64,000 nt of DNA from Escherichia phage vB_EcoS_VAH1. Positions 1-64,000 of the stretch are shown one piece after another. Both the position numbers and the translations under genes were made by a program. The notes beneath the pieces are model-generated. The model did not search any database. It was not told where the DNA came from and saw only the letters and a list, made by a program, of their open reading frames with translations. The stretch lies in sequence record MK373792.1. One strand, written 5' to 3'. Each line of letters opens with the position of its first letter. Position 1 is the first letter of the stretch.

Positions 1-820
1 TAGGTTTGAGGAGAAGTTGAGAGAGCGAGAAAAATTTGGGGAGCTAGAAGGATGTGGGGCAGGATTGGTGCGAAGCACCTGATTTGCGGGGATTTTGGGG
101 AAGAGTTGAGATAATTTGGGGAAATTTGAGATAGGTGCAGAAAAAAGTAAAATTTTATTAGCAAAATGGGGCAAAATAGCTTGACAAGTGAAAATTCTTG
201 TGGCTCTAAAAACTCAGGCAATCATGGGCCTTCGGCCCGAAAAATGCTGCTATTTTCAGGAGAGTAAGAGTTCCTAAAAACTTAGGCGTTTGTGCAAATC
301 CGACCATAAATTTCTAGAAATGCAGTGTGCAAATCCGACAGTAATTTCTGGAAATGTGTTTTCAAAAAATGTCTCCTAGAAATAACCGCCCTCCCTATAA
401 CCGCCCTGTATTAAACCGCCTAGTATATGTAACGTTGGAGAGAAACTGCCCTAGAATATGTGCAAATCCGATGATATTTTGTGCTTATCAATTTAGAATA
501 TGTGCAAATCCGATGAATATTTTTGTGTGATCTCTAGAATTTGTGCTTATCAATTTCCTAGAAACTTAGGAGTCTAGAAGAAAGTGTTGTGCCATCCTAG
601 CAGATGAGCGGCAACCGGTGTATCATCTTGAACACAGATATTGCCTTTAAATATTATAAGGTAAATTAAAAGTAAAGTAGCCCCCATTACATGTGTGCTT
701 ACTCGTGGGGCGCGTGATTAATTACGTAAGTCCTCGACTGTCATACCCCTGTTTGCTCGGTCGCAAAGAGTTAACGAAGTCTCGTGTAATAATCATCGCC
801 CCTAGAGTTCAAAACAAGAG
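1..820. repeat. Repeat-rich non-coding region: GTGCAAATCCGA x4, TTGTGCTTATCAATTT x2, AACCGCC x3, YTAGAAW x8, purine-rich GGGG/GAG repeats, GGGCC-TTCG-GGCCC hairpin near 230
   Basis: Direct reading; no ORF above 60 aa on the gene strand. Confidence 0.6.
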
Positions 821-887
821 TTGTTTTTAATCTATGTGATTATTATAACATGTGCCGCAATGAGTTGTCAAAAGATTTTGTTAACTT

Positions 888-1268
888 TTATTCCTCCTCT
901 TCGAGATTGGTATTGGGATCGTAAATTTTCTTGGCTCCTGTATTTAGGAATCGCTCTGCAAGTTGTGGGTGAATATCAAAGAACTCTGTGCATCCTTCGA
1001 ATCCCTTTAAATTACAGCGGTATTTCTTAAAGTAGATATGAGCAGCGGCTTCTAGATCTCTAGGATTATGGGTTTCATAAATCCCATACACGTATAAATC
1101 GTCAAAACCTCGATAGACTATCTTATCTAAGTTTAGTGTTTGAATCCTATTATGTGGATTCATACTGATACCGATCTTTGTTCTTTTAGGGATCTTCGTC
1201 AGATCCCTATTTGCAAGAATATATACTTTATATAGTGACATTCTTTCTAGCCTTGAGTTTGATACCAA
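888..1268 (-). CDS. T5orf172 (GIY-YIG-like) domain protein
   Basis: YKVYILANRD...KIGIS...GCTEFFDI pattern, shared with 14690..15301 and 46060..46731 C-termini. Confidence 0.5.
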   Translation of the reverse strand: MVSNSRLERMSLYKVYILANRDLTKIPKRTKIGISMNPHNRIQTLNLDKIVYRGFDDLYVYGIYETHNPRDLEAAAHIYFKKYRCNLKGFEGCTEFFDIHPQLAERFLNTGAKKIYDPNTNLEEEE

Positions 1269-1340
1269 GAGATGCGAAGTAGATATAAGTTGCTAAATAG
1301 GACATAGCAGATCCTGTCTCTTCGTAAGAGAGAGTTCCTT

Positions 1341-1946
1341 TCACGTACCTCTCTTATATTCTGGCTCTAGATTAATAATCGTAGTACTTGGCAATCCTAG
1401 CGAATTACATAATGATTTGAATGTTTCTTTATCTCTATGAATCGCATAGTGAATGGCTTTCTCCATTGGAGTTAACTCTAGATCTTTGGTAATGGCTACA
1501 TGCAAACTCGCTATAGTCATGCCAATCCCACGATACGTTTCTTCTTTATTAAGGGAAGGTCTCTGTTTTTCTAGCTCAGGAAGATGTGCAAATTCTCCCT
1601 TCTTTCTAGGAATCTTATCATCACTAAGTAATGCTGTTAAGAAATCTGTTTCTTCATAGGCTGGGAGCACTTCATCAATTAATACTAGAATAGAGCTAGC
1701 ATTGATACCTTTCGCACTAGGATCTAAAGATTTTAATGCTTTATTAGTTTCAACGTAGGAGCCTGCTAACACAACTTTTGAGCTATTCCGATCATATTTA
1801 ATTTTATTCGCTTCCCAACGCGCAGGACGATAATCAGATAGAAACATTACCGCATACTTTTGTTCATCTGTTAGCTCGGAGAAACATTTCTGGTTTGATT
1901 CTTTTGCTAGCGCAATAAGGTGCTTTAGTTTTTCTGCTTTATTCAT
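1341..1946 (-). CDS. hypothetical protein
   Basis: 201-aa ORF, balanced composition, in minus-strand gene string. Confidence 0.45.
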   Translation of the reverse strand: MNKAEKLKHLIALAKESNQKCFSELTDEQKYAVMFLSDYRPARWEANKIKYDRNSSKVVLAGSYVETNKALKSLDPSAKGINASSILVLIDEVLPAYEETDFLTALLSDDKIPRKKGEFAHLPELEKQRPSLNKEETYRGIGMTIASLHVAITKDLELTPMEKAIHYAIHRDKETFKSLCNSLGLPSTTIINLEPEYKRGT

Positions 1947-1948
1947 TG

Positions 1949-2338
1949 TTAGACCTCCTGAGCTTTATCTTCTGTATAGAAATCTTCGGTAGCTTGATAA
2001 TGTAATGTAAAGAATTCAAAAGACAGGCAATCTGATGCTGTATTTTGAATGTATCTTAATTCATTAATAAAGGATTCTTTGAAGATCTTACGGTTAGGTT
2101 TTAGTTCTATCAGTTGGTTAATAAGCTCATCGATTAATTCTATTGCATCATCTATATACTCATCCATAAATACTGGGGATTCATAGATTATTTCTTCAAC
2201 TCCGTTAGTAACTAAAGCGACTACAATTACCTCTCCCGTAGTTTCTTCAGGGTAAAGATAACCTGAATCTACTTTACGAACAGTAACGCGAGTTTGGCTA
2301 GTAATTTGACGATTTATAGCAATAATATAATGTAACAT
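1949..2338 (-). CDS. hypothetical acidic protein
   Basis: 129-aa ORF abutting the upstream gene. Confidence 0.45.
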   Translation of the reverse strand: MLHYIIAINRQITSQTRVTVRKVDSGYLYPEETTGEVIVVALVTNGVEEIIYESPVFMDEYIDDAIELIDELINQLIELKPNRKIFKESFINELRYIQNTASDCLSFEFFTLHYQATEDFYTEDKAQEV

Positions 2339-2412
2339 AAATTCTCCTAATATGCCTCTCCTATTAAAAGGTCTGGAGAGGCGTAGACCTATAAATTAGT
2401 TAACGATCTTTA

Positions 2413-3006
2413 TTAATCCTTTTTACTTTCGTTAATAACAGCTCCCAGTGCTTCCATAATTGTATCTTCTAGACTTCCATGTTTATCAGGATTGCTTAAG
2501 TGAATAGTATATGAGTTCCTAGAAACTCCAGAGTCCACAGGTGCTACGCTTTTCATGTCAGATTCAAAAGCTTCTTGAGTATGTTTCAACTGTGCAGAAG
2601 GTCCATAATCTTCACCAAACTTATATGACTGCGTACTACTTACCACACCCCCACAAGGAACATTGTGCAAATCCGATGATTTATTTAGCATTGAGATTGT
2701 CCCTGACTGCCACGGATCTCTAATAGTCACAGGAGTACTAGGACGGTTCACCTCAGTCTTCACGAGTTTATAGCCAGCATCTATTAATGCGTTAATAAGG
2801 TTATCAGCTGGAATGCGAGCCTTGCCAAAAATCTCACGAGCGTTGTTGAGCCTACCTTCAAAACCTTTACATGCTCTAATATTAGTGTGTGCAAAGGTTA
2901 GCTTCATAGATTTGAATTGTACAGTAGCAGTTAAATCTTTAAAGCTATAATCCCATGTGTTCAGTTCATGGTCTGGTACTACTTGAATAGGTTGTTGTGT
3001 AAACAT
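2413..3006 (-). CDS. hypothetical protein
   Basis: 197-aa ORF. Confidence 0.45.
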   Translation of the reverse strand: MFTQQPIQVVPDHELNTWDYSFKDLTATVQFKSMKLTFAHTNIRACKGFEGRLNNAREIFGKARIPADNLINALIDAGYKLVKTEVNRPSTPVTIRDPWQSGTISMLNKSSDLHNVPCGGVVSSTQSYKFGEDYGPSAQLKHTQEAFESDMKSVAPVDSGVSRNSYTIHLSNPDKHGSLEDTIMEALGAVINESKKD

Positions 3007-3191
3007 TATTTATTCTCCAGTTTGTCTAACAGTTTATGGGCTGCTAGATTATATTGTTTGAGTTCACGATTAAGGATTTGGTTCTCACACTTTAGTTCTA
3101 TGTTCTCCTTATTAAGAATACTACAGATTAATAGGAGTGCTAATATAACTACTAACGAACCTACGAGCATTAAAAGAAAAAGAGTTTCCAT
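3006..3191 (-). CDS. small membrane protein
   Basis: Single hydrophobic helix, start overlaps upstream stop. Confidence 0.35.
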   Translation of the reverse strand: METLFLLMLVGSLVVILALLLICSILNKENIELKCENQILNRELKQYNLAAHKLLDKLENK

Positions 3192-3424
3192 TATTTAATT
3201 CCCATATAGCGTTTGAGATACGTGATGAAGTCTTCCGCTGTATGCGCTACGCTACCTTGAGCTACAAATACTTTTAAGGTCGCTCGCTGTAGTTTAAGGG
3301 TAGCCAACTCACCACGTAATTTTGTTATATCTTCAGCTAGTTCTCTAGCTCTGCGCATAATAGCAAATGATACAAATGTTACAATAAATAACATAACTGC
3401 TAAAATAATTACTATGATCTCCAT
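3191..3424 (-). CDS. small membrane/coiled-coil protein
   Basis: N-terminal TM helix. Confidence 0.35.
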   Translation of the reverse strand: MEIIVIILAVMLFIVTFVSFAIMRRARELAEDITKLRGELATLKLQRATLKVFVAQGSVAHTAEDFITYLKRYMGIK

Positions 3425-3702
3425 ATTAACATCCAGCTCTTATCGTATATTTGGGCATGTTCTACTAATTCATTTATCGATGTAGAATTATCGTAGATAC
3501 CCTCTAGTAAACGTTTTCTGTCAAATTTATCAACCAAGTACTCTGTGCCATTTATCACTACCCTATACAGCTCTGGAACTAAGGGGTGTTTGTTTGGTAT
3601 TGGACGACTACCTAAGTCTATTTCATTATACCCCCACGTTGTTTTAAATAGTTTATTACTAAGTGCTGCTAGTGGGTTTGACCATACAATATAGCTACTC
3701 AC
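3412..3702 (-). CDS. hypothetical protein
   Basis: 96-aa ORF. Confidence 0.4.
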   Translation of the reverse strand: MSSYIVWSNPLAALSNKLFKTTWGYNEIDLGSRPIPNKHPLVPELYRVVINGTEYLVDKFDRKRLLEGIYDNSTSINELVEHAQIYDKSWMLIWRS

Positions 3703-4243
3703 TACTTATCTCCATTCTTAACTTTGAAAACTTATTATACCAAACTATGTGATTATCGTCAATTACAAATTTATGGTAACATGCTGGTACGGTATAAGTT
3801 CCATAATCCGTGACACGCTGCACAACCTTGTGTGCACACAGTCGACACCCATGCCCTTCTAAATGAGATCTAGCAGTTTGCCAGTAATAACCATCATGAT
3901 CTGGACAATAGATCTCGACTTGCTGTTGCATTGTCTTATAATTTACACGCTCATACCCGAAGAAAGCTCCATGAGCTGCAATGGCTTTCTTGATAAATAT
4001 AAGGTTTAGTGCTTCTTGTTGAAAGTCGGGGTGTAGTTGCTTAATCTTAGTTCTATTAATAGACCCATCCGATTTGATGAACCTATTTATTGGGAAGTTG
4101 TTAGCTTCCTCGATTAATAATTCATTTACTTTCTCTCTCATATTATATACTCTCACAACTAAGGTGGAAACATTCGTAAGCATCCCCAGTAAACTCTTTA
4201 TCTTGTAATAAGCACTTAGCCTGGTCTTCCGGTACTCCAGCAT
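3695..4243 (-). CDS. hypothetical Cys/His-rich protein
   Basis: CPDHDGYYW...GHGCRLCAHK possible metal-binding cluster. Confidence 0.4.
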   Translation of the reverse strand: MLEYRKTRLSAYYKIKSLLGMLTNVSTLVVRVYNMREKVNELLIEEANNFPINRFIKSDGSINRTKIKQLHPDFQQEALNLIFIKKAIAAHGAFFGYERVNYKTMQQQVEIYCPDHDGYYWQTARSHLEGHGCRLCAHKVVQRVTDYGTYTVPACYHKFVIDDNHIVWYNKFSKLRMEISSE

Positions 4244-4402
4244 CTAATAATTGTTGTTTACTTGGCTTTTCAGCGAATACTTTTACAAAGTACTCACCAT
4301 CTTGATTATACTCATTTATATCTCTAGTAAGGACATATACTTGCATTTGAAGTTCCTTAAAAACATAAAAGGCCAGAACAACTAAGTCCTGGCCTCCTAA
4401 AA

Positions 4403-4840
4403 TTAATGAAGCTGTTTACCACTTCTTAACATAGTGGCCGTTTCCATAAGACCTAGCGTAGCATCACGCTTATTGATCTGTTTACCAAGTTCATCAGTAC
4501 GTTTACTGATGTAAGCATTAATAGCCATATTCATAGCTGTAGCGAGATCTTCTTTGGTTATCTCTTCATCGTCTAAAGCTAATTTAGCCAAAGAATCAAA
4601 TGTGCTAGAGAGTCCTATAAGATCTGAGGTTTCTCCCGCCAAAATAAGATTAATATTATCTACTGTTACTTCTAGCATGGAGTTGACAATATCTTCACCG
4701 TCTATTAGACCAGTTTCAATATTACTCTCCCACTCCTTCATCTGCTCCAATAATGGATTTTTCTTTTCTGTCATGGTAGAGGTTTCCTGTGTCAGTCGGT
4801 AAGAATGATGATTGCGTTTTAGGTGGGTGTTGTTTAGCAA
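4403..4840 (-). CDS. hypothetical acidic protein (true start probably internal)
   Basis: Track ORF overlaps 4722..5183; internal Met likely. Confidence 0.35.
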   Translation of the reverse strand: MLNNTHLKRNHHSYRLTQETSTMTEKKNPLLEQMKEWESNIETGLIDGEDIVNSMLEVTVDNINLILAGETSDLIGLSSTFDSLAKLALDDEEITKEDLATAMNMAINAYISKRTDELGKQINKRDATLGLMETATMLRSGKQLH

Positions 4841-5183
4841 TCCAGTTAAGAATCAGCACGCGACTAGGAACAATATCGGTATTATACCAAAAATCGTGAA
4901 CCCATTGACGAGCATCTTCAAACTTACCAAATTTATATGCTTTCTTAAACAATTCAAATCCAAAACAATCTGGTGTAAAATCTACTTCGCGATATTGAAT
5001 TACTTTAGAACCAGTTAGGTCTTGTATCGCTGCATTAATTTCTGTATGTGAGAATTTTGTTTCATGAAACTTATTAAAGAATCGGTAGTTGAAGCGTCCG
5101 TTCGTTTCGACAAACAACTGGATGAAAAGATCGTTAAATTGGTTATCAAACCAGTAATTCTGTAGTTGTTGTAGTGCTGTCAT
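4722..5183 (-). CDS. hypothetical protein
   Basis: 153-aa ORF. Confidence 0.45.
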   Translation of the reverse strand: MTALQQLQNYWFDNQFNDLFIQLFVETNGRFNYRFFNKFHETKFSHTEINAAIQDLTGSKVIQYREVDFTPDCFGFELFKKAYKFGKFEDARQWVHDFWYNTDIVPSRVLILNWIAKQHPPKTQSSFLPTDTGNLYHDRKEKSIIGADEGVGE

Positions 5184-5380
5184 TTACGAACCCCGTTAAT
5201 CGCCATAATGATGCCTTCATACATAAAAGGAAGTAACCCAGAAGTATAGAATATATTTTCTGTTATTCCTAGATGTCGAAAAAGTATATTAAATAATGCT
5301 GTTAGAAATACAATCTGAGGCAGTAATACAAAATACTCAGTTACAATCTTTGGTGCCTGATAAACAAGACGTTTTACCAT
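5180..5380 (-). CDS. small membrane protein
   Basis: Two hydrophobic segments. Confidence 0.35.
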   Translation of the reverse strand: MVKRLVYQAPKIVTEYFVLLPQIVFLTALFNILFRHLGITENIFYTSGLLPFMYEGIIMAINGVRK

Positions 5381-5479
5381 TGTTTTTAAGTCTCCTTATT
5401 ACTTTGGCCTGCTCCACAATAATGAAAACTGCGAGCACTAATAGTGCTATTAGCCCCGCAGTAATTGGTACTAAATCAA

Positions 5480-5806
5480 TCATGGGAGACGCCATACATA
5501 ATTAGCTGTCTGTAGAACCTTAGGTGTGTCATCATGGTACATTACTACAGACTTTGGTGAATAACTATCAGCTAGTTCTTTACGAATCATCTTACATTCT
5601 TCACCAGTATCGATATTTTTAACTATCACTTTCATATTAAGAGGTGTTAATACAGAAAGCGGTTTCCAGGAGTCCTCAATCTCAATTCCTACCTTTTTCT
5701 CGATTACCGTGAGAACTTCTAGTGTATCATCTGGAATACTAATATTATTATTCACAAACTGTAATATCTCATGTAAGGTATTTAATTCATTAAAATTAAG
5801 CTTCAT
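5480..5806 (-). CDS. hypothetical protein
   Basis: 108-aa ORF. Confidence 0.4.
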   Translation of the reverse strand: MKLNFNELNTLHEILQFVNNNISIPDDTLEVLTVIEKKVGIEIEDSWKPLSVLTPLNMKVIVKNIDTGEECKMIRKELADSYSPKSVVMYHDDTPKVLQTANYVWRLP

Positions 5807-6041
5807 CTTTAAGAATATCCTCTACCATATCACAGGACTGTTGCAATTCGTCAGCAATACGTTTAATATCGGTTTTTGTTACTTTACCAACTAACATCAC
5901 CAGTAACATAGAAAAGATAATAAGTGGAACTGGAATAACAAATAAAGCTACCTTAACAACATTCTTTGGCGTCCATGTGTGGTACTTGGTAACCAGTACA
6001 CCAACCACAATCAAATAAAACGCTAGAATAAACATCATCAT
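5796..6041 (-). CDS. small membrane protein
   Basis: Two TM helices. Confidence 0.4.
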   Translation of the reverse strand: MMMFILAFYLIVVGVLVTKYHTWTPKNVVKVALFVIPVPLIIFSMLLVMLVGKVTKTDIKRIADELQQSCDMVEDILKDEA

Positions 6042-6319
6042 TTTTTAATCTCCGTAATTATCTGAGCACGCATCACTTTATTAGGTAATTTTGTATTCCC
6101 AGCTATTGCTTCAATATTGTTTAGTTTTTCTTTTAGAATATCTGAGCGTCTCTGTGCTAGTTCAATATCTTGTTCTTGTTCTATTAAGCGGCAGTGAAGT
6201 CCATCATTAGTAATAAGCATACTTTCCATGTTTTTTCGTGCGTTTACAATCCCAATAACTCCACCAATCGCTACTAGTGTAGTAAGAACTAGTAACCCAA
6301 TAAGAATTTCTGTAATCAT
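6038..6319 (-). CDS. membrane-anchored coiled-coil protein
   Basis: N-terminal TM then heptad-like region. Confidence 0.4.
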   Translation of the reverse strand: MITEILIGLLVLTTLVAIGGVIGIVNARKNMESMLITNDGLHCRLIEQEQDIELAQRRSDILKEKLNNIEAIAGNTKLPNKVMRAQIITEIKK

Positions 6320-6852
6320 TTATTTAATTCCTCTAAAGTAGGTAAGGGTTTTGTATGATCAAAAGTTTCTATAACAGCGTTAGGCCCATGTAGTTCTAAA
6401 CGTAGTTCATTAGCTCTTTGAACTGCCAACTCTAAATCTAGATACCTAAAGTAGCCTCCGTGTACTGTAATGCTTTCGGCGCTTCTGGCCTGGACTCTCC
6501 ATTGTTGTCGATCTTTTTTCCAGGTAACTCCTAAGTATCCCGAATTAGATTGAGCGATTCTGCTACGATTATTCTCTTGGGACGTACAATCTTTTAAATT
6601 ACACCATCTATTATCTTTTCTTATATTATTTAAGTGGTGTACTAGATTTGGAATATACCCCTCCATGTACAAAAAAGCTAACCTATGGGCTGCATATCTT
6701 TTTCTATTTATTCCAATAAATATATAACCATCCTTATCAGGACTACCAGCAATACTACCTGCTTTACCTCGCCCTCTACTGACTTTCCTTATAAATTCGC
6801 CCGTTTCCGGGCGGTATTCAAATAGCTCTTTTAATCTTTCTTGTGTTATCAT
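6316..6852 (-). CDS. HNH homing endonuclease (HNH_3/AP2-type)
   Basis: MITQERLKEL N-terminus, HRLAFLYMEGYIP...VHHLNN...N..NL motif; paralog of 10167..10706 and 62736..63269. Confidence 0.75.
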   Translation of the reverse strand: MITQERLKELFEYRPETGEFIRKVSRGRGKAGSIAGSPDKDGYIFIGINRKRYAAHRLAFLYMEGYIPNLVHHLNNIRKDNRWCNLKDCTSQENNRSRIAQSNSGYLGVTWKKDRQQWRVQARSAESITVHGGYFRYLDLELAVQRANELRLELHGPNAVIETFDHTKPLPTLEELNK

Positions 6853-7115
6853 TTTTTCTTTAATTGCTTAACTTCACGCTCAAAGCTAGCCGCTCGTCGT
6901 TCTGCCACTGCTTGATGCTCCTTAGCAAAGCGTGCCTCTTGTTTTGCTAAGTTAAAGGCCATAGCGTTCTTGTTAAGAGAATCGTACATCTTCTTCATCG
7001 CCGGAATAGACATTTTCATCAGTTGCCCCTCAAATCCTTGCATATCGAGGAGAATTGCCAGAACGTTAGCCATTTCATTTTTAGTCATGTTTTCCATTAG
7101 AATTTCCTCTCTCAT
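6849..7115 (-). CDS. hypothetical protein
   Basis: 88-aa ORF. Confidence 0.4.
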   Translation of the reverse strand: MREEILMENMTKNEMANVLAILLDMQGFEGQLMKMSIPAMKKMYDSLNKNAMAFNLAKQEARFAKEHQAVAERRAASFEREVKQLKKK

Positions 7116-7175
7116 TAATTTATGAACTTATTATACAGAATTTTAAGGCTTAAAGCAACTGAATTTTTTAATTAC

Positions 7176-7607
7176 TTACCAATCGTTAACAACACCAGAG
7201 AACTCAGAAGCAAAAACTTTTTCAAATTTTTCTGCAATTTCAGGATGATCTTTGCAGATCAGCTCAATGCATGCTTCTGGAGTCATTCCTTCATCTTCAG
7301 GATCACCATAGTATTTATCCCAAAGATCATCGGGAATGATATGCTCTGCCAAATCTTGGAAAGAGATTAACTGATAACGTTCTGCCTCCTCAGCGATAAG
7401 AATTTCGCACAGATCTTTATCTATATCGCTACGATAATCCGCAATTAATAAGGCATTGCAAGCATGACATTCCCAGACCATCAAACGTTCAGAGATAGGA
7501 TTAGACTTATCCTGAACGTAAGACTGGAACAAGGTTCGGAAAGTTGCCTTAACTTGTTCAAACTTATCTGCTGCTGCGAAAACTAGAGCTTTATCAACTT
7601 TGTTCAT
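7176..7607 (-). CDS. hypothetical acidic protein
   Basis: 143-aa ORF downstream of promoter cassette at ~7620-7680. Confidence 0.45.
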   Translation of the reverse strand: MNKVDKALVFAAADKFEQVKATFRTLFQSYVQDKSNPISERLMVWECHACNALLIADYRSDIDKDLCEILIAEEAERYQLISFQDLAEHIIPDDLWDKYYGDPEDEGMTPEACIELICKDHPEIAEKFEKVFASEFSGVVNDW

Positions 7608-7774
7608 TTTGATTCCTTCTCATCAATTTATAAAGTAATTATACAGAAACTTAAGCATTTTAGCAAATAAAACTTTCAATTAAAATGCCTAATCCTGTGC
7701 CAATAGCAATACAAATGATTATAAGTATTGCTATCGCTTGTATGCTTCGTTTAATAATAGCCTCAGCTATATAC

Positions 7775-8368
7775 TTAGACATTTATATCGCCACGTAATA
7801 CAGCAGCTACATCTTCCCCTATTTGTAATACTTCGCCAGTAGTACAATTAACTACTCTATCATAGCTAGTAAACTTACCAGACACAATATCCTCTAGTGG
7901 AATTGGAGTTTTACTCATTTCAAATGAGACATTAATATAACGTGGATCACGTAAAGAAGTAGTATGTACATGTCCGTGAATATTTAGTTTGCCACGAAGT
8001 TCATTAGGGTGCAAAGGGCAGTGAGATAGCCAAAACTTTTTGCCACCTCCAGTCTGTTTGCCTAGAGCTTGAATATCGTCATAAACTTCCGCTAAGTCCC
8101 TAATACTCAGTCCTTGACGCTCCGCATCATGATTACCCATAATGAGTTGATTAGGGACATTGTGGATAACCGACTTTAATTTGGCCAGACCTTCACGACC
8201 TACTGCAATATCTCCTAGCAAAATAAGTTTTGTTCGTTTACCAATATGCTTGGATAAAGTATCTAGAATATACTCATCGTGCTCTTTCATGTTCTTAAAC
8301 CACGGACGGAAACGTAGTGCTCCGGGGTGGTCTAAGTGCAAGTCTGACCAGAATTTAACCTTCATCAC
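7775..8368 (-). CDS. calcineurin-like metallophosphoesterase
   Basis: DLHLDHP, GDIAVGR, GNHD, GHVH motifs. Confidence 0.65.
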   Translation of the reverse strand: MMKVKFWSDLHLDHPGALRFRPWFKNMKEHDEYILDTLSKHIGKRTKLILLGDIAVGREGLAKLKSVIHNVPNQLIMGNHDAERQGLSIRDLAEVYDDIQALGKQTGGGKKFWLSHCPLHPNELRGKLNIHGHVHTTSLRDPRYINVSFEMSKTPIPLEDIVSGKFTSYDRVVNCTTGEVLQIGEDVAAVLRGDINV

Positions 8369-8653
8369 TTACTCCTTTTTTTGTATTAAATTATCAACCC
8401 AGGTAGTTAATACTCTAGTTTTAAACTCCTCGGGAGTCTCTCCTTCCTTAAGGTCTACCTCATTAAGGTAGGTAGTAAGCCTTGTTTCTATCTCTATTTC
8501 AGCAGGAGAATTAAAACAAAAATTGACTGCTATTCCAGAATATATTACTCCGGTATCTCCTTTGACGAAAGCATTAACTAATGCTCTCCAACGAAGGGCA
8601 TCAATACGCATTGCTCGTAATTCTTCTTGTACTTCTTTCATTCTATCATTCAT
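8369..8653 (-). CDS. hypothetical protein
   Basis: 94-aa ORF. Confidence 0.4.
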   Translation of the reverse strand: MNDRMKEVQEELRAMRIDALRWRALVNAFVKGDTGVIYSGIAVNFCFNSPAEIEIETRLTTYLNEVDLKEGETPEEFKTRVLTTWVDNLIQKKE

Positions 8654-9480
8654 TAAAGAATCCTCTGTACACCACAGCTATCTTCTCGAAGCGTGGTAAA
8701 TGTTGTGATTTTCCCAGTTTCATCATTAACTTGCGCAACCGTCAACTGCCCGTTGAAAACACCGCCAGTATCAAGATAAACACGGTTCTGGTATAAAATC
8801 GGGTAAGGTACTCCAGTATGCCCGTGAAACACGAAATCTACCCCTTTAACTTCTGGCACTTCTACCATGTATTTCTCTTTAAACCCTGCATAACGCTGGA
8901 AATATGAGTGTTCTTCACCATTTTTAGATAAGTGAAAACCTATTTCTTGGATTACATCTCGATCCCATAAGTATGGTTCAACATGGTATCCAGGATGGTC
9001 ATGTGGGTCTTCCTTAGATGCTTCTACTTGTGCAATAAGGTTATCCCATACTGGGGTTTCTACTTCGTTACCACATTCTTTGTACGTAAAAGGTACACCA
9101 CCATGAACAACACCATACTTTTTACCACGATGCAATACAGTCAGAAATACTGGCATTTTTTCAGCCATGTCTTCAGCAATATTTTTAATGGTATCTGCAT
9201 CTAGTTCATTCATAGCCCACATACCACCATTATACATCCAGTTAGCCCAATCTCCCACAATCATAAATTGGTCATGATTACCTCGGACACTGATAAAGCG
9301 TGGATTATACAGGAATTTGGCTAAAACTTGTAGGTTCTGCGTGCCTCGATCAATTAAATCTCCCACGCATACAACACAATCTTTCTTGCCGTTATAGCCA
9401 GCTAATTGTAGTGCATCTTCTAGTAAATCGTTACATCCATGAATATCACCAACGAAAAACAAGTTGGCGTCATCCGGCAC
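8653..9480 (-). CDS. serine/threonine protein phosphatase (PPP family, lambda-PPase-like)
   Basis: GDIHG, GDLIDRG, RGNHD, GH motifs; GTG start. Confidence 0.8.
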   Translation of the reverse strand: MPDDANLFFVGDIHGCNDLLEDALQLAGYNGKKDCVVCVGDLIDRGTQNLQVLAKFLYNPRFISVRGNHDQFMIVGDWANWMYNGGMWAMNELDADTIKNIAEDMAEKMPVFLTVLHRGKKYGVVHGGVPFTYKECGNEVETPVWDNLIAQVEASKEDPHDHPGYHVEPYLWDRDVIQEIGFHLSKNGEEHSYFQRYAGFKEKYMVEVPEVKGVDFVFHGHTGVPYPILYQNRVYLDTGGVFNGQLTVAQVNDETGKITTFTTLREDSCGVQRIL

Positions 9481-9519
9481 TACTAGAGTTTTATGTACAT
9501 TAAATTCTTTTTTTCATAA

Positions 9520-9765
9520 TTATTCCCAAATAACAGTTAAAATAGTTGTGCCATAATCATTAGATAGCTGGAGAGTATAACCCTCTTTATAGAGGGCTTT
9601 TATAGCTTCATAACTAATTTCATCACGATTAAACTGTACAAAAGAACCCCCAATCTCCACAGAAGAAACTATTCTCTTTTTAACATACTTATATGGTTTC
9701 TTTCTGCTCTTGAGAAGAGCAGCTCTATTAACTCTAGCTAAATGTTTTGCTTGCTCTGCTAACAT
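9520..9765 (-). CDS. hypothetical protein
   Basis: 81-aa ORF. Confidence 0.4.
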   Translation of the reverse strand: MLAEQAKHLARVNRAALLKSRKKPYKYVKKRIVSSVEIGGSFVQFNRDEISYEAIKALYKEGYTLQLSNDYGTTILTVIWE

Positions 9766-9862
9766 TTAATCCTCCTATCAATCTATATAAATAGTATACC
9801 AAAATTTTTAGCAAAAAGCAAGTAAAATAAAAGCCTGATCCGCTAAGATCAGGCTTGGTTTA

Positions 9863-10159
9863 TTAATCCTCTGGATTATCGTCTAGGAAATTTTTAATAG
9901 CTTCGTGCATAGTTTCTTTACGAAGCTGACGTCCAACCAAAATATGATTAGCTTCTACTCGACCATTAGGTAAGCGATCCGCTAGAACTACTACAGGAAC
10001 AGCTCTTACTCCGAACTTCTGCATTAATTCTGTATTATCAGTCTCTTTGTGGACTTCCAAATTATAGTCATTGACTACTTTATCAAATACTGGCTCGAAA
10101 AGAGCACAAGGACGACACGTGGAACCTTTTAATAAATAAATAACTTTGCTCATATACAC
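9863..10159 (-). CDS. thioredoxin/glutaredoxin-like protein
   Basis: CRPC (CxxC) near N-terminus, ~98 aa. Confidence 0.5.
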   Translation of the reverse strand: MYMSKVIYLLKGSTCRPCALFEPVFDKVVNDYNLEVHKETDNTELMQKFGVRAVPVVVLADRLPNGRVEANHILVGRQLRKETMHEAIKNFLDDNPED

Positions 10160-10166
10160 TCCTATT

Positions 10167-10706
10167 TTACTTGTTAAGCTCTTCTAAATCTGGTATATAT
10201 CCAAGAAACTCCTCAATTAAAGCGTACTCCCCAGCAATCTCCTGTCTAGACTTATTCGCTAAGTCTACTGCCAGAGCTAAGTCTTCATAATTGAAGATTC
10301 CTTTCATACGTTTTCGGCCTGTTTCATCCGTAATTTGAACTCTCCATTTCTGCCTATCTTTAGCCCACATAACATTTGCATATCCGGATTTGGACTTTTT
10401 ATGCTTTTTATTACGACAATTTTGTGGTTTAGATGCAGAACGTAAATTTTTCCATCGGTTATTTTGTGGATTTCTATCTATGTGATCCACAAATTCAGGT
10501 ATATATCCTTCCATATATAGGAAGGCCCATCTATGGGCTCCCTGCCTCTCCCCTTCCACCATTATCATTATGTAATCATTGTTGTACAGGGTTCCAGCTT
10601 CCATTCCCCTCTTTACATACTGATTATTACCATCTATCTTCCAGGTAAACACACCCGTTTCCGGGTTATAATCTAGTAATTCCTTTAATCTTTCTTGTGT
10701 TATCAC
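10167..10706 (-). CDS. HNH homing endonuclease (HNH_3/AP2-type)
   Basis: Paralog of 6316..6852; GTG start. Confidence 0.75.
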   Translation of the reverse strand: MITQERLKELLDYNPETGVFTWKIDGNNQYVKRGMEAGTLYNNDYIMIMVEGERQGAHRWAFLYMEGYIPEFVDHIDRNPQNNRWKNLRSASKPQNCRNKKHKKSKSGYANVMWAKDRQKWRVQITDETGRKRMKGIFNYEDLALAVDLANKSRQEIAGEYALIEEFLGYIPDLEELNK

Positions 10707-11107
10707 AATTTATTAATGGCCTCCAAGAAGTTTTTCATGCACCTAACAGTTGCAGTGCTGAGATCTAGAGTAGTTCCTAAACATTCTGTTAATGCTGCCT
10801 GGTAAGGCGCTTTTAAACGCCCTTCAGGGACTTCTACCTTTTTGTAGGTTTTATTCTTTACTTTATCCAACATAGCTTCAAGAACATTGAGAGGCAATTT
10901 CGCACCCTCAATATTCACACCAAGCATTTCGGTCAGCATGTTATTAAGATCAATACGAGTAAGTTTCTTGCCTTTAGACATAGTAGTTCCTGCCCTCTTC
11001 TCAAGTTTTTTACGCTCTGGTGAATCGAGGTCACGTAATGCGATGTTCAACTCATATGGAGCCATGTTATAATGTTCCGCCATTTGAGTGTAGAAACGAT
11101 CAGACAT
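10703..11107 (-). CDS. hypothetical protein
   Basis: 134-aa ORF. Confidence 0.4.
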   Translation of the reverse strand: MSDRFYTQMAEHYNMAPYELNIALRDLDSPERKKLEKRAGTTMSKGKKLTRIDLNNMLTEMLGVNIEGAKLPLNVLEAMLDKVKNKTYKKVEVPEGRLKAPYQAALTECLGTTLDLSTATVRCMKNFLEAINKL

Positions 11108-11182
11108 AATATATACCTCTCTTAACTAATTTATGTATATATTATATAATAACTAGGGCTAAAAGTCAACTACTTTTTTATC

Positions 11183-11599
11183 TTAATCTACTACATGTAT
11201 AAATCTTTTTCTAACTAGATACATAGTTATTGGGTAAATTGAGTACATAAGTATCGGGGAGAAAAGGGTGAAATACGCTGTAACTCCCCCAGCTAACATC
11301 AAAGGTATTAATGCTAGAGTAAGGGCCATAAGAATCATACCGAATGAAACAGCCAAAGCTATGGATATAGGATTCTCTAGTTCCATCCATAACCAACAAT
11401 ATTTCGTATCTCTATGGCAATTGCATTTACAAACGCCGAATGAACCCATAATTATATACTCTAGTCCGTGAATAACCTTTATTAATAAGCTATTTCGGGT
11501 AGTTAATGCAATGATAGTAAAGACTATCATTAAAACGAATACTACTAGACTTATTTTCCAGATACCTAGCAGCATCATAGTGAATAGTTCTGCAAACAT
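11183..11599 (-). CDS. multi-pass membrane protein (holin candidate)
   Basis: 3-4 hydrophobic helices, immediately downstream of endolysin. Confidence 0.4.
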   Translation of the reverse strand: MFAELFTMMLLGIWKISLVVFVLMIVFTIIALTTRNSLLIKVIHGLEYIIMGSFGVCKCNCHRDTKYCWLWMELENPISIALAVSFGMILMALTLALIPLMLAGGVTAYFTLFSPILMYSIYPITMYLVRKRFIHVVD

Positions 11600-11676
11600 G
11601 GCTTTCTCCTATCTTCAAAAATTATTAAAGCCCCCTTTGCCTAAAAAGGCGGGAATATTCCCGCCTAAGTTATTAA

Positions 11677-12090
11677 TTAAACTAGTTCGACATGACCGCC
11701 ATCATAGGTACCACGTTTTATTTCATCGTGATAGTCTCCCGAAGCATTCCAATCAGCACCAAAACGAAGTTTAATGCCTAGCTCTTTACCAGCTTGTTCA
11801 AAAGCCTTTTTAACTGCCCAAAATGCTTCTAAGTCATTCCAGTCAATTTTGCCATTAATATATGGAGCAAAATCGATAGCATCCCCAGTAATATGTTTGC
11901 TTTTACTAGGATCTTTTAGAAATGAAGTACCATTAGCAATGTTCTGGGCACTTTGTGCTACTGTACGAATACCTTGCACGATTGTGAAATCGTACGGAGA
12001 TAATTCTAAAGCCCTACGAGCTACTTTTTGTAGCTCGGGCTTAACGGTAGCTAATTGTTTTTCGCTATTTTTACCAAATTTAAAACTCAT
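11677..12090 (-). CDS. lys: endolysin, zinc L-alanyl-D-glutamate peptidase (M15 family)
   Basis: 137 aa; HITGDAIDF and DGGHVE zinc-ligand motifs as in T5-type endolysin. Confidence 0.8.
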   Translation of the reverse strand: MSFKFGKNSEKQLATVKPELQKVARRALELSPYDFTIVQGIRTVAQSAQNIANGTSFLKDPSKSKHITGDAIDFAPYINGKIDWNDLEAFWAVKKAFEQAGKELGIKLRFGADWNASGDYHDEIKRGTYDGGHVELV

Positions 12091-12392
12091 ATTGACCTAC
12101 CTAAAGATCTCTGTTGTGGGGAACAGAGCTTTGCTAAATATTCCTTGAACTGTTCAGAATCGGCTGTATCTACCGGATTATCTTTCCAAGCAATACCAAT
12201 GTACCCAGCATAGATATTTTTTAGATTGAAGTATGGACAAGTGTATATGTAATTAAAAGTAACGTTTTTAAACGCAGGTATATTTAACCCCATATATTTA
12301 TTTACTCTTACACTTAAATCCGATGCGTAGTTAAAGCCCTCTAAATGACGTCTGTATAATTCAGACGTTTTATTTACCGCTTTATCGGCCAA
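12087..12392 (-). CDS. hypothetical protein
   Basis: 101-aa ORF overlapping lys start. Confidence 0.4.
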   Translation of the reverse strand: MADKAVNKTSELYRRHLEGFNYASDLSVRVNKYMGLNIPAFKNVTFNYIYTCPYFNLKNIYAGYIGIAWKDNPVDTADSEQFKEYLAKLCSPQQRSLGRSI

Positions 12393-12472
12393 GTCAGCCC
12401 TATCTAATTGCGCATTACTTTCCCATGCAATAATATTGGAATAATCATTGATAGCATCTGGTTTATACTTGA

Positions 12473-12796
12473 CTACAAAACAGCATCTGCACCCGTCTGA
12501 GAGAAGAGAACCATGCTCTTTTCCCTCGCCACATTAGGGAAGTTATCTATCCTCTGGGTTTGTAAATCCTGTAAAACTGCAGACGTGGAAAAAGTCTTTA
12601 AGAATGACATCACTTCACTAGTATTACTAACAAATAAGAAAATAATGACAGCAACTAAGATAGTTAGCAGACGTTTAAGAAGCGATGCTGGGTCTTTCGC
12701 TTCTTGGAGCAGTACTGTTAATAATTGTAAGAACTTTTCCAATTTGTAACCTCCTCTAACCAGTACCATTATACTAATTTTGGAGGAAAATTTCAA
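12473..12796 (-). CDS. membrane protein (holin candidate)
   Basis: Single TM LLTILVAVIIFLFV, upstream of endolysin. Confidence 0.35.
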   Translation of the reverse strand: MKFSSKISIMVLVRGGYKLEKFLQLLTVLLQEAKDPASLLKRLLTILVAVIIFLFVSNTSEVMSFLKTFSTSAVLQDLQTQRIDNFPNVAREKSMVLFSQTGADAVL

Positions 12797-12898
12797 TGGG
12801 TTTTTAAATGTTACACTTGGAGCACAAAATTATGTCGTTGTCAAGAAGAATTTTAGATAAAAGAAAAGCCAGGGTACTTAACCCTGGCTTAAAATTAC

Positions 12899-13497
12899 TT
12901 ACTCTTCGTTGTGCTCCTCGGATTGAGGTAACTGCGTTTTATTATATTGCTCAGATCGATATTTTGCCAAGATTTCAATACGTTTATGGATTTCCTTGCT
13001 ATCTAGATAGATATTTTTGTTGTCTTTTACCATCTCGTCGATTTCATCTATTGAGAAGAACGGATAGTAGACATCTAGCATCATATCTTCTACGAACTTG
13101 TTGTAAGATTCATAGGCTTTCTTGATTTCTTGACCTTTCTCACAGAACCCACCAGAGAACGTATGTCCCATTAGCGTAGCATGTGGATGTACTACCCATC
13201 CATGACAAGATAGGAAAATTGTGCAGTAAGCAGAAGCACTAGGACCAATCAGGTGTCCTATAACTGTTCCACGGCAATTAGCAATTAAGTTAGATAACTG
13301 TGCAGCGGTATCAACATAGCCACCAGGGCCATTAATCATCAGATTAATTTCGTCGTCCTCATTTGCCTGCATAAGTACCATTGATAAATCACGGTATTCA
13401 TCCGGCGGACCAAGTTCTTCATCAAAGAAAAAGGTATACTCGTTAGATTGGCGAATGGAGTGAAACAGGTTAGTCTTTTCTTTTTTTTATTAGTCAT
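12899..13497 (-). CDS. ClpP-like serine peptidase (S14), reading frame interrupted at an A8 run
   Basis: INGPGGYVD, GPSASAYC, HPHATLMGHTFSGG resemble ClpP; ATG with AAGGA RBS at 13495-13497 is in a different frame from the domain (from 13486 down). Confidence 0.6.
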
Positions 13498-13509
13498 AGC
13501 GATCCTTGA

Positions 13510-14261
13510 TTATCCAACTAGTGGTTCTAGCTCTAAGTCACAGAAGTTATACACTTCTAGTTTAAGGTTATTGATACCATCGAATTTATTAACTAATTCG
13601 TGAGTAATATATTTTGCAGGAATACCACTTTCAGATGGATGATCTGATTTAATAGTGAACTTCTGCTCAGCGGGCACTACATTTACTAGTAAAGAATCCA
13701 TATCTAAATGGTTCGTTTCTCTGAGTAACTCTCCTTCATTGGGGAATCTCACATCTGTTATTACGGCGACATCTGGGTCGTCTTTAGCGATGGATTGCTC
13801 CAGAATTATGAGCCAAATGCGTTCATGTACCAGCTGCCTTCCTAGCTCTGTTCCTACGAGCTGTAACATTTTTCTCGGAGAAATAAATAAACTATAGAGT
13901 CCGTCTTCTTTATTCTCTGAGATAAGTTGTTGAGGATTAAGATATTTTTCCTCAAAAATCGGCCAAACGTACGAGAAGTCTTCAAACTTATCGATACCGT
14001 ATTTAAACCATACGTCTCTAGCTCGCTCCAATTGAGATTGTGTGACCGTAAACCATTGGTCAATCTCTTTCCCCTGCGCTCTCCTAGAAACTCTGGAGTT
14101 ACACCGAGGATTACGGATGCAAGTTCATAAACGGGCTTAGCAAAACTGTAACGACGGGGTAAACGCGTTGGATACGTGTCATTACACCAATCGATAATTA
14201 ATTTTGCAACAGTGTCTTTTCCAGAACCAGCCTCACCATGCAGACCTACTAATACTGACAT
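13510..14261 (-). CDS. deoxynucleoside monophosphate kinase, split into two overlapping frames
   Basis: N-part (track 13854..14261) has Walker A GEAGSGKDT; C-part (track 13510..14031) has ITDVRFPNE and SDHPSESGIP as in T4 gp1. Confidence 0.6.
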
Positions 14262-14614
14262 TAATCTTTCCTATTGTTAATGGGTGGATAGTAAACTAAG
14301 CAACGTTTTTCTTGTAAATCTTGGCGATAGAAGCAAACCATACTAGTCAGTCGTGAGATATATGAATATTCTGCCTCGCGGCATTTTGCTAACATATTCC
14401 AATCTTTATATGGTACAACAACTACTACGCCATCTTCGCCATTTGTAGCTAATTTCTTTTCGAATTTGAAATCAAAGCTACAAGGCTGAAGTCCTTTAGG
14501 CCAATCCACATGGGCTGTTGGTAGCTCATGTGTAGGTTCTGGCTTTATTTCTTGTGCACAGCCTGTGATTGTGATTGTGGCTGCGAGCAGTATTCCAAGT
14601 TTTATTTTGTGCAT
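14261..14614 (-). CDS. lipoprotein (lipobox ITGC), Pro-rich after the Cys
   Basis: MHKIKLGILLAATITITGC signal; possible o-spanin or exclusion lipoprotein. Confidence 0.55.
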   Translation of the reverse strand: MHKIKLGILLAATITITGCAQEIKPEPTHELPTAHVDWPKGLQPCSFDFKFEKKLATNGEDGVVVVVPYKDWNMLAKCREAEYSYISRLTSMVCFYRQDLQEKRCLVYYPPINNRKD

Positions 14615-14689
14615 CTACGCACCTCATAATGTGTTTCTATGTATTGTTCCACTTCTACTGGAGAAACATTGAAAAACTCTGTACTTCCA

Positions 14690-15301
14690 CTAAAACCCCA
14701 CATAACTGCATCTTTTATTTTTATAGATACTATGTAGGTCAGCTTCGATCTTAGCTGTTTCTTCCTTAGAACCCTTGCCACAAATATAGTAAGATGATAC
14801 TCTCAGGTCTTTAAAACCACTACAAGACTTAACTTCTAGAAGTCTTTTCTGCACATTCTTACTTATACCTATTTTTATGCCCTTATCGGAAACAAATATG
14901 TATAAAAATCCTTGTGTATCCCAAGCTGTTTTGGCACAATTTGGGCACCCACTATGGTGTAAAACGTGGTTAGTGGTTGTTTCCCACTGATGGGAACATG
15001 TATTACATAAAAACTTTAGCTTAGAAGTAGAATTAGTATATTCACTTAGTAATACGATTTTTCTAGGACTGAGGAGTGAGTTAATCCTGTCTTTGGTTAA
15101 CTTTTCATTGCCTGCACATTTTGGGCATCCTCTACCTTTATTTCTGACATTTGTAGGGGCTGTTAACCATGTATTAGAGCATATAAGACACTTAAATTGT
15201 GTCTTTGTCTTATTATGTTCATATTCCCCAACTAATCTTACTGTCCTACCTTGAGCTTCTAAGTCTTTATTAAAGATTTCTTTATTTATTTTTACGCTCA
15301 T
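14690..15301 (-). CDS. zinc-ribbon repeat + T5orf172 (GIY-YIG-like) protein
   Basis: Two CxxC...GCPxC ribbons then YIFVSDKGIKIGIS; same architecture as 46060..46731. Confidence 0.6.
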   Translation of the reverse strand: MSVKINKEIFNKDLEAQGRTVRLVGEYEHNKTKTQFKCLICSNTWLTAPTNVRNKGRGCPKCAGNEKLTKDRINSLLSPRKIVLLSEYTNSTSKLKFLCNTCSHQWETTTNHVLHHSGCPNCAKTAWDTQGFLYIFVSDKGIKIGISKNVQKRLLEVKSCSGFKDLRVSSYYICGKGSKEETAKIEADLHSIYKNKRCSYVGF

Positions 15302-15707
15302 CCCTACAGTACTCCAAGCTACCAGAAAGACATGCTAATCTTTCCTCGAACTCCTTACTCTGCTTTTTAGCAATTAATGTAACCAATCCAGGCTTTGCAG
15401 CTATAATATCTTGACGACTAAGTGCTTTATCAAGCTGGGAGATCTTCTTATCAAGATCTTGTTGAGAAATATTATGGAAAGTGAAATATTGATTCATACG
15501 TGTTTCACGTTGTTCACTTTCAACTTTAATCTTGTTTAAGGAGGTTTCTAGAGTAGAGATCTTATTAGTTGCTGCCGCGAGATCCCCTGCTAAAGTTTCC
15601 ACCTTATTTACTAGGTGATAAGCACCGAATCCGATGCCTATCGCCAAACCAGCTCCCAGGATATACCATTTACCTTGCCATAGAGAACTAATAAAGTTTT
15701 TTATCAT
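15282..15707 (-). CDS. N-terminal TM + coiled-coil protein (i-spanin-like)
   Basis: TM WYILGAGLAIGIGFGAY then heptad-rich region. Confidence 0.4.
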   Translation of the reverse strand: MIKNFISSLWQGKWYILGAGLAIGIGFGAYHLVNKVETLAGDLAAATNKISTLETSLNKIKVESEQRETRMNQYFTFHNISQQDLDKKISQLDKALSRQDIIAAKPGLVTLIAKKQSKEFEERLACLSGSLEYCRDERKNK

Positions 15708-16384
15708 CTTTTCATATTCCTGAATGACGTAACCGTATCAAATCCATGTGCTGCTAGGCGGTCTTTATCTGATACAGTAATCATATCAGGCTCACCAGTT
15801 CCTAGTACACCGAAGATATACTGTTCGAGAACTTGGTGCAAACGGTATAAGTTACTTTCAATTTCCTGCCACGGAATACCTGATAGGTGTAGACGCGGAT
15901 TAATTATAACCTTGAAGTATTTATTGTTATCTTTATCATTTGGAACTAATGAATCTAGAACTGCTAACGGTACTCTTAGCTCAGATAAGGCTTCTTTAGC
16001 CTTCGGGGTAACTTCTTCTTGCCACGATAAGATAGACTCTTTTGGCTTCCCTCTATTTATGTCTAGCAAAGAAAACCCTGTTGACCACCCATTCTCCTCT
16101 AAAATTTCTAACGCCTCGTCCAGGCTGAAGGTTTTTACTTGGGTATCTAGCACGTCAATGTGGTATAACCAGTAAATCTCTCCGGCTAGGAAGAAAGGCA
16201 AAATTTTAAAGTAGCCAATCTTTCCCTCGATACGAGCAATCCTACGTTCTTGCATGATCATATAGTTGCCATCATCTGGGGCTTTTATTGTTAGCTCTTC
16301 AGTTTTACGTTCCCAAACATGATCTGCATCGAATAAACTGTTCTGCAAATCATACACATCTGCAAATTTAGAAATGATTCTCAT
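15704..16384 (-). CDS. hypothetical protein
   Basis: 226-aa ORF. Confidence 0.45.
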   Translation of the reverse strand: MRIISKFADVYDLQNSLFDADHVWERKTEELTIKAPDDGNYMIMQERRIARIEGKIGYFKILPFFLAGEIYWLYHIDVLDTQVKTFSLDEALEILEENGWSTGFSLLDINRGKPKESILSWQEEVTPKAKEALSELRVPLAVLDSLVPNDKDNNKYFKVIINPRLHLSGIPWQEIESNLYRLHQVLEQYIFGVLGTGEPDMITVSDKDRLAAHGFDTVTSFRNMKR

Positions 16385-16538
16385 ATTTAATCCTCTTGCC
16401 TCAATCTATGAATATATTATACAAAAGTTTGGGCATCTATGCAACTAAAATTTTATTACAAAAATAGCCCAGTCGCAAAAGTGCAGGCTGGGCTTTGTCA
16501 TTATTTGCTTTTGCTAGTAAGTTGACTTAGTGTCAATC

Positions 16539-16919
16539 TTATGTAATATTAGTTTCTCTAGCTTTGCGTAGTACCCCTGCATTTCTCCATAACTTAATAT
16601 CGTCTACTGTTTCTTTATAAGGAGCTATGGTAAAACCTAGTGGGCCAGCACTAAATAATCCTAAGAATCCTATTGCACGCATATAGAATAAACATTCTTC
16701 GCCTGTCATTTCTTCAACTGCTTTTCTTTGTTTTTCGTTTTCAAACTCGTGATCCTTGTTGTCTATACGAAGGTGTTTAATGAACCATTCAGCAGAATAT
16801 TCATCTAAGTGTCTAAGTATGGCTACTGCATACCCAGCACCAATTAAAAACCAAGTGGTAACAAGAATTAATACTATAGTCATATCATCTCCAGTTAAGG
16901 TCAGCGACCAACTCACCAC
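16539..16919 (-). CDS. membrane protein
   Basis: Two TM helices. Confidence 0.4.
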   Translation of the reverse strand: MVSWSLTLTGDDMTIVLILVTTWFLIGAGYAVAILRHLDEYSAEWFIKHLRIDNKDHEFENEKQRKAVEEMTGEECLFYMRAIGFLGLFSAGPLGFTIAPYKETVDDIKLWRNAGVLRKARETNIT

Positions 16920-16993
16920 TTACCGCACTAAGGGGCACGACTCCCTTATCCGTAACAGTTGCAGGTGACGCAACTCGGTCCTACGCGAGTTCT

Positions 16994-17278
16994 TTAATTA
17001 TTCTGCATTTCTGCTTTAAATTTTTTCATATTACGGGTTTTTCGGTAATAGAAAAATACAGATGTTGGGCCTAAAAGAATGTCTATAATAAATATTGCAG
17101 ATCTAGCACACCTGAGCAACGTTTTATCATCAAGAGGTGCTAGGTCTGATGGACGTGTTTTATGTACAACATATAAGATCACATCTTTATTCTTGGAGAT
17201 GAATAAATCATCTATTAGACTATAAATAGCAACCACAGAGCCGATGACGAACCAAAGAGCAAATGGAGAAACAATCAT
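16994..17278 (-). CDS. membrane protein
   Basis: TM helices. Confidence 0.4.
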   Translation of the reverse strand: MIVSPFALWFVIGSVVAIYSLIDDLFISKNKDVILYVVHKTRPSDLAPLDDKTLLRCARSAIFIIDILLGPTSVFFYYRKTRNMKKFKAEMQNN

Positions 17279-17571
17279 TTCAGATCCTTTTCATTAATTA
17301 GAATATTAGTAAACAGAGGGGCAAATCCTAAACTCATAGTAGGTCCAAATGTTTTCATGGCTATCCATAACTGCATAGTAATCATGCCATCTTTAATTTC
17401 TGGATCTTTGTATTCCCCAATACGGGTTTTGGCGAAAGCCACTATATCTGGATTATTTTTATTTTCCTGAATATAGTCATGCCAAAATTGTGTATTCTCA
17501 CTACGTAGGAATGTTAAAATATCCTTAGTTGCTGGAATCTGCACTGTGCTATTGATGTTTAGCTTTTTCAC
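17275..17571 (-). CDS. hypothetical protein
   Basis: 98-aa ORF. Confidence 0.4.
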   Translation of the reverse strand: MKKLNINSTVQIPATKDILTFLRSENTQFWHDYIQENKNNPDIVAFAKTRIGEYKDPEIKDGMITMQLWIAMKTFGPTMSLGFAPLFTNILINEKDLK

Positions 17572-17968
17572 GTTCTTCTCTCCTACGTTTGCATTCTTTC
17601 ATCATATGGGCTGCTACAACTTCATGGTAGTAGTCATTAATGTTATCTTCTGGCAAGAAATGCTTAATAGTCTCTAGCTGACAAATAACTCGATGAAGAT
17701 GGTTATTTGGTAGGCATAATTTCATACCCGCAACAAACCCAGAGAAGCCTGGAATACTGAACATGGGTTGGGCTTCTACTCTACCTTCAGAGTTGATATT
17801 AAGCTCAATTGAGATACCCATTTTCATGTTATAAAGCTGGCAGTATTCCCCGTTACCGGACCTTGACCAAACAGTGAAGTCCTCATCAATTTGATCTTGG
17901 ATTTCTGTAATTGCAAATTTAATTCTAGGATCTAAATTATTCATCTTCACCTTCAAAGTCGCAATCAT
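17549..17968 (-). CDS. hypothetical protein
   Basis: 139-aa ORF. Confidence 0.4.
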   Translation of the reverse strand: MIATLKVKMNNLDPRIKFAITEIQDQIDEDFTVWSRSGNGEYCQLYNMKMGISIELNINSEGRVEAQPMFSIPGFSGFVAGMKLCLPNNHLHRVICQLETIKHFLPEDNINDYYHEVVAAHMMKECKRRREEREKAKHQ

Positions 17969-18347
17969 AACGACAAGTAAAAGAACTAGAGCTATTAGTA
18001 CGTTGAGTAGTTATCTCACCACGTTTGCTAACAGTAACAGCCGGAGTAGAGAAGTTTTTATTAGTATATATTTCTACTTTGCCGTTACGTTCCTTAACAT
18101 CACGCACTTTACCATATTCAGTAATGATGCCATTTTGTTGGACTTTAACATTCCCGTTTTTCATAAAAACTTTAGTAGATGCTAGAGAACTGAAACTAAC
18201 TGCCGAAACCATCAGTGCAATAATAAACTTATTCATCAGTATCTTCCTCACTACAGTCACGGCATACATCATAATCATTGAAGGAATGTTCATGAGCTTC
18301 ACACCACCAAGAACAAGAATCACAGAGGAATATTTCGGTTTTCTCAA
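17937..18347 (-). CDS. secreted protein (signal peptide; start probably internal MNKFIIAL)
   Basis: Hydrophobic signal-like segment ending ...SLAS. Confidence 0.4.
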   Translation of the reverse strand: MRKPKYSSVILVLGGVKLMNIPSMIMMYAVTVVRKILMNKFIIALMVSAVSFSSLASTKVFMKNGNVKVQQNGIITEYGKVRDVKERNGKVEIYTNKNFSTPAVTVSKRGEITTQRTNSSSSFTCRYDCDFEGEDE

Positions 18348-18510
18348 GTGCTTGGCCTAAAAGATCATCAGCTTCCTCAGCAGTAATCTTCAACCCACAT
18401 ACATCTGCCACACGTTCTTTAATTAAGCGACCTGCCTCATGATAAGACATACAGGTTCCAACAACACTATGCTCGACAACGTGAATAGCACAGTCTAGAC
18501 GAGTTTTCAT
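18229..18510 (-). CDS. Cys-rich hypothetical protein
   Basis: CDSCSWWC...CRDC; preceded by promoter cassette and GAGAGAGG RBS. Confidence 0.45.
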   Translation of the reverse strand: MKTRLDCAIHVVEHSVVGTCMSYHEAGRLIKERVADVCGLKITAEEADDLLGQALEKTEIFLCDSCSWWCEAHEHSFNDYDVCRDCSEEDTDE

Positions 18511-18540
18511 TTCAAACCTCTCTCATCAATTTATAAATAT

Positions 18541-18569
18541 ATTATAACAAGAAAAGAGAGGTTTAGCAA
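18541..18569 (-). promoter_or_regulatory. T5-type early promoter (one of ~20 minus-strand cassette copies)
   Basis: Minus strand TTGCTA - 17 nt - TATAAT, leader AUAAAUUGAUGAGAGAGG then ATG of 18229..18510. Confidence 0.6.
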
Positions 18570-18586
18570 ATGAATTATTTCAGAAA

Positions 18587-18934
18587 TTAGTCGTAGCACC
18601 ACCATAACCCACGCTTACGCATGTCATGATCGCGATTATAGTCGTAATTTTCTGGATCTTTCATCACGCGGTGGAGTTCTTGACGATTTCCTTGACGAAC
18701 CATTTTATTAGAGTGCCACTTAACATTCTTACTAACAGAATTCCAGCTATAACCATCCTTTTTCTCATTACGAATGGTTGCTTCTTCCATTTCCTGTTCT
18801 ACCTCATCCCAGGATTTAGCATAAGTAACACGAATGTAGTAGCCACTTGCTTTGAGGAAAGTATATCCCTGGGTGTAATTAGCTTTAGACTTCCACCACT
18901 GATCACCAGATTGTTTACGATAAGTACGGCTCAT
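18587..18934 (-). CDS. hypothetical basic/aromatic protein
   Basis: 115-aa ORF. Confidence 0.4.
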   Translation of the reverse strand: MSRTYRKQSGDQWWKSKANYTQGYTFLKASGYYIRVTYAKSWDEVEQEMEEATIRNEKKDGYSWNSVSKNVKWHSNKMVRQGNRQELHRVMKDPENYDYNRDHDMRKRGLWWCYD

Positions 18935-19055
18935 ATTACCTCCATTAAGTCTTTTGAATTAACCTAATGTGGGTGAATTTTATTATACATAAATTATTTA
19001 CCTGTATATAGAAAAACCCCAGACTACTTATTCAATAGCTGGGGTTTGTTATTAA

Positions 19056-19370
19056 TTACAGATCGGGGCGTTCATCTTCGAAACAGCCTGAGCTAATATC
19101 TTCTCCGAATCCTACGAAGCCATCAAATTCATCATTTGAAATACCCATAATCATTGCTTCCATTTTTCTAATCTCCGAAATTTTCATGCCTGCTTTACTA
19201 TTCTTAAAGTGTTTGCGAGGATTCCCGCACATCCAACAAGAACAGATACAAGGAGTAGTAGTGATAATACCTAACCGTTTAGGGCTTTCTTCATGTGGGA
19301 AGACTGTCCAGTATTTCTTGCGGTTGTTCTTCACACGTTGCCGGTGATGACGTCTTAATGCTCGATCCAC
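19056..19370 (-). CDS. Cys-rich hypothetical protein
   Basis: TPCICSCWMCGNP cluster. Confidence 0.4.
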   Translation of the reverse strand: MDRALRRHHRQRVKNNRKKYWTVFPHEESPKRLGIITTTPCICSCWMCGNPRKHFKNSKAGMKISEIRKMEAMIMGISNDEFDGFVGFGEDISSGCFEDERPDL

Positions 19371-19451
19371 ACATTTCTCCTAAAACTTGGGAGATAAATG
19401 GAGTTTGCTCGACTACCTCATGTAGTTCGGAGAAATCGTACCCAAACCCCA

Positions 19452-19821
19452 TTACATCGCCTGAGTAAATGTACGACTAATAACGTCGTTCTGTTGTTCA
19501 CGCGTCAGTGCGTTAAAACGTACAGCGTACCCTGAAACACGAATGGTTAACTGAGGGTATTTTTCAGGATGTTTCTGTGCATCCAAAAGCTGATCACGAC
19601 TTAACACATTGACATTTAGGTGTTGACCGCCTTCAATTTGAGGGGCGACTTCCACCTTGACTTCACGAAAGGATTCGGGGTCAAAATGGGGTGTAATACC
19701 TTCTAGATCTTCAACTAGAACTTTTTGTTTAAGTTCACCATCTTTAGAATATAATTGGATAATCTGATTATTATGAACAATATTAATTACGCCAGATTTA
19801 AGATTTTGGTACGCTTTCATT
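19452..19821 (-). CDS. autonomous glycyl radical cofactor (GrcA/YfiD-like)
   Basis: [11 protein letters not shown]...[21 protein letters not shown] matches E. coli GrcA including RVSGY; start moved to ATG ~19821 (AGGAG RBS) because track start overlaps a tRNA. Confidence 0.8.
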
Positions 19822-19834
19822 AGATCTCCTGTTT

Positions 19835-19910
19835 GGTAGTTAGTAGTGGATTTGAACCACTGTAGTCGCTCCGTATGAAGGAGGTGCATAACCACTCTGC
19901 CAACTAACTA
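19835..19910 (-). tRNA. tRNA-Met type (anticodon CAT)
   Basis: Acceptor AGTTAGT/ACTAACT, T-arm AGTGG-TTCAAAT-CCACT, loop TTCATAC, encoded CCA. Confidence 0.6.
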
Positions 19911-20005
19911 TTATGTTTTACTAGGCTAAGTAAGTATTCTTTATACTCTTTAGACCAACTAGCTTTTTTAAACTTTCCTGGACGCATAGTCTTAATTCCT
20001 AGATT

Positions 20006-20082
20006 TGGTGCTCCGGGAGGGATTTAAACCCCCGATCTCTCGGTTATCAGCCGAGTGCTTTAGATCGCTAAGCTACCGAAGC
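20006..20082 (-). tRNA. tRNA-Ile (anticodon GAT)
   Basis: Anticodon arm CTCGG-CTGATAA-CCGAG; T-loop TTTAAAT; CCA encoded. Confidence 0.6.
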
Positions 20083-20097
20083 ATTAAAATATTTACA

Positions 20098-20388
20098 TCA
20101 CATACTGTCTAGGTAAGAAGTATAATGGAATTTAGTTTCTCCAGTCTTATCTACTTCTACCTCAGTTCGTGGTACTTGACGAACCACACCATGAATTATC
20201 TTATAACGGATGCCTTTAGCTGGTTCATGATCTTTTGGAAATACTTGTTTAACCGTCACTACTTTATATTCTTCACGCGGTGTTAACACTACTACTTGAT
20301 CACCTTCTTTGATTTTCCAAGAAGATGGAAATTCATAGGTATACCTTTGGCCACCAGTTTGGAATACTACAGAAAGATAACGTTTCAT
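20098..20388 (-). CDS. hypothetical protein
   Basis: 96-aa ORF with promoter cassette at ~20395-20460. Confidence 0.4.
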   Translation of the reverse strand: MKRYLSVVFQTGGQRYTYEFPSSWKIKEGDQVVVLTPREEYKVVTVKQVFPKDHEPAKGIRYKIIHGVVRQVPRTEVEVDKTGETKFHYTSYLDSM

Positions 20389-20418
20389 TTGGTTTCCCTC
20401 TCATTAATTTATATAAAT

Positions 20419-20447
20419 ATTATAACAAGAAATAAGAGAGAATGCAA
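20419..20447 (-). promoter_or_regulatory. T5-type early promoter
   Basis: Minus strand TTGCAT - 17 nt - TATAAT before 20098..20388. Confidence 0.55.
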
Positions 20448-20463
20448 ATGAATTTTTAAATTT

Positions 20464-20537
20464 GGTGCTCCCACCAGGAATCGAACCCGGTTCAGATGCT
20501 TACAAGGCAACTGCATCGCCAGCAATGCTTTAGGAGC
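20464..20537 (-). tRNA. tRNA-Thr (anticodon TGT)
   Basis: Acceptor GCTCCTA/TGGGAGC, T-arm CCGGG-TTCGATT-CCTGG, loop CTTGTAA. Confidence 0.55.
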
Positions 20538-20704
20538 GATAATCCCGTTATTTCAACGGGATTTCTTTTTCAATAACAGGAGACTTATCAGTCATAACTG
20601 TCATAGCCAACTGCTGAAGAAACTCGAAAGTTAGCTTTAAGCGTTCTTCGCCTAATTCAACCTCAACGTATTTCTTTTGTTTGTCAACCCTTAATTTTAG
20701 GTTA

Positions 20705-20926
20705 TCAGCCATCTTCGGATTCTCGTTGCTCGGCTACTGCTAGCCAGTCTGGTAAAAGAAACTTAGTACGAAACTCTTCATACGTTTCTTCTGGATAAAA
20801 GCTAAAACCCCCTTTCTCATCATTCAAGATAACAGAGCCGTCAGTTTGTTCATATGCTCGATAGGTTTCCCCAATAACAATAACTCGTTTATCGGTACTT
20901 TTATTACGAAACTCAAAAACGTGCAT
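20705..20926 (-). CDS. hypothetical protein
   Basis: 73-aa ORF between tRNAs. Confidence 0.35.
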   Translation of the reverse strand: MHVFEFRNKSTDKRVIVIGETYRAYEQTDGSVILNDEKGGFSFYPEETYEEFRTKFLLPDWLAVAEQRESEDG

Positions 20927-20942
20927 AACGTTTCCTTAAAGT

Positions 20943-21018
20943 TGGAGCGGCTAGAGGGAATCGAACCCTACTCAGCGAGGCTTGGAAGGCCTGCGACACA
21001 ACCCGTGTGCTTAACCGC
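20943..21018 (-). tRNA. tRNA-Gly (anticodon TCC), tentative
   Basis: Acceptor GCGGTTA/TAGCCGC, T-loop TTCGATT, loop CTTCCAA. Confidence 0.5.
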
Positions 21019-21026
21019 TTATTGTT

Positions 21027-21104
21027 TGGCAGGGGATATTGGATTTGAACCAATGATCTCGACTTCAAAGGCCGAAGCTTTAGGCCAAGCTAAGCTAATC
21101 CCCA
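21027..21104 (-). tRNA. tRNA-Gln (anticodon TTG), tentative
   Basis: Anticodon arm TCGGC-CTTTGAA-GTCGA; T-loop TTCAAAT; 1-72 mismatch. Confidence 0.5.
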
Positions 21105-21110
21105 ATTGTT

Positions 21111-21186
21111 TGGCAGAAGGTAGTGGATTCGAACCACTGATCAGGATTTCAGAGACCCCAGCCTTAACCGACTTGGCTAACCTTCT
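21111..21186 (-). tRNA. tRNA-Gln (anticodon CTG), tentative
   Basis: Acceptor AGAAGGT/ACCTTCT, T-arm GTGG-TTCGAAT-CCAC, loop CTCTGAA. Confidence 0.45.
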
Positions 21187-21745
21187 TCTTAATACTTTTT
21201 GGATCTTTACCTGTTAAGGATTTATAGCGTTTACGTAGTCCGTTATCGGATAATCCTAACTCTTTTGATGCTTTAACCCATGAATAGTTTATTACCCAAT
21301 ATTCTATTTGCTCTGCTGTAATATCAGGGCTACTCTTTGGTTTACAATCAAAACAAGTTTTAGATGAAGAATTTATTTGTTTATTACAATTAGGGCATTT
21401 ATTACCGCCTATTGTATGCCCTCTTTCAACTGTAGTTTTTATTCTATGATCTTGCTTGGTCATGACTACTAGATTATCTAAGGAAAAATTCAATTTATTC
21501 CTATCTTTGTGATCCACTTCTAGCTCAGACTCTAGCGAAGGTAGATCTTTAAATACTCTAGCTAGTAATCTATGTAATACAATAGAGACATTCTTTCCCT
21601 GCTCATAGAATGTTACAAAAGGATACCCTGCACTACCTAAATGATGCGTAAGTAATTTATTACTCTTGGTAGAGTAAACTTCTCCATATGGAGAGATTAA
21701 GTATTCAGGGTATTCCGGAATTGCTTTGAAATTCTCTAATTTCAC
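21164..21745 (-). CDS. HNH homing endonuclease with C-terminal module shared with 28692..29375
   Basis: HRLLARVF...EVDHKDRNKLNFSLDNL HNH core; C-terminal ~45 aa near-identical to the 28692 ORF. Confidence 0.7.
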   Translation of the reverse strand: MKLENFKAIPEYPEYLISPYGEVYSTKSNKLLTHHLGSAGYPFVTFYEQGKNVSIVLHRLLARVFKDLPSLESELEVDHKDRNKLNFSLDNLVVMTKQDHRIKTTVERGHTIGGNKCPNCNKQINSSSKTCFDCKPKSSPDITAEQIEYWVINYSWVKASKELGLSDNGLRKRYKSLTGKDPKSIKKKVSQVG

Positions 21746-21746
21746 C

Positions 21747-21986
21747 TTAGTCTACAGCGTCTGGTTCTGCTGGCTGAGATACAGCAGGCTGTTCTAGTGT
21801 ATCTGGTGCTGATACAGAGAAAAGAGCTTGTAATGCTGCAATATCACGCTCGTAAGTATCAATACGAGTAGTAAGAGTATCTACCATCTGTTTATGATAG
21901 GCTAAGTTATTCTGAGATTCATCTCGAAGAGTTTGCAGTTCTGCAAGACGTGTTAACATAATTTCACTAATTAAAGCATTACTCAT
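21747..21986 (-). CDS. small coiled-coil protein
   Basis: 79-aa ORF. Confidence 0.35.
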   Translation of the reverse strand: MSNALISEIMLTRLAELQTLRDESQNNLAYHKQMVDTLTTRIDTYERDIAALQALFSVSAPDTLEQPAVSQPAEPDAVD

Positions 21987-22176
21987 TTGTTTCTCCTAAA
22001 TTTTCCGGTTCTTCTAAACGTTTGCCTTCATGATCTACTCGAATAACTCCGCATCCTTCGCAAATCACAACTGCACCATAACCTTCTTTGACTTCGGCTT
22101 CTGTAATCAAACCAGAAAGATCACCAGTATCTTTACCCCACATATCAATGGAGCATTGTTTGCAGAAATCAGCCAT
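21979..22176 (-). CDS. small zinc-ribbon-like protein
   Basis: CKQC...CEGC pairs. Confidence 0.35.
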   Translation of the reverse strand: MADFCKQCSIDMWGKDTGDLSGLITEAEVKEGYGAVVICEGCGVIRVDHEGKRLEEPENLGETNE

Positions 22177-22201
22177 ATTTTATTTCCTATTTAAGTTAAT
22201 T

Positions 22202-22278
22202 TGGGGTGGCTAGTGGAATTCGAATCCACATAGGCCTGATTCACAATCAGGATCATTAACCAATTATGATATAGCCAC
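22202..22278 (-). tRNA. tRNA-His (anticodon GTG)
   Basis: Acceptor GTGGCTA/TAGCCAC, T-arm GTGGA-TTCGAAT-TCCAC, arm CCTGA-TTGTGAA-TCAGG. Confidence 0.6.
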
Positions 22279-22515
22279 AATTGAAAACTCGCAGGGTTAG
22301 CGAAACCATCCTCAATTAGCATGTTCTATAATACTAATCAAGTTATCTCCTATTGCACGCAGCTCAAGACGAGTACGAATTTTCAATTGTGGCGGCTCTC
22401 AGAAACTCTTCTATTCTAGCCTCAGAAGCTTACCCCCGAACGCATGTCGGGAAAGTCTTTCCAAGCGCATCAAATAGCACCGTTACACTTTGAGCCATTG
22501 ATGTATCAAGGAATA

Positions 22516-22638
22516 GAAGGACTTGAACCTTCATGAGTTAGACCATATAACTCAACCGCTTTTAAGGTATATTTCTAGGAGTGAATGTTCCTAGTAAACC
22601 TATTCGGCAGTCCCGTCTACCAATTCCGGCATACTCCA
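22516..22638 (-). other. tRNA-Leu-like D-arm (GGAATTGGTAGAC) and T-arm (GAAGG-TTCAAGT-CCTTC) about 45 nt too far apart; disrupted or insert-containing tRNA
   Basis: Both motifs match E. coli tRNA-Leu but no acceptor pairing or normal anticodon arm could be built. Confidence 0.3.
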
Positions 22639-22645
22639 AGAATTT

Positions 22646-22819
22646 TTATAAACCAGCAGAAGCCTCATTTAAAGCATCAACAATAGCCTCACGCTGGGTC
22701 ATTCCATACCCGGTGGAGTCTAGGTGAGGCAAATAGGCTGCCCATCCATTATCTGTTTCATGAAGACATGCTTTAAATTTTTTACCATCCTTCATTGTTA
22801 CAGTAACTGTTTTGCTCAT
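22646..22819 (-). CDS. small protein (57 aa), possibly HicB/UPF0150-like; not in ORF track
   Basis: ATG with AAGGAAG RBS; MSKTVTVTMKDGKKFKACLHETDNGWAAYLPHLDSTGYGMTQREAIVDALNEASAGL. Confidence 0.35.
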   Translation of the reverse strand: MSKTVTVTMKDGKKFKACLHETDNGWAAYLPHLDSTGYGMTQREAIVDALNEASAGL

Positions 22820-22839
22820 AAGACTTCCTTATAGTTAAT

Positions 22840-22929
22840 TGGCAGAAGATAATGGAGTCGAACCATCACCGTATCACTACAGCGGGCTGGTTTTCAAGAC
22901 CAGTTACGTACCACTACGTCCTATCTTCT
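22840..22929 (-). tRNA. tRNA-Ser (anticodon TGA), type II
   Basis: Acceptor AGAAGAT/ATCTTCT, arm CTGGT-CTTGAAA-ACCAG, long variable arm, T-loop TTCGACT. Confidence 0.6.
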
Positions 22930-22942
22930 AGTATTTATTATA

Positions 22943-23290
22943 CTAATAGTCACTCGTACTAGTGAAATCTTCTACTTTTCCACAAATTTTACAAGTCCTA
23001 CGATGATAGTAGGTAATTTTTACTTTAGACCAGCCATCGTGATCATTACCTAGGTTTTCTGTTGCTCCCCAAGTATGGGAACACTCATTTTCAATTTGCT
23101 TAGTAAGAGCGTTATAGCGAGTATAAAACTCCTCCTGGGCAATAGCAAACTCTTTCTGTAGTTTATCACGAGCAATAATAGCACGTTCCAGATATGTTAA
23201 ATCGGGCATTCCAGCTTTTTCAGCAGCATCTATAATCTTATCTTCATCTAAAGATGCTAAAAACTCTAGAGCTTTATCTTTTGCTAACAT
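22943..23290 (-). CDS. hypothetical protein with C-terminal Cys pairs
   Basis: 115-aa ORF. Confidence 0.4.
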   Translation of the reverse strand: MLAKDKALEFLASLDEDKIIDAAEKAGMPDLTYLERAIIARDKLQKEFAIAQEEFYTRYNALTKQIENECSHTWGATENLGNDHDGWSKVKITYYHRRTCKICGKVEDFTSTSDY

Positions 23291-23310
23291 TATTATTACC
23301 TCAAGTGTTT

Positions 23311-23400
23311 GGCGGAAGAGGAGAGATTTGAACTCTCAAGCCGTTTTACCAGTCAGCCACTTTCCAAGCGGTTTTCGTCGCCAATTCGATTTGCTCTTCC
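23311..23400 (-). tRNA. tRNA-Ser (anticodon GGA), type II, tentative
   Basis: Acceptor GGAAGAG/CTCTTCC, T-loop TTCAAAT, loop TTGGAAA. Confidence 0.45.
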
Positions 23401-23434
23401 AATAATAAGATGATGCCTCTATCACACCAGGCAG

Positions 23435-23512
23435 TTACGCCTCACTGGGATTCGAACCCATTAAAACAGCTCAACCGAGATAGTAGGTTTAATTTACTCT
23501 GACCATCAAATT
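23435..23512 (-). tRNA. tRNA-like element, identity unresolved
   Basis: Canonical T-arm GGG-TTCGAAT-CCC at ~23446-23462, but acceptor pairing and CCA not found. Confidence 0.3.
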
Positions 23513-23589
23513 TGGTGCGTGACAAGGGATTCGAACCCTCAAAACCCGACTTCTAAGGACGGTATGTATGCCAATTCCATCAATCACGC
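23513..23589 (-). tRNA. tRNA, anticodon loop CTTAGAA (TAG) in a type-I frame; identity uncertain
   Basis: Acceptor GCGTGAT/GTCACGC, T-arm GAGGG-TTCGAAT-CCCTT, CCA encoded. Confidence 0.45.
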
Positions 23590-23594
23590 GTATT

Positions 23595-23668
23595 TGGTGG
23601 AGAAAGAGGGAGTTGAACCTTCGTCTTCTGCGTGCAAAGCAGATGTTCTACCATTAAACTATATCTCC
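23595..23668 (-). tRNA. tRNA-Ala (anticodon TGC)
   Basis: Arm TCTGC-TTTGCAC-GCAGA perfect; T-loop TTCAACT. Confidence 0.6.
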
Positions 23669-23960
23669 AAATTCTTTAGTTTACTAAGGCTATTAGCTCG
23701 GCGTAACTATAGCACCTTCGCTTCGAGCGGAAGGAACTACGTCATCTCGCAAACCCAATACACTATTCAGTTGCCGCTGAATCTAGTGGACTAATCTAGA
23801 ACCTCTCCTAAATAGTAGGGATCGTGCTTTTTGGCAGCCAGTCCTAGGTCGAGCTAATACCTTAGTGAACTATGATGAGGATTTCTCCTCATCAATTTAT
23901 ATAAATATTATAACAAGAAATTAAGCATTAAGCAACTGCGTTTTTGAAATTTCTTGGACT

Positions 23961-24034
23961 TGGTACTCGGTGATAGAATCTAACTATCGCAACCGCCGTG
24001 TAAAGACTGGGTTCTCCCATTAAACTAACCGAGC
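23961..24034 (-). tRNA. tRNA-like element with non-canonical T-loop (TTAGATT); possible pseudo-tRNA
   Basis: Good acceptor GCTCGGT/ACCGAGT and T-stem GATAG/CTATC, poor anticodon stem. Confidence 0.3.
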
Positions 24035-24041
24035 AAAAATT

Positions 24042-24119
24042 TGGTGGATTGCCTGGGATTCGAACCCAGAACTGACGGATTAAAGGTCCGCTACTCTTAT
24101 CCAGTTGAGCTAGCAATCC
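24042..24119 (-). tRNA. tRNA-Lys (anticodon TTT), tentative
   Basis: Perfect acceptor GGATTGC/GCAATCC, T-arm CTGGG-TTCGAAT-CCCAG, loop CCTTTAA. Confidence 0.5.
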
Positions 24120-24583
24120 AAATTCTCTACTAATAGTTTGAAAGCGTCTAACAGAGGTACTTCAAACCATTCTCCTGATACTTTGTAGTCTTTCAGAAGA
24201 TTATGTAATGCTTTTTCAGTTCTTCTCTTGTCCGAGGAGAATCTAAAATGGTATAACTTGTAATCACGATAGGGCGAATATGTTTGATAACTAGACAGTC
24301 TTTCATTTACGTCTACTGTCATACCTATCTTATAGAGTCCAGGCCATGCTGGGTTACCTATTACATATACAAACCCTTCTGTTATAGGGATTTTATGCTC
24401 CCTTTTATACTTCAGCAGGTTTAACGCTGCCATTCTATAACAGAACTTAAACTCTGAGGATTTTAGTTTACCTTCTTTACCAGATATTTCGTTATACTTC
24501 TCCATATACCTACGTATTAAGGAGTCAGTAATAGTAAAGTGCTTTGGAAGATCCAGGGCTTGAAGTACACTGTTAATAAGCAT
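24110..24583 (-). CDS. GIY-YIG-like (T5orf172/MUG113-type) domain protein
   Basis: GFVYVIGNPAWPGLYKIGMT...ERLSSYQTYSP...EWF; paralog of 26337..26855. Confidence 0.55.
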   Translation of the reverse strand: MLINSVLQALDLPKHFTITDSLIRRYMEKYNEISGKEGKLKSSEFKFCYRMAALNLLKYKREHKIPITEGFVYVIGNPAWPGLYKIGMTVDVNERLSSYQTYSPYRDYKLYHFRFSSDKRRTEKALHNLLKDYKVSGEWFEVPLLDAFKLLVENLDC

Positions 24584-24757
24584 AAACTTCCTTAATAGAA
24601 TGGACTTTTAAGTAAGAATGATTAATCCCAAACTCCGCCATTACTTCTTTTTCATCTTTTCCATAATGAGCAATTGATGATTTTGGGGTATTCTTACCTA
24701 AACGTTTGTCACTTACTACTAATCGAAATACTTTCATTTCGAAATCCTCTATTAAAA

Positions 24758-24835
24758 TGGAAGCGGGTGCAGGAATCGAACCTACCTCTTTCTAGCTTAT
24801 GAGACTAGCGATCTCTACCAGAGATCTAACCCGCA
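24758..24835 (-). tRNA. tRNA-Met type (anticodon CAT), 1-72 mismatch
   Basis: Arm CTAGT-CTCATAA-GCTAG, T-loop TTCGATT, CCA encoded. Confidence 0.55.
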
Positions 24836-24841
24836 ATTGTT

Positions 24842-24919
24842 TGGTCTCCGTGGGAGGATTTGAACCCCCGACCCTATCGCCCCAAACGAAACGCTCTGGC
24901 CAAACTGAGCTACACGGAG
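24842..24919 (-). tRNA. tRNA-Pro (anticodon TGG)
   Basis: Perfect acceptor CTCCGTG/CACGGAG, T-arm GGGGG-TTCAAAT-CCTCC, loop TTTGGGG. Confidence 0.55.
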
Positions 24920-25285
24920 AATATTATTTCTTCAACCACAACAAAGATAAGCCCAGCATACTAAAGCCGCTAACTAATCCGATACATTTTTCTTCTATAG
25001 TAAAAGTATCTAGATTAAATGCTGTTATAGCTACGGGCATACACCATAATGCCATAAAAACTTGAGCTATCTTATGTTTCATTTTGCTTTCCTTCTCTTC
25101 ACTTTATAAAATATATTATACAGATAATAAAGCAGAATAGCAAATGAATTTTTAATAAATTTACTTATTGTGTAGGCCACCTGGAGGCTACCAACCCCAC
25201 GGCTGACAAAGACGTTTGCGAGACCTCTCTTAAATGCCAGAATAAACCCGCCGATCTATCGGAACCTACATAATAAGTAAACTTT

Positions 25286-25415
25286 ATAGTGTCATTCTAG
25301 ACAGGACTCGAACCTGCTATCACTTGTGCGGACTTACGAGAACCATTCTTTCACTCGAATCGAACGAGCTTCTGCCCTCGCCAAGCTGGTTTCCCCATCA
25401 ACCACGCTAGAATGT
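25286..25415 (-). other. ~125-nt tRNA-like element with two T-loop-like motifs
   Basis: Terminal 7-bp pairing ATTCTAG/CTAGAAT; T-arm AGCAGG-TTCGAGT-CCTGT; second TTCGATT motif; D-like stem TGGT/ACCA. Confidence 0.3.
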
Positions 25416-25535
25416 TTGATTGTTTTCAGTGCAAGAGTCCGAGTCTTGGACACGACCGCTTCGCAAGTACATAGGCAGCTTATCATGAGTCAGCACTTCC
25501 GAATTGCTAGCTCCGTGTTCTGCACTGAAATTTTA

Positions 25536-25883
25536 TTAGTTTAACCGTAAAGTACTATCTACTTCACCATTAATTGTTCGGCATTCCTCTGGAATTGCTG
25601 GTGTGGCCTTGTATTCCCACCACTCAGCACCATCATATTCCCCACGTTCTAGCCAAGTTCCATCGGCAAACCATACATTACCATAAAGTAATTGTCCACC
25701 ATATCCAGAGTCATATTTAAAGTCTAGGTTATTAAGAAAATCCTCAATATCTTCTTCTGTGTAACCTAAAGGCAATACCCAAACTTTTTTATCTCCATAA
25801 TACCCGAATTCTATTTTAATACATTTAACTTCAGAATTAGTATTTTTTAAGGCAAGTAACAGCTCTTCTTTGGCATTACGCAT
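25536..25883 (-). CDS. hypothetical protein
   Basis: 115-aa ORF. Confidence 0.4.
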   Translation of the reverse strand: MRNAKEELLLALKNTNSEVKCIKIEFGYYGDKKVWVLPLGYTEEDIEDFLNNLDFKYDSGYGGQLLYGNVWFADGTWLERGEYDGAEWWEYKATPAIPEECRTINGEVDSTLRLN

Positions 25884-25908
25884 AGTATATTCTCATACTA
25901 AATTAATT

Positions 25909-25985
25909 TGGCGCGACCGATGGGATTTGAACCCACATTCCCTCCCGTGACAGGGGAGTACCATTACCAAGCCAGCCCCGGTCGC
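25909..25985 (-). tRNA. tRNA-Asp (anticodon GTC)
   Basis: Perfect acceptor GCGACCG/CGGTCGC, arm CTCCC-CTGTCAC-GGGAG, T-loop TTCAAAT. Confidence 0.65.
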
Positions 25986-25994
25986 ATAATTCAT

Positions 25995-26180
25995 TTACTC
26001 AGCTTTGAGTTTTTCAATAGCTGCATTAAGTTCTTTAAGAAACTCTTTTCGTACATTAAGACGATTGAGACTTACTAGTATATCGTGTTTAAGTTCTTCG
26101 ATGTATTTCTTTTCAACTTCAATATTGTTGATAGTGCTATCACGATGAACTTCTAGCTGCGCAATTACATTCTTGGACAT
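25995..26180 (-). CDS. small coiled-coil protein
   Basis: 61-aa ORF. Confidence 0.3.
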   Translation of the reverse strand: MSKNVIAQLEVHRDSTINNIEVEKKYIEELKHDILVSLNRLNVRKEFLKELNAAIEKLKAE

Positions 26181-26282
26181 GCTTGTTTCCTCAGTTATTA
26201 ATGAAAATGGTATCTGTGGCTGAATTCGATGTCAGCAATGATAGCTGGTTGGCTACCGGTTTACTTAACTCTACACAGAATT

Positions 26283-26360
26283 TGGCGGTTCCTGCTGGAT
26301 TTGAACCAGCAACCCTCAACTTAACAAGATGCCGCTCTAACCAATTAGAGCTAAGGAACC
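26283..26360 (-). tRNA. tRNA-Asn (anticodon GTT), tentative
   Basis: Perfect acceptor GGTTCCT/AGGAACC, D-arm GCTC...GAGC, loop TTGTTAA, weak anticodon stem. Confidence 0.5.
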
Positions 26361-26855
26361 ATATAAGTCAGAACTAGAGTTAATACGTTCTAGATATTTA
26401 CTAAGATCTCTAGAATTTATACTAAACCACTCATGCTCTTTTAAATCTTTGAAATACTGGTGAATTAGTTTTTCACCTTTTCGTTTGTCAAACCAAAAAG
26501 ACCAGTGCTCTAACTTATAATCCCTATAAGGGGAATAAGTCTGATATTGAGCTAATCTCTCTTTTGGATTTTGACTCATACCTATTTTATACTGATTTTT
26601 CCATGCAGGATTACTAATACAGTATACAAAACCTTCAGAAATAGGAAGTTTATTTTCCTGCTTAAACTTTATAAAGGAAAGTGCAGCAAGTTTTCTCGAA
26701 TACATAGTATTTGTATTCTTTTTGGTATTACCATTGGTTCCTGAAAGACTTATATATTCTTCCATAAATCTTTGGATTAGTTCTGCGGTTATATAGAAGG
26801 GCTCATTAGTAACAACGCCTTTCTTTACCAAACTATCAAAAACTTTTGTATGCAC
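26337..26855 (-). CDS. GIY-YIG-like (T5orf172/MUG113-type) domain protein
   Basis: GFVYCISNPAWKNQYKIGMS...ERLAQYQTYSP...EWF. Confidence 0.55.
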   Translation of the reverse strand: MHTKVFDSLVKKGVVTNEPFYITAELIQRFMEEYISLSGTNGNTKKNTNTMYSRKLAALSFIKFKQENKLPISEGFVYCISNPAWKNQYKIGMSQNPKERLAQYQTYSPYRDYKLEHWSFWFDKRKGEKLIHQYFKDLKEHEWFSINSRDLSKYLERINSSSDLYGSLALIG

Positions 26856-26876
26856 TACTTCTTTCCTTTAGTAATT

Positions 26877-26952
26877 TGGACGACCGCATGAGATTTGAAC
26901 TCACATAAAAAGGATTTGCAATCCTTCGCCTAAGCCATTCAGCCAACGGTCG
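26877..26952 (-). tRNA. tRNA-Cys (anticodon GCA)
   Basis: Arm AAGGA-TTGCAAA-TCCTT perfect; T-loop TTCAAAT; CCA encoded. Confidence 0.65.
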
Positions 26953-27130
26953 ATTTATCTTGTTTTTCGAGATCTTCAAATTCTAAATCATTGAAGTTCC
27001 CTAGAGTACGGGAGTAGAGCCCGTCTCCTGCGTCATAGCCTGATTTGCCACAATCACACATTTTAAGTTCACGAAGATGTGTAAAAACATGTTCAGAACC
27101 ACAACACTTAAATCTAACTAATCGTTTCAT
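26939..27130 (-). CDS. small Cys-rich protein
   Basis: FKCCGSEH...CDCGKSG. Confidence 0.3.
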   Translation of the reverse strand: MKRLVRFKCCGSEHVFTHLRELKMCDCGKSGYDAGDGLYSRTLGNFNDLEFEDLEKQDKSTVG

Positions 27131-27179
27131 TAGCTTCTCCAGTTCAATTTATGTAATTATTATATAGAACTTTTGGAAA

Positions 27180-27467
27180 CTAAGCAACTACATTTTTTAA
27201 GAATTTGATGCCTTTCTTTTTCTTCTTATATTTCCATGTTAATGGATTCTGTCGGTTATGAACGCTTGAGATCCTTGTCTCGTCAAAGTTCTTCAATATC
27301 ATGTAATCACAGGATAATTGTTCTAGTGGAATGTGATCACCGTCAAAAGCGTATACATAAGGCTGTTGACTAGCACGATAATGATAGACTTTGTTAATTC
27401 TACGTTTCAGCGACTTATCCGTGCAGTAAATAAAGAAGTTTTCAGGATGCATCAGCATCTCCTTCAA
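27180..27467 (-). CDS. hypothetical protein
   Basis: 95-aa ORF. Confidence 0.35.
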   Translation of the reverse strand: MKEMLMHPENFFIYCTDKSLKRRINKVYHYRASQQPYVYAFDGDHIPLEQLSCDYMILKNFDETRISSVHNRQNPLTWKYKKKKKGIKFLKNVVA

Positions 27468-27469
27468 TT

Positions 27470-27544
27470 TGGTGCACCCTGTTCGAATTGAACGAACCTC
27501 TCAAGCTCTTCAGGCAAGCGCTAATCCATCTCAGCTAAAGGTGC
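27470..27544 (-). tRNA. tRNA-Phe (anticodon GAA), tentative
   Basis: Acceptor GCACCTT/AGGGTGC, T-arm GTTCG-TTCAATT-CGAAC, loop CTGAAGA. Confidence 0.45.
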
Positions 27545-27550
27545 AAATTT

Positions 27551-27621
27551 TGGCAGGGGTAAAGGTATTCGAAACCTTTTCATGGGTTTTGGAGGCCCAT
27601 TTGCAACCTATGCGTACCCCA
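27551..27621 (-). tRNA. short tRNA-like element (~71 nt), identity unresolved
   Basis: T-arm AAGGT-TTCGAAT-ACCTT and CCA present; D and anticodon arms atypical. Confidence 0.3.
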
Positions 27622-27630
27622 ATTGTTAGT

Positions 27631-27704
27631 TGGCACACCCACGGAGAATTGAACTCCGATTCTCAGATTGAAATCCTGATGTCCTAGCCATTAGACGATA
27701 GGTG
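27631..27704 (-). tRNA. tRNA-Glu (anticodon TTC)
   Basis: Arm TCAGG-ATTTCAA-TCTGA, T-arm CGGAG-TTCAATT-CTCCG. Confidence 0.55.
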
Positions 27705-27713
27705 CATTAAATT

Positions 27714-27801
27714 TGGTGGGCGTTAATGGAGTCGAACCACTCGAGTCGCAATGACCAGGGATTTACAATCCCCTCCGCTACCACTTACGGAATAAACGCC
27801 C
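27714..27801 (-). tRNA. tRNA-Tyr (anticodon GTA), type II
   Basis: Perfect acceptor GGGCGTT/AACGCCC, arm GGGGA-TTGTAAA-TCCCT, long variable arm, T-loop TTCGACT. Confidence 0.6.
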
Positions 27802-27929
27802 ATATTTAGAAGCATTCAAATACTTGTTTAAACACTTTTAAATATGTTTCCAAATTAGATAACTATTATACCAGGTTTTAATGCACTGAGCAAGTCAAAT
27901 TTTGAAGAACTTGCTCAGTGCTGTATTAG

Positions 27930-28205
27930 TTAGTCGAACTTAGGAGTGACAGTTAAGGAGAACGGAAGTTCGAAAACTTCTTCGCCCTCATTACTAACGG
28001 TAACTACACGACCTTTAAGTTCAGACATTAAAATATCAATATCAGCTCTTGCATCTGGAGCCATGCCAGCTTCAATACATTTAGCTTTAACTTCCGGTAA
28101 AAGCTCTACGTTATAGAGATAGAGCCACTCAATCTCACCTTCCCAGTCTTCCCAGGATTTGCAGATTGCACTTTCAATACCAGTTGCTACAACACGATTT
28201 TGCAT
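27930..28205 (-). CDS. hypothetical acidic protein
   Basis: 91-aa ORF. Confidence 0.4.
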   Translation of the reverse strand: MQNRVVATGIESAICKSWEDWEGEIEWLYLYNVELLPEVKAKCIEAGMAPDARADIDILMSELKGRVVTVSNEGEEVFELPFSLTVTPKFD

Positions 28206-28295
28206 TAGTTAATTCCTTCATCAATTTATATAACTATTATATCAGAAATTTAAAGTAAAAGGCAAGTACATTTTTAAAAATTCTGTTTGGAGGAG

Positions 28296-28502
28296 CTAAA
28301 CTCCGGATTCTTCGGCCAAGTCTAGACTAATAAGAGTTATAGCCATAATTGCTGCACCGTGTTCTTTTTCTCCGGTGTTTTTAGCCGAGTCTATAATACC
28401 CTTAATCTGTTCGTAATAACTTTTTACTTCTTGTTCAATGCCTGCCTCAGCTATCATGCCTTTAGCCATGAATCGTTGCATGGTAATTTCAGGATTAGCC
28501 AT
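28296..28502 (-). CDS. hypothetical small protein
   Basis: 68-aa ORF. Confidence 0.35.
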   Translation of the reverse strand: MANPEITMQRFMAKGMIAEAGIEQEVKSYYEQIKGIIDSAKNTGEKEHGAAIMAITLISLDLAEESGV

Positions 28503-28691
28503 GTTGTTTCTCCAGTTTCATTTTTAATAGTTTACAGATGAAATCAACGTCTTCATCTGTGCCTAAGTCTCTATCCTCAAGAGTCGCCTTGAAGTTTTTC
28601 GTCAATTCCATGAGGATGACTTCCCTAGAACGACGTGTTGGCGGAGGTGGATGTCTATACATCTTATTTCCTTAATTTGGTAGGGATTATA

Positions 28692-29375
28692 TCATCTACT
28701 TTTCTTAATACTTTTAGGATCTTTCCCTGTTAGGGACTTATACCTTTTCCTTAATCCAGTATCAGATAATCCTAGTTCTTTGGAGGCACGAATCCAGGAA
28801 TATTTAGATACCCAGTACTCTATTTGCTCCACAGTAATATCTGGATTTATAGTTATCTCTTTAGGAGTACATGATTTACAGTGTGTTGCTCTTGAACTAA
28901 TTTCGCAGTGACAAATAGCACACGTATTTACAGCTCTTTCTGTATACCTGCCAATATTTTTGCCTGCATGAGTAGGTGTTAGTGCATGGCAATTTGGACA
29001 TAGGAGGGCTAAGTTATCCCATTCATTATTATAGTGATTTCCATCCTTGTGTTCGAGTTCTAAAGGAATTGGTTTGTCTAACCAACTTTCTAAGCCACAA
29101 CTCTCACACTTATGTGGTTTTAGCCCCTCGTTAAGAATTTTATTCTTTAGTTTATAGGAAGAAATAGGGCTGCCGTTATATAAATACTCTGTTGCAGACT
29201 TATATTTATTATCATACTGCCTATTCGCAGGAATAACTACTATTCCTAGTTTTCCTAAATATGCTTCCAAAGTGTTCGAGGAGCAGGATAGCATTCTTGC
29301 TATCTCTGCTTTAGATTTTCCCTGAGCTATCCACTGAGCTATTTCTTCCTTTCTATCTAGTATATCAGTTCTCAT
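28692..29375 (-). CDS. HNH homing endonuclease with N-terminal HTH and shared C-terminal module
   Basis: HKCESCG...LELEHKDGNHYNNEWDNLALLCPNCH; C-terminus near-identical to 21164..21745. Confidence 0.7.
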   Translation of the reverse strand: MRTDILDRKEEIAQWIAQGKSKAEIARMLSCSSNTLEAYLGKLGIVVIPANRQYDNKYKSATEYLYNGSPISSYKLKNKILNEGLKPHKCESCGLESWLDKPIPLELEHKDGNHYNNEWDNLALLCPNCHALTPTHAGKNIGRYTERAVNTCAICHCEISSRATHCKSCTPKEITINPDITVEQIEYWVSKYSWIRASKELGLSDTGLRKRYKSLTGKDPKSIKKSR

Positions 29376-29398
29376 AGTTTATGACTTTCTAATTAAGC

Positions 29399-29476
29399 TG
29401 GTGGCTCCCCGAGGATTCGAACCTACGTACCTTCCAGTTATGAGCTGGGTGCTCATACCATATGAGCTTGAGAACC
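29399..29476 (-). tRNA. tRNA-Met type (anticodon CAT); third CAT tRNA, could be the Ile2 (lysidine) species
   Basis: D-arm GCTC...GAGC, arm CCCAG-CTCATAA-CTGG, T-arm GTAGG-TTCGAAT-CCTCG. Confidence 0.55.
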
Positions 29477-29482
29477 AGAATT

Positions 29483-29571
29483 TGGCGGAAGAAGTGGGAA
29501 TCGAACCCACAAGGCTATATTTCAAACCGACAGATTAGCAATCTGCTGCAATACCGTTATGCTATTCTTCC
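29483..29571 (-). tRNA. tRNA-Ser (anticodon GCT), type II
   Basis: Perfect acceptor GGAAGAA/TTCTTCC, arm GCAGA-TTGCTAA-TCTGT, long variable arm. Confidence 0.6.
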
Positions 29572-29592
29572 GAATTTATAAGATATATTATA

Positions 29593-30162
29593 TTAGAAAT
29601 TTAGCTTCATGGCAAGAAAATTTTTCAAGTTTTCGGTAGACATCTCATCCACATCTATAGGAGAAACAAACCCATTTAATTGTCTAGCAAACTTTTCACC
29701 AGCAGGATCATTATCCCCAACAGCTACCAATTTAAAAGGTAGTAATTTCAATTGCTTTAACAATGCTTTTCCGGGGGAAGAACCCAACATTGCCAGGGCT
29801 GGATAACCAGCGTTATGTAACGCAACTGCCTTAAATACAGATTCAGCAATCAATACTACTTTTTCATCTCCATTGAGAGTTTCTAGTCCCCATACACACT
29901 GTGTAGTAGAATAAGTAAAATATCTAGCTTCAAGGGGGCACTTACCATGACCTTTTGGAGCAGAAGGATTATAAGTCTGATAGCCTCTCAACATCCCAGA
30001 GAAGTCATACAATGGGACTGTTAGCCATCCTTCCGGGCTTAACCAGCAATGATATTTATCTGTATCAAACCCTCTAGATAAGAGATGTTCTGTTAGTTCA
30101 TCAACAGTCATACTAGATTCCTCTCTCAAATTTATAAATATATTATACAGAGAATTTAGCAT
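29593..30162 (-). CDS. stand-alone Toprim-domain protein
   Basis: VVLIAESVFKAVALHNAGYPALAMLGS...KLVAVGDNDPAGEKFA matches DnaG-type Toprim; no zinc finger or helicase part. Confidence 0.5.
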   Translation of the reverse strand: MLNSLYNIFINLREESSMTVDELTEHLLSRGFDTDKYHCWLSPEGWLTVPLYDFSGMLRGYQTYNPSAPKGHGKCPLEARYFTYSTTQCVWGLETLNGDEKVVLIAESVFKAVALHNAGYPALAMLGSSPGKALLKQLKLLPFKLVAVGDNDPAGEKFARQLNGFVSPIDVDEMSTENLKNFLAMKLNF

Positions 30163-30280
30163 TCAAGCAATTGAATTTTTTAACTTTTTAGAGGAAAATC
30201 ACAGGATGCTTAAGGGTAGCAGGTAAGTGGTCAGGACCGAAATTTGTGACCCCACTAAAAATCTGGGGGCAATTTTTAAA

Positions 30281-30320
30281 GACCCCTTGACATTTTCGCT
30301 GGGGTAGTGTAAAGTATATG
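30281..30320 (+). promoter_or_regulatory. sigma70-like promoter for the plus-strand island
   Basis: TTGACA at ~30281, ~17-18 nt spacer, TGn + TAAAGT; AGGAGG RBS before ATG at 30368. Confidence 0.5.
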
Positions 30321-30367
30321 TTATGGATGAGTGATCAAAGAGACACACATTTTCTATATACTAGGAG

Positions 30368-31360
30368 GTGTCAAAAATGACAGAAGAAGTAGCTAAGAGT
30401 CCTGAGACCGTCGCTAGCGTTGCAGCAGAACTGCACCGTCACGAGGAATCAGATAAGAAAAAGTGGGAGAAGGTCAGAGCCTACGAAGAAAAACATCGTG
30501 AACACGATGATGAAGAAGATGACGATGAGCATTGTCATAAATATGGAAAACATAAAATGCAAGAACCAGTAAACGTATTTACTAGTGGCTTCCCTGGCCT
30601 ACTTGGTGGTTACCCAGCAAACGCAAGTGCTTTCGGTGGCGAAGGTATGGGACTATTCGGAGCTATCCTAATCGGTGCTCTATTAACAGGCGGGTTCGGT
30701 GGTTTCGGTGGATTCGGTGGACGTGGTGTAGTTGGTGATGGTACCGCAGTTGATGCAGTACTTCAGAACCAAGATACCGCTAGTATTCTAGCAGCTATTA
30801 ACACTACTCGTACAGAAGCTAACCAGGGTACTGGAGCTGTTTTAAGCGCAGTTAACAATGGTTTTAGCCAGACATCCCAAAACCAGAGCCGTGATACTCA
30901 GTCTGTACTAACTACGATCTATGGTACAGGTGCTAATCTGTCTAATCAGATCTGCCAGGAAACTCGCAACGTTATTCAGGGTCAGTTCGATCTTTCTCGC
31001 CAGATTGATCAATCTTTCGCAGCTAACCAGATAGCTCGTGCACAAGATAAGTTTGATTCTGCACAGATCGCTTTCCAGCAGACTTTACAAACTAATAACC
31101 AGTTTGCCGCTGTTCAGGCTCAGATGTGTGCTAACCAGAACTCTCTGGAACGTCAGATCGCTGAATGTTGCTGTGAACTTCAGACTGCGATCGCTGGTGT
31201 AACTACTGCGCGTATTCAGGATGAGTTAGATGCATGTCGCCTACGTGAAGCAATCGCTGCGGGTAACGGTGCTAACGGTCAGGTAATTAATCAAATCGCT
31301 GTAAGTCTTGGTGCTATCACTCAGACTCTGGCTGGTCTGCAGGCTAAACTGCCGGCTTAA
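30368..31360 (+). CDS. acidic/His-rich N-domain + glycine-zipper TM segment + Gln/Asn/Ala-rich helical C-domain protein; function unknown
   Basis: DDEEDDDEH; GLFGAILIGALLTGGFGGFGGFGG; Q/N/T-rich tail with CCC cluster; codon usage unlike neighbours. Confidence 0.55.
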   Translation: MSKMTEEVAKSPETVASVAAELHRHEESDKKKWEKVRAYEEKHREHDDEEDDDEHCHKYGKHKMQEPVNVFTSGFPGLLGGYPANASAFGGEGMGLFGAILIGALLTGGFGGFGGFGGRGVVGDGTAVDAVLQNQDTASILAAINTTRTEANQGTGAVLSAVNNGFSQTSQNQSRDTQSVLTTIYGTGANLSNQICQETRNVIQGQFDLSRQIDQSFAANQIARAQDKFDSAQIAFQQTLQTNNQFAAVQAQMCANQNSLERQIAECCCELQTAIAGVTTARIQDELDACRLREAIAAGNGANGQVINQIAVSLGAITQTLAGLQAKLPA

Positions 31361-31381
31361 TATTAAGGGGAGGAGCCCATT

Positions 31382-31798
31382 ATGAGTAAATATGGTTTTG
31401 TAAATAACGGACTTAATCAAAGTATGGGCTCCCAGCAGCCCATTCCGGGTCTGGATAACCCCTACTTACAACAATTGCAACAGCGTTTAGCAGAAGCGCA
31501 ACAGATGCAGCAACAACTCCAGCAAAACCCTGGAAGTGTGAGTCCTATGCAAATGATGCAGCAAATGAGCGGGCAGTCGCAAATGCCTCAACAAATGCAG
31601 CAACAGGTGCCGCAGCAGCAAGCTCAGCAGCAAACCCAACAACCGCAGGTTTCTGCGGAAGGACAGGCAGTACTAGCCCTTTTCGAAGACTTCGCAAAGA
31701 CAGAGGATGGTAAGCAGCTTGTATCACTTATGGGTAAGTTTAATAGCTTCTGCCAAAGCCAGGTTGCAAAAGCTCAAAATAGTGGTAATAACTCCTAA
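31382..31798 (+). CDS. Gln/Met-rich low-complexity (prion-like) protein
   Basis: QQLQQRLAEAQQMQQQLQQNP...MQMMQQMSGQSQMPQQMQQQVPQQQAQQQTQQ; GGAGG RBS. Confidence 0.5.
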   Translation: MSKYGFVNNGLNQSMGSQQPIPGLDNPYLQQLQQRLAEAQQMQQQLQQNPGSVSPMQMMQQMSGQSQMPQQMQQQVPQQQAQQQTQQPQVSAEGQAVLALFEDFAKTEDGKQLVSLMGKFNSFCQSQVAKAQNSGNNS

Positions 31799-31807
31799 GG
31801 AGGAATT

Positions 31808-32002
31808 ATGTGTTGCAGAAAATCTGTTTCGTGCTGCCCAATGCCTGTAGCACGTTGTTGCTCTCCAGCAATGTTTACGCAAATACCGGCGTTCAATCCG
31901 TTTGCCTTTAAGCCTACTCTTATCCTGCCCCCTAGAGTAGATTTTCAGTCAAGATTGGCCTCCCGTATGGGTGGTTGCTGTAATAAGAGTATATGGTTCT
32001 GA
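31808..32002 (+). CDS. small Cys-rich protein (CC pairs)
   Basis: MCCRKSVSCCPMPVARCCSP...GGCCNK; AGGAGG RBS. Confidence 0.35.
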   Translation: MCCRKSVSCCPMPVARCCSPAMFTQIPAFNPFAFKPTLILPPRVDFQSRLASRMGGCCNKSIWF

Positions 32003-32018
32003 AGAACCAAACAATAAA

Positions 32019-32053
32019 GCCCCTAAGTCTTTCGACTAGGGGCTTTTCTTTTA
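32019..32053 (+). terminator. rho-independent terminator closing the plus-strand island
   Basis: GCCCCTAAGTC...GACTAGGGGC hairpin followed by TTTTCTTTT. Confidence 0.6.
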
Positions 32054-32060
32054 TCTTAAA

Positions 32061-32097
32061 TACAGAAAAGCCCTGCGCTCTCCAGGAAACGCAGGGC
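32061..32097 (-). terminator. rho-independent terminator for the SPFH gene (convergent)
   Basis: GCCCTGCG...CGCAGGGC 8-bp stem with T-run on the minus strand. Confidence 0.6.
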
Positions 32098-32122
32098 TTA
32101 TTTCAGATGTTACATGCGGGTA

Positions 32123-33070
32123 TTATTTATTACGCATATCCATAATCATTTGGCCATCATAGCCAGTGCCAACCACAGTCTGCGGTACACCACCTTGGTA
32201 TTTCTGAGCACGAATCATTTCAACTTCCAGTTGCTTCCAGCGAATCATCTCAGGAGTAATGGTACGTTGCAACGCGGCGTTAGCTTCAGCTTCTTTCTTA
32301 GCTGCGTACAGTTTGGCATCTGCGTCACGCTCATTGGCAATAGCTTGGTTATTACGAGCTTCGCGATCTGCTTCTGCTTGTTTAACCTTCTGCTGTGCTT
32401 CTTGTTCAACACGAGCCAGTTCAGCTTTCGCAGCATTAACTTGCTCTTCACGAACTTTGGTATTCTGTACCTGTTCCATGATTACCGGTGGCAAAGTAAT
32501 ATCCTGAAGGAATACCTGCTTAACTGTATAACCATATGGGCGTGCATACTCTTCAACTTCCTGTTGAATTGCAGTTTGCAATTGAGCCTGAATTTTAGCA
32601 TCAAACAAATCTTGTGCTTTAGGTACAGACTTACCAAACTCACGAATAGTAGACAGTAATTTTTCAGTTACATATTTATCTAGTGCTTGATCCTGGGTGC
32701 CTGCGTTAATACGGTTAATCGGTGCCTTAGAACCATCAAATTGTAACATAACAGTCAGGTCAACAGTGGATTTAAACTTATCTTGGCTAGGAACCTGAAG
32801 TTTATCTAATTTTACAGCAATATCTTTTGTACTAAAAGTATCGAAAGATGCAAATGGGTTTACAAGATGGAAACCAGGTAATACTGGGTTAGGATCTACT
32901 TTACCTAGAAATGTTTGGGTTTTAACCGTACCATCAGAAACAATAGTATATGAATTAAAAGCTAGGATTAAACCTGCTAAACCAACTACAGCACCAATAC
33001 CCCAACGTTTAATAGTGCGAATTACTTTTTGCTCAGAAGTCAGTTCTTTCATATTTTTAGTATTAAACAT
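32123..33070 (-). CDS. SPFH/Band-7 (prohibitin/stomatin/HflKC-like) membrane protein
   Basis: N-terminal TM (WGIGAVVGLAGLILAF), SPFH-like core, long Ala/Glu/Gln coiled-coil tail. Confidence 0.7.
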   Translation of the reverse strand: MFNTKNMKELTSEQKVIRTIKRWGIGAVVGLAGLILAFNSYTIVSDGTVKTQTFLGKVDPNPVLPGFHLVNPFASFDTFSTKDIAVKLDKLQVPSQDKFKSTVDLTVMLQFDGSKAPINRINAGTQDQALDKYVTEKLLSTIREFGKSVPKAQDLFDAKIQAQLQTAIQQEVEEYARPYGYTVKQVFLQDITLPPVIMEQVQNTKVREEQVNAAKAELARVEQEAQQKVKQAEADREARNNQAIANERDADAKLYAAKKEAEANAALQRTITPEMIRWKQLEVEMIRAQKYQGGVPQTVVGTGYDGQMIMDMRNK

Positions 33071-33104
33071 ATATTTCCTTTGTTTTAGTTACAGTTAATA
33101 AAAT

Positions 33105-33179
33105 TGGCCGAGGTGACAGGATTCGAACCTGCATAAAGGAATTTAGAAGACTCCTGCCTCTCCCTTAGACTACACCCCG
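33105..33179 (-). tRNA. tRNA-Arg (anticodon TCT)
   Basis: Acceptor CGGGGTG/CACCTCG, arm GGAGT-CTTCTAA-ATTCC, T-arm GCAGG-TTCGAAT-CCTGT. Confidence 0.55.
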
Positions 33180-33669
33180 TTTAAGTATTTTTAAGAACTC
33201 TCGTAAAAACTCTTAAAAATACAGACGATACCGGGAGAGTCATAAGTCTCACTCATTAAGTATTTCAAGACAAAATACAGTAACGTCTATTATTTTCCAG
33301 TTTAAGTCAGGGTGACTTAGTGGTTATGTCCTGCGGTATATTGAGGACTCGGTTAGGCTTTGGGGTCATGACTTCCCGCCTTTTGCTGCTACTCAACAGG
33401 AGTTATCGCGAATTACCTGTGCTATTGTGCACCATTAGTGACATCTCTCATGTCAGCATTTCCCACTTTGTGGATAGCTTGAAAAACTACTCCGATATGG
33501 AGAAAGAACTTCACTATCCTAGAATACCTTCTAAAGTTCTTCTTTAGCCTGGACATAGTTAAATCGTAATAAAACTATTCAGCAGACTGGTTGGTTAGTC
33601 TGGAACCAACTACCGCGTGGTTTAGGCAGTGCGCAACTAACCTCGGAAGCTTTTACGTTAAAAGCATCA

Positions 33670-33745
33670 GTTATCCAGTTCTTACCGACCGTAGGATTCG
33701 AACCTACATCTTCCACCAGTTACGGCTTGATAATACCAATTATAC
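33670..33745 (-). tRNA. tRNA-like element, identity unresolved
   Basis: T-arm GTAGG-TTCGAAT-CCTAC; acceptor GCCGTCC/GGTCGGT with one mismatch; no clean anticodon arm; no CCA. Confidence 0.3.
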
Positions 33746-34029
33746 TAGGACGGCAGTGTTACTACATAAGTGATTTCCACACCCCACTATCAGTAAATTA
33801 GAGAAGAGTTTAGGGGAGAGGTTTCAGACGCCTCATTTTACACGTTCTAGCCACTAACCGGGATTGCCGCCCCCTGTGTACTAGTTTTACAACTAACCCA
33901 CCGACTCTATTCAACGAATCTTAGTGCTCGACGCATCTTACATTAAGACAAGTTCAGCGTAATCGGCTCGCTGTTCCCTAATTTATGAATATATTATACA
34001 GAATTTAAAGGCATTTAGCAAATAAATTT

Positions 34030-34473
34030 TTAATTAAATTCGCCAGCAATCTGAGCAGCAGTACCACCATCATAACGCCCAGGAAATTCTTCCTTAATCG
34101 CTTTCATCAGCATACCTTTTGTAATTCCAGGGTTTAGCTTAACTAATTCTGCAAAGTATTTACGAATCTCAGTATCAGATAACTGAGGAGGCAGATACTC
34201 CTGCAACCACTTATTTAGAATGTATTCATACTGAGCGGACTGCAAGCTATAACTATCAAGATCTTGACCATGAAGTTTAGCTTTCATCTGGTTAATGCTT
34301 TTTAGTTGAGCTTTGAGATAAGACACAAATTGTTCAGAAGTGATGAAATCTTTATCAATACGCTGAAGATCCCCGATTATGGTCTGATAGCTTTTAGCGA
34401 CTTCTTTATCAGAACCATTAAACTTAGAATCCTGCAAAGCTCTACGCAAAACATCTAAAATATTCTCTTCCAT
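34030..34473 (-). CDS. GatB/YqeY-domain protein
   Basis: LRRALQDSKFNG...ILNKWLQEYLPPQLSDTEIRKYFAELV...GITKGMLMKAIKEEFPGRYDG follows YqeY pattern. Confidence 0.55.
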   Translation of the reverse strand: MEENILDVLRRALQDSKFNGSDKEVAKSYQTIIGDLQRIDKDFITSEQFVSYLKAQLKSINQMKAKLHGQDLDSYSLQSAQYEYILNKWLQEYLPPQLSDTEIRKYFAELVKLNPGITKGMLMKAIKEEFPGRYDGGTAAQIAGEFN

Positions 34474-34711
34474 TATTTCATTCCTAACGCTTGGTTAAAA
34501 GATTGTTCCGTCATAACTGCTGAGACTTTGGCGAAATCAAACTTTTTAGGGTTCGTAGTGATCTCAGCAACGTTAGAAGTTTTAACAGTTTTCGTAGTAC
34601 GAATACCGCGAGTGTTAACACCAATAATTACAACTGATTTCATATTTCGCTTCCTCTCATTAATTTATGGAAGTATTATACGGAAATTTAAGTATTTAAG
34701 CAAGTAAATTT

Positions 34712-35179
34712 TTAAGTTTTAGTGACAACAGGTTTATAAAACGTATGTCCCTTAATCTTAGTTGTTTTCTTAAACTTCTTTGTCCAGTAAGGTTTATCTT
34801 TACCACTATGGAAGTATAGTGCTCCATATGTAGGATCTTGTGGTAAATCAACGTAGTATATCACTCTAGCTAAATTCTTAGCGGTTTGCCAAGCCTCATC
34901 AGTTTTATCAACTTTTGGTCTCTTAGATACCCAAGAGAACTGGTTAGACTGATATACTACTTTACAGTAGGAATCTGGGAATTTACCGGAGTTTACACGG
35001 TTTTTAGTAACGTGTGCAATCGCCGTCATTCCCTTTATGCCCTCACCACGACTTTCGAAATAGATATTTTTAGCAATGCAATCTATTTCTTTTGCATCGT
35101 GCGATGCCTGACTACTAAAGCTGAAGGTAAGGGCAGCTACTAAAAGCAAAGCTGCCTTCATTCTTTTTACTCCTGCCAA
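34712..35179 (-). CDS. secreted cell-wall hydrolase (SleB/Hydrolase_2-like)
   Basis: Signal peptide; IAKNIYFESRGEG...AIAHVTKNRVNSGKFPDSYCKVVYQSNQFSW. Confidence 0.6.
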   Translation of the reverse strand: MAGVKRMKAALLLVAALTFSFSSQASHDAKEIDCIAKNIYFESRGEGIKGMTAIAHVTKNRVNSGKFPDSYCKVVYQSNQFSWVSKRPKVDKTDEAWQTAKNLARVIYYVDLPQDPTYGALYFHSGKDKPYWTKKFKKTTKIKGHTFYKPVVTKT

Positions 35180-35484
35180 TCATATTCAACACGATTGGGA
35201 TTTTCTTTATACCCTAAGTCAAGCAAATCATTACGCATATTTTGCTTAGCTACTGGGTTCGAGGTTACTAGTACCACTTTCTTTGGTCTCTGCCCAAATT
35301 CTAAGAGTAAGCGAAGAATTTGATAACCTTCCATACCATCTACAGCCAAGTCATTATCCATATAAACGAAATGGCCTGTGGTATCAGTTTTATTCAGAAA
35401 CTCTACAGCGGCTTCTGGGGTTCGAATGATAATGTCCATTCCGTGAAGATTACGCACATCATCAATCAAAATATGAAAAGTCAT
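35167..35484 (-). CDS. hypothetical protein with receiver (CheY-like) fold features
   Basis: ILIDDV, YMDNDL...GMEGYQILRLL, VVLVTS pattern; weak. Confidence 0.3.
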   Translation of the reverse strand: MTFHILIDDVRNLHGMDIIIRTPEAAVEFLNKTDTTGHFVYMDNDLAVDGMEGYQILRLLLEFGQRPKKVVLVTSNPVAKQNMRNDLLDLGYKENPNRVEYDWQE

Positions 35485-35926
35485 AATAGCCTCGTTTCAT
35501 CAATTTAAAAATATATTATACAGATAACTTAGTAAATTAGCAAATACATTTTTAAATTGTGAAACTAGTAAACCGATAAACAGCCTAGAGGCGCCACAGG
35601 CCATATCTTACGAGCCATGTACCTTTGATCTAGGGTTTGAATCATCAACGAATACTTTGCATCTTTTAGCTTTAGAAGTTTAGAAGTTTGAGTTCTTTAA
35701 ACTTTTCAGCTTTCATACTTAAATGTTGATCTTTGAAGTTGTGTCGGTAATATCAACGACGCTTTGTTTTTACGTGTCAGATTAAGTGTCTGATGTAATA
35801 AACATAATCTCCAATAGATTATACTTTATAGTATGGTCAGCGGTCTTATTTAACCTCGTATTTCAACCGCTGCTGCGAGGTAAGATGCTTGGGCTTTCGT
35901 CTACCGATTTACTAGCTTTTAAATTA

Positions 35927-36565
35927 TTACTCTACTTCAATGAAGGTAGAGGCGTTAGACTCGGACAGAACAAAGTCAACATTTGTTGCAAAGTCCTGGT
36001 ATTCCTCGTCATGCTGCTTAATCAGCTTTTCCAGTTCCAGCGGATCAATCAAGAATGGAGTATTCTTGAGTTCCAGCAGGTTGAGCTGCATTTTAACTTC
36101 ATCTTCGGAAGTTTTCTTATCGCGGGTAGCCATGCTATCCTGCAAACGCTCATATTTAGCATCAAACTGTGCTTTCTGCGTATTAAACTTAACCGTAGCG
36201 GCATGGAACTGCTTACGCATGTTAGCCAGCAGTTGGGCTTTAAGTTCCATAGAACGCTTAGCTTCAATTGCTTCCGCAACAGTCATCTTACGAGAGCCAA
36301 TCTCAACGATTGTTTCAGCATTGCTTTTAATCAGAGCAGCTTTGATACGATCACGCTGGGACATCATATCCAGGAGAGATTGGAAATCTGCCTTAATACG
36401 AGCGGACAGATCGTCTACTTCGATTGCAGCGCCAACTACAACCTTATTTTTATCCTTACCTTCACCAACAGCGATCAGAAGCTGTTGTTCAGTAGCTTTA
36501 CGGATTTTAGCTTCCAGAGATTTGATAGTTGCCAGAGCGCGAGTTTTAGAAATACGAGTAGTCAT
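35927..36565 (-). CDS. hypothetical Lys/Glu-rich helical protein
   Basis: 212-aa ORF; antisense plus-strand ORFs here are low-complexity. Confidence 0.45.
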   Translation of the reverse strand: MTTRISKTRALATIKSLEAKIRKATEQQLLIAVGEGKDKNKVVVGAAIEVDDLSARIKADFQSLLDMMSQRDRIKAALIKSNAETIVEIGSRKMTVAEAIEAKRSMELKAQLLANMRKQFHAATVKFNTQKAQFDAKYERLQDSMATRDKKTSEDEVKMQLNLLELKNTPFLIDPLELEKLIKQHDEEYQDFATNVDFVLSESNASTFIEVE

Positions 36566-36618
36566 TATTTGCTTCCTTATATGAAGTTTGAGATTTGAAT
36601 TTGTTTAAACTTGGTTTA

Positions 36619-36801
36619 TTACAGACCAATTGCCAGCAGAGTGCGCAGAACAGTATCGTTACTGTTATCAATTTTAGGATTAGCACGATTTAGCAGATCA
36701 AAGATTTTCTGGACACCTGATTGACGTTCAGCCATACGACGGATACCCAGATTACGAGTAGCTTTCTTACCATTTTTACGAACATTTTTAGATACTGGCA
36801 T
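36619..36801 (-). CDS. small basic protein
   Basis: 60-aa ORF. Confidence 0.3.
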   Translation of the reverse strand: MPVSKNVRKNGKKATRNLGIRRMAERQSGVQKIFDLLNRANPKIDNSNDTVLRTLLAIGL

Positions 36802-36871
36802 ATTTGTTTTCCTTTTATTGTTTTCTCAAATTTATGAATATATTATACAGAATTTTGGGGCCGGAAGCAAA

Positions 36872-37573
36872 TCAAATTTTCATTTTTTCGATCATAGCTG
36901 CAACACAATAGCTTTCAACTAAGGCATCAAATGCAGGATCATGCTTAACCGGATAGATCCCATAACGAATAGTGTCCATCTTCTCCATTTTAGCTATTGC
37001 CCAGCTAATACCTTCGGTCTCTAGAGCCTTATAACTGTATCCAGCTTGCATCCAGAGATTACGAAGAGATCGAACATTACCCAAATTCCAGAATTTCCAC
37101 GGAACTACCTCTTCATTGGTTCCAGCATGGAACGTGTTTGCAGAGTAGATAGTCATATCAAACTCTGGACCATTGCCATAATACAAAGCATTTTCGCCTA
37201 GAGCCAACTCCATAATATTTTGAGCCATAGAGAAGGCAGCATAGTTAGAGCCGAGCTTATTAGTACAGTGATGTTTACCGTCTTGAAAAGCAATCAGCTT
37301 TGGATTGCATTCCCTCATAGCTTCCATAATATGTAGAGCTGATGGACTATTTTTAGCTTGATCCATCCAGAATGCTAGAGTAGATGCCGTAACTTTAGCT
37401 CCAGAATTAAGCTGATCTTGTACATCCAAAATAACAAACACTAGACCAGGATCTTTATCAATTCCGTGCATAGCCACAAAAGCGAAAGAAGGCATTACGA
37501 TATGAGTAGTACCACAATCTCCTGGAGTTCCTAAAGATTCAATATCTAGCATACCAAATGGTTTTACTTTCAT
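36872..37573 (-). CDS. DEDDh-family 3'-5' exonuclease (DnaQ/DexA-like)
   Basis: MLDIESLG (D-x-E) near N-terminus and YPVKHDPAFDAL (H-x4-D) near C-terminus. Confidence 0.55.
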   Translation of the reverse strand: MKVKPFGMLDIESLGTPGDCGTTHIVMPSFAFVAMHGIDKDPGLVFVILDVQDQLNSGAKVTASTLAFWMDQAKNSPSALHIMEAMRECNPKLIAFQDGKHHCTNKLGSNYAAFSMAQNIMELALGENALYYGNGPEFDMTIYSANTFHAGTNEEVVPWKFWNLGNVRSLRNLWMQAGYSYKALETEGISWAIAKMEKMDTIRYGIYPVKHDPAFDALVESYCVAAMIEKMKI

Positions 37574-37601
37574 AACTTATCCTTTATTGCGTAGAAAACT
37601 A

Positions 37602-37838
37602 TTAAAGAGCTGTCTCTTTAATAGACTCCCACTTCTTGGGGTCTTTAAAACCAGGAAGCATATCCTCACTGACATCCCAGTTCTCTTCCATAGAGAAGTC
37701 AGGCCATTCATTCCAGCTACCTTCCAATTCTTCATAACAGGTATCCATTACCTCATGACTAGAAAGTCGTGTATAATCTCTAGCGGACTTATGAGTGCTA
37801 GCACGGTTAAAATCATTCTTTGCTACAAAATTACGCAT
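37602..37838 (-). CDS. small acidic Trp-rich protein
   Basis: 78-aa ORF. Confidence 0.35.
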   Translation of the reverse strand: MRNFVAKNDFNRASTHKSARDYTRLSSHEVMDTCYEELEGSWNEWPDFSMEENWDVSEDMLPGFKDPKKWESIKETAL

Positions 37839-37879
37839 AGTTTCTCCAAACTAAGAGGGGCTTTCGCCCCTCTTATCTA

Positions 37880-38395
37880 TTACTTCGCTTTACATTTACG
37901 AGCTGGTTTAGCAGATTTATGAGCAGAATCGCCCGTGAATTTAATCCCTACACCGTAGCACAGAGCACGAACGTTATCTTTGCTATACTCTACACCGAAG
38001 ATATTTGGCTTAACAGAACCAAACTGTCCACGAGCATCACGCAGTACATCTGCCGTTGGTTTACGCTTCTGGTTAACTGCTTTCTCATAATCTTTCATGG
38101 CCATGCCATTACGAGAGAACAATTCAGCTCCAGCATTGAAACTCAGTGTTACTGGAACAGATTTGTGACCATAACCCTGTACATAGGTCACAAGGCGGGC
38201 TACAGAACGAGTAGCATTCTTAGCCTTCGGCTTTTGACGAATCGGAGCCGGACGATTCAGTGCCTGTGCAGCTTGAGCATCAGTAGGATGCTTGCGCAGG
38301 TGGCGTTCCAGACGAGCTTTGCGGTTAGCCTCAGTCTGCGGGAAAGTTTTAACTGTAGTAGCTGCTTGAGTTTTTGCGTTTTTCTGCTTAGCCAT
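37880..38395 (-). CDS. basic protein, possible nucleic-acid binding
   Basis: Lys/Arg/Ala-rich N-half. Confidence 0.4.
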   Translation of the reverse strand: MAKQKNAKTQAATTVKTFPQTEANRKARLERHLRKHPTDAQAAQALNRPAPIRQKPKAKNATRSVARLVTYVQGYGHKSVPVTLSFNAGAELFSRNGMAMKDYEKAVNQKRKPTADVLRDARGQFGSVKPNIFGVEYSKDNVRALCYGVGIKFTGDSAHKSAKPARKCKAK

Positions 38396-38478
38396 TATTT
38401 GTTTTCCTTTTTGTTTATCAATTTATGAAGTATATTATACGAGAATTTGAAGCGTTTAGCAAATGAATTTTTTAAAAA

Positions 38479-38757
38479 TTATCTGCCGACCATCTTAGCT
38501 TGTTCTTCATCAGAAACGTATTGATATGCACCCTTGTTATACGCCGGAGCAGTGCACATCTTCTTACGCTCAATCTCTTCTTGAGCTTTTCTTTCGCGTT
38601 CAGCTAATTCTTCGTCCAGATAAACTAAACGTTGTTCTGGAGGGGGTGGAAGACGTGTTTCTGGCTCACCAATATTAGCCTTTCTTATTTGACGGGGTGA
38701 TTGTGCACGTTTTCTCAACGGTTTAAATCCTAATGAATTTGAGTTATAAATTCGCAT
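38479..38757 (-). CDS. hypothetical protein
   Basis: 92-aa ORF. Confidence 0.35.
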   Translation of the reverse strand: MRIYNSNSLGFKPLRKRAQSPRQIRKANIGEPETRLPPPPEQRLVYLDEELAERERKAQEEIERKKMCTAPAYNKGAYQYVSDEEQAKMVGR

Positions 38758-38833
38758 AAAGCCCTCCTCACTTTCAATACGAATATTATACTAAATTAGG
38801 GGGCTTTAAGCAAGAAGATTTTTAATTTATTTA

Positions 38834-39322
38834 TTACATCTCAGCCATTTCAGCTTCAGTAATAACTGTGTTACACAATGCATCTACAGCTTCATTACCA
38901 CTAATACCAGAATGTCCTTTAACCTTAATAAAGGTAGGATTAGTATTGTGAAAGTTGATATACTGCTGTGTTAATTTAAATGCTTCCTGCCAAAGTTCTA
39001 GATTAAGAGGGACTTCACCATCTGCTTTCTTCCAGCCTTTCCTTTGCCAAGAAAACATCCAACTTTCCATACCATTTTTGCAATAAGCAGAGTCAGTATA
39101 GATAGCAATTGGTCTATTATCTTTTTTAACAGACCAACGTAGGGCTTCTACGATAGCTGTGAGTTCCATCTCATTATTTGTAGTTTTAGGATTATAACCA
39201 GATTTAGAACCTAAACGATCGTCGTTATCATCATAGACAATAAAACCCCAAGCACCTGGACCTGGATTAGACTTACAAGCACCATCTGTGTAAATGTGGA
39301 AAACCGACATTATACCTCCCAA
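38834..39322 (-). CDS. ribonuclease H
   Basis: IYTDGAC..NPGPGAWG, TNNEMELTA, YTDSAY, VKGHSGISGNEAVDALC. Confidence 0.8.
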   Translation of the reverse strand: MGGIMSVFHIYTDGACKSNPGPGAWGFIVYDDNDDRLGSKSGYNPKTTNNEMELTAIVEALRWSVKKDNRPIAIYTDSAYCKNGMESWMFSWQRKGWKKADGEVPLNLELWQEAFKLTQQYINFHNTNPTFIKVKGHSGISGNEAVDALCNTVITEAEMAEM

Positions 39323-39591
39323 CTAATTTTAAGACCCATGTCTACAAAGGCGGCTTCTCGGTAGTATTGTGAGAGATGATACCCCTTATCCGATAAGGTT
39401 TTTAGTACCGATTTAGCTGCTCCTGGCATTTCTCTAGGATTATATAGCCACCTAGCGTAAGGATTATCTCGAATAATTACTTCTGTATTTCCAGACTTAG
39501 CAGCTTCTACAATCTTTTCTTCTATAAACTTTAGAAATGCGGGTACTTCTGTTAATCCTGCAAGTTCTTGGGCTTCTTTGGCTGAAATCAT
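39310..39591 (-). CDS. hypothetical protein
   Basis: 93-aa ORF. Confidence 0.4.
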   Translation of the reverse strand: MISAKEAQELAGLTEVPAFLKFIEEKIVEAAKSGNTEVIIRDNPYARWLYNPREMPGAAKSVLKTLSDKGYHLSQYYREAAFVDMGLKISWEV

Positions 39592-39684
39592 TGTATACCT
39601 CCAATTTATAAAATATATTATAGTTAAATTTCACTAAATAAGCAAATGAAATTTAAATATAATAGCCCCGAAGGGCTATTTAAG

Positions 39685-40524
39685 TTAAGAGGACATTTTA
39701 GCTTTAAGAGCCGGATGCGGATCATATCCTTCAAGCTGGAAGGACCAAGCTGCCGTATTATTTTCTAATAAATCGTAAAGATCTACAAACTCTGGCATTA
39801 CTAGAGTTGGTAAAGAGCGAGGTTTACGTTTTACCTGTTCTTCTACCTGTTCCATATGGTCATTATAGATATGAGTGTCACCACCACTAAAGATAAGATA
39901 GCGAGGTTTTAATCCTGTCAGTTTTGCTAATATATGCGTTAATAAAGCATAACTAGCGATATTGAAAGGTAAACCGAGGAAACAATCTACAGAACGTTGT
40001 GTCCATTTAAGATCTAGGTATCCATCGTTACTTACATAGCACTGGAAGCCGTAGTGACAGGGTGGTAATGCCATCTTATCCAGTTCAGCAACGTTCCATG
40101 CAGATACTAGATGTCTGCGGCCATGGGGGTTATTCTTGAGTCCTTCAATAAGTTCTAGAATCTGATCTCGTCCACCAAAGTTACGCCACTGTTTACCATA
40201 TACTGGTCCTAGATTACCCTTATCATACCCCATACTTATAGCTTGGTCTTCATAATTTGGAGTCCAGATGGTCCACTGTCCTTCGTCACGACCAAATGTG
40301 AATACACGTAGATCATGAAGATTTGTGGAACCAGACAAGAACCATAAAAGTTCTCCTACTACTGATTTCCAGGCTAGGCGTTTAGTAGTTACAGCCGGGA
40401 ACCCTTCACGTAGATCGAATTTAGCATAGGAATCAAAAATTGAAACTGTGCCTGTTCCTGTACGGTCATTACGGGGTTCACCTAGTAAAATTACATCTGT
40501 CAAAATTTTTAAGTATTGTTGCAT
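39685..40524 (-). CDS. thyA: thymidylate synthase
   Basis: NDRTGTGT, LGPVYGKQWR, SAWNVAELDKMALPPCH, FLGLPFNIASYALL, GGDTHIY, EGYDPHP. Confidence 0.92.
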   Translation of the reverse strand: MQQYLKILTDVILLGEPRNDRTGTGTVSIFDSYAKFDLREGFPAVTTKRLAWKSVVGELLWFLSGSTNLHDLRVFTFGRDEGQWTIWTPNYEDQAISMGYDKGNLGPVYGKQWRNFGGRDQILELIEGLKNNPHGRRHLVSAWNVAELDKMALPPCHYGFQCYVSNDGYLDLKWTQRSVDCFLGLPFNIASYALLTHILAKLTGLKPRYLIFSGGDTHIYNDHMEQVEEQVKRKPRSLPTLVMPEFVDLYDLLENNTAAWSFQLEGYDPHPALKAKMSS

Positions 40525-41057
40525 TAATAAGTAACCAATTCCTGTACAAATCGCAGGCTGTTATCACTGTTTGCGCCAACTGCATAGACTAATCGAGTGG
40601 ATTCATAGTTATAATCCAGTATTATACTATCTAGGTGTATATCTGCCTCTAGCTTCTGTTCGCTAAAGATTGTAGATACAAAAGCACTTTCTATATGCCC
40701 ATGTTGGTACATTTCTAGAAGAAGATTAGCTCCGCCTAGAACTACTGTTTGCTGATCTTTTAGAAAGGTAGGTAATGTATCACCTATCATTGATATGGGA
40801 GTGTAAATATCATGTGTAATATCGTCTGGTAGTGGACGATCAGCACGAATAAATAGGTCAGAAGCTCCAATCATACGTTCCCTAACGGCATATGGAAGAG
40901 CTAAATAAGTACCTGCCCCAATAATAATATTATCAGGATTTAGTACATCTAATTGTGAATAAAAAGCATCTAGTTCTTCTTTAAAAGAACCCCAGGGAAG
41001 CTTACCTCGGAGGCCGAACTCCCCATTCGGCCCAACTGCATACATTGCTGTAATCAT
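40524..41057 (-). CDS. frd: dihydrofolate reductase
   Basis: FGLRGKLPW N-terminal motif, ~177 aa, directly upstream of thyA. Confidence 0.8.
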   Translation of the reverse strand: MITAMYAVGPNGEFGLRGKLPWGSFKEELDAFYSQLDVLNPDNIIIGAGTYLALPYAVRERMIGASDLFIRADRPLPDDITHDIYTPISMIGDTLPTFLKDQQTVVLGGANLLLEMYQHGHIESAFVSTIFSEQKLEADIHLDSIILDYNYESTRLVYAVGANSDNSLRFVQELVTY

Positions 41058-42199
41058 AGGAAATCTCCAAATTCATTGCCCAGATCTTTTAGAGTATCAG
41101 TAGAGGTCTCAGTTACCTGACCTACACGGTAGGCTGCACCAATCTGGATTTCTTGTGGAGCAGGCTGTAGAGAGGTAGTATCCAACCAGTTCATGATCCA
41201 CGGAATAGGGTTTTTAGTGATTACTGGTAAGTGACTAGGCCATTCTACGCCAATGTGCATAAACGCGTTGCGTCCCACAAAGTACAAGTATTCTTCTAGA
41301 AGTTCTGCATTCAAACCAATCAGACTACGACCTTTGAAGATGAAATGACCCCATTCAATTTCAGTTTTCAGAGTTTTCAGGAGCTGTGCTGGTGCTTTAG
41401 CCACTGCTTCATCTACCAGATCTTTGTCAAACTGCTGGAACATAATCTGGATGATTGTTTTAGACATCTGAGTATGTAGGGCTTCATCTTTAGCAATCAA
41501 TTGCAGATTTTTAGCAATACCTTGCAGAATATCGTTCTCTGCTAACGCAAAGGTACATGCAAAGGATGCGTAGAACTGCATTGCTTCCAGACCGTAGATT
41601 GCAAAATAAGCGTCTAATAACTTAGCCTGAGTTTCACGTTTAACTTCAGGAAACTCTGTTTCTGGGTAAGTATTATCACCACGATGATCGCGTACTGCGA
41701 TGAAATACTGACCTAACTGGTACAATTCATCGAACAGTTCAACAGAATCAGCGATACGTGCGAATGCTTCTTGGTTTTTAGTTACAGAATCAATAAATTC
41801 TGCCGGATCAGTCAGCACATTACGGATAATATTGCTATACGCACGACTATGCAGGTCTTCAAAATAGCTCCACTGCTTGAGCATACCTTCCAATTCTGGA
41901 CGACTTACAAGCGGCATAATAGCTGCTTCCGGGGCACGACTGATAAAGGAATCAGTTTGAGTCTGCCATGCTAAGTTCAGGAGTGTAATTTCCTGAATTT
42001 CACGTGGGAGATTAGGCCATTGTTTCTTATCTGCTTCCAGACTGATTTCAGTTTCAGTCCAAAATTGAGAGCGTTGCAGAAGTGCCAGACGTTCTAGTTC
42101 TGGATGTGCTACACGTACATAATCTGCGATACCGAGAGAATCTCCCAGGAAAAGGTCAGCGTTAGTATGATCCCAATTCAGGTTTAGTAAAGTAGTCAT
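41054..42199 (-). CDS. nrdB: ribonucleotide reductase class Ia small subunit
   Basis: Colinear with E. coli NrdB incl. RDEALH iron-ligand motif, SNPIPW, C-terminal tail. Confidence 0.9.
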   Translation of the reverse strand: MTTLLNLNWDHTNADLFLGDSLGIADYVRVAHPELERLALLQRSQFWTETEISLEADKKQWPNLPREIQEITLLNLAWQTQTDSFISRAPEAAIMPLVSRPELEGMLKQWSYFEDLHSRAYSNIIRNVLTDPAEFIDSVTKNQEAFARIADSVELFDELYQLGQYFIAVRDHRGDNTYPETEFPEVKRETQAKLLDAYFAIYGLEAMQFYASFACTFALAENDILQGIAKNLQLIAKDEALHTQMSKTIIQIMFQQFDKDLVDEAVAKAPAQLLKTLKTEIEWGHFIFKGRSLIGLNAELLEEYLYFVGRNAFMHIGVEWPSHLPVITKNPIPWIMNWLDTTSLQPAPQEIQIGAAYRVGQVTETSTDTLKDLGNEFGDFL

Positions 42200-42305
42200 T
42201 GATTTTCCTCTTTCTCACTATTTCAGGAATATTATAGCAAATCTGGTAGCGATTAGCAAGTAAAATTTCAAAGAAAAAGGAGACCCGAAGATCTCCTTGT
42301 TTTTA

Positions 42306-44636
42306 TTAAATAGTACAACCACCGGATGCACAACCGGCTGCTTCTTCTCCAGCACCTCCACCATTTGCGGTATTGAAGTTAGCATAATACCAAGTTTTCC
42401 ACCCATACTTAACAGCAGTCATGAAATCACGAACTACTACTGGGCCAGGAATTATTTCATTCTCAAACTTGGTGTAGTCATAGTACATATTCGTACTGAT
42501 AGACTGACTGAAGAATTTCTGCATAGTTGCTACCCACTTGATCCACTCGATACGATCTACATCATAAGCCAGTTTATAGCTCATTAACGTTTCCCAATCG
42601 GTTGCACCCGGAGCAATTGCAATTACTTTATTAACTGCACTACCCTTGATAGATACAATCTTACGAGGTGGTTCGATAGAGTTAGTAACGCCTAGCAGAA
42701 CAGAAGAGCTTTCTCCTGGCATCTGAGCAGTCAGAACAGAGTTCCGCATACCATATTTCAGAATATCTGCACGCAGAGACTCCCAATCCATTTCTAGACC
42801 TACGGATACCAGTTCATCAACAGTTTTCTTGTACGTGTCGATTACCAGAATTCCTTTAGATGGTTTAGTACGATCAAACCACTCACATGCACCCTGTTCT
42901 CTAGCTAGGCGTACAGAGGCTTTATGCAGGAAGTAGGACAGTTTTTCAGCCTCACGGTGAATCCAGTTACGGGCTTCAATACCTTCGTAAGCCAGACCTT
43001 CTGCTGCCATTGCACCTGCTGCGTTCATTAGGCCAATACCAACATTACGACGTTTCTTAGCTGTGTATTCCATAGTTGGGAACGGATAATCCTGAATTTC
43101 AATGATGGTATCAACGAATTTCAGAAGAATATAGCAAGTCTTTTCCCACTCAGCTAGAGATTCCATGCGTCCAAGTACAACACCACCTAAGTTACACAGA
43201 GATACTTCACCAATATCCTCCGGCTTCATTTGATCAAGCTGCTCTTTTGTCTTATACAGCTCTGTGATATGATGGAACGGGCGTGTAGGCTGAGTAATTT
43301 CAACACAAAGGTTTGTCATACGGATCGGATCAAGGAAATTACCATGACGATTAGATTCCCCAATGTGATGAGCATACATACGTCCTGTTTCCATTCGGAT
43401 ACGTAGCCAAGTATCTAGGATTTCTTTTGCAGAGACTTTAGGAGCTGCTGGAACTGTTTTTCCTTCGTGGTCGATCTTTGTAAGAGATGCCACACGTTTC
43501 TCCGCTGCCACATAGATTTCTTCAAATTTAGCCTCGTCATCACTATAAAACGCTTCATGAACTTCTGGAGCATAGAAGTATGACATTAGCGTAATATCTT
43601 CATTTTTCAGATAACGTTTTAACAAAAGATTGTTGAAGCTCAGAGAATAATCCATCTTATCGATTTTATTCTCATCTGTAGCACGTTGTTGCTTAACCTG
43701 CATCAATTGAATGATTTCAGGGTCAAAGTATGGATAAGACACTGTAGCAGAACCACCACGAGTTTGCTGAGTATTGGCCTTTACTGAGCGGTCAATGTGT
43801 CGATAATATGGCAGTTTTCCGGAATGCGGGAATGCCCCATTTCGCACCGGATCAGCAATTGATCTGCTTTCAAGATGATACCCGATTCCCGCTCTGGCTG
43901 CGACCATTTTGAAGACGATGTGCTCGGCGGTGTCGATTGAATCCAACGTGTCAGTGGAATCCACGAGGCAGCAACTAGCAAATCCACGGTCACTAGAGCG
44001 CAGGCCAACCAGTGGCGGCGTAGGAACGTTGATTTTGTGGAGTGACATTGCGTTGTAGAGGTCGATTGCATCTAGAATTGTCCAGTTAGGTTGAGATAGC
44101 ATCGCCATTGCCATACCCATGTAGGCAAACTGCGGAGTTTCATAAATTTCACCAGTGGCTATGTTACGCCGGGAATACTTATCAAAGAACTGCTTCAGTC
44201 CACCACTAGTAAAAAGACGGTCACGATCATGGTCGATAACCTGATTCAGAGCTTCAAATTGCTCATCGGTAATCCATGCACTCATGTCTTCCCATGCACC
44301 TACGCTAACCATATGGTCGTGGAAGAAGCGCAGAGAAGGCGGTTCGAAAGAGTCATAAAGGCGTTTACGCATTTGCGCAAGACGTAATTCCTTTGCTGGC
44401 ACATCGTATGCTGGGTTATCTTTGATAAGACTTTCAGCAGCTTTAATTAATGCGTCCATCAGAGTGTCGGAATCTACAACCCCTTTAGGTAGAGTTTTTT
44501 GAGCAGCCATAGTAATGGCTGACCAACTTACATCAACTGTTTTGCAACCATACTCTGCCCAACCATTGAGTTTTTCAGGAGCAAAGTCTTCTACAGTACC
44601 GTCACGTTTAATTACTTTTTCAATGCGATGGCTCAT
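42306..44636 (-). CDS. nrdA: ribonucleotide reductase class Ia large subunit (start trimmed to MSHRIEKV; track ORF extends to 44741)
   Basis: ATP-cone N-terminus; FEPPSLRFF, SSCCLVD, NLCVEI, C-terminal Cys pair; colinear with E. coli NrdA. Confidence 0.9.
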   Translation of the reverse strand: MSHRIEKVIKRDGTVEDFAPEKLNGWAEYGCKTVDVSWSAITMAAQKTLPKGVVDSDTLMDALIKAAESLIKDNPAYDVPAKELRLAQMRKRLYDSFEPPSLRFFHDHMVSVGAWEDMSAWITDEQFEALNQVIDHDRDRLFTSGGLKQFFDKYSRRNIATGEIYETPQFAYMGMAMAMLSQPNWTILDAIDLYNAMSLHKINVPTPPLVGLRSSDRGFASCCLVDSTDTLDSIDTAEHIVFKMVAARAGIGYHLESRSIADPVRNGAFPHSGKLPYYRHIDRSVKANTQQTRGGSATVSYPYFDPEIIQLMQVKQQRATDENKIDKMDYSLSFNNLLLKRYLKNEDITLMSYFYAPEVHEAFYSDDEAKFEEIYVAAEKRVASLTKIDHEGKTVPAAPKVSAKEILDTWLRIRMETGRMYAHHIGESNRHGNFLDPIRMTNLCVEITQPTRPFHHITELYKTKEQLDQMKPEDIGEVSLCNLGGVVLGRMESLAEWEKTCYILLKFVDTIIEIQDYPFPTMEYTAKKRRNVGIGLMNAAGAMAAEGLAYEGIEARNWIHREAEKLSYFLHKASVRLAREQGACEWFDRTKPSKGILVIDTYKKTVDELVSVGLEMDWESLRADILKYGMRNSVLTAQMPGESSSVLLGVTNSIEPPRKIVSIKGSAVNKVIAIAPGATDWETLMSYKLAYDVDRIEWIKWVATMQKFFSQSISTNMYYDYTKFENEIIPGPVVVRDFMTAVKYGWKTWYYANFNTANGGGAGEEAAGCASGGCTI

Positions 44637-44780
44637 TTGGCTTTCCTTTTTATAGTTATCAGGATTTAAGGAATATTCTACTTTATTATTGGTCATTAGG
44701 CAAATAAAATTTTCTGATAGAAAAGGCCCGAGTATTTTCATACCCAGGCCCTGTATATTACCAGTCTAGTTTTTGGCCAC

Positions 44781-44978
44781 TTAAGTTCTCAGCAGAATAT
44801 CTATTGAGGTACTTAGTTCATTATAATTGAAGGGCCGATTTGGATTTGAGGTTACAATTTTCCACGCTAGGGTAGTCTTAGGACTTTCTTCCCCTTCCTT
44901 ACGTGTAATCATATTAGCAGCACTCAGTGAAGTACGATGTATTTTAGTTTTACGGTGTAGATGTACGACGTTTCCCAT
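44781..44978 (-). CDS. small basic protein (start trimmed to MGNVVHL)
   Basis: GGAAGG RBS then ATG just after phoH stop. Confidence 0.3.
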   Translation of the reverse strand: MGNVVHLHRKTKIHRTSLSAANMITRKEGEESPKTTLAWKIVTSNPNRPFNYNELSTSIDILLRT

Positions 44979-44979
44979 A

Positions 44980-45741
44980 TTACACCTTCCCCATGTCTTT
45001 AAAAATATCGTAGAATGCTTTAGACTCAGCAGAACGAACGTTATCAATCAATTCGATCATTGAGAATGGAGCATTTTCATATTTCTCATAAACTTCCATA
45101 AGAAGTGCTAGACCTGAGTCACCTTTAATGTCTTTCTGAGCTATATCTCCGCAGATAATTAAACGGCAGTCTTGTCCTACACGAGTTAGGAGACAAACCA
45201 TTGCCTCAACGGAAATATTCTGAGCTTCATCGACAATTACATAGGAGTTGTTGAAAGTTCTGCCACGAGCATGTTCTATAGCCAAAAATTTAATTTTCTG
45301 ACGTTCGACATATCCCTTATATGCATGATCACCGATGGCCCATTTCATACCATCAGCTATTGGCTCTAACCAAGGCTCTAGCTTTTCTGCTAGATCACCA
45401 GGAAGCATACCAAGAGACTTACCTAGAGGTTCATTAGGACGTACGAGAATTACTTGCTCAATATCTGAGTGAATGTCTACGAGTTCCTGAGCTGCAAGAA
45501 CAGACGGGATAAAGGTTTTACCAGTACCTGGCTCTCCGATACCCACAGTCACTGTGTTGTTCTTGATCATATTGATATATGATTTTTGCTCGCGGTTTTT
45601 ACCTACTAGGGATTTAGCAACTGGATTAGCGTAATCATTAGAAAAATCAGCCTGAATTACGTTATTCTCATATTTGTTGCCACGCTTTCTTGAACCATTG
45701 CGGTTCTCTCTTTTTTGACGTGCTTTTCCCATAAATAACAC
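44980..45741 (-). CDS. phoH: PhoH-like ATPase
   Basis: Walker A GEPGTGKTF, Walker B VIVDEAQN, typical PhoH core. Confidence 0.85.
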   Translation of the reverse strand: MLFMGKARQKRENRNGSRKRGNKYENNVIQADFSNDYANPVAKSLVGKNREQKSYINMIKNNTVTVGIGEPGTGKTFIPSVLAAQELVDIHSDIEQVILVRPNEPLGKSLGMLPGDLAEKLEPWLEPIADGMKWAIGDHAYKGYVERQKIKFLAIEHARGRTFNNSYVIVDEAQNISVEAMVCLLTRVGQDCRLIICGDIAQKDIKGDSGLALLMEVYEKYENAPFSMIELIDNVRSAESKAFYDIFKDMGKV

Positions 45742-45945
45742 TCCTATAGTGTACTTCGCTTCTAACAGAGGATCAACAAAGAGATCTTGTTTATCAACTT
45801 ACAAATATATTATAACAAGGTTTACAGCAAAAAGCAAGTATAATTTTAAATAAACCTATGATATTGCTTTTAAGTAAAAAATTTACTTGCTTATAAAGGT
45901 AGAAATATGATACTAGATAATCATTTATTTATATGTAAAAATACT

Positions 45946-45959
45946 ATGCTGTATAGCAT
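45946..45959. promoter_or_regulatory. perfect 14-bp palindrome ATGCTGTATAGCAT in the divergent control region
   Basis: Self-complementary; lies between leftward and rightward promoters. Confidence 0.4.
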
Positions 45960-46009
45960 CAATAAAAATTGATAAAAATCAAAAGTCAAATAGTATTAGA
46001 AAAATGTAG

Positions 46010-46038
46010 TTGACGTATGGGGTGGAATTATGTATAAT
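46010..46038 (+). promoter_or_regulatory. sigma70 promoter for the rightward gene block
   Basis: TTGACG - 17 nt - TATAAT; GGGAG RBS before ATG at 46060. Confidence 0.55.
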
Positions 46039-46059
46039 ATGTGAATTAGGGAGAATTTA

Positions 46060-46731
46060 ATGGTAAGAAAGAAAATAACTACAGAAGATGTGAACTTAGC
46101 ACTTGCTCCCAGAGGAATAATTATGCTAAGCACGTATATATCAGCTAAATCCAATGCTATATTTAAGTGCTCTAATGGGCATAGTTGGGAGGCTAGAGTA
46201 GATAATGTAAAAGGTGGGAGAGGTTGCCCTTATTGTGCTAGTCGTACTTTAGATCTTAAAGAGGTAAATGAATCCTTAGCTGCTCGTGGAATAAAGATGG
46301 AAGGTAAATACATCAATTCTAAGAGTAAAATTATGTTCAGCTGTGAGAATAATCATAGGTGGGAGTCTACACTTGATAGTGTTAGAAACCATAGTTCTGG
46401 TTGTCCTATATGTTTATTAGAGAAGGATAATTATCCTACTAACGTATATATTTTAATAAGTAATGTGGGAACCAAAATAGGAGTGTCTAGCAGAACTAAA
46501 GATAGACTCAGAGATATTAAAACTTCTTCTAACATACATGATTTAAAAATATTTAAGGAATATAGCTTTTCAGATAGATCAAAAGCTATACGTATTGAAA
46601 GAGAGGTCCATTTACAGTTTAAGGAATATAATTGTCAGTACAAAGATTTTGATGGTGCTACAGAATTTTTTAATATTGAGCCAGAAGTAGTAGCAAGGTT
46701 TATTGAGGAAATAATTAATGACAGAGAATGA
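46060..46731 (+). CDS. zinc-ribbon repeat + T5orf172 (GIY-YIG-like) protein
   Basis: CSNGHSWE...GCPYCA and CENNHRWE...GCPIC ribbons; C-terminus matches 888..1268 and 14690..15301. Confidence 0.6.
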   Translation: MVRKKITTEDVNLALAPRGIIMLSTYISAKSNAIFKCSNGHSWEARVDNVKGGRGCPYCASRTLDLKEVNESLAARGIKMEGKYINSKSKIMFSCENNHRWESTLDSVRNHSSGCPICLLEKDNYPTNVYILISNVGTKIGVSSRTKDRLRDIKTSSNIHDLKIFKEYSFSDRSKAIRIEREVHLQFKEYNCQYKDFDGATEFFNIEPEVVARFIEEIINDRE

Positions 46732-48544
46732 ATTAATTGAGAATTGCAAAGGTCTGCTCACTCTAACTGCGGATAAGGACTTACAGCATAATAATGCTAA
46801 TAAGCCTAGTGAGATGTTCCATACTCAAAGAGACTTATTAGCTGGGGAAATTAACAAGTATTTAGTATCGCAAGAATTACCTAAACACCTGTTAGACGCA
46901 CATAATCTAGGTAAAATACACATTCATGACATGGACTACAGAGCACAAGGGTACACCAACTGTTGCTTAGTAGATCTAGGCGGTATGCTGAAAAATGGCA
47001 CTAAAATTGGTAACGCAAATATTGAAACTCCTAAATCCATAACTACTGCATGCGCGATTACTGCTCAGATTATTGCTCAAGTATCGGGTGCTCAGTATGG
47101 TGGCACTTCTATTGATCGTATCGATGAGGTTTTAGCCCCCTATGTCAGAAAGTCTTATGATAAGCACCTGGGTCGTGGTCTACGTTGGCTCAAGGATGAA
47201 AGGAAAGCTGCTGTATATGCTACTGAACTTACTGAAAAAGAGTGTTATGATGCATTCCAAGCCCTAGAGTATGAAACTAATTCATTATTTAACTCTAACG
47301 GACAGACTCCTTTTGTTACGCTTGGCTTTGGGCTAGGACAGGGGTGGGAGGAAAGGATGATTCAGAAAGCCATCCTCCAAAACCGTATTAAAGGTTTAGG
47401 TGCTGCTGAGTCAACCCCTATCTTCCCTAAACTAGTATTCTCAGTTAAAGAAGGGTTAAATAAAAATCCAGGCGATCCTAACTATGATATAAAACAGCTA
47501 GCACTTGAGTGTTCTGCTACCCGTATGTACCCGGACTATTTAAGTTACGAGAAAGTTGTAGCTGTTACTGGTGATTTTAAAGCACCTATGGGTTGTCGTA
47601 GTTTTTTATCCGCTATTCCTTCTGGGGAAACTGCCGGCCGTAATAATCTGGGTGTAGTGTCTATTAATCTACCTATGGTTGCTGCTGAGGCAGATGGGGT
47701 TTTTGAAGATTTCTGGGATATTCTGGACAAATATGTGGATGAGGCTTTTGAAGCTCATGATTTTTTCTTGGATAGACTTAAGAAAGTGAAGGCTAAACAA
47801 GCCCCTATTCTTTATATGCACGGTGGTTTTGGTGTGCGTTTAGATGGGGAAGAGTATGTATGGCCAATTTTTGAGGGTAGATCTTCTGTATCTCTTGGGT
47901 ATATTGGGGTCTATGAGATGTGCCAAATAATGTTTAGTTTACCGCAGACTCATAGGGACTGTATTGAATTTACAGAGGAAGTTCTTACTCACCTAAAAAA
48001 TCGTTGCGAAGTTAAAGCTAATGAGACTAATCTTGGGTTTAGCTTGTATGCTACTCCTAGTGAGTCTCTATGTAATCGCTTTAATAAACTACTGGAACGT
48101 AGGTTCCCTGAGTATTCTTGGCTAACAGATAAAGGCTATCTCACTAATAGTCATCATTTGGACGTAAGGGAGAAGGTAGCTCCGGATACTAAATTTGAGT
48201 ATGAAGCTCATTTCACCAAAATAGCTAATGGTGGTAATATATCGTTTGTGGAACTACCACAAATGAAAAAGTTCCATAAAGCTCTTGAATACGTAGTAGA
48301 TAAGGGATTAGAATGTAGCCATTATATTGGTGTTAATATACCAATTGATGAGTGCTTCAACTGTGGGTATATGGGTGAATCTGTTGCCTCTGAACGTGGG
48401 TTTGTATGTCCAAGTTGTGGGTCTGAAGAAATAGAGGTTACACGTAGGGTTTGCGGGTACCTGGGATCCCCGGGCAGTAGGCCTTTCAATTCTGGGAAAC
48501 AAAAAGAAGTGCTTGGTAGAGTAAAACACTTAAATCTTAAGTAA
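46718..48544 (+). CDS. nrdD: anaerobic ribonucleoside-triphosphate reductase (class III)
   Basis: C-terminal CFNCGY...CPSCGS zinc ribbon and RVCGY glycyl-radical motif. Confidence 0.88.
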   Translation: MTENELIENCKGLLTLTADKDLQHNNANKPSEMFHTQRDLLAGEINKYLVSQELPKHLLDAHNLGKIHIHDMDYRAQGYTNCCLVDLGGMLKNGTKIGNANIETPKSITTACAITAQIIAQVSGAQYGGTSIDRIDEVLAPYVRKSYDKHLGRGLRWLKDERKAAVYATELTEKECYDAFQALEYETNSLFNSNGQTPFVTLGFGLGQGWEERMIQKAILQNRIKGLGAAESTPIFPKLVFSVKEGLNKNPGDPNYDIKQLALECSATRMYPDYLSYEKVVAVTGDFKAPMGCRSFLSAIPSGETAGRNNLGVVSINLPMVAAEADGVFEDFWDILDKYVDEAFEAHDFFLDRLKKVKAKQAPILYMHGGFGVRLDGEEYVWPIFEGRSSVSLGYIGVYEMCQIMFSLPQTHRDCIEFTEEVLTHLKNRCEVKANETNLGFSLYATPSESLCNRFNKLLERRFPEYSWLTDKGYLTNSHHLDVREKVAPDTKFEYEAHFTKIANGGNISFVELPQMKKFHKALEYVVDKGLECSHYIGVNIPIDECFNCGYMGESVASERGFVCPSCGSEEIEVTRRVCGYLGSPGSRPFNSGKQKEVLGRVKHLNLK

Positions 48545-48550
48545 GCTAAT

Positions 48551-48590
48551 CAGCCGGGTTGCTAGTCGACCTGGCTTTTATTTTATTTGC
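48551..48590 (+). terminator. rho-independent terminator after nrdD
   Basis: AGCCGGG...CCTGGCT hairpin followed by TTTTATTTTATTT. Confidence 0.5.
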
Positions 48591-48615
48591 TTTCAGCCAA
48601 AAATTTATATATAAT
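48587..48615 (+). promoter_or_regulatory. T5-type early promoter (P_N25-like)
   Basis: TTGCTT - 17 nt - TATAAT, leader ...ATAAATTTGAGAGGAG before ATG 48644. Confidence 0.6.
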
Positions 48616-48643
48616 AGATTTATAAATTTGAGAGGAGAAAGCT

Positions 48644-48925
48644 ATGAGCGAATTGCTTCCTAAAGTAGATGTCTCCCATCTTGGGGAGCCTAGTGAAGAA
48701 CGTAAGGCTCTAGATTGGTTGGGCGGATTTGATTATCGTCGTGTTGTTGCAACATGGAATGATAAGAAAGTTAAGAAGTTTCGGGTACATTATGTAGGTA
48801 AAGACAAGTGGCTCTGGATTGATTATGAAGAATCGAAGGGGTCTACTAAGGCTGTGAAAATTTATCGTATGTATGGGTATTATTATGCTCACTGTGATAA
48901 GAATGAATTTACAGTACAGAACTAA
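48644..48925 (+). CDS. hypothetical protein
   Basis: 93-aa ORF behind promoter. Confidence 0.45.
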   Translation: MSELLPKVDVSHLGEPSEERKALDWLGGFDYRRVVATWNDKKVKKFRVHYVGKDKWLWIDYEESKGSTKAVKIYRMYGYYYAHCDKNEFTVQN

Positions 48926-48934
48926 GGAACAAGA

Positions 48935-49138
48935 ATGAAAAACGTAAAACATCTTAAATATCGCTTAATTTACAACGGACGTATGGAAACAGAAGATCTG
49001 GCCCAGTTAGCTATTAATTCTAATGAGGTTACAGTGCGTGCGCTGGCAATTGAAAAGTTGCGTGCCTCTTATGAAAATCGTGTTATGGAACTAGAGGAGA
49101 AACTTTATGGCATTCTCGAAGCCGATGCTACCAGATAA
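48935..49138 (+). CDS. hypothetical small protein
   Basis: 67-aa ORF. Confidence 0.35.
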   Translation: MKNVKHLKYRLIYNGRMETEDLAQLAINSNEVTVRALAIEKLRASYENRVMELEEKLYGILEADATR

Positions 49139-49328
49139 GGGTTTAAACGCCGCTTTGGAAAACGCATTAATGCAGCACTGGGAAACTGGCTATAAGGATG
49201 GTGTTGAATCCTGCGCTACTATGCTAGAAGTTATTGCTAATACCTTAATGGAGAAAGGCAATAAAGAATTAGCTGAGCTATTAGACAGTATTGGGCAAAA
49301 CTTCAGAGAACAGGTGAAAAATGCGTAG
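49107..49328 (+). CDS. hypothetical small protein
   Basis: 73-aa ORF. Confidence 0.35.
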   Translation: MAFSKPMLPDKGLNAALENALMQHWETGYKDGVESCATMLEVIANTLMEKGNKELAELLDSIGQNFREQVKNA

Positions 49329-50136
49329 ATTAATTGTTATTAGCGGTGCAGGTTTGAGTGTTGAAAGTGGTGTACGAGCTTTTCGTACTGATACTGCTAG
49401 TGGTAAAGCATTGTGGGATGATTATGACTTAGAAGAGGTATGTAATATTCATGCCTTTCGTGGTAATTTTTATCATAAAACCCACACGTTTTACAACAAA
49501 CGTCGTGAAGAGTTAGAAACTGTTGAACCCAATCTTGCACACTTGCGTATTGGTGAATGGTATAAGAAATATCCAGGTCAAGTAGTAAACTTGACTACCA
49601 ACGTTGATGACCTTATTGAGCGTGCTGGCGTTCCACATAGTGACATTCTGCACATTCATGGGTATTTAAAAGAGGTTGTTGTAGCTGATAGCTACAATAG
49701 TAGTAATAAACGAATTATTGATGTTGGGTATAGCTCTATTGACCCAGATGATTATAAATGGGTTAAACCTAATGTAATCTTCTTCGGGGAACATGCTCCA
49801 GCATATGCAGAAATGTACAATGTTTTTGATGGTATTACCAGTCAAGATATGATCATTGTGGTTGGTTGCTCTAACCAAGTAATTAACTTCTACTGGGAAT
49901 TATTTCCTGTTCTTAATCTGACTGCTGCAAAACTTATGGTAGTTAACTACTATGATAGTGCTCTAGCGGTGGAACCAGGCTATCAAGGTATGACTCGTAG
50001 TGAGATGTACCAGCTGGAAGAACGTGGTATCCCTTACTGGAGTAAAGGTGCGATAGATGCTTTCAATGATCCTGATTTTATTGCTCGTGTAGAAGCTCAT
50101 TTAGAGGGTAGACCTTATGTGTCGGGAAATAAGTAA
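49321..50136 (+). CDS. Sir2-family (sirtuin-like) NAD-dependent protein lacking the zinc-ribbon cysteines
   Basis: GAGLSVESGVRAFR, TTNVDDLIERAG, LHIHGYL, PNVIFFGE, IIVVGCSNQV in sirtuin order. Confidence 0.65.
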   Translation: MRRLIVISGAGLSVESGVRAFRTDTASGKALWDDYDLEEVCNIHAFRGNFYHKTHTFYNKRREELETVEPNLAHLRIGEWYKKYPGQVVNLTTNVDDLIERAGVPHSDILHIHGYLKEVVVADSYNSSNKRIIDVGYSSIDPDDYKWVKPNVIFFGEHAPAYAEMYNVFDGITSQDMIIVVGCSNQVINFYWELFPVLNLTAAKLMVVNYYDSALAVEPGYQGMTRSEMYQLEERGIPYWSKGAIDAFNDPDFIARVEAHLEGRPYVSGNK

Positions 50137-50629
50137 TACTCCAATTATTTTTCTAGATATTGATGGGGTGCTCAATTCGAGCATCTCCCACCATCATGCG
50201 CCTGATGATGAAAAGATTTTCTTTGGAAGTGACTGGGTTTTCAAACCGCTTCTCAAGGCTTTTCAGGACTTTATTCGTCCTTCTCCAATAATGATTGTTG
50301 GGGTATCTTCATGGTTCTCTGTCAGGAATGAGATGGAGAACGTTCAGATTATGACCGGATTAGATCTTATCGATCGTTTTCTAGGTACAACGGATTTTAC
50401 TGGTGGTGGGCTATCTAGGGGTAATTCTGTTCTTCGCTTCGTTGAAAAGCATAAGCTCAAACATTGGTGTGTGCTGGATGACGCTGGTGCTATGATGTAT
50501 CAGTATCCAACGGTTATAGTCAACGGTAGAACTGGAATAAATCTTCAAGATTTAAGAGCTGTTAGCTATATGTTAGAATTTAGTCCAGATCTTGAAATGT
50601 GTAAAGCCCTACAACAATTTAAGGTATAA
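50117..50629 (+). CDS. HAD-superfamily phosphatase-like protein
   Basis: IIFLDIDGVLN (DxDG motif I) near N-terminus. Confidence 0.5.
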   Translation: MCREISNTPIIFLDIDGVLNSSISHHHAPDDEKIFFGSDWVFKPLLKAFQDFIRPSPIMIVGVSSWFSVRNEMENVQIMTGLDLIDRFLGTTDFTGGGLSRGNSVLRFVEKHKLKHWCVLDDAGAMMYQYPTVIVNGRTGINLQDLRAVSYMLEFSPDLEMCKALQQFKV

Positions 50630-50631
50630 AT

Positions 50632-51060
50632 ATGTTCAATAATGTATTCTCTAAAGAAGCTAACCCAATATTGGTTAATTTTTGGCGTACTCTTCCAGCC
50701 AACCTGTACAATGAGGCTATTAATGCTCTGAAAATATGGTGTGAGAATAATGAAATCTCCTTTGCTTTTAAGGGTGAGATTGAAGAAGCTCCCTGTATTG
50801 GTTTAATTGTGCAGGTAGAGGATGGTCTGGAAGAGATTGTCGGCTGGAAAGAGTTGGATGAAATGGGGTTGGTTTTTGCATTAAACTATAAGCTATTTAT
50901 GCCCAATAAACACCGTATTGTTGTTAATTATAAAACCAGTGAATCTCCGGGCTTTCAAGTTAATGAACATTACGGTTGGTCTTACTCACCGGAAGAAGTA
51001 AATGATGGTATCCAGAAACTTCGTCGTTTTGGTTATCAAATTCCTGGTTTAACCGCCTAA
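50632..51060 (+). CDS. hypothetical protein, tandem paralog A
   Basis: Shares EEAPCIG...W.EL.EMGL..ALN..LF.P pattern with 51070..51462. Confidence 0.45.
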   Translation: MFNNVFSKEANPILVNFWRTLPANLYNEAINALKIWCENNEISFAFKGEIEEAPCIGLIVQVEDGLEEIVGWKELDEMGLVFALNYKLFMPNKHRIVVNYKTSESPGFQVNEHYGWSYSPEEVNDGIQKLRRFGYQIPGLTA

Positions 51061-51069
51061 GGGGGCACA

Positions 51070-51462
51070 ATGGAACAAGTATATTGGCGTCAGATTGATC
51101 CTAGTTTGGTGAAGCGTGCGGAGAAGCTGCTACAACGTTGGTTGGGGGTAAGACAAGCTTCCTTCACTTTTCCGGAGCAGCAAATAGACGATCCCTGTAT
51201 TGGTGTTTTCCTATCAGGCTACGCTAGGGAATGGGAACTGGATTGGAATGAATTGTCTGCTATGGGTTTAATTGTTGCACTAAATTTCTCTTTGTTCCAT
51301 CCACGTGGTTTTGCCATATGTTGTGTGCCTGATGATGGTTGTTCGCCCCATCTTTTACAGGTGGAAGATGATATTTGGGAGTACACTCCAGATATTCTCA
51401 AAGAAGCTAAAGAACAATTAAATCGTGTTGGGATTTATGTTCCAGGCCTGAATGATGAATGA
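51070..51462 (+). CDS. hypothetical protein, tandem paralog B
   Basis: DDPCIG...WNELSAMGLIVALNFSLFHP; paralog of previous gene. Confidence 0.45.
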   Translation: MEQVYWRQIDPSLVKRAEKLLQRWLGVRQASFTFPEQQIDDPCIGVFLSGYAREWELDWNELSAMGLIVALNFSLFHPRGFAICCVPDDGCSPHLLQVEDDIWEYTPDILKEAKEQLNRVGIYVPGLNDE

Positions 51463-51547
51463 TTTTTATTAGCTGAAGTTTGTAATCCGGGCTATTAGTG
51501 CTCGGATTATTACATAATCTTTCTAGTCGATTGACAGTCAAAATAAA

Positions 51548-52054
51548 TTGTCGTTGACAATTTGGATGGATTATGTAATAATATATGTATTGGAGGTGAG
51601 GATGTCATTCACACAGCAAGAACTTTTAGATAACTTCCGATATGAAGATGGTAAGTTATTTAGAACTACAGGAAGAAATGCAGGGAAAGAATGTTGTGTC
51701 TCTACTGGTAACGGATATTATCGTATATCTCTAGGGAATAGGACTATGCTTCGGCATAGAGCAATATTTTTAATGCATCATGGATACTTACCTGATTTAG
51801 TAGATCATGTGAATACTGTAAAAGGTGATGATCGTATTGAAAATCTTAGAGAGCAGACAGTATCCGGTAATCTAAGAAATATCAAATATAAGAAAGGAAT
51901 GCATGTTTACCCTTCTGGTAGTAATAACTGGCAAGTAGTATTTACTATTAACCGTAAACGTATAGTTAAAGGAACATATGACAACTATGAGGTTGCATGT
52001 TCTATGGCCAAGATGTTTAGAGGTCAACTATACGGTAGGGAATCAATCCAGTAA
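51548..52054 (+). CDS. HNH homing endonuclease (HNH_3/AP2-type)
   Basis: LRHRAIFLMHHGYLPDLVDHVN...N..NL; own promoter with two TTGACA elements. Confidence 0.7.
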   Translation: MSLTIWMDYVIIYVLEVRMSFTQQELLDNFRYEDGKLFRTTGRNAGKECCVSTGNGYYRISLGNRTMLRHRAIFLMHHGYLPDLVDHVNTVKGDDRIENLREQTVSGNLRNIKYKKGMHVYPSGSNNWQVVFTINRKRIVKGTYDNYEVACSMAKMFRGQLYGRESIQ

Positions 52055-52511
52055 AATTTCATTTGCAAGGGAGTATTATTTTATAGTATAATATTCCCAT
52101 AAATGAGAGACATTAGTAAAAATTGATTTTGCTAATTTTTCTTGTTTACAATCCGCGATACGGAACAGTTAGGCTGCCCCATTAAGGGTTGTTTTAACTG
52201 TTACGTGTTAGTTTTTAAACAAATAGTTAATAGAATACTTAGCGATCTGCGTCCCGTAGGAACCCTGGTAAGGCCTCGAAGCAACCTAGATAGAGGTGGT
52301 TGTGAAGTGAGACGGGAGGAGTGAAAAACTCCGAGACGTGATTCTGTAAGTTATATTGCATCTAGTATGAGCTAGTATATGAAGCATTAGGTGAGCAAAT
52401 CTGGCTTAGCGGCCATCCTCAAGGATTTGTGCGGTATAGCAAAGCAGCAGCGCAGCGTGAGAGTGGAAGTTGCCACCCCACTTCAGTATTTGAGATTAAT
52501 TTGTTGAGAAA

Positions 52512-55379
52512 TTGACAGTAACAGTTGTTCTATTCTTTCTGAATAGTCCTAAAGAAAACTTATTTCATTTCCAACACAGGAGTATTGTTGTGTTTTCAAT
52601 CCTACAAGGTCATGCAGGATTTCATCGCGATTTAGCCACGGGCAATTGGCGAGAAGTTAAAGCAGAAGACTATCTTTTTGCTAAAAGATTTTCCTCAAAG
52701 CATCCTGAAGGTAAACCAGCTTCAATGCCCTTCAAGTTTGATGTAATTGATGAAGTTGATCCTCAAACCCTAGTAGAAATGCTTCCTCTTATGAGACGTT
52801 TAACGTCTGACCCTCATATCGTTGCGGTACGAGGTCGATGTCTTGCACCTAAAAATAATGTGCGACGTAAGAAGGGCAACTTTAATGTATCTAACCCAAG
52901 TCATATAATTGCAATGGACGTGGATGGTATTGTAGATACAGGTGGTTGTAACAAGTTTGATCTTGTTGGCATGGCTCGACACATTATTAGAATGTTAAAT
53001 AGTATTAGTGAGGATATGTTTCCTCTTGATGCAGGGTTTATCGCTCATGCATCGTCTTCGGCTGGGCTAAAACCAGGTATCCGAATGCACTTAATACTAG
53101 AATCTAATGTTAAAGTAACTCAGGGTCAAATCAAGTTCTTATTTACATCTATCAATGAAAGTAGTAGACAAAAGTATGGCTTTGATATTGCCGACTTAGC
53201 TTATTACTCTTCCGTACAGCTCCATTACTTTGCAGATCCTTTATTTATTGATGGTATAGTCGATCCGTTTAAAGCGGAGGGTGCTTCACGTCTGGTATTT
53301 GTTAAAGGCTCAAAAGTAAATTTACCTAATAATCTAGTTGACTATGAAACAACTAGAGGAGAGTTTAAAGAGGAATTCTACTCTTTACTCGATCAAATTA
53401 AAGGTAAAAAAGCTGCCTCTGATAAAGTAGAAGAAACTATCAGCGAACTAGAAGAAGCTGAGGATGGAGTGTATCTACGTATTATTCCTAAACTCTATCA
53501 CAGGGCTTTAGAGGATGGTGTTGATTTTGCATGGCTAGAAAAAGAAATCCGTCCAGCCTTATCAGAATATATTGCAACTAAAGATAATAGTCGTAATATT
53601 CAAGACTACTTTAATAACGGTCGTAAACAGGCTCTAAAAGCGTTTGTTAATAATTCTAAGCGTGAGATCCCTGAAGTATTAAAAGGTATCCCCCTTAAAA
53701 AGCTAGAAACTAATTCACTAGAGACCGACAACTTCTTGAAATTAAATACTGTACCACCAGAAGGCTATATGACTTTTGTAAAAGCAAGTCTAGGCACAGG
53801 TAAAACCACGGCGGTTGTGCGTTGGTTAGATTCAGGGGTTATTAAAGGTAATTTCTTAGCAATTACCAATACTAGAGCACTGGTATCTTCAAATGCTAAG
53901 AAATTTAGTGCAGGACAATATGATAAGTCTGTAGATATGCTTAATTTTAAGCGTGGTGCTATTGACCGTATGTCCACAACTATTCACTCTTTGCATAAAT
54001 TCAAGAGTTTTATTGGTCAAATTGATGCAATCTTTATCGATGAATGTGATGCAGTAATGAATGACCTATTATTCGCCCCGGTTGTTAAGCAACGTCGTGA
54101 ATGTATTCAGGTTCTTCGGGATATTCTTGCAACTGCAAAAATCATTATATTATCTGATGGTGATATTAGTGCAGAAACAATTGAAGCATATGGTTCTTTG
54201 ATTGAGTTTGATAAACCGGTCGCATTTTATAATCATCATCGTAAGATGTTGTCAAAAGCTCATGCTTATGAGTTCCCTGATGAATCTAGTATTTGGGTTG
54301 CACTTCAAACATCACTAGAGATGGGTGAGAAATCTATTCTAGTATCTGATTGCGGCCCAGATGAGCTGAATGAGAAAGGTATGGCATTACGTCGTAATAC
54401 GGGTGCATTAGTTAAAGAAATCCATTCAAACTCTACATCTGATGTGGATATTAGACGTATTCTGGATTACACAACTAATGAGCTAATTGATCAACAAATT
54501 GATTGCTTATTATGTAGTCCATCCGTAACGAGTGGTGTTGACTTCAACTATTTTGATAACGTATTCGTTATTACTAGAACCAGTAACCAGGCGCCGAACA
54601 TGCGTTTTCAAGCAATCAGGCGCGACCGTGGTGCTCAGAATATCTATTATTTTATTGATAAATCCACTAGTGGATTCTCCGCAGGTTCTGAGCAATATAA
54701 CATTGATGAAGGTTGGCTCGAATTAGCACAGCAGTTATATGCACGTCGTAGGGAATTAGAGTCTAGGAACTATACTAGTACCTTACGCTATTACTTGCTT
54801 GATCAGGGAGCAACTATTGATATTTTCAGTGAAAGCTGGGGAACTATTGAAGGTGCTGGTAAAGAGTACACAGAAGAGCGAATCAAAGCTATTCTGCACT
54901 CAACTCCTGATTATTGTGCTCCACGTCATGCGGATGCGTATGAAGCTAAACTACTTCTTGTTCGCTATTATCATCTTGAGTCTATTAAAGATGTAACAGT
55001 TGAGCATGTTGAACAATATATCAAAGATAAGCCGAATGATCGAGCTGCATTCTTCCATAAGATGCACGAGATGTTCTGGGAAGATATTAAGAAGTGTTCA
55101 AATGTGACCATTAAACCATTCATAGAAGCTCTGAAAGGTAAGAAGAAGGACTTCTTCCTTAAAACAGGTCAGAGTGCTAACCCAAAATATGCTAGAATGT
55201 ATCTTGGTATGATGGGTATTGGTAAAGATATGAACACGGAGAATATCGTAGACTGGTACAGAACCTATTGTAAAATCGAATGTATGCCAATTCCTTTCAA
55301 ATTTATGACAGAGGAAGAGAAGGCTATGGCAGAAGAAGCAATGTCAGAGCTAGGTGCTAGAAATGACAGTGAAGAATAA
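52512..55379 (+). CDS. replication origin-binding-protein-like SF2 helicase (probable true start GTG ~52589 after AGGAG)
   Basis: Walker A ASLGTGKTT, Walker B IFIDECD, helicase motifs in C-half. Confidence 0.55.
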   Translation: MTVTVVLFFLNSPKENLFHFQHRSIVVFSILQGHAGFHRDLATGNWREVKAEDYLFAKRFSSKHPEGKPASMPFKFDVIDEVDPQTLVEMLPLMRRLTSDPHIVAVRGRCLAPKNNVRRKKGNFNVSNPSHIIAMDVDGIVDTGGCNKFDLVGMARHIIRMLNSISEDMFPLDAGFIAHASSSAGLKPGIRMHLILESNVKVTQGQIKFLFTSINESSRQKYGFDIADLAYYSSVQLHYFADPLFIDGIVDPFKAEGASRLVFVKGSKVNLPNNLVDYETTRGEFKEEFYSLLDQIKGKKAASDKVEETISELEEAEDGVYLRIIPKLYHRALEDGVDFAWLEKEIRPALSEYIATKDNSRNIQDYFNNGRKQALKAFVNNSKREIPEVLKGIPLKKLETNSLETDNFLKLNTVPPEGYMTFVKASLGTGKTTAVVRWLDSGVIKGNFLAITNTRALVSSNAKKFSAGQYDKSVDMLNFKRGAIDRMSTTIHSLHKFKSFIGQIDAIFIDECDAVMNDLLFAPVVKQRRECIQVLRDILATAKIIILSDGDISAETIEAYGSLIEFDKPVAFYNHHRKMLSKAHAYEFPDESSIWVALQTSLEMGEKSILVSDCGPDELNEKGMALRRNTGALVKEIHSNSTSDVDIRRILDYTTNELIDQQIDCLLCSPSVTSGVDFNYFDNVFVITRTSNQAPNMRFQAIRRDRGAQNIYYFIDKSTSGFSAGSEQYNIDEGWLELAQQLYARRRELESRNYTSTLRYYLLDQGATIDIFSESWGTIEGAGKEYTEERIKAILHSTPDYCAPRHADAYEAKLLLVRYYHLESIKDVTVEHVEQYIKDKPNDRAAFFHKMHEMFWEDIKKCSNVTIKPFIEALKGKKKDFFLKTGQSANPKYARMYLGMMGIGKDMNTENIVDWYRTYCKIECMPIPFKFMTEEEKAMAEEAMSELGARNDSEE

Positions 55380-55596
55380 AAAATGGGAAACAAGGAAGTT
55401 TCCAGTAAAAGAACGTAAAGTTCCTATTTATGATACTTCGGAAAAGCTATGTAGGGTGGTACCATCTAGATTAGCTGGCATCCCTAACATATCCGAGTGG
55501 TTACTTAAACAACGGAGGACTAGCGTATCCCTTCGCATAGGGTTTGAGTTAGATAAAGTATATGCTGAACTTTCTTCTTTGCTCAAGGAACAATAA
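55354..55596 (+). CDS. hypothetical small protein
   Basis: 80-aa ORF. Confidence 0.3.
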   Translation: MLEMTVKNKKWETRKFPVKERKVPIYDTSEKLCRVVPSRLAGIPNISEWLLKQRRTSVSLRIGFELDKVYAELSSLLKEQ

Positions 55597-56168
55597 TGTT
55601 TATAAGAATTCCCGAATTTCCTGACTATGCAGTGAATGAAAATGGAGAGGTGTACTCTTTTCTCTCCTACAAGTTTCTTACTCCAGGTCAAAATACTGCT
55701 GGGTACTTACAAGTTAATTTAATGAAGGACGGCACCCCTATAAATGTGAGGGTGCATAGGTTAGTAGCTTATTGTTTTGGGCTACTTCCTGGGTTAGAAT
55801 CAGAATTGGTAGTAGACCATATAAACGATGATAAGTTAGATCCTAGACTATCTAACTTGCAGGTATTAACCTACAGAGCTAATGCAATAAAATTTCATAA
55901 TAAAAATTGGAGAGAACATCCAGATTTCCTAGTAGAAATTAAGAAATTAGAAAGTATGGGCATAACTAAAGCAGCTGCATCTTATAGGCGCAGGGCTATG
56001 TTTAAATATATTGTGGCTGTTCCCTCTAGTGATACTCTAACCTTAGAATTAATAGAATCTACATATCAGAAAACCAATTCTTGGGGAAAAACTGCTAGGG
56101 CTCTAGGCTTTAACAGTGCTCCTGCTATTAGATACAGGTATAATAAGCTGAAAGCAGCTTCTTTATAA
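55596..56168 (+). CDS. HNH homing endonuclease (NUMOD4/HNH_3-type)
   Basis: IPEFPDYAVNENGEVYS...GYLQVNL...HRLVAYCF...VDHINDDKLD..SNLQVL. Confidence 0.7.
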   Translation: MFIRIPEFPDYAVNENGEVYSFLSYKFLTPGQNTAGYLQVNLMKDGTPINVRVHRLVAYCFGLLPGLESELVVDHINDDKLDPRLSNLQVLTYRANAIKFHNKNWREHPDFLVEIKKLESMGITKAAASYRRRAMFKYIVAVPSSDTLTLELIESTYQKTNSWGKTARALGFNSAPAIRYRYNKLKAASL

Positions 56169-56174
56169 ATTTTC

Positions 56175-56234
56175 TTGCTTTACGATGAATTTTTCTGTAT
56201 AATAGATTCATAAATTTGAGAGAGGAGTTTAAAT
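56175..56234 (+). promoter_or_regulatory. T5 P_N25-like early promoter and leader
   Basis: TTGCTT(56175-56180) - 17 nt - TATAAT(56198-56203), leader ATAAATTTGAGAGAGGAGTTTAAAT then ATG; matches the classic T5 N25 promoter as recalled. Confidence 0.8.
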
Positions 56235-56939
56235 ATGGCTGGTTCTCGCAGAAAGAAACATATCCATGAAATCCCGGATGAAGTCTTTAAAAAAGTTATA
56301 GAGCATCTGGAGAACGGTGGTACTAAGAAAGCAGCATGTGAAATGCTCGGCGTATCATCCAACCCAACTATGGAAAGGATGATAGAAGAGTGGCAAGACC
56401 GCCAGATCCAAGTTGCCGAGATGAAGAAAAAGAAACGTGGTACACTCATTGAAGGTATTGAGTTGGCCAACGTTATTGAACAGTATCTATCTGGTGATTC
56501 TTTTGAAGAGATTGCCGATCGTAATTACCGCTCTGTAGCAATGGTTAAATCTGTTCTGGAACGCTATGGTGCTCTGCTTCGTTTGAACGATATTGTAGAT
56601 CCATTGAATCCACCAATTATTCCTGATGATGCTGTAGCAGAAGAATTTGAGGTAGGTGAGCTTGTTTGGGTTCCTGGATACCAGTGTATCGGTGAAATCA
56701 AAAAAGCAATGGATAACCCTGTTGGTTGTTACCGTGTATGGCTTCTATCAGAAGGCAAACAACAGAATGTTCATTATATGAATTATGAATTAGCTTCTGT
56801 AAAGCATTTGGAAAAGCTAGGGGTAGACGTAAAATCTCTGGGGTATAAATGGTCCCGGGAAGAAGTTATCACACTGATTAACGAAGCTGTTAAGGCCGCC
56901 TTGAAACTTGATAAAGAAAAAGGAAAACGCCGTGAGTAG
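56235..56939 (+). CDS. early protein with HTH-like N-terminal region
   Basis: KKAACEMLGVSSNPTMERMIEEW helix-turn-helix-like; directly behind P_N25-like promoter. Confidence 0.5.
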   Translation: MAGSRRKKHIHEIPDEVFKKVIEHLENGGTKKAACEMLGVSSNPTMERMIEEWQDRQIQVAEMKKKKRGTLIEGIELANVIEQYLSGDSFEEIADRNYRSVAMVKSVLERYGALLRLNDIVDPLNPPIIPDDAVAEEFEVGELVWVPGYQCIGEIKKAMDNPVGCYRVWLLSEGKQQNVHYMNYELASVKHLEKLGVDVKSLGYKWSREEVITLINEAVKAALKLDKEKGKRRE

Positions 56940-57183
56940 ACTAACTGATTTACTTAAAGATGGGGAAGTAAAAACACTATATCGTAGAAGCTGGGATAAC
57001 GATAATAACGGCTTAGTGTTACTAACTTTAGATGCTGACTCAGATGTAGCTACTCAGCATACCTGGGTAGCCGGTAACTATCCATATAGCGAGGTTGTTT
57101 CATTAACAGTATGCGAAGCTATTGCAGACGATTGGGAGGTTGCCAGCATCGATGATATGCTTGCTGTTGGCCTGGTGGAGTAA
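56908..57183 (+). CDS. hypothetical protein
   Basis: 91-aa ORF. Confidence 0.4.
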   Translation: MIKKKENAVSRLTDLLKDGEVKTLYRRSWDNDNNGLVLLTLDADSDVATQHTWVAGNYPYSEVVSLTVCEAIADDWEVASIDDMLAVGLVE

Positions 57184-57286
57184 CTACTTAAAAATTTCAG
57201 TTGCTTAATCCTACAATTCTTGATATAATATTCTCATAGTTTGAAAGAACTATTCTGTTTAATTCTTAATTAAGGAAATATAAAAT

Positions 57287-57697
57287 ATGACTACTCCAAC
57301 TCAGTGGACTGATGAACTATTCGAAAAAATGTCTTCCGAATACGTTGCTCGTATGGAGCAATTCCCAGAGGATGAACGTCCGAATGTTAGCATGGAAATT
57401 GTTAGCGAAATTGCCCAGGAAAATGGTGTAACTCCGAACGGTTTTCGTATGAAGCTGACTAAAGCAGGTTTGTATATCAAGAAAGCTGCTGGCTCTGCTT
57501 CTAAATCTAGCGCATCTACTGGAGAAAAAGCTTCCGGTGGTTCTCGTACCTCCAAAGCTCAAGCCCATGCCGACCTTCGTTCAGCTTTCTCTGATGCTGG
57601 CTTAGCACCAGATTTTCTGGATGATGCAATTATCGACAAACTGACCGGTAAAGCGGCTGCTCATCTGGCAGAAGCAATCCGAGCTATCACTAAGTAA
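57287..57697 (+). CDS. hypothetical protein
   Basis: 136-aa ORF behind TTGCTT-17-TATAAT promoter at ~57203-57240. Confidence 0.45.
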   Translation: MTTPTQWTDELFEKMSSEYVARMEQFPEDERPNVSMEIVSEIAQENGVTPNGFRMKLTKAGLYIKKAAGSASKSSASTGEKASGGSRTSKAQAHADLRSAFSDAGLAPDFLDDAIIDKLTGKAAAHLAEAIRAITK

Positions 57698-57734
57698 TAT
57701 TTAGATAAATCCACCAACAAAAGGAACTATAGCT

Positions 57735-58031
57735 ATGACTAAAGCTGAAATTATTGCACAGTGCGAAAAATTTGGTGAGTTTTATCTTCATTACGAGAAA
57801 CTTCGTCAGAAAGGAACCACGTACCTTCAGGGTACAATGGAATTTGATCCGGCCCAAGATAAATATCTGGCTGAGCGTATTAAACGTGAACGTATTCGTA
57901 AAGCGAAAGATGATGAAATCCTTGTCTTCTCTCGTACTAATGATAGCTTCCGTTTTATTCCTGTCGAGAAAGTTCGTCGTGTGACTAGCCTCCAATCAGA
58001 GTTAGATCGTGCTTCTCCAGTAGGCCGATAA
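57735..58031 (+). CDS. hypothetical protein
   Basis: 98-aa ORF. Confidence 0.4.
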   Translation: MTKAEIIAQCEKFGEFYLHYEKLRQKGTTYLQGTMEFDPAQDKYLAERIKRERIRKAKDDEILVFSRTNDSFRFIPVEKVRRVTSLQSELDRASPVGR

Positions 58032-58042
58032 GAAAACAATTA

Positions 58043-58066
58043 GCCCCTATATGGGGCTTTTTGTGT
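58043..58066 (+). terminator. rho-independent terminator
   Basis: GCCCC-TATAT-GGGGC hairpin + TTTTTGTG. Confidence 0.6.
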
Positions 58067-58081
58067 ATTTGGGATATGTAA

Positions 58082-58390
58082 ATGAGCGAACAGGTAAATC
58101 AAAACTATGAAGGACACGTTGATGACCAGTCCATCATACTTTGGGAGAAGGAGGGAGAACAAGTAAGATTAACAGTATCTGAATTTCGTGGGAATCTATA
58201 CATGGGTATTCGTTACTGGCTTCTTGATATTAATGATGAATGGTTTCCAACGAAATCTGGCTTCTCTTTTCCTTACACCCTAGAAACAACATCACAGCTT
58301 TTCTATGCGTTTACACAGATTCTTAGCGAATCTGAGGTTTTACATGAAGTACAGAAACGAGCTGAAGAACTCAAAGCCAAGAATGCCTAG
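58082..58390 (+). CDS. hypothetical acidic protein
   Basis: 102-aa ORF. Confidence 0.4.
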   Translation: MSEQVNQNYEGHVDDQSIILWEKEGEQVRLTVSEFRGNLYMGIRYWLLDINDEWFPTKSGFSFPYTLETTSQLFYAFTQILSESEVLHEVQKRAEELKAKNA

Positions 58391-58477
58391 TTCTTGGCTT
58401 TTTCTTTATAAATGTATTTGCTTTCAACTCAGTTTTGTTATATAATATTTATATAAATTAATGAGAGATATAAATAA

Positions 58478-59303
58478 ATGACCAATGTAAAAGAATTTAT
58501 TAAACGCTGTCAAGAAGCATATTATCAAGGTATGTCTTTAATCTCTGATGAGGAATATGATTGCCTAGTAAAACGCTTCCCGTTAGAGGAAGAGATCGGG
58601 CCTAAGGGTGATATTCCACATCTGTATCGTATGTATTCTTTACAGAAAGTTTACTATAACCGTGGAGATAAACCACCATTCAATCCTTTAGGTCAGGTGG
58701 AAACCGATAAGTTAGATGGTTGTGCAATTTCTCTGCTATATATTTAATGGCGAATTTGTTCAAGCACTAACTCGTGGTAATGGTATTCTGGGGAATGATG
58801 TCACAAGCAACGTAAGATTGCTGAACATCCCTAAAAAGATTTCCCAAAAAGTACCTACTCAAATCACTGGTGAAGTTCTAATTACAAAAGAAGTAGAAAA
58901 TAAACGTAACTTTGCCTCTGGTGCTATTAACCTCAAAGATAGTGATGCTTTTGTACAACGTATCGGGGAAGGTGGTTTAATCTTCGTTGCATACGGTATC
59001 CAGTGTTCTGCTGAATCTGTAGGTATTACAGAAGCGTATTTAAAAGATATGCTTTGGCTAGAGAATGAGAACTTCTTAACAGTTGTTATGTGCGTTCCTC
59101 CTTTAAAATGGATTCCGACGGACGGTAAAGTTGTTCGTATTAATGACAACAACAAATTCTTCCGGGAAGGCTGGACTAATAAATTCCCTCGTGGGGCATT
59201 CGCTATTAAAGAGGATGAAGAAGGCGAGATTACAACTCTTACTAAAGTTGAATGGCAGGTAGGGGCTTCTGGTAAAGTTCCAGTTGGTTATTTCGAACCG
59301 TAA
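58478..59303 (+). CDS. lig: NAD-dependent DNA ligase, adenylation part, internally frameshifted (track ORFs 58478..58747 and 58716..59303)
   Basis: KLDG adenylation lysine in first ORF; TRGNGILGNDVTSN and onward in second ORF; junction at CTATATATTTAATGG. Confidence 0.75.
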
Positions 59304-59309
59304 TAATTG

Positions 59310-59453
59310 ATTGATGCCACAATTGTTAAAGCGACTCTTAATAACGTTGATTATATTAACTCTCTCGATCTAGAGATCGGTTGCCAGATTCGAGTGATTC
59401 GTGCTGGTGGTGTAATCCCGTGCATAGTAGAGCGAGTATACGATTATACATAA
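59310..59453 (+). pseudogene. ligase OB-fold remnant, in frame after tandem TAA TAA stops
   Basis: [44 protein letters not shown] matches the LigA OB domain (ATLHN...RAGDVIP) but has no conventional start. Confidence 0.5.
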
Positions 59454-59641
59454 CCCTTTGCTACCCATCTACCGTATCGGAATTATGGTTATTGACATTT
59501 CGCCGCTTAGGTATATATACTATTATCATTCAGTTGAGGGATAGAAAGTTATGGCGAGGGTAAGCAAAGTTAGTTAAAATTGTAGTTGCTAAATGCTTAA
59601 ATACTTGCTATAATATTTATATAAATTGATAAGGAAGAAAT

Positions 59642-60424
59642 TTGATGAAAATCGAAATTCCAACACAATGTCCCTCTTGTGGTTCTAAGCTAGATCTTGT
59701 CAACGGACAATTATTCTGTCGTAATAAGTCCAACTGTCCAGCGCAATCAAGTAAGTTAATTGAGAACTTCTGTACAAAAATGAAGTTAAAGGGCTTTGGC
59801 CCGAAAACTATTGAGAAGCTGGAGCTGACGAAGATTTCAGAACTATTTTACCTAACCGAAGAAGATTTGGTTAGAGCAGTGGGTAGCAAGGTTGCCGCTA
59901 AATTAATTAGCGAATTAAATACTAAAGTTCGCGGAGACATTGACTTTGGTTCAGTTCTCGGTTCTTTAGGAATCCCTCTAATTGGAGAGGTTGCAGCAAA
60001 GAAATTATCCCAAAATTGCACTAGCTTCCACGATGTGAAGGCTGACGGCAAGGCTGGAGAAAACTATAAAGCCTGGCTAAATTCCCCACAAGGCAAGGAT
60101 GTTATCGAATTACCGTGGAAATTCACAACTGGTGTTAAAGGTGCTAAAGCTGAGGTCATCATTACTGATGGTCTAGTAGCCCAACCAAACGGAATAACGG
60201 TATGTATTACCGGATCTTTGCAAGATTTTGCAAATAGAACGGATGCAACAAACTATCTAGAAGGTCTAGGGTATACTGTTAAAAAATCAGTTACCAAAGA
60301 CGTTAAATACCTAATCTGTGAGGATGAATCTAAGCGTTCTTCCTCATCTTATAAGAAAGCCGAAACGAATGGGATAGAAATCCTGTCGATTAAAGAACTA
60401 TTGGAGAAAAATAATAATGTCTAA
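59642..60424 (+). CDS. lig: NAD-dependent DNA ligase, C-terminal part (Zn finger-HhH-BRCT) as a separate ORF
   Basis: CPSCGS...C zinc finger then HhH and BRCT-like regions; own TTGCTA-TATAAT promoter at ~59605-59630. Confidence 0.75.
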   Translation: MMKIEIPTQCPSCGSKLDLVNGQLFCRNKSNCPAQSSKLIENFCTKMKLKGFGPKTIEKLELTKISELFYLTEEDLVRAVGSKVAAKLISELNTKVRGDIDFGSVLGSLGIPLIGEVAAKKLSQNCTSFHDVKADGKAGENYKAWLNSPQGKDVIELPWKFTTGVKGAKAEVIITDGLVAQPNGITVCITGSLQDFANRTDATNYLEGLGYTVKKSVTKDVKYLICEDESKRSSSSYKKAETNGIEILSIKELLEKNNNV

Positions 60425-61184
60425 ACTGAACTGGAACGTAGAAGGTGTAACCGAGTCTCTGAAAGCAAAAGCCACTGCTCTGGGTGTTGCTGTAATCTCT
60501 CAAGAACAAGTAGCTGCTATCGCTGCTGAACTGGCTGCTGAGACTGGCAAAGACGTTACCGCTCGCTCTGTTGGCTCTAAGCTGCGTAAAGAAGGTTTCG
60601 AAGTACAGAAAGCTAACGAAGTACAGAAATCTCCGTGGACTCCTGAGCAGGAAGCTGAACTGGTTGATTTCCTGAACGCTCATGCTGGTCAGTATACCTA
60701 TGCTGAAATCGCTGCTGCTGTAGCTGGTGGTCAGTTCGGTGCTAAACAGGTACAGGGTAAGATCCTGAGTCTGGAAATGACCGCTTCTGTTAAACCAACC
60801 GAAAAAGCTGCTGCTGTTCGTTCCTTCACTCCGGATGAAGAAACTGATTTTGTTAATCAGGTTGTTGCTGGGGCTACTATTGAAGCTATCGCTGCTCACT
60901 TCGGTCGTAATATCAAACAGATCCGTGGTAAAGCTCTGAGTCTGCTTCGTGAAGGTCGTATCGCTGCTATGCCGGTACAGGAAACTTCAAGTGCTAAAAC
61001 TCGTGAAGATCTGCTAGAAGGTCTGGATCTGGTTAACATGACCGTTGCTGAGATCGCTGAGAAAACTGGTAAATCTGAGCGCGGTGTTAAATCTATGCTG
61101 TCTCGTCGTGGTCTGGTTGCTAAGGACTATGATGGTGCCGCTAAGCGTGCTAAACTGGATGCAAAAGCTGCGGCTGCTGAATAA
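60417..61184 (+). CDS. Ala-rich internally repeated protein with strong codon bias, possible abundant DNA-binding protein
   Basis: Internal repeats, high-expression-type codon usage, terminator immediately downstream. Confidence 0.45.
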   Translation: MSKLNWNVEGVTESLKAKATALGVAVISQEQVAAIAAELAAETGKDVTARSVGSKLRKEGFEVQKANEVQKSPWTPEQEAELVDFLNAHAGQYTYAEIAAAVAGGQFGAKQVQGKILSLEMTASVKPTEKAAAVRSFTPDEETDFVNQVVAGATIEAIAAHFGRNIKQIRGKALSLLREGRIAAMPVQETSSAKTREDLLEGLDLVNMTVAEIAEKTGKSERGVKSMLSRRGLVAKDYDGAAKRAKLDAKAAAAE

Positions 61185-61202
61185 TCTGGTAAATTAAACC
61201 TA

Positions 61203-61236
61203 AGGGGAGGGGGCTATGCTCCTTCCCCTTTTTGCA
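61203..61236 (+). terminator. rho-independent terminator
   Basis: GGGGAGGGGG...CCTTCCCCT hairpin + TTTTTG. Confidence 0.6.
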
Positions 61237-62739
61237 TTTAGAAGGCACGAAAGCGTGCAAAGGAGAATGACCTTGTTTAACGTGCAAGCTGTAGTGTTGA
61301 AGATGCTTCTAGCTTCCGAACAGAAGCAAATAGCATTGGAAACATTCTCAAAACTGCATAAAGATCATTTTAATGACGCTTTCTCCTCAATTTACCAAGC
61401 CGTCCAGAATTATTATAAAAAATATAACACAATGCCGTCCATTGACGCACTTATGCTTGAAGCTAATAGGAACGCCCGCCTTTCTCAAGCTCTAGTCGTC
61501 TTAGCTAACACTCAAATTCCAGAAGTGAGCATGGAACAGGCACTTGAAGTCCTAGAGGCCGAATATACACAGGATTTATTCCTGAAGCTTCTAGAAACAG
61601 ACGTGCTTCAAGATTTAACAATGCTGGATCAGGGAGAAATTCTCAACCGAGTTGCCTCCCTTCACTTAAAATTAGAAGAGAAAGTAACGAATACTGGAAA
61701 AGTATTCAACGCAGATAACATGCGTATTTTCCAGAGAGAAGAAGATACCAAACTGAACTTAATCGCTCTTGGTATTTGTAATGAGTTCGACGCTCAAATC
61801 GGTTTAGCTCGCACAGAAACGTTACTGCTTGGTGGTTGGCGTGGTACTGGTAAATCCATTATCTGTTCAAACATACAGGTTCAGCAATATTTGAATGGGG
61901 ATATTGCTCCATACTTCTCAATTGAGATGAAAGAACATGAAGTATTTAGACGTAATCTAGCCATGTTAGCTGGTGTATCAGCATTAGCAATGCGTAATAA
62001 TACTCTAGAAGGTGCAGCTCTGTTGAGATTAGCCAGAACTAGAGCTAGAATGTTTAATGGTGGTGAAGAGCTTTTCGACAACTTCGTTAAACAGTATACA
62101 ATGGCTAAGATGAGTGATTTCTACGATATGGAGAGTAAGCTAATAGAGGGATATGAACTACATACTCCTATGATTATCGTTTATGACCCTGAACTGTCCA
62201 TTACAACAGTTGACGTAGAATTAAATAAATTAGTTGCTAGATATGGTGATAAAGTTACAGTAGCTCTACTTGACTATATTAACCAAACCCGACTTCCAGA
62301 CTCTAAAACCATTGATATGTATGACTGGAAAGAACAGATGGTTGTTAGCTCGTCTTTCAAATCTATCTGCCAGAAACATAACGTGGCTGGTGTAGCTCCT
62401 TACCAGATCGATCAAGATGGTAGAACACGTATGTCAAAGGGTATTCTTGATTCCGCAGATATGGCTGCTAATCTTAATGCTGCAAAAGCTGATAATGGTC
62501 AAGGTGCTATTATGTTTGACTTCGTTAAGACTCGTTCTTCTGATAGCGTGAAGTTTATGCCTAAAATGAACTGGGAAACCTTGCGGATGGATAACACTAC
62601 CAACCTAGCAATGGAAGATATATCTCAAATGGAAGCTGAGTTCATTATCCCTATTGAGAAGGATAAGCCGGCTCAACCTAAACGTGCTAAGAAAGACAAA
62701 ACTGAAAATTCAACAGGTGAACAGGCCAGCGATATATGA
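61216..62739 (+). CDS. DnaB-like replicative helicase (true start probably downstream of the terminator)
   Basis: Walker A GGWRGTGKS, Walker B IIVYDPELS, RecA-like C-domain. Confidence 0.55.
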   Translation: MLLPLFAFRRHESVQRRMTLFNVQAVVLKMLLASEQKQIALETFSKLHKDHFNDAFSSIYQAVQNYYKKYNTMPSIDALMLEANRNARLSQALVVLANTQIPEVSMEQALEVLEAEYTQDLFLKLLETDVLQDLTMLDQGEILNRVASLHLKLEEKVTNTGKVFNADNMRIFQREEDTKLNLIALGICNEFDAQIGLARTETLLLGGWRGTGKSIICSNIQVQQYLNGDIAPYFSIEMKEHEVFRRNLAMLAGVSALAMRNNTLEGAALLRLARTRARMFNGGEELFDNFVKQYTMAKMSDFYDMESKLIEGYELHTPMIIVYDPELSITTVDVELNKLVARYGDKVTVALLDYINQTRLPDSKTIDMYDWKEQMVVSSSFKSICQKHNVAGVAPYQIDQDGRTRMSKGILDSADMAANLNAAKADNGQGAIMFDFVKTRSSDSVKFMPKMNWETLRMDNTTNLAMEDISQMEAEFIIPIEKDKPAQPKRAKKDKTENSTGEQASDI

Positions 62740-63269
62740 TAACACAGGAAAGGCTAAAAGAGTTATTTGATTACTCCCCAGGAACTGGGGAGTTTACTAG
62801 AAAAGTATCTAGAGGTAATCAGAAAGCTGGTAGTATAGCTGGTTCTTTAAGAAAAGATGATTATATATGTATATGGGTAGATGGAAAGCCTTACTATGCG
62901 CATCAACTAGCTTTTCTCTATATGGAAGGTTATTTACCTGAAGAAGTAGACCATATAAACCGTATACGAAGTGATAATCGTTGGGTTAACCTTAAAGATT
63001 CTTCTCACCAAGAGAATAGCAGGAATAAAGCAGCTAAAAGTAAATCAGGGTATATAGGAGTTAGTTGGAATAAACAAAGGCAAAAATGGCAAGTTCAACT
63101 AAGAGATACCAATAAAAAGAAAATATTCGGTGGATATTTTGAGTACCAGAATTTAGAATCAGCCGTAGATAAGATTAATAAGCTACGATTACAATTTCAT
63201 GGGGAAAATGCTATTCAAGAAATATTCGACCCGTCTAATTATCCTGCATTAGAGGAGATAAATTCATGA
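62736..63269 (+). CDS. HNH homing endonuclease (HNH_3/AP2-type)
   Basis: MITQERLKELFDY... paralog of 6316..6852 and 10167..10706. Confidence 0.75.
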   Translation: MITQERLKELFDYSPGTGEFTRKVSRGNQKAGSIAGSLRKDDYICIWVDGKPYYAHQLAFLYMEGYLPEEVDHINRIRSDNRWVNLKDSSHQENSRNKAAKSKSGYIGVSWNKQRQKWQVQLRDTNKKKIFGGYFEYQNLESAVDKINKLRLQFHGENAIQEIFDPSNYPALEEINS

Positions 63270-64000
63270 GTAGAATAACAGAATTACTTGATCTTAAGGG
63301 AATTGAGTATAAAGATACTGGTGGAGATATTTTAATCTGTTGCTTAAATCCAGATCATGATGATAAACACCCAAGTTTGCGTATTGATCCTGAAACCGGG
63401 ATTATGCACTGCTTGAGTTGCGGGTTTGGCAAAGGTATACCTAGTATTTATCATTATTTTAATGAGACTCAATATAGACAATCTCCAAGACTATCCCAAG
63501 TACGTAAAAAGATTTCAGAGATTAGAAATGGATCTACGAATCTTGCAATCCCAGAATCTGCCTGCCTTTTCGAAGGTGATTTCCGAGGTATCAGTTCTAA
63601 GACCTTGAAGAAATATTTTGCTTTCCAACATCAAGAGAACTGGGAAGGCAGAATTGTATTCCCAATCACAGATGCTGTTGGACGCAATATCCTATTTTTG
63701 GGTCGTTCTATAAACAGTTCTGCCCCTCCTAAATACTTAGTAAAACCAAAACAAGTTTCACCACCGATTTTCCCTGTACGATATAATACTCCAGTTCTTG
63801 TTCTAGTTGAAGGTATCTTTGATATGCTGAACCTAGAGGATAATGGTATAGACTATGCTTCTTGCTGCTTTGGTACACATCAGTTTACCTCGGATAACAT
63901 TGCAGATAAGTTCAGTCCGTATATTATTGCTGGTGTTAAAGTTGTTGTTATCTTACTAGATAATGATGCTTCTGGTAATAAAGCCGCACAAGCACTGGCT
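63266..64000 (+). CDS. DnaG-like DNA primase, 5' part (runs off window end; not in ORF track)
   Basis: CHC2 zinc finger CLNPDHDDKHPSLRIDPETGIMHCLSCG and Toprim VLVLVEGIFDM...VVVILLDNDASG; ATG overlaps upstream stop (ATGA). Confidence 0.7.
   Translation, partial: MSRITELLDLKGIEYKDTGGDILICCLNPDHDDKHPSLRIDPETGIMHCLSCGFGKGIPSIYHYFNETQYRQSPRLSQVRKKISEIRNGSTNLAIPESACLFEGDFRGISSKTLKKYFAFQHQENWEGRIVFPITDAVGRNILFLGRSINSSAPPKYLVKPKQVSPPIFPVRYNTPVLVLVEGIFDMLNLEDNGIDYASCCFGTHQFTSDNIADKFSPYIIAGVKVVVILLDNDASGNKAAQALA

What the first reader, a model, noticed from the sequence alone, without database searches (positions are those of the whole stretch)
45742..46059. Divergent control region with a perfect 14-bp palindrome
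This is the switch between the leftward block (phoH, nrdAB and onward) and the rightward block. It contains a leftward cassette promoter (~45800), a rightward TTGACG-17-TATAAT promoter (46010-46038) and the self-complementary ATGCTGTATAGCAT (45946-45959) between them, a possible operator for a dimeric regulator.
Basis: seen in the sequence. Interest (0 to 1): 0.4.

Follow-up and report, generated by a model that had tools for sequence, protein, structure and literature searches.

The report
T5-like phage divergent promoter region
This is the ordinary back-to-back promoter region between the phoH and nrdD gene blocks of a T5-like phage; the "perfect palindrome" is imperfect, no better than chance, and sits in a recently swapped-in segment that travels with a selfish endonuclease gene.

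Summary
The window is a T5-like phage (Tequintavirus, 98.7% identical to ESCO40). The gene-orientation switch is real, and so are both promoters.

- **Leftward promoter:** TTGCTT-17-TATAAT (45837..45809, minus strand). It is one of 23 copies of the phage's recurrent early promoter, matches a promoter annotated in T5, and is conserved in other genera of the family (Demerecviridae).
- **Rightward promoter:** TTGACG-17-TATAAT (46010-46038). Every relative examined has a near-consensus counterpart. Here it drives a T5orf172-type homing-endonuclease gene (46060-46731) that overlaps nrdD.
- **The 14-mer ATGCTGTATAGCAT (45946-45959) is not a perfect palindrome.** It has 5-bp arms around a non-symmetric GTAT centre, so 6 of 7 pairs match. 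In shuffles of the region, 71% contain at least one equally good palindrome.
  - It is unique in the 64 kb window.
  - It lies 50 bp upstream of the -35 box.
  - It folds weakly (-3.4 kcal/mol).
  - It exists in only 20 near-identical phage records, always with this endonuclease allele.
  - In phage AZ21 two uncompensated substitutions break it.

About 420 of 440 relatives share only the left 185 bp. The right part belongs to a roughly 3 kb endonuclease plus nrdD-allele exchange module. There is no evidence for an operator. The finding is ordinary and largely already annotated in T5.

The parts
44980..45732 (-). phoH coding sequence, first gene of the leftward block. The likely start is the ATG at 45732, not the GTG at 45741.
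   Evidence: Pfam PhoH, E = 1e-61. Relatives annotate a 753-nt CDS. GGAG lies 8 nt upstream of the ATG.
45733..45802 (-). Inferred phoH 5' untranslated leader, about 70 nt, including the Shine-Dalgarno GGAG at 45744..45741.
   Evidence: Position inferred from the -10 box. The fold is not better than shuffles, z = +0.37.
45809..45846 (-). Leftward early promoter of the T5 'cassette' type: upstream A/T module AAATTATAC, -35 TTGCTT (45837..45832), 17-nt spacer, -10 TATAAT (45814..45809).
   Evidence: One of 23 TTGCT-N17-TAWAAT sites against 0.7 expected. The upstream/-35 motif is found 18 times against 1.4 expected. It lies inside the stretch equivalent to the T5-annotated promoter 53638-53712. 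It is conserved in Sugarland and DU_PP_V.
45878..45916 (+). Rightward promoter-like module, back to back with the leftward one. AAAATTTAC-TTGCTT (-35 at 45887-45892) is followed by a weak -10: GATACT at 16 nt, or TGaTACTAG at 18 nt. Whether it is functional was not established.
   Evidence: Exact match to the upstream/-35 motif. It forms inverted repeat I1 with the leftward module. TTGCTT/TTGACT ... TGnTAYTAGATA(A/G)TCATTTATTTAT is conserved from T5 to DU_PP_V. It is not annotated as a promoter in T5.
45926..45935 (.). Left homology breakpoint. Most relatives are similar up to 45926; relatives carrying the other endonuclease allele are similar up to 45933-45935.
   Evidence: BLAST coverage 1-185 of the query in most of 440 records. 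Window versus T5, SHSML-45 and HildyBeyeler. Alignments.
45946..45959 (.). The reported 14-mer ATGCTGTATAGCAT: an imperfect palindrome (5-bp arms, 4-nt centre). Most likely spacer DNA with no function.
46010..46038 (+). Near-consensus sigma-70 promoter TTGACG-17-TATAAT for the endonuclease-nrdD transcription unit. The start site is inferred near 46045. Shine-Dalgarno GGGAG is at 46049-46053.
   Evidence: 11 of 12 consensus positions. One of 4 TTGAC-N17-TAWAAT sites against 0.59 expected. Positional counterparts in all relatives. T5 annotates a promoter directly upstream of nrdD.
46060..46731 (+). Free-standing homing-endonuclease-like gene: two treble-clef zinc fingers, a CapR-homology domain and a T5orf172 (GIY-YIG superfamily) domain. 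It overlaps the nrdD start by 14 nt.
   Evidence: Pfam DUF4379 3e-14, CapR 1.9e-8, T5orf172 3.2e-11. This allele (at least 90% identity) is in only 20 phage records.
46718..48544 (+). nrdD, in the allele linked to the endonuclease. It is only 68.6% identical at DNA level to T5 nrdD, while the flanks are 92-97% identical.
   Evidence: Pfam NRDD 3e-157. N-terminal alignment shows two allele classes. Pairwise BLAST.

Best explanation
The region is the standard divergent early-promoter region of a T5-like phage, made of two halves with different histories.

**Left half (45733 to about 45926).** This half is conserved. It carries the host sigma-70 early promoter that transcribes phoH and the nrdA/nrdB block leftward. 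Back to back with it is a second upstream/-35 module facing right, whose function is not established.

**Right half (about 45927-46059).** This half belongs to a roughly 3-kb exchangeable module made of a T5orf172-type homing-endonuclease gene and a divergent nrdD allele. Its near-consensus promoter TTGACG-17-TATAAT transcribes the endonuclease gene and, through a 14-nt overlap, nrdD.

**The 14-mer ATGCTGTATAGCAT.** It is an imperfect inverted repeat in the A/T-rich spacer of this module and most likely has no function.

**Shown versus inferred.**
- Shown: the sequence motifs, their over-representation, their conservation, the breakpoints and the allele distribution.
- Inferred: promoter activity, transcription start sites, co-transcription of the endonuclease gene with nrdD, and mobility of the endonuclease gene.
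For: - **Identity of the phage.** Tequintavirus, 98.7% identical to ESCO40; 547 related records.
- **Leftward promoter.** It is one of 23 TTGCT-N17-TAWAAT sites (0.7 expected). All sites left of 45.8 kb but one are on the minus strand, and all those to the right are on the plus strand. It is equivalent to a promoter annotated in T5. Its -35, -10 and AAAATT tract are kept in Sugarland and DU_PP_V.
- **Rightward promoter.** 11 of 12 consensus positions. TTGAC(A/G/T)-17-TATAAT precedes nrdD or the endonuclease gene in T5, FFH1, Sw2, gmork, SHSML-45, HildyBeyeler, DT571/2, Sugarland and DU_PP_V.
- **Mosaic structure.** About 420 of 440 records match only query positions 1-185. Segment 45927-46059 is found in exactly 20 records, the same number that carry an endonuclease at least 90% identical. 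Identity to T5 is 94.8% up to 45926, 68.6% across nrdD, and 87-97% again from about 48.9 kb.
- **Endonuclease gene.** Domain hits. T5orf172 endonuclease genes are frequent next to ribonucleotide reductase genes (33% of neighbourhoods surveyed) and at boundaries of genetic exchange (PMC10448857).
- **The 14-mer.** 2 mismatches to its own reverse complement. 71% of shuffles contain an equal or better one. Single copy in 64 kb. Hairpin -3.4 kcal/mol, z = -1. AZ21 has G45956A and A45958G without compensation.
Against: - No transcription data were available, so promoter use and start sites are predictions.
- Among the 14 sequences carrying this segment, 13 keep the 14-mer intact. Only 16 of 163 columns vary at all, so this neither supports nor excludes constraint.
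- The conserved rightward module (45878-45921) has no good -10 box and remains unexplained. If it is active, the 14-mer would lie at about +25 to +40 of its transcript.
- The endonuclease has sequence-specific DNA-binding domains, and relatives of it act as repressors (CapR, PMC8096241). A binding site in its own upstream region therefore cannot be excluded.
Confidence: 0.85

Rival explanations
1. The 14-mer is an operator for a dimeric regulator that coordinates the two divergent transcription units.
For: It has partial dyad symmetry (5-bp arms) and lies between the divergent units. It is intact in 13 of 14 sequences carrying this segment.
Against: - Imperfect and at chance level.
- Single copy in the window, and no second copy of the ATGCT-N4-AGCAT dyad with intact arms; the three one-mismatch matches are within chance expectation.
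- It lies 50 bp upstream of the rightward -35 box and 108 bp upstream of the leftward -35 box, so it overlaps no core element.
- Absent from about 420 of 440 relatives that share the same leftward promoter and gene order.
- Broken without compensation in AZ21.
- No regulator gene is adjacent.
Confidence: 0.03
2. The upstream segment that travels with the endonuclease gene, possibly including the 14-mer, contains a binding site through which the endonuclease represses its own promoter. I-TevI does this at its late promoter, and the domesticated relative CapR does it at a -35 box.
For: The protein has two treble-clef zinc fingers and a CapR-homology domain. CapR represses by binding at a -35 region, and I-TevI autorepression is cited in the same paper (PMC8096241). 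Segment 45927-46059 is strictly co-inherited with this endonuclease allele.
Against: - The precedents bind at or over the promoter core elements (the -35 region for CapR), not 50 bp upstream of them.
- These endonucleases recognise long asymmetric sites as monomers (general knowledge), so a dyad is not expected.
- The paralogue at 14690-15301 sits inside an operon without its own upstream region, so no shared motif could be tested.
- Co-inheritance is equally explained by simple linkage.
Confidence: 0.05
3. The 14-mer acts as an RNA hairpin (terminator, processing site or 5' stabiliser) in a transcript from the conserved rightward module at 45878-45916.
For: A hairpin can form. Relatives without the endonuclease gene have a G+C-rich hairpin at a roughly similar position, just after the conserved block.
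Against: - The hairpin is only -3.4 kcal/mol, z = -1, and 27 of 200 shuffles fold as well.
- No T-run follows it, and the terminator scan does not report it.
- No Rfam family matches.
- Activity of the upstream promoter-like module is unproven.
Confidence: 0.03

Closest known systems
Phage T5 phoH-nrdD intergenic region (NC_005859, 53591-53960) with its three annotated promoters
   Same: Same gene neighbours and divergent orientation. The leftward promoter is the same sequence (94.8% identity up to window 45926). A TTGAC-17-TATAAT promoter lies immediately before the first rightward gene.
   Different: T5 has no endonuclease gene here. It has a second annotated leftward promoter and a G+C-rich hairpin where the window has the segment containing the 14-mer. 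Its nrdD is a different allele, 68.6% identical.
T5 early sigma-70 promoters (TTGCTT -35 with an A/T-rich upstream tract)
   Same: The leftward promoter has TTGCTT, a 17-nt spacer, TATAAT and an AAAWTT upstream tract. It is one of 23 such sites in the window.
   Different: Nothing notable. The rightward promoter is of the plain TTGACA type, which is rarer in this window (4 sites).
Free-standing T5orf172 / GIY-YIG-superfamily homing-endonuclease genes next to ribonucleotide reductase genes (PMC10448857)
   Same: Domain content, patchy presence among near-identical phages, position beside an RNR gene, and coincidence with a boundary of sequence exchange.
   Different: Neither cleavage activity nor a target site was tested here. 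In this case the gene sits between a promoter and nrdD and overlaps the nrdD start.
Operators of endonuclease-derived repressors (I-TevI autorepression; CapR of the phage satellite PLE, PMC8096241)
   Same: The endonuclease contains a CapR-homology domain.
   Different: Those sites lie at or over promoter core elements (the -35 region for CapR). The 14-mer lies 50 bp upstream of the -35 box, and no binding evidence exists.

Membership tests
T5-type early sigma-70 promoter (leftward, 45809-45846) | -35 TTGCTT, 17-nt spacer, -10 TATAAT | tested here: met
   TTGCTTTTTGCTGTAAACCTTGTTATAAT at 45809-45837, minus strand.
T5-type early sigma-70 promoter (leftward, 45809-45846) | A/T-rich upstream tract AAAWTT-N2-Y before the -35 box | tested here: met
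   AAATTATACTTGCTT at 45832-45846, 1 mismatch. The motif occurs 18 times against 1.4 expected.
T5-type early sigma-70 promoter (leftward, 45809-45846) | Orientation matches downstream genes, and the promoter is conserved in relatives | tested here: met
   The strand of the 23 sites follows gene orientation. Annotated in T5. Conserved in Sugarland and DU_PP_V.
T5-type early sigma-70 promoter (leftward, 45809-45846) | Transcription actually initiates there | not testable with these tools
   No transcript data. The literature search found no T5 start-site map.
Consensus sigma-70 promoter (rightward, 46010-46038) | TTGACA-like -35, 17-nt spacer, TATAAT -10, upstream of a gene with a Shine-Dalgarno sequence | tested here: met
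   11 of 12 consensus positions. GGGAG lies 6 nt before the ATG at 46060. Counterparts are present in all relatives.
Operator for a dimeric regulator | Dyad symmetry beyond chance | tested here: not met
   6 of 7 pairs. 71% of shuffles have at least one as good.
Operator for a dimeric regulator | Overlaps or abuts promoter core elements or the start site | tested here: not met
   It lies 50 bp upstream of the rightward -35 box and 108 bp upstream of the leftward -35 box.
Operator for a dimeric regulator | Conserved in relatives, or recurs at other regulated promoters | tested here: not met
   Single copy in 64 kb. Present in only 20 of about 440 records. Broken in AZ21.
Operator for a dimeric regulator | A cognate regulator binds it | not testable with these tools
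   Needs a gel shift or footprint.
Intrinsic terminator | Stable G+C-rich stem followed by a T-run | tested here: not met
   -3.4 kcal/mol with 2 G-C pairs, followed by CAATAAAAA. The scan does not report it.
Free-standing T5orf172 homing-endonuclease gene | T5orf172 / GIY-YIG-superfamily nuclease domain plus DNA-binding domains | tested here: met
   Pfam T5orf172 3.2e-11, DUF4379 3e-14, CapR 1.9e-8.
Free-standing T5orf172 homing-endonuclease gene | Sporadic presence or absence among close relatives at the same locus | tested here: met
   Three states of the locus: no endonuclease gene, another allele with 45-47% identity, or this allele. Degraded remnants occur in HildyBeyeler and DT571/2.
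Free-standing T5orf172 homing-endonuclease gene | Site-specific cleavage of the endonuclease-free allele, and homing | not testable with these tools
   Needs cleavage assays and mixed infections.

The most novel reading that the evidence does not exclude
The endonuclease, which carries a CapR-homology DNA-binding domain, binds within the 133-bp upstream segment that is always inherited with it (45927-46059). It would thereby tune its own promoter and, as a consequence, nrdD expression: an I-TevI/CapR-like autoregulatory circuit in a T5-like phage. The 14-mer would be at most part of that site.
Probability: 0.05. Interest if true: 0.45.

Novelty: already known. Interest (0 to 1): 0.12.

Why it matters
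It matters little.
- The divergent promoters of this region are already annotated in the T5 reference genome.
- The endonuclease plus nrdD exchange module fits the published pattern of T5orf172 endonuclease genes beside ribonucleotide reductase genes and at recombination boundaries.
- The useful outcome is negative. The 14-mer should not be pursued as an operator, and the first rightward gene should be labelled a homing-endonuclease gene that has placed itself between the nrdD promoter position and nrdD.

Tried and rejected
- **Rfam scan of 45500-46300 at E <= 10.** Only chance-level hits to eukaryotic or unrelated families.
- **Folding.** The 14-mer on both strands, the 79-nt segment around it, the phoH leader and the G+C hairpins of relatives were all folded. 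None is better than shuffles.
- **Search for more diverse carriers of the segment.** IMG/VR and metagenome scans with the endonuclease protein each returned one near-identical locus, so a stringent conservation test is impossible.
- **Shared upstream motif with the paralogous endonuclease genes in the window.** The paralogue at 14690-15301 overlaps the upstream ORF and has no promoter region of its own; the copy at 945-1181 is partial.
- **Literature searches.** None turned up a T5 transcription-start map or an origin assignment for this region.
- **Other promoter-like matches from the scan.** 45882-45911 (+), 45969-45996 (+) and 45939-45910 (-) each match 9 of 12 positions. The total of 4 is below the shuffle mean of 8.5, so they are treated as chance.

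Full report
**What the window is.** The 2.3 kb around the finding matches 547 phage records, all T5-like (Demerecviridae). The best is Escherichia phage vB_EcoS_ESCO40 at 98.7% identity. The flanking ORFs are:
- phoH, minus strand, 44980-45741 as listed (Pfam PhoH, E = 1e-61);
- a 223-aa ORF, plus strand, 46060-46731;
- nrdD, plus strand, 46718-48544 (Pfam NRDD, E = 3e-157).

ORFs of at least 120 aa are nearly all on the minus strand from about 32 kb to 45.7 kb and nearly all on the plus strand from 46.06 kb to 63 kb. Relatives annotate phoH as 753 nt. That places its start at the ATG at 45732, 8 nt downstream of a GGAG, so the true intergenic region is 45733-46059.

**Checking the observation.** The 14-mer ATGCTGTATAGCAT is at 45946-45959 as stated, but it is not self-complementary.
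- On the opposite strand it matches itself only with 2 mismatches, ATGCTATACAGCAT. It is a 5-bp inverted repeat (ATGCT/AGCAT) around a non-symmetric GTAT centre.
- The region is 75% A+T. In 2000 dinucleotide-preserving shuffles, a 14-mer with at least 6 of 7 complementary pairs occurs 1.29 times on average, and 71% of shuffles have at least one.
- The region contains better inverted repeats: ATCAAT-AAAA-ATTGAT at 45958-45973 and AAGTAAA-AAA-TTTACTT at 45872-45888. The total number of 5-bp-arm inverted repeats (12) is within expectation (7.3 +/- 3.4).
- The 14-mer and its arm pattern do not recur in the 64 kb beyond chance.
- As RNA or DNA it gives a -3.4 kcal/mol hairpin, z = -1. No T-run follows it, and the terminator scan does not report it.

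The rightward TTGACG-17-TATAAT at 46010-46038 is confirmed with 11 of 12 consensus positions.

**The leftward promoter.** The generic scan missed it because its -35 box is TTGCTT. On the minus strand the sequence is TTGCTT (45837..45832), a 17-nt spacer, then TATAAT (45814..45809).
- The pattern TTGCT-N17-19-TAWAAT occurs 23 times in the window against 0.7 expected. With one exception, sites left of 45.8 kb are on the minus strand and all sites to the right are on the plus strand.
- Its upstream tract plus -35 motif (AAAWTTNNYTTGCTT) occurs 18 times against 1.4 expected.
- In the T5 reference record the homologous stretch is annotated as a promoter (53638-53712).
- The -10 box, the TTGC of the -35 box and the AAAATT tract are retained in Klebsiella phage Sugarland and Pectobacterium phage DU_PP_V, which belong to other genera or subfamilies.

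**A second, rightward module in the conserved half.** An exact copy of the upstream/-35 motif faces right at 45878-45892. Together with the leftward module it forms the 23-nt inverted repeat found at 45832-45854 / 45870-45892. That repeat, not the 14-mer, is the real symmetry of the region.
- Its -10 box is poor: GATACT at a 16-nt spacing, or TGaTACTAG at 18 nt.
- The stretch TTGCTT/TTGACT ... TGnTAYTAGATA(A/G)TCATTTATTTAT is nevertheless conserved from T5 to DU_PP_V.
- T5 does not annotate it as a promoter.

I could not decide whether it is active.

**The right half is a different kind of DNA.** With the 318-bp region as query, 440 records match, but only 20 cover at least 80% of it. Nearly all the others stop at query position 185 (window 45926), and a few at 192-205. 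Alignments show three states of the locus.
- **State A (T5, FFH1, Sw2, gmork).** No endonuclease gene lies before nrdD. After the conserved block come a G+C-rich hairpin, a second leftward promoter (annotated in T5) and then TTGACA-17-TATAAT before nrdD.
- **State B (SHSML-45).** A different 287-aa endonuclease gene has its own TTGACA-17-TATAAT. HildyBeyeler and DT571/2 keep only a remnant of its 3' end.
- **State C (the window, ESCO40, NR01, PMBT26, AZ21 and others).** This is the state containing the 14-mer.

The state-C segment 45927-46059 is found in exactly 20 records. The same number of records encode an endonuclease at least 90% identical to this one; the next best are 45-47% identical.

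Against T5, identity is 94.8% up to 45926, only 68.6% across nrdD, and 87-97% again from about 48.9 kb. The NrdD N-termini fall into two allele classes that follow the presence of an endonuclease gene or its remnant. The 14-mer therefore lies 10-20 bp inside the left junction of a roughly 3-kb exchange module of endonuclease gene plus nrdD allele.

**The endonuclease gene.** The ORF has two treble-clef zinc-finger matches (DUF4379, 3e-14), a CapR-homology domain (1.9e-8) and a T5orf172 domain (3.2e-11). T5orf172 proteins are putative homing endonucleases of the GIY-YIG superfamily. They are often found beside ribonucleotide reductase genes (33% of neighbourhoods surveyed) and at boundaries of genetic exchange between phages (PMC10448857). 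This locus fits that description. The gene overlaps nrdD by 14 nt, and no promoter-like site was reported between them. I infer that nrdD is transcribed from the promoter at 46010-46038 together with the endonuclease gene.

**The rightward promoter is a conserved feature even though its sequence context is not.** TTGAC(A/G/T)-17-TATAAT lies 20-30 nt before the first rightward start codon in every relative inspected. This holds for all three states and for Sugarland and DU_PP_V, and T5 annotates a promoter at that place. The window has only four TTGAC-N17-TAWAAT sites, against 0.59 expected.

**Is the 14-mer conserved?** Among 14 state-C sequences, 13 keep it. AZ21 has G45956A and A45958G, both in the right arm and uncompensated. 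Only 16 of 163 columns vary in this set, and 2 of them fall inside the 14-mer. There is therefore no sign of constraint, and the sample is too shallow to say more. Scans of IMG/VR and of metagenomes added no diversity.

**Position argues against an operator.** The 14-mer ends 50 bp upstream of the rightward -35 box and begins 108 bp upstream of the leftward -35 box, so it overlaps no core promoter element. The paralogous endonuclease gene at 14690-15301 lies inside an operon with no upstream region of its own, so no shared motif could be sought.

**The one reading I cannot exclude.** The endonuclease might bind somewhere in its co-inherited upstream segment and autoregulate. I-TevI does this, and CapR, a domesticated relative that represses by binding at a -35 region, shows the domain can act this way (PMC8096241). 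There is no positive evidence for it here, and the 14-mer is poorly placed for it.

**Verdict.** The divergent promoter region is real, ordinary and essentially already annotated in T5. The "perfect palindrome" is neither perfect nor beyond chance, and it belongs to a young, low-diversity segment linked to a selfish endonuclease gene. Interest is low.

Noticed in passing
window 44000-48000: GC skew changes sign exactly here: -0.04 in 44-46 kb and +0.19 in 46-48 kb. The cumulative skew of the whole window has its minimum here. The strand switch of the genes may be enough to explain it. Whether a replication origin coincides was not tested, and a literature search gave nothing.
   Followed up: partly
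window 45878-45935: A rightward upstream/-35 promoter module and the following TGnTAYTAGATAATCATTTATTTAT are conserved from T5 to Pectobacterium phage DU_PP_V, although there is no good -10 box and T5 carries no annotation for it. Its function is unknown.
   Followed up: partly
L003 (T5) 2783-2851; L014 (Sw2) about 1685-1725; L016 (DU_PP_V) about 2960-2985: Relatives without the endonuclease gene carry a G+C-rich inverted repeat (for example ATCGCG...CGTGAT) and a second leftward T5-type promoter at the place where the window has the 14-mer segment. The folds are not better than shuffles.
   Followed up: partly
window 46718-48925: nrdD exists as two alleles among otherwise 92-97% identical phages: 68.6% DNA identity to T5, with N-termini of different length. 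The allele in this window always comes with an endonuclease gene or its remnant upstream, and it resembles Klebsiella phage Sugarland NrdD more than T5 NrdD.
   Followed up: partly
L001 (HildyBeyeler) 1700-1980; L010 (DT571/2) 1700-1900: These loci hold degraded remnants of the endonuclease gene. The last 40 or so codons are retained in front of nrdD, behind an intact TTGACA-17-TATAAT promoter.
   Followed up: yes
window 14690-15301 (-) and 945-1181 (-): Two further T5orf172-type endonuclease paralogues: 34% identity over most of the length (with an apparent frame break near 14693), and a partial copy with 32% identity.
   Followed up: partly
L012 (gmork) 1677-2168 (-): Salmonella phage gmork has an extra leftward 163-aa ORF inserted into the same intergenic region, immediately after the conserved block. 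The ORF was not characterised.
   Followed up: no
window 45707-45718 / 45773-45784: A 12-nt inverted repeat, 92% complementary, pairs the phoH leader with codons 5-9 and encloses the ribosome-binding site in the predicted fold. The overall fold is no better than shuffles, z = +0.37.
   Followed up: partly
window, whole: There are 23 copies of TTGCT-N17-TAWAAT (0.7 expected), many with a similar spacer such as AAATGCTTAAATTTCTG. They form a strongly stereotyped early-promoter family whose strand tracks gene orientation.
   Followed up: partly
L006 (PMBT26) 1208-1312: The PMBT26 record annotates a 34-aa 'hypothetical protein' on the plus strand inside the conserved half of this intergenic region, overlapping the leftward promoter. 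It is probably an over-call.
   Followed up: no

What the first reader, a model, noticed from the sequence alone, without database searches (positions are those of the whole stretch)
46718..48925. NrdD without an adjacent NrdG activase
Class III RNR needs a radical-SAM activase (NrdG, CxxxCxxC). No ORF with that motif is next to nrdD or elsewhere in the window; downstream genes are small unknowns. The phage either uses host NrdG or the activase is encoded outside this window.
Basis: partly seen in the sequence, partly recalled or inferred. Interest (0 to 1): 0.4.

Follow-up and report, generated by a model that had tools for sequence, protein, structure and literature searches.

The report
Phage NrdD lacking its own activase
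This T5-like phage carries an intact, strongly conserved anaerobic ribonucleotide reductase gene but no gene for the enzyme that switches it on, so it most likely borrows the host's activase; this gene pattern is already documented for T5-like phages.

Summary
The window comes from a T5-like coliphage or Salmonella phage (Demerecviridae). Its closest complete relative is ESCO40, at 95% nucleotide identity. NrdD is real and intact at 46718-48544 (+), 608 aa. The finding's end coordinate, 48925, also takes in a separate 93-aa ORF of unknown function.

No NrdG exists in the window in any of the six frames. None exists in the complete genomes of ESCO40 or T5 either, so "activase outside the window" is very unlikely.

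The gene is not a relic. Its dN/dS is 0.014-0.028, and the catalytic cysteines, the zinc site and the glycyl-radical loop are all kept.

Three divergent NrdD alleles in T5-like phages all keep the Gly loop RVCGYLG, identical to E. coli NrdD. nrdG is present in 5426 of 5426 complete E. coli genomes. Activation by pre-existing host NrdG is therefore the best explanation. It is inferred, not demonstrated.

The phage also encodes a GrcA-like glycyl-radical protein whose loop is identical to host PFL, again with no activase.

The nrdD-only pattern in T5, SPC35 and EPS7 was reported by Dwivedi et al. in 2013. Verdict: real, ordinary, already known. Only the activation route remains untested.

The parts
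46718..48544 (+). nrdD: class III (anaerobic) ribonucleoside-triphosphate reductase catalytic subunit, 608 aa, with no N-terminal ATP-cone
   Evidence: Pfam NRDD 3.1e-157 and Gly_radical 7.9e-14, with no ATP-cone hit. NCBIfam NF006732 793 bits > 657, covering profile positions 103-707 of 712. The alignment shows the NCC and PMGCRSF cysteines, the CxxC...CxxC zinc site and the RVCGYLG Gly loop all conserved. dN/dS is 0.014-0.020 against ESCO40 and SP3.
46010..46038 (+). sigma-70-like promoter candidate upstream of the endonuclease-like ORF and nrdD
   Evidence: TTGACG-17-TATAAT, 11 of 12 matches. This is a consensus match only. T5 has an annotated promoter at the equivalent place before nrdD.
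46060..46731 (+). free-standing homing-endonuclease-like ORF (223 aa) whose end overlaps the nrdD start by 14 nt; present in only some relatives
   Evidence: Pfam DUF4379, T5orf172, MUG113 and CapR. phrog_681 endonuclease 4e-50. Many relatives match the query only from window position about 46618 onward.
48552..48576 (+). intrinsic-terminator-like hairpin directly after the nrdD stop codon, closing the transcription unit with no room for an activase gene
   Evidence: 10-bp stem with 6 GC pairs, followed by a T-run. T5 has an annotated terminator at the same relative position.
48644..48925 (+). 93-aa ORF of unknown function, lying inside the finding's coordinates; not an activase
   Evidence: phrog_7953, unknown function, 8.8e-66. 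No Pfam or NCBIfam hit. It contains a single cysteine. At this position T5 has an apparently unrelated 126-aa gene, T5.100 (similarity judged by eye, not tested), and Klebsiella phage Sealy has only a 70-aa CDS. The AlphaFold model is uninformative (pLDDT 42).
19455..19820 (-). GrcA/YfiD-like small glycyl-radical protein (122 aa), a second glycyl-radical protein with no phage-encoded activase
   Evidence: Pfam Gly_radical 3.6e-18. The best NCBIfam match is GrcA TIGR04365 at 121.5 bits, below its cutoff of 170. The C-terminal loop RVSGYAV is identical to that of E. coli PFL. The T5 homologue is T5.056. tRNA-Met at 19834-19909 fixes the start at 19820.
19056..19370 (-). 104-aa Cys-rich ORF holding the only CxxxCxxC in the window; not a radical-SAM enzyme
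   Evidence: Motif scan. phrog_4499, unknown function. No Pfam or NCBIfam hit and no PDB sequence match. hhalign against the NrdG profile gives 0.13% probability. It is conserved in T5-like phages, with distant relatives in a few jumbo phages.
41054..44741 (-). nrdB (41054-42199) and nrdA (42306-44741): the phage's own aerobic class Ia reductase. With phoH (44980-45741) they form the known T5-type nrdD-phoH-nrdA-nrdB arrangement.
   Evidence: ORFs. The syntenic genes are annotated in ESCO40 and T5 at 95% nt identity. The arrangement is described in PMC3653736.

Best explanation
The phage makes only the catalytic subunit of a class III ribonucleotide reductase. It relies on the host's own NrdG, already present in cells growing without oxygen, to install the glycyl radical.

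NrdG acts catalytically, using S-adenosylmethionine and reduced flavodoxin, so the host's pre-existing amount can serve the extra phage NrdD. The phage enzyme lacks the ATP-cone, so it would not be subject to ATP-cone-mediated dATP feedback inhibition, and it adds dNTP-making capacity during anaerobic infection.

What is shown: the gene is intact and under strong selection. No activase gene exists in the window or in complete genomes of relatives. The Gly loop is identical to the host's. The host gene is universal in E. coli.

What is inferred: the actual activation by host NrdG, and the benefit of lacking the ATP-cone.
For: 1. No NrdG in six frames of the window, of the whole ESCO40 genome or of the whole T5 genome. 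The T4-like control scored 1.6e-71. None is annotated in those genomes.

2. NrdD evolves under strong purifying selection, with dN/dS 0.014-0.028 in three allele-internal comparisons. All catalytic, zinc-site and radical residues are kept.

3. Three NrdD alleles of T5-like phages are only 61-72% identical to one another. All keep the 7-mer Gly loop RVCGYLG and 11-12 of 12 residues of VTRRVCGYLGSP, as in E. coli NrdD. Several phages that carry their own NrdG have drifted: T4-like RTCGYLG, rV5-like RVSGYLS, ICP1 RACGYIS.

4. A 2026 review states that activase specificity depends on the Gly loop, and that known cross-activation occurs between enzymes with identical or near-identical loops (PMC13450708).

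5. nrdG is present in 5426 of 5426 complete E. coli genomes.

6. There is a precedent. Phage T4's small glycyl-radical protein Y06I receives its radical from host PFL-AE (PMC8683613). This phage has a homologous GrcA-like gene with the host PFL loop and again no activase.

7. The record counts agree. 2910 phage records hold an NrdD relative and 2321 hold an NrdG relative. The difference, 589, is about the number of T5-like records, 588.
Against: No experiment on activation of a T5-type NrdD was found.

Overall identity to E. coli NrdD is only 52%. Determinants of activase recognition beyond the Gly loop are poorly defined.

Loop identity does not discriminate cleanly. The FelixO1-like phage Moogle and the Vibrio Demerecviridae phage GRLPWR also have RVCGYLG yet encode their own NrdG.

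From my own recollection, not verified here: Young et al. 1994 (J Biol Chem) found that T4 NrdD needed T4 NrdG when expressed in E. coli. That would argue that host NrdG does not serve every phage NrdD.

T5's A1 protein is annotated as degrading host DNA and shutting off host gene expression. Only NrdG made before infection would therefore be available.

The exact source genome of the window could not be examined beyond the 64 kb.
Confidence: 0.8

Rival explanations
1. The activase is encoded by this phage outside the 64-kb window.
For: The window covers only about 60% of a roughly 110-kb genome, and the exact source genome is not in the collections (best match 95% nt).
Against: The complete genomes of ESCO40 and T5 have no NrdG by annotation or by six-frame profile search. 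The part missing from the window corresponds to structural genes, late genes and terminal-repeat genes in those genomes. Dwivedi et al. list T5, SPC35 and EPS7 as nrdD-only.
Confidence: 0.03
2. The phage nrdD is a decaying, non-functional remnant that needs no activase.
For: The T5 reference strain carries an in-frame 50-aa deletion that removes the conserved GRxSxSLGYIG segment. This shows the gene can be damaged without loss of viability in laboratory (aerobic) culture.
Against: In the window the ORF is full length with every functional motif intact. dN/dS is 0.014-0.028. The gene is kept in hundreds of T5-like genomes, in three divergent allele types.
Confidence: 0.05
3. Another host radical-SAM activase (for example PflA) or an unrecognised, non-homologous phage factor activates NrdD. 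Candidates for the phage factor are the Cys-rich 104-aa protein or a small ORF downstream of nrdD.
For: The window has one conserved small protein with a CxCxCxxC cluster next to the GrcA-like gene. Several conserved ORFs of unknown function follow nrdD.
Against: PFL-AE does not activate the RVCGYLG peptide. The Cys-rich ORF shows no relation to NrdG (hhalign 0.13%), and at 104 aa it is shorter than the 154-201 aa NrdGs examined here. It also occurs in jumbo phages, though whether it is linked to nrdD there was not checked. The ORF directly after nrdD differs between T5, Sealy and this phage, so it is not an obligatory partner. Structure predictions for both ORFs were uninformative.
Confidence: 0.05

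Closest known systems
Phage T5 nrdD (T5.099) and the nrdD genes of T5-like phages such as DT57C, ESCO40, SPC35 and EPS7
   Same: Same locus and gene order: nrdB-nrdA-phoH on one strand, and nrdD, small ORFs and Sir2 on the other. No nrdG is present. The protein is 99.7% identical to DT57C NrdD and 99.0% to ESCO40 NrdD. The nrdD-only state is described in PMC3653736.
   Different: It is only about 61-62% identical to the OSYSP/T5 allele type. The T5 reference protein has a 50-aa internal deletion that this one lacks. An extra endonuclease-like ORF abuts the nrdD start here.
Phage T4 NrdD/NrdG (class III RNR with its own activase)
   Same: Similar length (605 vs 608 aa), no ATP-cone, and the same catalytic cysteines, zinc site and glycyl radical site. 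Identity is 51%.
   Different: T4-like phages carry nrdG immediately downstream of nrdD, and this phage has none. The T4-like Gly loop is RTCGYLG, whereas here it is RVCGYLG as in the host.
E. coli NrdD-NrdG
   Same: 52% identity. The 12-residue Gly-loop segment VTRRVCGYLGSP is identical. The best NCBIfam model is the enterobacterial-type NF006732.
   Different: The host enzyme has an N-terminal ATP-cone of about 100 residues (712 aa in total) and sits in an operon with nrdG.
E. coli YfiD/GrcA and phage T4 Y06I (autonomous glycyl radical cofactors)
   Same: Window ORF 19455-19820(-) has the Gly_radical domain and the PFL loop RVSGYAV. Like T4 Y06I, it is a phage-encoded glycyl-radical protein that depends on a host activase.
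   Different: The N-terminal half is unrelated, and the score is below the GrcA equivalog cutoff (121.5 < 170). Its function has not been tested.

Membership tests
NrdD (class III RNR catalytic subunit) | Full-length match to curated NrdD models above their cutoffs | tested here: met
   Pfam NRDD 525 bits (cutoff 26.2). NCBIfam NF006732 793 bits (657) and TIGR02487 533 bits (326).
NrdD (class III RNR catalytic subunit) | C-terminal glycyl-radical motif RVCGY | tested here: met
   The sequence ...EVTRRVCGYLGSPGSRPF... is present, with Pfam Gly_radical at 7.9e-14.
NrdD (class III RNR catalytic subunit) | Active-site cysteines (the T4 Cys79/Cys290 equivalents) and the C-terminal four-Cys zinc site | tested here: met
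   TNCCLVDL, PMGCRSFL and CFNCG...CPSCG align with the T4-like and E. coli residues. The T4 residue numbering is from my own knowledge.
NrdD (class III RNR catalytic subunit) | Ribonucleotide reduction and glycyl radical formation | not testable with these tools
   This needs biochemistry.
NrdG (radical-SAM activase of class III RNR) | An ORF matching an NrdG profile with the CxxxCxxC cluster motif, in the window or the genome | tested here: not met
   Six-frame hmmsearch with filters off gave a best window E-value of 1.2, against 1.6e-71 for the control. The same search was negative for the whole ESCO40 and T5 genomes. The only CxxxCxxC ORF is unrelated.
Self-contained phage class III RNR system (nrdD plus nrdG, as in T4) | Both genes encoded by the phage, usually adjacent | tested here: not met
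   A terminator-like hairpin follows nrdD, the downstream ORFs are unrelated to NrdG, and no nrdG occurs in related complete genomes.
GrcA/YfiD autonomous glycyl radical cofactor (ORF 19455-19820, minus strand) | Small protein with a PFL-type Gly_radical domain that reaches the GrcA equivalog score | tested here: inconclusive
   The Gly_radical domain is met (66.5 bits > 22.2) and the loop is RVSGYAV. GrcA TIGR04365 scores 121.5 bits, below its cutoff of 170.

The most novel reading that the evidence does not exclude
T5-like phages may carry an unrecognised factor that replaces or redirects a radical-SAM activase for their two glycyl-radical proteins, NrdD and the GrcA-like protein. One candidate is the conserved 104-aa CxCxCxxC protein next to the GrcA-like gene. 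Another is one of the small conserved ORFs after nrdD.

The evidence does not strictly exclude this, because these ORFs have no assignable fold or function.
Probability: 0.04. Interest if true: 0.75.

Novelty: already known. Interest (0 to 1): 0.2.

Why it matters
An orphan NrdD means the phage's anaerobic dNTP supply depends on a host protein made before infection. This links phage productivity in the gut to the host's oxygen status and to nrdG.

It also offers a simple natural test of how far a glycyl-radical activase tolerates a foreign substrate that is only 52% identical but has an identical Gly loop.

None of this changes current understanding. The gene pattern has been published, and the host-activase explanation is the expected one.

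Tried and rejected
**Literature.** Searches for experiments on T5 nrdD or nrdG found nothing specific. One search did not surface the T4 nrdG paper of Young et al. 1994, so I could not check my recollection of it.

**Structure prediction.** AlphaFold models of the 93-aa ORF after nrdD and of the Cys-rich 104-aa ORF, each from a single sequence, were too poor to search with (pLDDT 42 and 41). No fold searches were run.

**PDB.** A sequence search with the Cys-rich ORF gave no match.

**Pfam scan of the whole window.** I prepared concatenated ORF sets for a scan of every ORF but did not submit them. The six-frame NrdG profile search and the motif scan already covered the question.

**Gly-loop identity as a discriminator.** It is only suggestive, because two phages that encode NrdG also have the host loop.

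**The Cys-rich ORF as a mini-activase.** Rejected on length, on the absence of any family hit and on the hhalign result.
Full report
**What the window is.** The region around the finding matches hundreds of T5-like phages of E. coli and Salmonella. The best complete relative is Escherichia phage vB_EcoS_ESCO40 (Demerecviridae, Markadamsvirinae, Tequintavirus). It matches at about 95% nucleotide identity over 24 kb, with the same gene order. The exact source genome is not in the collection.

**The observation.** The ORF at 46718-48544 (+) encodes a 608-aa protein.
- It matches Pfam NRDD (3.1e-157) and Gly_radical.
- It exceeds the curated cutoffs of NCBIfam NF006732 (793 vs 657 bits) and TIGR02487.
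- The profile matches start near position 102-103 of the 712-718-residue models, and no ATP-cone is detected. The protein therefore lacks the N-terminal regulatory domain, as T4 NrdD does.
- Alignment with the E. coli and T4-like proteins shows the active-site cysteines (TNCC, PMGCRSF), the CxxC...CxxC zinc site and the glycyl-radical motif all in place.

The finding's end coordinate, 48925, is not the end of nrdD. It is the end of the next gene, a 93-aa ORF (48644-48925) of unknown function (phrog_7953). A terminator-like hairpin at 48552-48576 separates the two, and a strong promoter-like site lies at 46010-46038. T5 has an annotated promoter and terminator in the same relative places.

**Is there an activase?**
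- A six-frame scan for CxxxCxxC in every stop-free stretch of 50 aa or more found one hit only. It lies in a 104-aa ORF at 19056-19370 (-).
- That ORF has no Pfam, NCBIfam or PDB match.
- It belongs to a phage family of unknown function (phrog_4499).
- It aligns to an NrdG profile only across the cysteine cluster, with 0.13% hhalign probability.
- It is also found in some jumbo phages.
- It is not a radical-SAM enzyme.

I then built a profile from seven diverse NrdGs: E. coli, T4-like RB27, Mordin, ICP1, an Enterococcus phage, a Clostridium phage and Lactococcus phage 949. I ran it with all filters off on the six-frame translations.
- The T4-like control scored 1.6e-71.
- Nothing in the window scored better than E = 1.2.
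- Nothing in the whole ESCO40 genome scored better than E = 0.5.
- Nothing in the whole T5 genome scored better than E = 1.
- Neither genome has an annotated activase.

The alternative "encoded outside the window" is therefore very unlikely.

**Is the gene alive?** Yes. Within allele types, dN/dS is as follows:

| Pair | dN/dS |
|---|---|
| window vs ESCO40 | 0.020 |
| window vs SP3 | 0.015 |
| ESCO40 vs SP3 | 0.014 |
| OSYSP vs T5 | 0.028 |

T5-like phages carry at least three NrdD allele types:
- the window/DT57C/ESCO40 type;
- a Klebsiella-phage type, 72% identical;
- the OSYSP/T5 type, 61-62% identical.

All three sit at the same locus and none has an nrdG. Long-term maintenance of an intact enzyme that cannot work without a glycyl radical implies that something installs the radical.

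**How it most likely works.** All three alleles keep the 7-mer Gly loop RVCGYLG and 11-12 of the 12 residues of VTRRVCGYLGSP, as in E. coli NrdD. This holds even though the proteins are only 52-54% identical to the host enzyme overall.

Several phages that encode their own NrdG have drifted at this loop:

| Phage | Own NrdG | Gly loop |
|---|---|---|
| T4-like RB27 | yes | RTCGYLG |
| rV5-like APECc02 | yes | RVSGYLS |
| ICP1 | yes | RACGYIS |
| FelixO1-like Moogle | yes | RVCGYLG |
| Vibrio Demerecviridae GRLPWR | yes | RVCGYLG |

The last two have not drifted, so the signal is suggestive rather than diagnostic.

A 2026 review of glycyl radical enzymes states that activase specificity depends on the Gly loop. 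It also states that the few known cross-activations involve enzymes with identical or near-identical loops, and that PFL-AE does not act on RVCGYLG (PMC13450708).

The host gene nrdG is present in all 5426 complete E. coli genomes.

The best explanation is that pre-existing host NrdG activates the phage NrdD. This is inferred, not shown.

Two further points are also inference:
- The activase is an enzyme rather than a stoichiometric subunit. This rests on the title of Tamarit et al. 1999, seen in a reference list.
- An enzyme without an ATP-cone would escape ATP-cone-mediated dATP inhibition, which is a plausible reason for the phage to supply its own catalytic subunit.

T5's A1 protein is annotated as degrading host DNA and shutting off host gene expression. 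NrdG would therefore have to be present already when infection begins, that is, in cells already growing anaerobically.

**A supporting parallel in the same window.** ORF 19455-19820 (-) is a 122-aa protein.
- It has a Gly_radical domain (3.6e-18).
- Its best NCBIfam family is the autonomous glycyl radical cofactor GrcA (121.5 bits, below the 170 cutoff).
- Its loop, RVSGYAV, is identical to the PFL loop.
- Its T5 homologue is T5.056.

T4's counterpart, Y06I, is known to receive its radical from host PFL-AE (PMC8683613). This phage therefore encodes two glycyl-radical proteins, each with the host substrate's loop, and no activase for either.

PFL makes formate, which RNRdb lists as the class III reductant. 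The two genes may therefore serve one purpose. That link is speculation.

**Comparison with what is known.**
- The nrdD-only state of T5-like phages is published. Dwivedi et al. 2013 write that many phages contain only nrdD along with nrdAB. They describe the nrdD-phoH-nrdAB region of T5, SPC35 and EPS7 (PMC3653736).
- RNRdb counted 30 phage NrdD entries against 21 NrdG entries in 2009.
- In the current phage collection, 2910 records hold an NrdD relative and 2321 hold an NrdG relative. The difference, 589, is close to the 588 T5-like records. The per-genus differences (Salmonella 272, Escherichia 121, Klebsiella 81) track the T5-like counts. This is a comparison of counts, not an intersection of lists.
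- Within the family Demerecviridae, the Vibrio phage GRLPWR has a 724-aa NrdD plus an NrdG. The absence of nrdG is thus a feature of the enterobacterial T5-like branch, not of the whole family.

**Verdict.** The feature is ordinary for this phage group and already described. What remains open is the experimental proof of cross-activation.

Noticed in passing
window 19455-19820 (-): GrcA/YfiD-like small glycyl-radical protein with the PFL loop RVSGYAV. It is a second glycyl-radical protein in a phage with no activase, and is homologous to T5.056.
   Followed up: yes
window 19056-19370 (-): Conserved basic and Cys-rich 104-aa protein (cluster CICSCWMC followed by GNPRK), directly downstream of the GrcA-like gene. 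Its function is unknown. Distant relatives occur in Erwinia, Serratia, Rhizobium and Edwardsiella jumbo phages.
   Followed up: partly
window 46060-46731 (+): Free-standing endonuclease-like ORF (DUF4379 zinc finger plus T5orf172/MUG113 domain) overlapping the nrdD start by 14 nt. It is absent or different in many otherwise near-identical relatives.
   Followed up: partly
window 45926-48173 compared with L015 (OSYSP) and T5: Allele mosaicism at nrdD. The flanks are 95-97% identical to OSYSP and T5, but the first 1.4 kb or so of nrdD is only 66-69% identical. NrdD proteins of T5-like phages fall into types only 61-72% identical to one another. This may be linked to the adjacent endonuclease gene.
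   Followed up: partly
L012 3961-5685 (T5 reference, NC_005859.1 53961-55685): The NrdD of the T5 reference strain (574 aa) has an in-frame 50-aa deletion relative to the 99%-identical OSYSP protein. The deletion removes the conserved GRxSxSLGYIG segment, so the laboratory strain's enzyme may be inactive.
   Followed up: partly
L017 4710-6884 and 9828-10310 (Vibrio phage GRLPWR): A Demerecviridae phage of Vibrio that does encode both a 724-aa NrdD and an NrdG (58% identical to E. coli NrdG), about 3 kb apart. All are annotated as hypothetical proteins.
   Followed up: partly
L005 3001-3471 (phage RB27, NC_025448.1): The annotated nrdG CDS starts at locus position 3079 (130 aa). The full ORF from 3001 (156 aa) aligns with E. 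coli NrdG from residue 1 and contains the CLHKCEGC cluster motif. The annotated start removes the motif's first cysteine, so the start is probably mis-set in that record.
   Followed up: no
window 49321-51462 (+): Downstream of nrdD lie a Sir2-family protein, a protein with the HAD domain of 'Swiss Army Knife' RNA-repair proteins (PF18143), and two paralogous DUF7415 proteins. This conserved cluster has an unclear role.
   Followed up: no
window 19834-33179 (-): 21 tRNA genes interspersed with small ORFs and several endonuclease-like ORFs, which is the usual T5-type tRNA region. A stretch at 30001-32000 has higher G+C (0.448) and plus-strand genes.
   Followed up: no

What the first reader, a model, noticed from the sequence alone, without database searches (positions are those of the whole stretch)
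49321..51462. Sir2-like protein, HAD phosphatase and two tandem paralogs downstream of nrdD
A sirtuin-fold protein with the NAD-binding and catalytic His motifs but without the zinc-ribbon cysteines is followed by a DxDG HAD phosphatase and two paralogous unknowns. Sir2 domains act as deacylases, ADP-ribosyltransferases or NADases; the same phage depends on NAD+ for its ligase. A phage module that modifies host proteins or manipulates NAD+/ADP-ribose pools (possibly to counter NAD-depleting defence) is plausible but untested.
Basis: partly seen in the sequence, partly recalled or inferred. Interest (0 to 1): 0.7.

Follow-up and report, generated by a model that had tools for sequence, protein, structure and literature searches.

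The report
T5-type phage sirtuin–HAD phosphatase operon
This is the well-conserved, already annotated Sir2-like/HAD-phosphatase gene cluster of T5-like phages; a 2022 comparative-genomics paper predicted it to be an NAD+-dependent RNA-end repair module, and nobody has tested its biochemistry.

Summary
Downstream of nrdD, a T5-like phage (about 95% identical to phages SP15 and 8sent1748) encodes four proteins in a row:
- a CobB-like sirtuin with no zinc-ribbon cysteines;
- an overlapping capless HAD phosphatase of family HAD_SAK_2;
- two paralogous DUF7415 proteins.

All NAD-binding, catalytic and class-III acyl-pocket residues of the sirtuin are invariant across the phage clade. It is not a defence-type SIR2 NADase.

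The module is not new. The sirtuin is annotated in T5 (T5.102). Iyer et al. 2022 (PMC9503650) describe the sirtuin–"Swiss-army-knife" HAD neighbourhood, typified by phage SP15, and predict that the sirtuin removes RNA 2'-phosphates as KptA/Tpt1 does.

My context survey agrees in part. In V5/Mydo-like phages the same sirtuin sits between RNA ligase 1, cREC, a kinase and a DNA ligase. T5-likes carry a distal cREC but no RNA ligase, kinase or NAD+-rebuilding genes.

One context I did not find in the literature searched: HAD_SAK_2 homologues sit in an operon with the NARP1 genes Adps and Namat in ChuuTotoro-like phages. This points to an ADP-ribose-phosphate substrate for the phosphatase.

DUF7415 has no recognisable fold and is linked only loosely to the sirtuin.

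No experimental study of the phage sirtuin was found. Moderate interest; the feature is already known.

The parts
48552..48576 (+). Terminator-like hairpin after nrdD; upstream boundary of the transcription unit
   Evidence: 10-bp stem plus T-run. T5 annotates a terminator and then a promoter at the equivalent place.
48644..48925 (+). Small ORF (93 aa), unknown function; first gene of the unit
   Evidence: phrog_7953, no Pfam match. Not homologous to SP15 gp123, which occupies this position there.
48935..49138 (+). Small ORF (67 aa), unknown function
   Evidence: phrog_5236; 100% identical to SP15 gp122.
49107..49328 (+). Small ORF (73 aa), unknown function; overlaps the sirtuin start
   Evidence: phrog_5827; 100% identical to SP15 gp121.
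49321..50136 (+). Zinc-less class-III-type (CobB-like) sirtuin, homologue of T5.102
   Evidence: PF02146 E=1.2e-24. AF2 model pLDDT 90.9; best PDB match CobB 1S5P, TM 0.84. Invariant in the clade: GAG-S, FR, Y58/R61/R62, N94, D96, H113, V152. No zinc cysteines.
50117..50629 (+). Stand-alone capless HAD phosphatase (HAD_SAK_2), homologue of T5.105
   Evidence: PF18143 E=1.9e-20. Invariant D14, D16, S64, S65, R101, D121 in 23 homologues. Overlaps the sirtuin gene by 20 nt.
50632..51060 (+). DUF7415 protein a (two DUF7415 repeats), homologue of T5.106
51070..51462 (+). DUF7415 protein b, tandem paralogue, homologue of T5.107
   Evidence: PF24187 E=1.6e-30; 31% identity to protein a, E=4e-20.
35170..35484 (-). 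Distal cREC (cyclic-phosphate-processing receiver) protein, homologue of T5.084; candidate partner, inferred only
   Evidence: PF20274 E=3.8e-15. cREC lies adjacent to or within about 1 kb upstream of this sirtuin clade in V5/Mydo-like phages.

Best explanation
The sirtuin and the HAD phosphatase form an early-expressed, NAD+-consuming nucleic-acid end-processing pair. This is the module Iyer et al. 2022 predicted.

Proposed mechanism (inferred, not shown):
1. The CobB-derived sirtuin uses its intact NAD+ site, its catalytic His and its anion-binding Tyr-x-x-Arg pocket to transfer ADP-ribose onto an RNA 2'-phosphate. Such phosphates arise when a cyclic phosphodiesterase such as the phage cREC protein opens 2',3'-cyclic phosphate ends left by host anticodon or other metal-independent RNases.
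2. The sirtuin then releases 2'-OH RNA, nicotinamide and ADP-ribose 1'',2''-cyclic phosphate. This is the chemistry of Tpt1/KptA.
3. The capless HAD phosphatase either removes residual terminal phosphates from the RNA, or dephosphorylates the ADP-ribose-phosphate by-product to ADP-ribose after cREC opens the cyclic phosphate. The second option fits its NARP1 context better.

What is shown: the domain identities, the conservation of catalytic residues and the gene linkages. The substrates and the chemistry are inferred.

The two DUF7415 proteins are co-transcribed passengers or accessory factors of unknown role.
For: Active enzymes:
- The sirtuin's catalytic and NAD-binding residues are invariant in 21 clade members from several phage groups.
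- The four HAD motifs are invariant in 23 homologues.

Conserved linkage with rearrangement:
- In Tequintavirus/Epseptimavirus-type loci the order is Sir2 then HAD, with 0-2 small ORFs between.
- In Erwinia phage KEY and contig L010 the order is HAD-x-Sir2.

RNA-repair neighbours in other lineages:
- V5/Mydo-like phages carry metallophosphoesterase, RNA_lig_T4_1, cREC, AAA_33 kinase, Sir2 and DNA ligase in that order.
- In a 608-kb contig a zinc-containing relative lies 1.2 kb downstream of an RNA ligase 1 gene.

Other support:
- This window encodes cREC and 21 tRNAs.
- The published prediction names the SP15-type neighbourhood explicitly (PMC9503650 section 3.7.3).
- HAD_SAK_2 homologues are operonic with Adps-Namat. 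A Macro-domain ADPR-1''-phosphate phosphatase in the same operon position has been demonstrated experimentally (bioRxiv 10.64898/2026.01.28.702374).
- The Tyr-x-x-Arg pair that binds an anionic group in CobB/SIRT5 is retained. The step from this to phosphate binding is inference.
Against: - T5-likes have no RNA ligase, no PNK-type kinase and no ATP-dependent ligase (tblastn of the window and the complete T5 genome). A complete repair pathway would therefore need host enzymes.
- The residues of the CobB acyl pocket that could be mapped are conserved or conservatively replaced: Y92/R95/H147/V187 correspond to Y58/R61/H113/V152, I131 to V95, and A76 to C41. V162 could not be placed with confidence. 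An ordinary lysine deacylase is therefore equally compatible with the sequence.
- The V5-like context may be synteny inherited within one lineage.
- No sirtuin has been shown to act on RNA.
- To my knowledge E. coli already has KptA.
- DUF7415 is unexplained.
Confidence: 0.4

Rival explanations
1. The sirtuin is an ordinary NAD+-dependent lysine deacylase, a CobB-like desuccinylase/deacetylase. It resets acylation of host or phage proteins during early infection. The HAD phosphatase is functionally independent.
For: - The best sequence and structure matches are CobB, Sir2-Af1 and SIRT5.
- The NCBIfam partial hits are all deacylases.
- The mapped acyl-pocket and catalytic residues match CobB.
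- A three-stranded remnant of the zinc ribbon is still predicted, so the small domain that forms the peptide cleft is kept.
Against: - It does not explain the conserved and rearranged linkage with HAD_SAK_2.
- It does not explain the embedding among RNA ligase, cREC and kinase genes in other phages.
- To my knowledge the host already has CobB.
- NCBIfam scores are far below the equivalog cutoffs: 100 bits against 243.
- Loss of all four zinc ligands and the Q-to-T change in the TQN motif suggest a changed substrate.
Confidence: 0.25
2. The pair handles soluble NAD+/ADP-ribose metabolites as a counter-defence. For example, it would process ADPR-1''-phosphate, ADPR cyclic phosphate or NADP-derived products made by NAD-targeting immune systems.
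For: - HAD_SAK_2 homologues (about 38% identity) are operonic with Adps and Namat in Serratia phage ChuuTotoro, phage ABPH49 and a JGI contig. In ChuuTotoro and ABPH49 the HAD gene overlaps the start of the Adps gene; in the JGI contig a 116-aa ORF lies between them.
- NARP1 lies 5-8 kb from the sirtuin in V5-like phages, and persists next to Sir2 and DNA ligase where the RNA ligase is absent (L009, L067).
- Accessory enzymes in NARP1 operons are experimentally known: Macro Adpp and RyDEP.
- The phage ligase is NAD-dependent.
Against: - T5 and this window lack Adps, Namat and any NAPRTase, so ADP-ribose cannot be turned back into NAD+.
- A sirtuin consumes NAD+.
- The three HAD-NARP1 loci belong to one syntenic lineage, so they count as one event.
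- No match to PADLOC models.
- No known anti-defence homology was found.
Confidence: 0.2
3. The pair is a two-step small-molecule pathway like CobB/CobT followed by CobC. The sirtuin transfers a (phospho/ADP-)ribosyl group from a pyridine nucleotide to a base or other acceptor, the HAD removes the phosphate, and the pathway belongs to the surrounding nucleotide-metabolism block.
For: - The module sits between nrdD and the replication genes, next to phoH, nrdA, nrdB, thy and frd.
- Single-domain DUF7415 genes lie between nrdD and nrdG in Klebsiella T4-like phages.
- Iyer et al. describe CobB as a ribosyl-phosphate transferase in cobalamin synthesis.
Against: - No acceptor or product can be proposed from the sequence.
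- A capless HAD more often acts on macromolecular or large substrates (my own knowledge of HAD classification).
- The contexts outside T5-likes are RNA repair or NARP1, not nucleotide synthesis.
Confidence: 0.07

Closest known systems
Sirtuin + 'Swiss-army-knife-like' HAD neighbourhood of Escherichia phage SP15 (Iyer, Burroughs, Anantharaman, Aravind 2022, Viruses 14:1977, PMC9503650)
   Same: The same genes: the window is 95.5% identical to SP15 over this region. Same sirtuin clade and the same HAD family.
   Different: In this window the sirtuin and HAD genes overlap directly. SP15 and T5 have one or two small ORFs between them. In the passages read, the paper does not discuss the DUF7415 pair, the distal cREC of T5-likes or the HAD-NARP1 operon.
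E. coli CobB / class III sirtuins (SIRT5, Sir2-Af1)
   Same: Same fold: TM 0.84 against 1S5P. Also shared are the NAD-binding motifs, the catalytic His, the Tyr-x-x-Arg pair and the pocket residues.
   Different: - All four zinc cysteines are lost, with a shortened ribbon.
- TQN has become TTN, and GTS has become GCS.
- There is an invariant Cys41 where CobB has A76.
- Only about 25% identity.
- Scores lie far below the NCBIfam equivalog cutoffs.
Tpt1/KptA RNA 2'-phosphotransferase, with Cpd1 and Poa1p clean-up
   Same: Proposed chemistry only: NAD+-dependent removal of an RNA 2'-phosphate through an ADP-ribosylated intermediate. The cyclic phosphate is then opened (a cREC role) and ADPR-1''-phosphate is dephosphorylated (a HAD role). 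The neighbours in V5-like phages parallel the fungal/plant ligase pathway.
   Different: Unrelated fold: sirtuin Rossmann fold against ART fold. No activity has been shown. T5-likes lack the ligase and kinase steps.
NARP1-AP (Adps, Namat plus Macro-domain ADPR-1''P phosphatase Adpp; Osterman et al. 2026 preprint)
   Same: A phosphatase gene sits inside the NARP1 operon. In ChuuTotoro-like phages a HAD_SAK_2 homologue occupies that position.
   Different: The characterised phosphatase is a Macro domain, not a HAD. This window has no Adps or Namat.
Defence SIR2 NADases (ThsA, DSR1/2, SIR2-HerA; Pfam SIR2_2)
   Same: Sirtuin superfamily, NAD+ as substrate, and (to my knowledge) no zinc ribbon.
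   Different: No PADLOC match. The Pfam match is to PF02146, not PF13289. All of the 50 best Foldseek matches shown are deacylase sirtuins.

Membership tests
Sirtuin family (Pfam SIR2 PF02146), class III / CobB-like | Match to the family profile above the curated cutoff | tested here: met
   87.7 bits against a cutoff of 24, E=1.2e-24, covering profile positions 1-178 of 180.
Sirtuin family (Pfam SIR2 PF02146), class III / CobB-like | NAD+-binding GAGxS...SGIPxFR loop, N and D of the TQNID motif, catalytic His of HG | tested here: met
   G9 A10 G11 S13 S16 G17 F21 R22, N94, D96, H113 and G114 are invariant in 21 clade members. The Q of TQN is replaced by T.
Sirtuin family (Pfam SIR2 PF02146), class III / CobB-like | Four-cysteine zinc ribbon in the small domain | tested here: not met
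   No Cys between H113 and K149 in any of the 21 sequences. Jumbo-phage relatives L065 and L066 keep CxxC...CxxC-type pairs. A three-stranded remnant is still predicted.
Sirtuin family (Pfam SIR2 PF02146), class III / CobB-like | Class III Tyr-x-x-Arg pair that binds an acidic acyl group | tested here: met
   FYNKRR aligns with CobB FYNARR. Y58, R61 and R62 are invariant in the clade.
Sirtuin family (Pfam SIR2 PF02146), class III / CobB-like | Sirtuin fold | tested here: met
   AF2 pLDDT 90.9. Foldseek best match 1S5P, E=7.7e-18, TM 0.71 normalised to the query and 0.84 to the target.
Sirtuin family (Pfam SIR2 PF02146), class III / CobB-like | NAD+-dependent lysine deacylase activity | not testable with these tools
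   Needs enzyme assays. NCBIfam equivalog cutoffs are not reached: 100 bits against 243.
Defence-associated SIR2 NADases (ThsA/DSR/SIR2-HerA type) | Match to defence-system SIR2 models or structures | tested here: not met
   No PADLOC family at E<=0.1. No defence SIR2 among the 50 best PDB matches shown.
HAD_SAK_2 (PF18143), HAD superfamily phosphatase | Profile match above cutoff and the four HAD motifs | tested here: met
   74.1 bits against a cutoff of 27.5. Motif I D14-x-D16, motif II S64/S65, motif III R101 and motif IV D121-D122 are invariant or nearly so in 23 homologues.
HAD_SAK_2 (PF18143), HAD superfamily phosphatase | Occurrence as a domain of multi-domain 'Swiss army knife' RNA-repair proteins | tested here: not met
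   A stand-alone 170-aa protein. All 35 homologues found are single-domain, 117-188 aa.
HAD_SAK_2 (PF18143), HAD superfamily phosphatase | Phosphatase activity on RNA terminal phosphates | not testable with these tools
   No solved homologue by sequence. The substrate is unknown.
NAD+-dependent RNA repair system (Tpt1/KptA-like logic, Iyer et al. 2022) | Genomic linkage of the NAD+-using enzyme with an RNA ligase, a 5'-kinase and a cyclic phosphodiesterase | tested here: inconclusive
   Met in V5/Mydo-like phages. In this window only HAD (adjacent) and cREC (14 kb away) are present. There is no RNA ligase or kinase in the window or in complete T5.
NAD+-dependent RNA repair system (Tpt1/KptA-like logic, Iyer et al. 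2022) | Removal of an RNA 2'-phosphate with formation of ADP-ribose 1'',2''-cyclic phosphate | not testable with these tools
   A biochemical assay is required.
NARP1 / NARP1-AP NAD+ reconstitution pathway | Presence of Adps (Prs-like) and Namat (Nampt-like) genes | tested here: not met
   tblastn of both seeds against the window and the whole T5 genome gave no hit at E<=0.01.
DUF7415 (PF24187) | Profile match above cutoff | tested here: met
   114 and 105 bits against a cutoff of 27, with two repeats in each protein.

The most novel reading that the evidence does not exclude
The zinc-less phage sirtuin is the first sirtuin that works on nucleic acid. It would be an RNA 2'-phosphotransferase analogous to Tpt1/KptA, using the class-III Tyr-x-x-Arg pocket for phosphate. 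The phage HAD_SAK_2 proteins would be ADP-ribose-phosphate phosphatases that clear its by-product. In ChuuTotoro-like phages the same phosphatase would feed NARP1, making it a HAD-type counterpart of the Macro phosphatase of NARP1-AP.
Probability: 0.3. Interest if true: 0.75.

Novelty: already known. Interest (0 to 1): 0.4.

Why it matters
If the predicted chemistry holds, it would add a new reaction class to the sirtuins: acting on RNA phosphate instead of acyl-lysine. It would also add a repair or healing arm to T5's strategies against tRNA-targeting defences, which to my knowledge already include its own tRNA set. T5 is a tractable model phage with an early, dispensable-looking operon, so the hypothesis is directly testable.

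The HAD-Adps-Namat operon seen here suggests a second, non-Macro accessory phosphatase for phage NAD+ reconstitution.

As a sequence feature, the module is ordinary for T5-like phages. About 446 phage records match the region, 221 of them over at least 80% of it.

Tried and rejected
- PADLOC scan of all four proteins: nothing.
- NCBIfam: only sub-threshold deacylase hits for the sirtuin.
- PDB sequence searches, single sequence and profile, for HAD and DUF7415: no meaningful hit.
- Profile search of 1.84 billion representatives with DUF7415: 49 hits. Fusions are sporadic and uninformative: DUF3850/ASCH, thymidylate kinase, Cox and others, one protein each.
- Search for RNA ligase, PNK-type kinase, ATP-dependent ligase, Adps, Namat, MazG and Band7 in the window and the whole T5 genome: none found, only cREC and a metallophosphoesterase.
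- Literature searches for experimental work on phage sirtuins or T5 Sir2: none found.
- Burroughs & Aravind 2016 (NAR) could not be read in the library.
- I considered a direct NAD+-regenerating role for the sirtuin (ADPR-1''-phosphate plus nicotinamide). I rejected it as thermodynamically unfavourable, from my own rough estimate rather than a tool result.
- Promoter and terminator scans are at background level, except for the hairpin after nrdD.
Full report
**Identity of the window.** The 2.6-kb region matches 446 phage records. The best are Salmonella phage 8sent1748 and Escherichia phage SP15, at 95.5-95.7% identity over the whole query. The gene order phoH | nrdD – small ORFs – Sir2 – HAD – two ORFs – HNH – origin-binding helicase is that of Tequintavirus. 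In T5 itself the genes are T5.102 (Sir2), T5.105, T5.106 and T5.107. They lie between an annotated promoter after the nrdD terminator and a terminator after T5.107, which makes one early transcription unit. The window has the same hairpin after nrdD, at 48552-48576.

**Check of the observation.** All four ORFs are present.
- The sirtuin (49321-50136) matches Pfam SIR2 at E=1.2e-24 and E. coli CobB at E=7e-18.
- The HAD protein (50117-50629) overlaps the sirtuin gene by 20 nt. It matches HAD_SAK_2, described as "HAD domain in Swiss Army Knife RNA repair proteins", at E=1.9e-20.
- The last two ORFs are paralogues (31% identity, E=4e-20). Each is made of two DUF7415 repeats.
It holds for all 21 clade members aligned.

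**The sirtuin.**
- Homologues at 50-96% identity occur in T5-like siphoviruses, in V5/Mydo-like myoviruses of about 145 kb, and in Erwinia, Serratia and Klebsiella phages.
- Invariant across them are the NAD loop (GAG-S--SG--FR), Y58/R61/R62, T92-T93-N94-V95-D96, H113-G114, K149-P150-x-V152-x-F-F-x-E and G182-x-S184.
- I mapped the CobB residues named in the engineered-variant PDB titles (A76, Y92, I131, V187) and the catalytic H147 through the HMMER alignment. This gives C41, Y58, V95, V152 and H113. V162 could not be placed with confidence. The mapped part of the acceptor pocket is CobB-like.
- The AlphaFold model (pLDDT 90.9) keeps a three-stranded sheet where the zinc ribbon was. It superposes best on CobB, then Sir2-Af1 and SIRT5, and no defence SIR2 appears among the 50 best matches shown. 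PADLOC finds nothing.
- More distant relatives on jumbo-phage contigs still have the cysteine pairs and the canonical TQN and GTS motifs. The zinc-less form (TTN, GCS) is therefore derived within phages.

**The HAD protein.** Motifs I-IV are invariant in 23 homologues. All homologues are small single-domain proteins. There is no cap domain beyond a roughly 20-residue loop. No solved homologue is detectable by sequence.

**DUF7415.**
- The family is small: 49 representatives at E<=0.001 among 1.84 billion.
- Single-repeat members lie between nrdD and nrdG in Klebsiella phage PKO111, and directly after rnlA in Aeromonas phage PX29.
- Divergent T5-likes (KEY, L010) have Sir2 and HAD without DUF7415. 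Others (L059, L061, L062) have Sir2 and DUF7415 with no HAD detected.
- The tie of DUF7415 to the sirtuin is therefore loose, and its role remains open.

**Context survey.** I collected 55 IMG/VR loci that carry this sirtuin clade and labelled the neighbours with phmmer seeds. Four patterns emerge.
1. T5-like: phoH | nrdD … Sir2 – HAD – DUF7415 ×2 – helicase. There are 0-2 small ORFs between Sir2 and HAD, and the order is inverted (HAD-x-Sir2) in KEY-like phages.
2. V5/Mydo-like: NARP1 genes on the opposite strand, then metallophosphoesterase – RNA ligase 1 – (cREC) – AAA_33 kinase – Sir2 – ATP-dependent DNA ligase.
3. A variant with NARP1 | Sir2 – DNA ligase – MazG and no RNA ligase.
4. Loci where no neighbour could be assigned a family.

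A zinc-containing relative on a 608-kb contig lies 1.2 kb from an RNA ligase 1 gene.

The window also encodes a cREC protein at 35170-35484 and two calcineurin-like phosphoesterases. Neither the window nor complete T5 has an RNA ligase, a PNK-type kinase, Adps or Namat.

**What is already published.** Iyer et al. [quoted passage not shown]
- a jumbo-phage type: sirtuin with 2H, Nudix, cREC and PIN genes (typified by Serratia phage BF);
- a V5/Mydo type: sirtuin with tRNA ligase, cREC, a kinase and MazG;

They propose that the sirtuin removes RNA 2'-phosphates in the manner of KptA. The associated esterases would either generate the 2'-phosphate or process the ADP-ribose cyclic phosphate. My survey reproduces types 2 and 3. 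I found no experimental study of any phage sirtuin.

**A context I did not find in the literature searched.** HAD_SAK_2 homologues (about 38% identity) are operonic with the Prs-like and NAPRTase-like genes in Serratia phage ChuuTotoro, phage ABPH49 and a JGI contig.
- In ChuuTotoro and ABPH49 the HAD gene overlaps the start of the Prs-like gene. In the JGI contig a 116-aa ORF lies between them.
- These two genes are Adps and Namat of NARP1 (Osterman et al.).
- A 2026 preprint shows that some NARP1 operons carry a Macro-domain phosphatase. It converts ADPR-1''-phosphate, made by the aRES defence, into ADP-ribose.
- The HAD gene sits in the equivalent place. The three loci are one syntenic lineage, so this counts as one event.
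- It does suggest that the phage HAD_SAK_2 subfamily acts on an ADP-ribose phosphate. That is also the by-product expected from Tpt1-like chemistry.

**Weighing the explanations.** Sequence and structure alone would say "CobB-like deacylase". Context says [quoted passage not shown]. The model that unites all contexts runs as follows:
1. The sirtuin plus NAD+ removes an RNA 2'-phosphate.
2. cREC and HAD convert the ADP-ribose cyclic phosphate to ADP-ribose.
3. NARP1, where present, rebuilds NAD+.

I give this model 0.4, the plain deacylase 0.25, a soluble-metabolite counter-defence role 0.2 and a small-molecule ribosyl-transfer pathway 0.07. The main weakness for T5-likes is the absence of a ligase and a kinase. 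There the pair could only heal ends or depend on host enzymes.

**Verdict.** The feature is real, conserved and intact. It was already annotated and already interpreted computationally, and its function is experimentally open.

Noticed in passing
window 58478-59453: The NAD-dependent DNA ligase A gene is broken into three ORFs: 58478-58747 (carrying the KLDG lysine), 58716-59303 after a frame change, then an in-frame stop and 59307-59453. T5 ligA is a single 323-aa ORF. The DNA alignment is 96.7% identical with 6 gap openings. This means either assembly indel errors or a pseudogene. ligB (59642-60424) is intact.
   Followed up: partly
window 46060-46731 (+): A 223-aa ORF with treble-clef zinc fingers (DUF4379), a CapR homology domain and a T5orf172/MUG113 (GIY-YIG-like) domain. 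It is inserted between phoH and nrdD and overlaps the nrdD start. It is absent at this position in SP15 and T5, so it is probably a mobile endonuclease-like gene.
   Followed up: partly
window 35170-35484 (-): cREC_REC (cyclic-phosphate-processing receiver domain) protein, 96% identical to T5.084, which is annotated only as hypothetical. The same family lies adjacent to or within about 1 kb upstream of the sirtuin in V5/Mydo-like phages.
   Followed up: partly
L068 6001-9217; L072 7001-10222; L073 7001-10569: HAD_SAK_2 homologues in an operon with the NARP1 genes Adps (Prs-like) and Namat (NAPRTase) in Serratia phage ChuuTotoro, phage ABPH49 and a metagenomic contig. These phages have no sirtuin upstream of their DNA ligase.
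   Followed up: partly
NC_005859 T5.105, NC_048627 gp118 and many RefSeq records: Annotation error. The HAD phosphatase is labelled 'Sir2 (NAD-dependent deacetylase)', traceable to phrog_18062. DUF7415 proteins are labelled 'exonuclease' or 'tail tube protein' in several records.
   Followed up: yes
L011 4995-5213 (Klebsiella phage PKO111); L012 4989-5228 (Aeromonas phage PX29): Single-repeat DUF7415 proteins. One lies between nrdD and nrdG, overlapping both. The other lies immediately after RNA ligase 1 (rnlA). So DUF7415 travels independently of the sirtuin.
   Followed up: partly
L065 10001-10711; L066 9986-10708: Jumbo-phage relatives of the sirtuin keep the zinc-ribbon cysteine pairs and the canonical TQN and GTS motifs. 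L066 is 1.2 kb downstream of an RNA_lig_T4_1 gene, with an arginase-family gene between. L065 is followed by a nucleoside 2-deoxyribosyltransferase-like gene.
   Followed up: partly
window 51602-52054, 55596-56168, 62736-63269: Several HNH homing-endonuclease genes. The one at 51602-52054 directly follows the module and is preceded by a strong promoter-like site at 51554-51582 (11 of 12 consensus positions).
   Followed up: no
window 19834-33179 (-): A cluster of 21 tRNA genes, typical of T5-like phages.
   Followed up: no
window 48644-48925: The first small ORF after nrdD is not homologous to the gene at that position in SP15 (gp123). The next two small ORFs are 100% identical to their SP15 counterparts, so this is a local gene replacement.
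   Followed up: no
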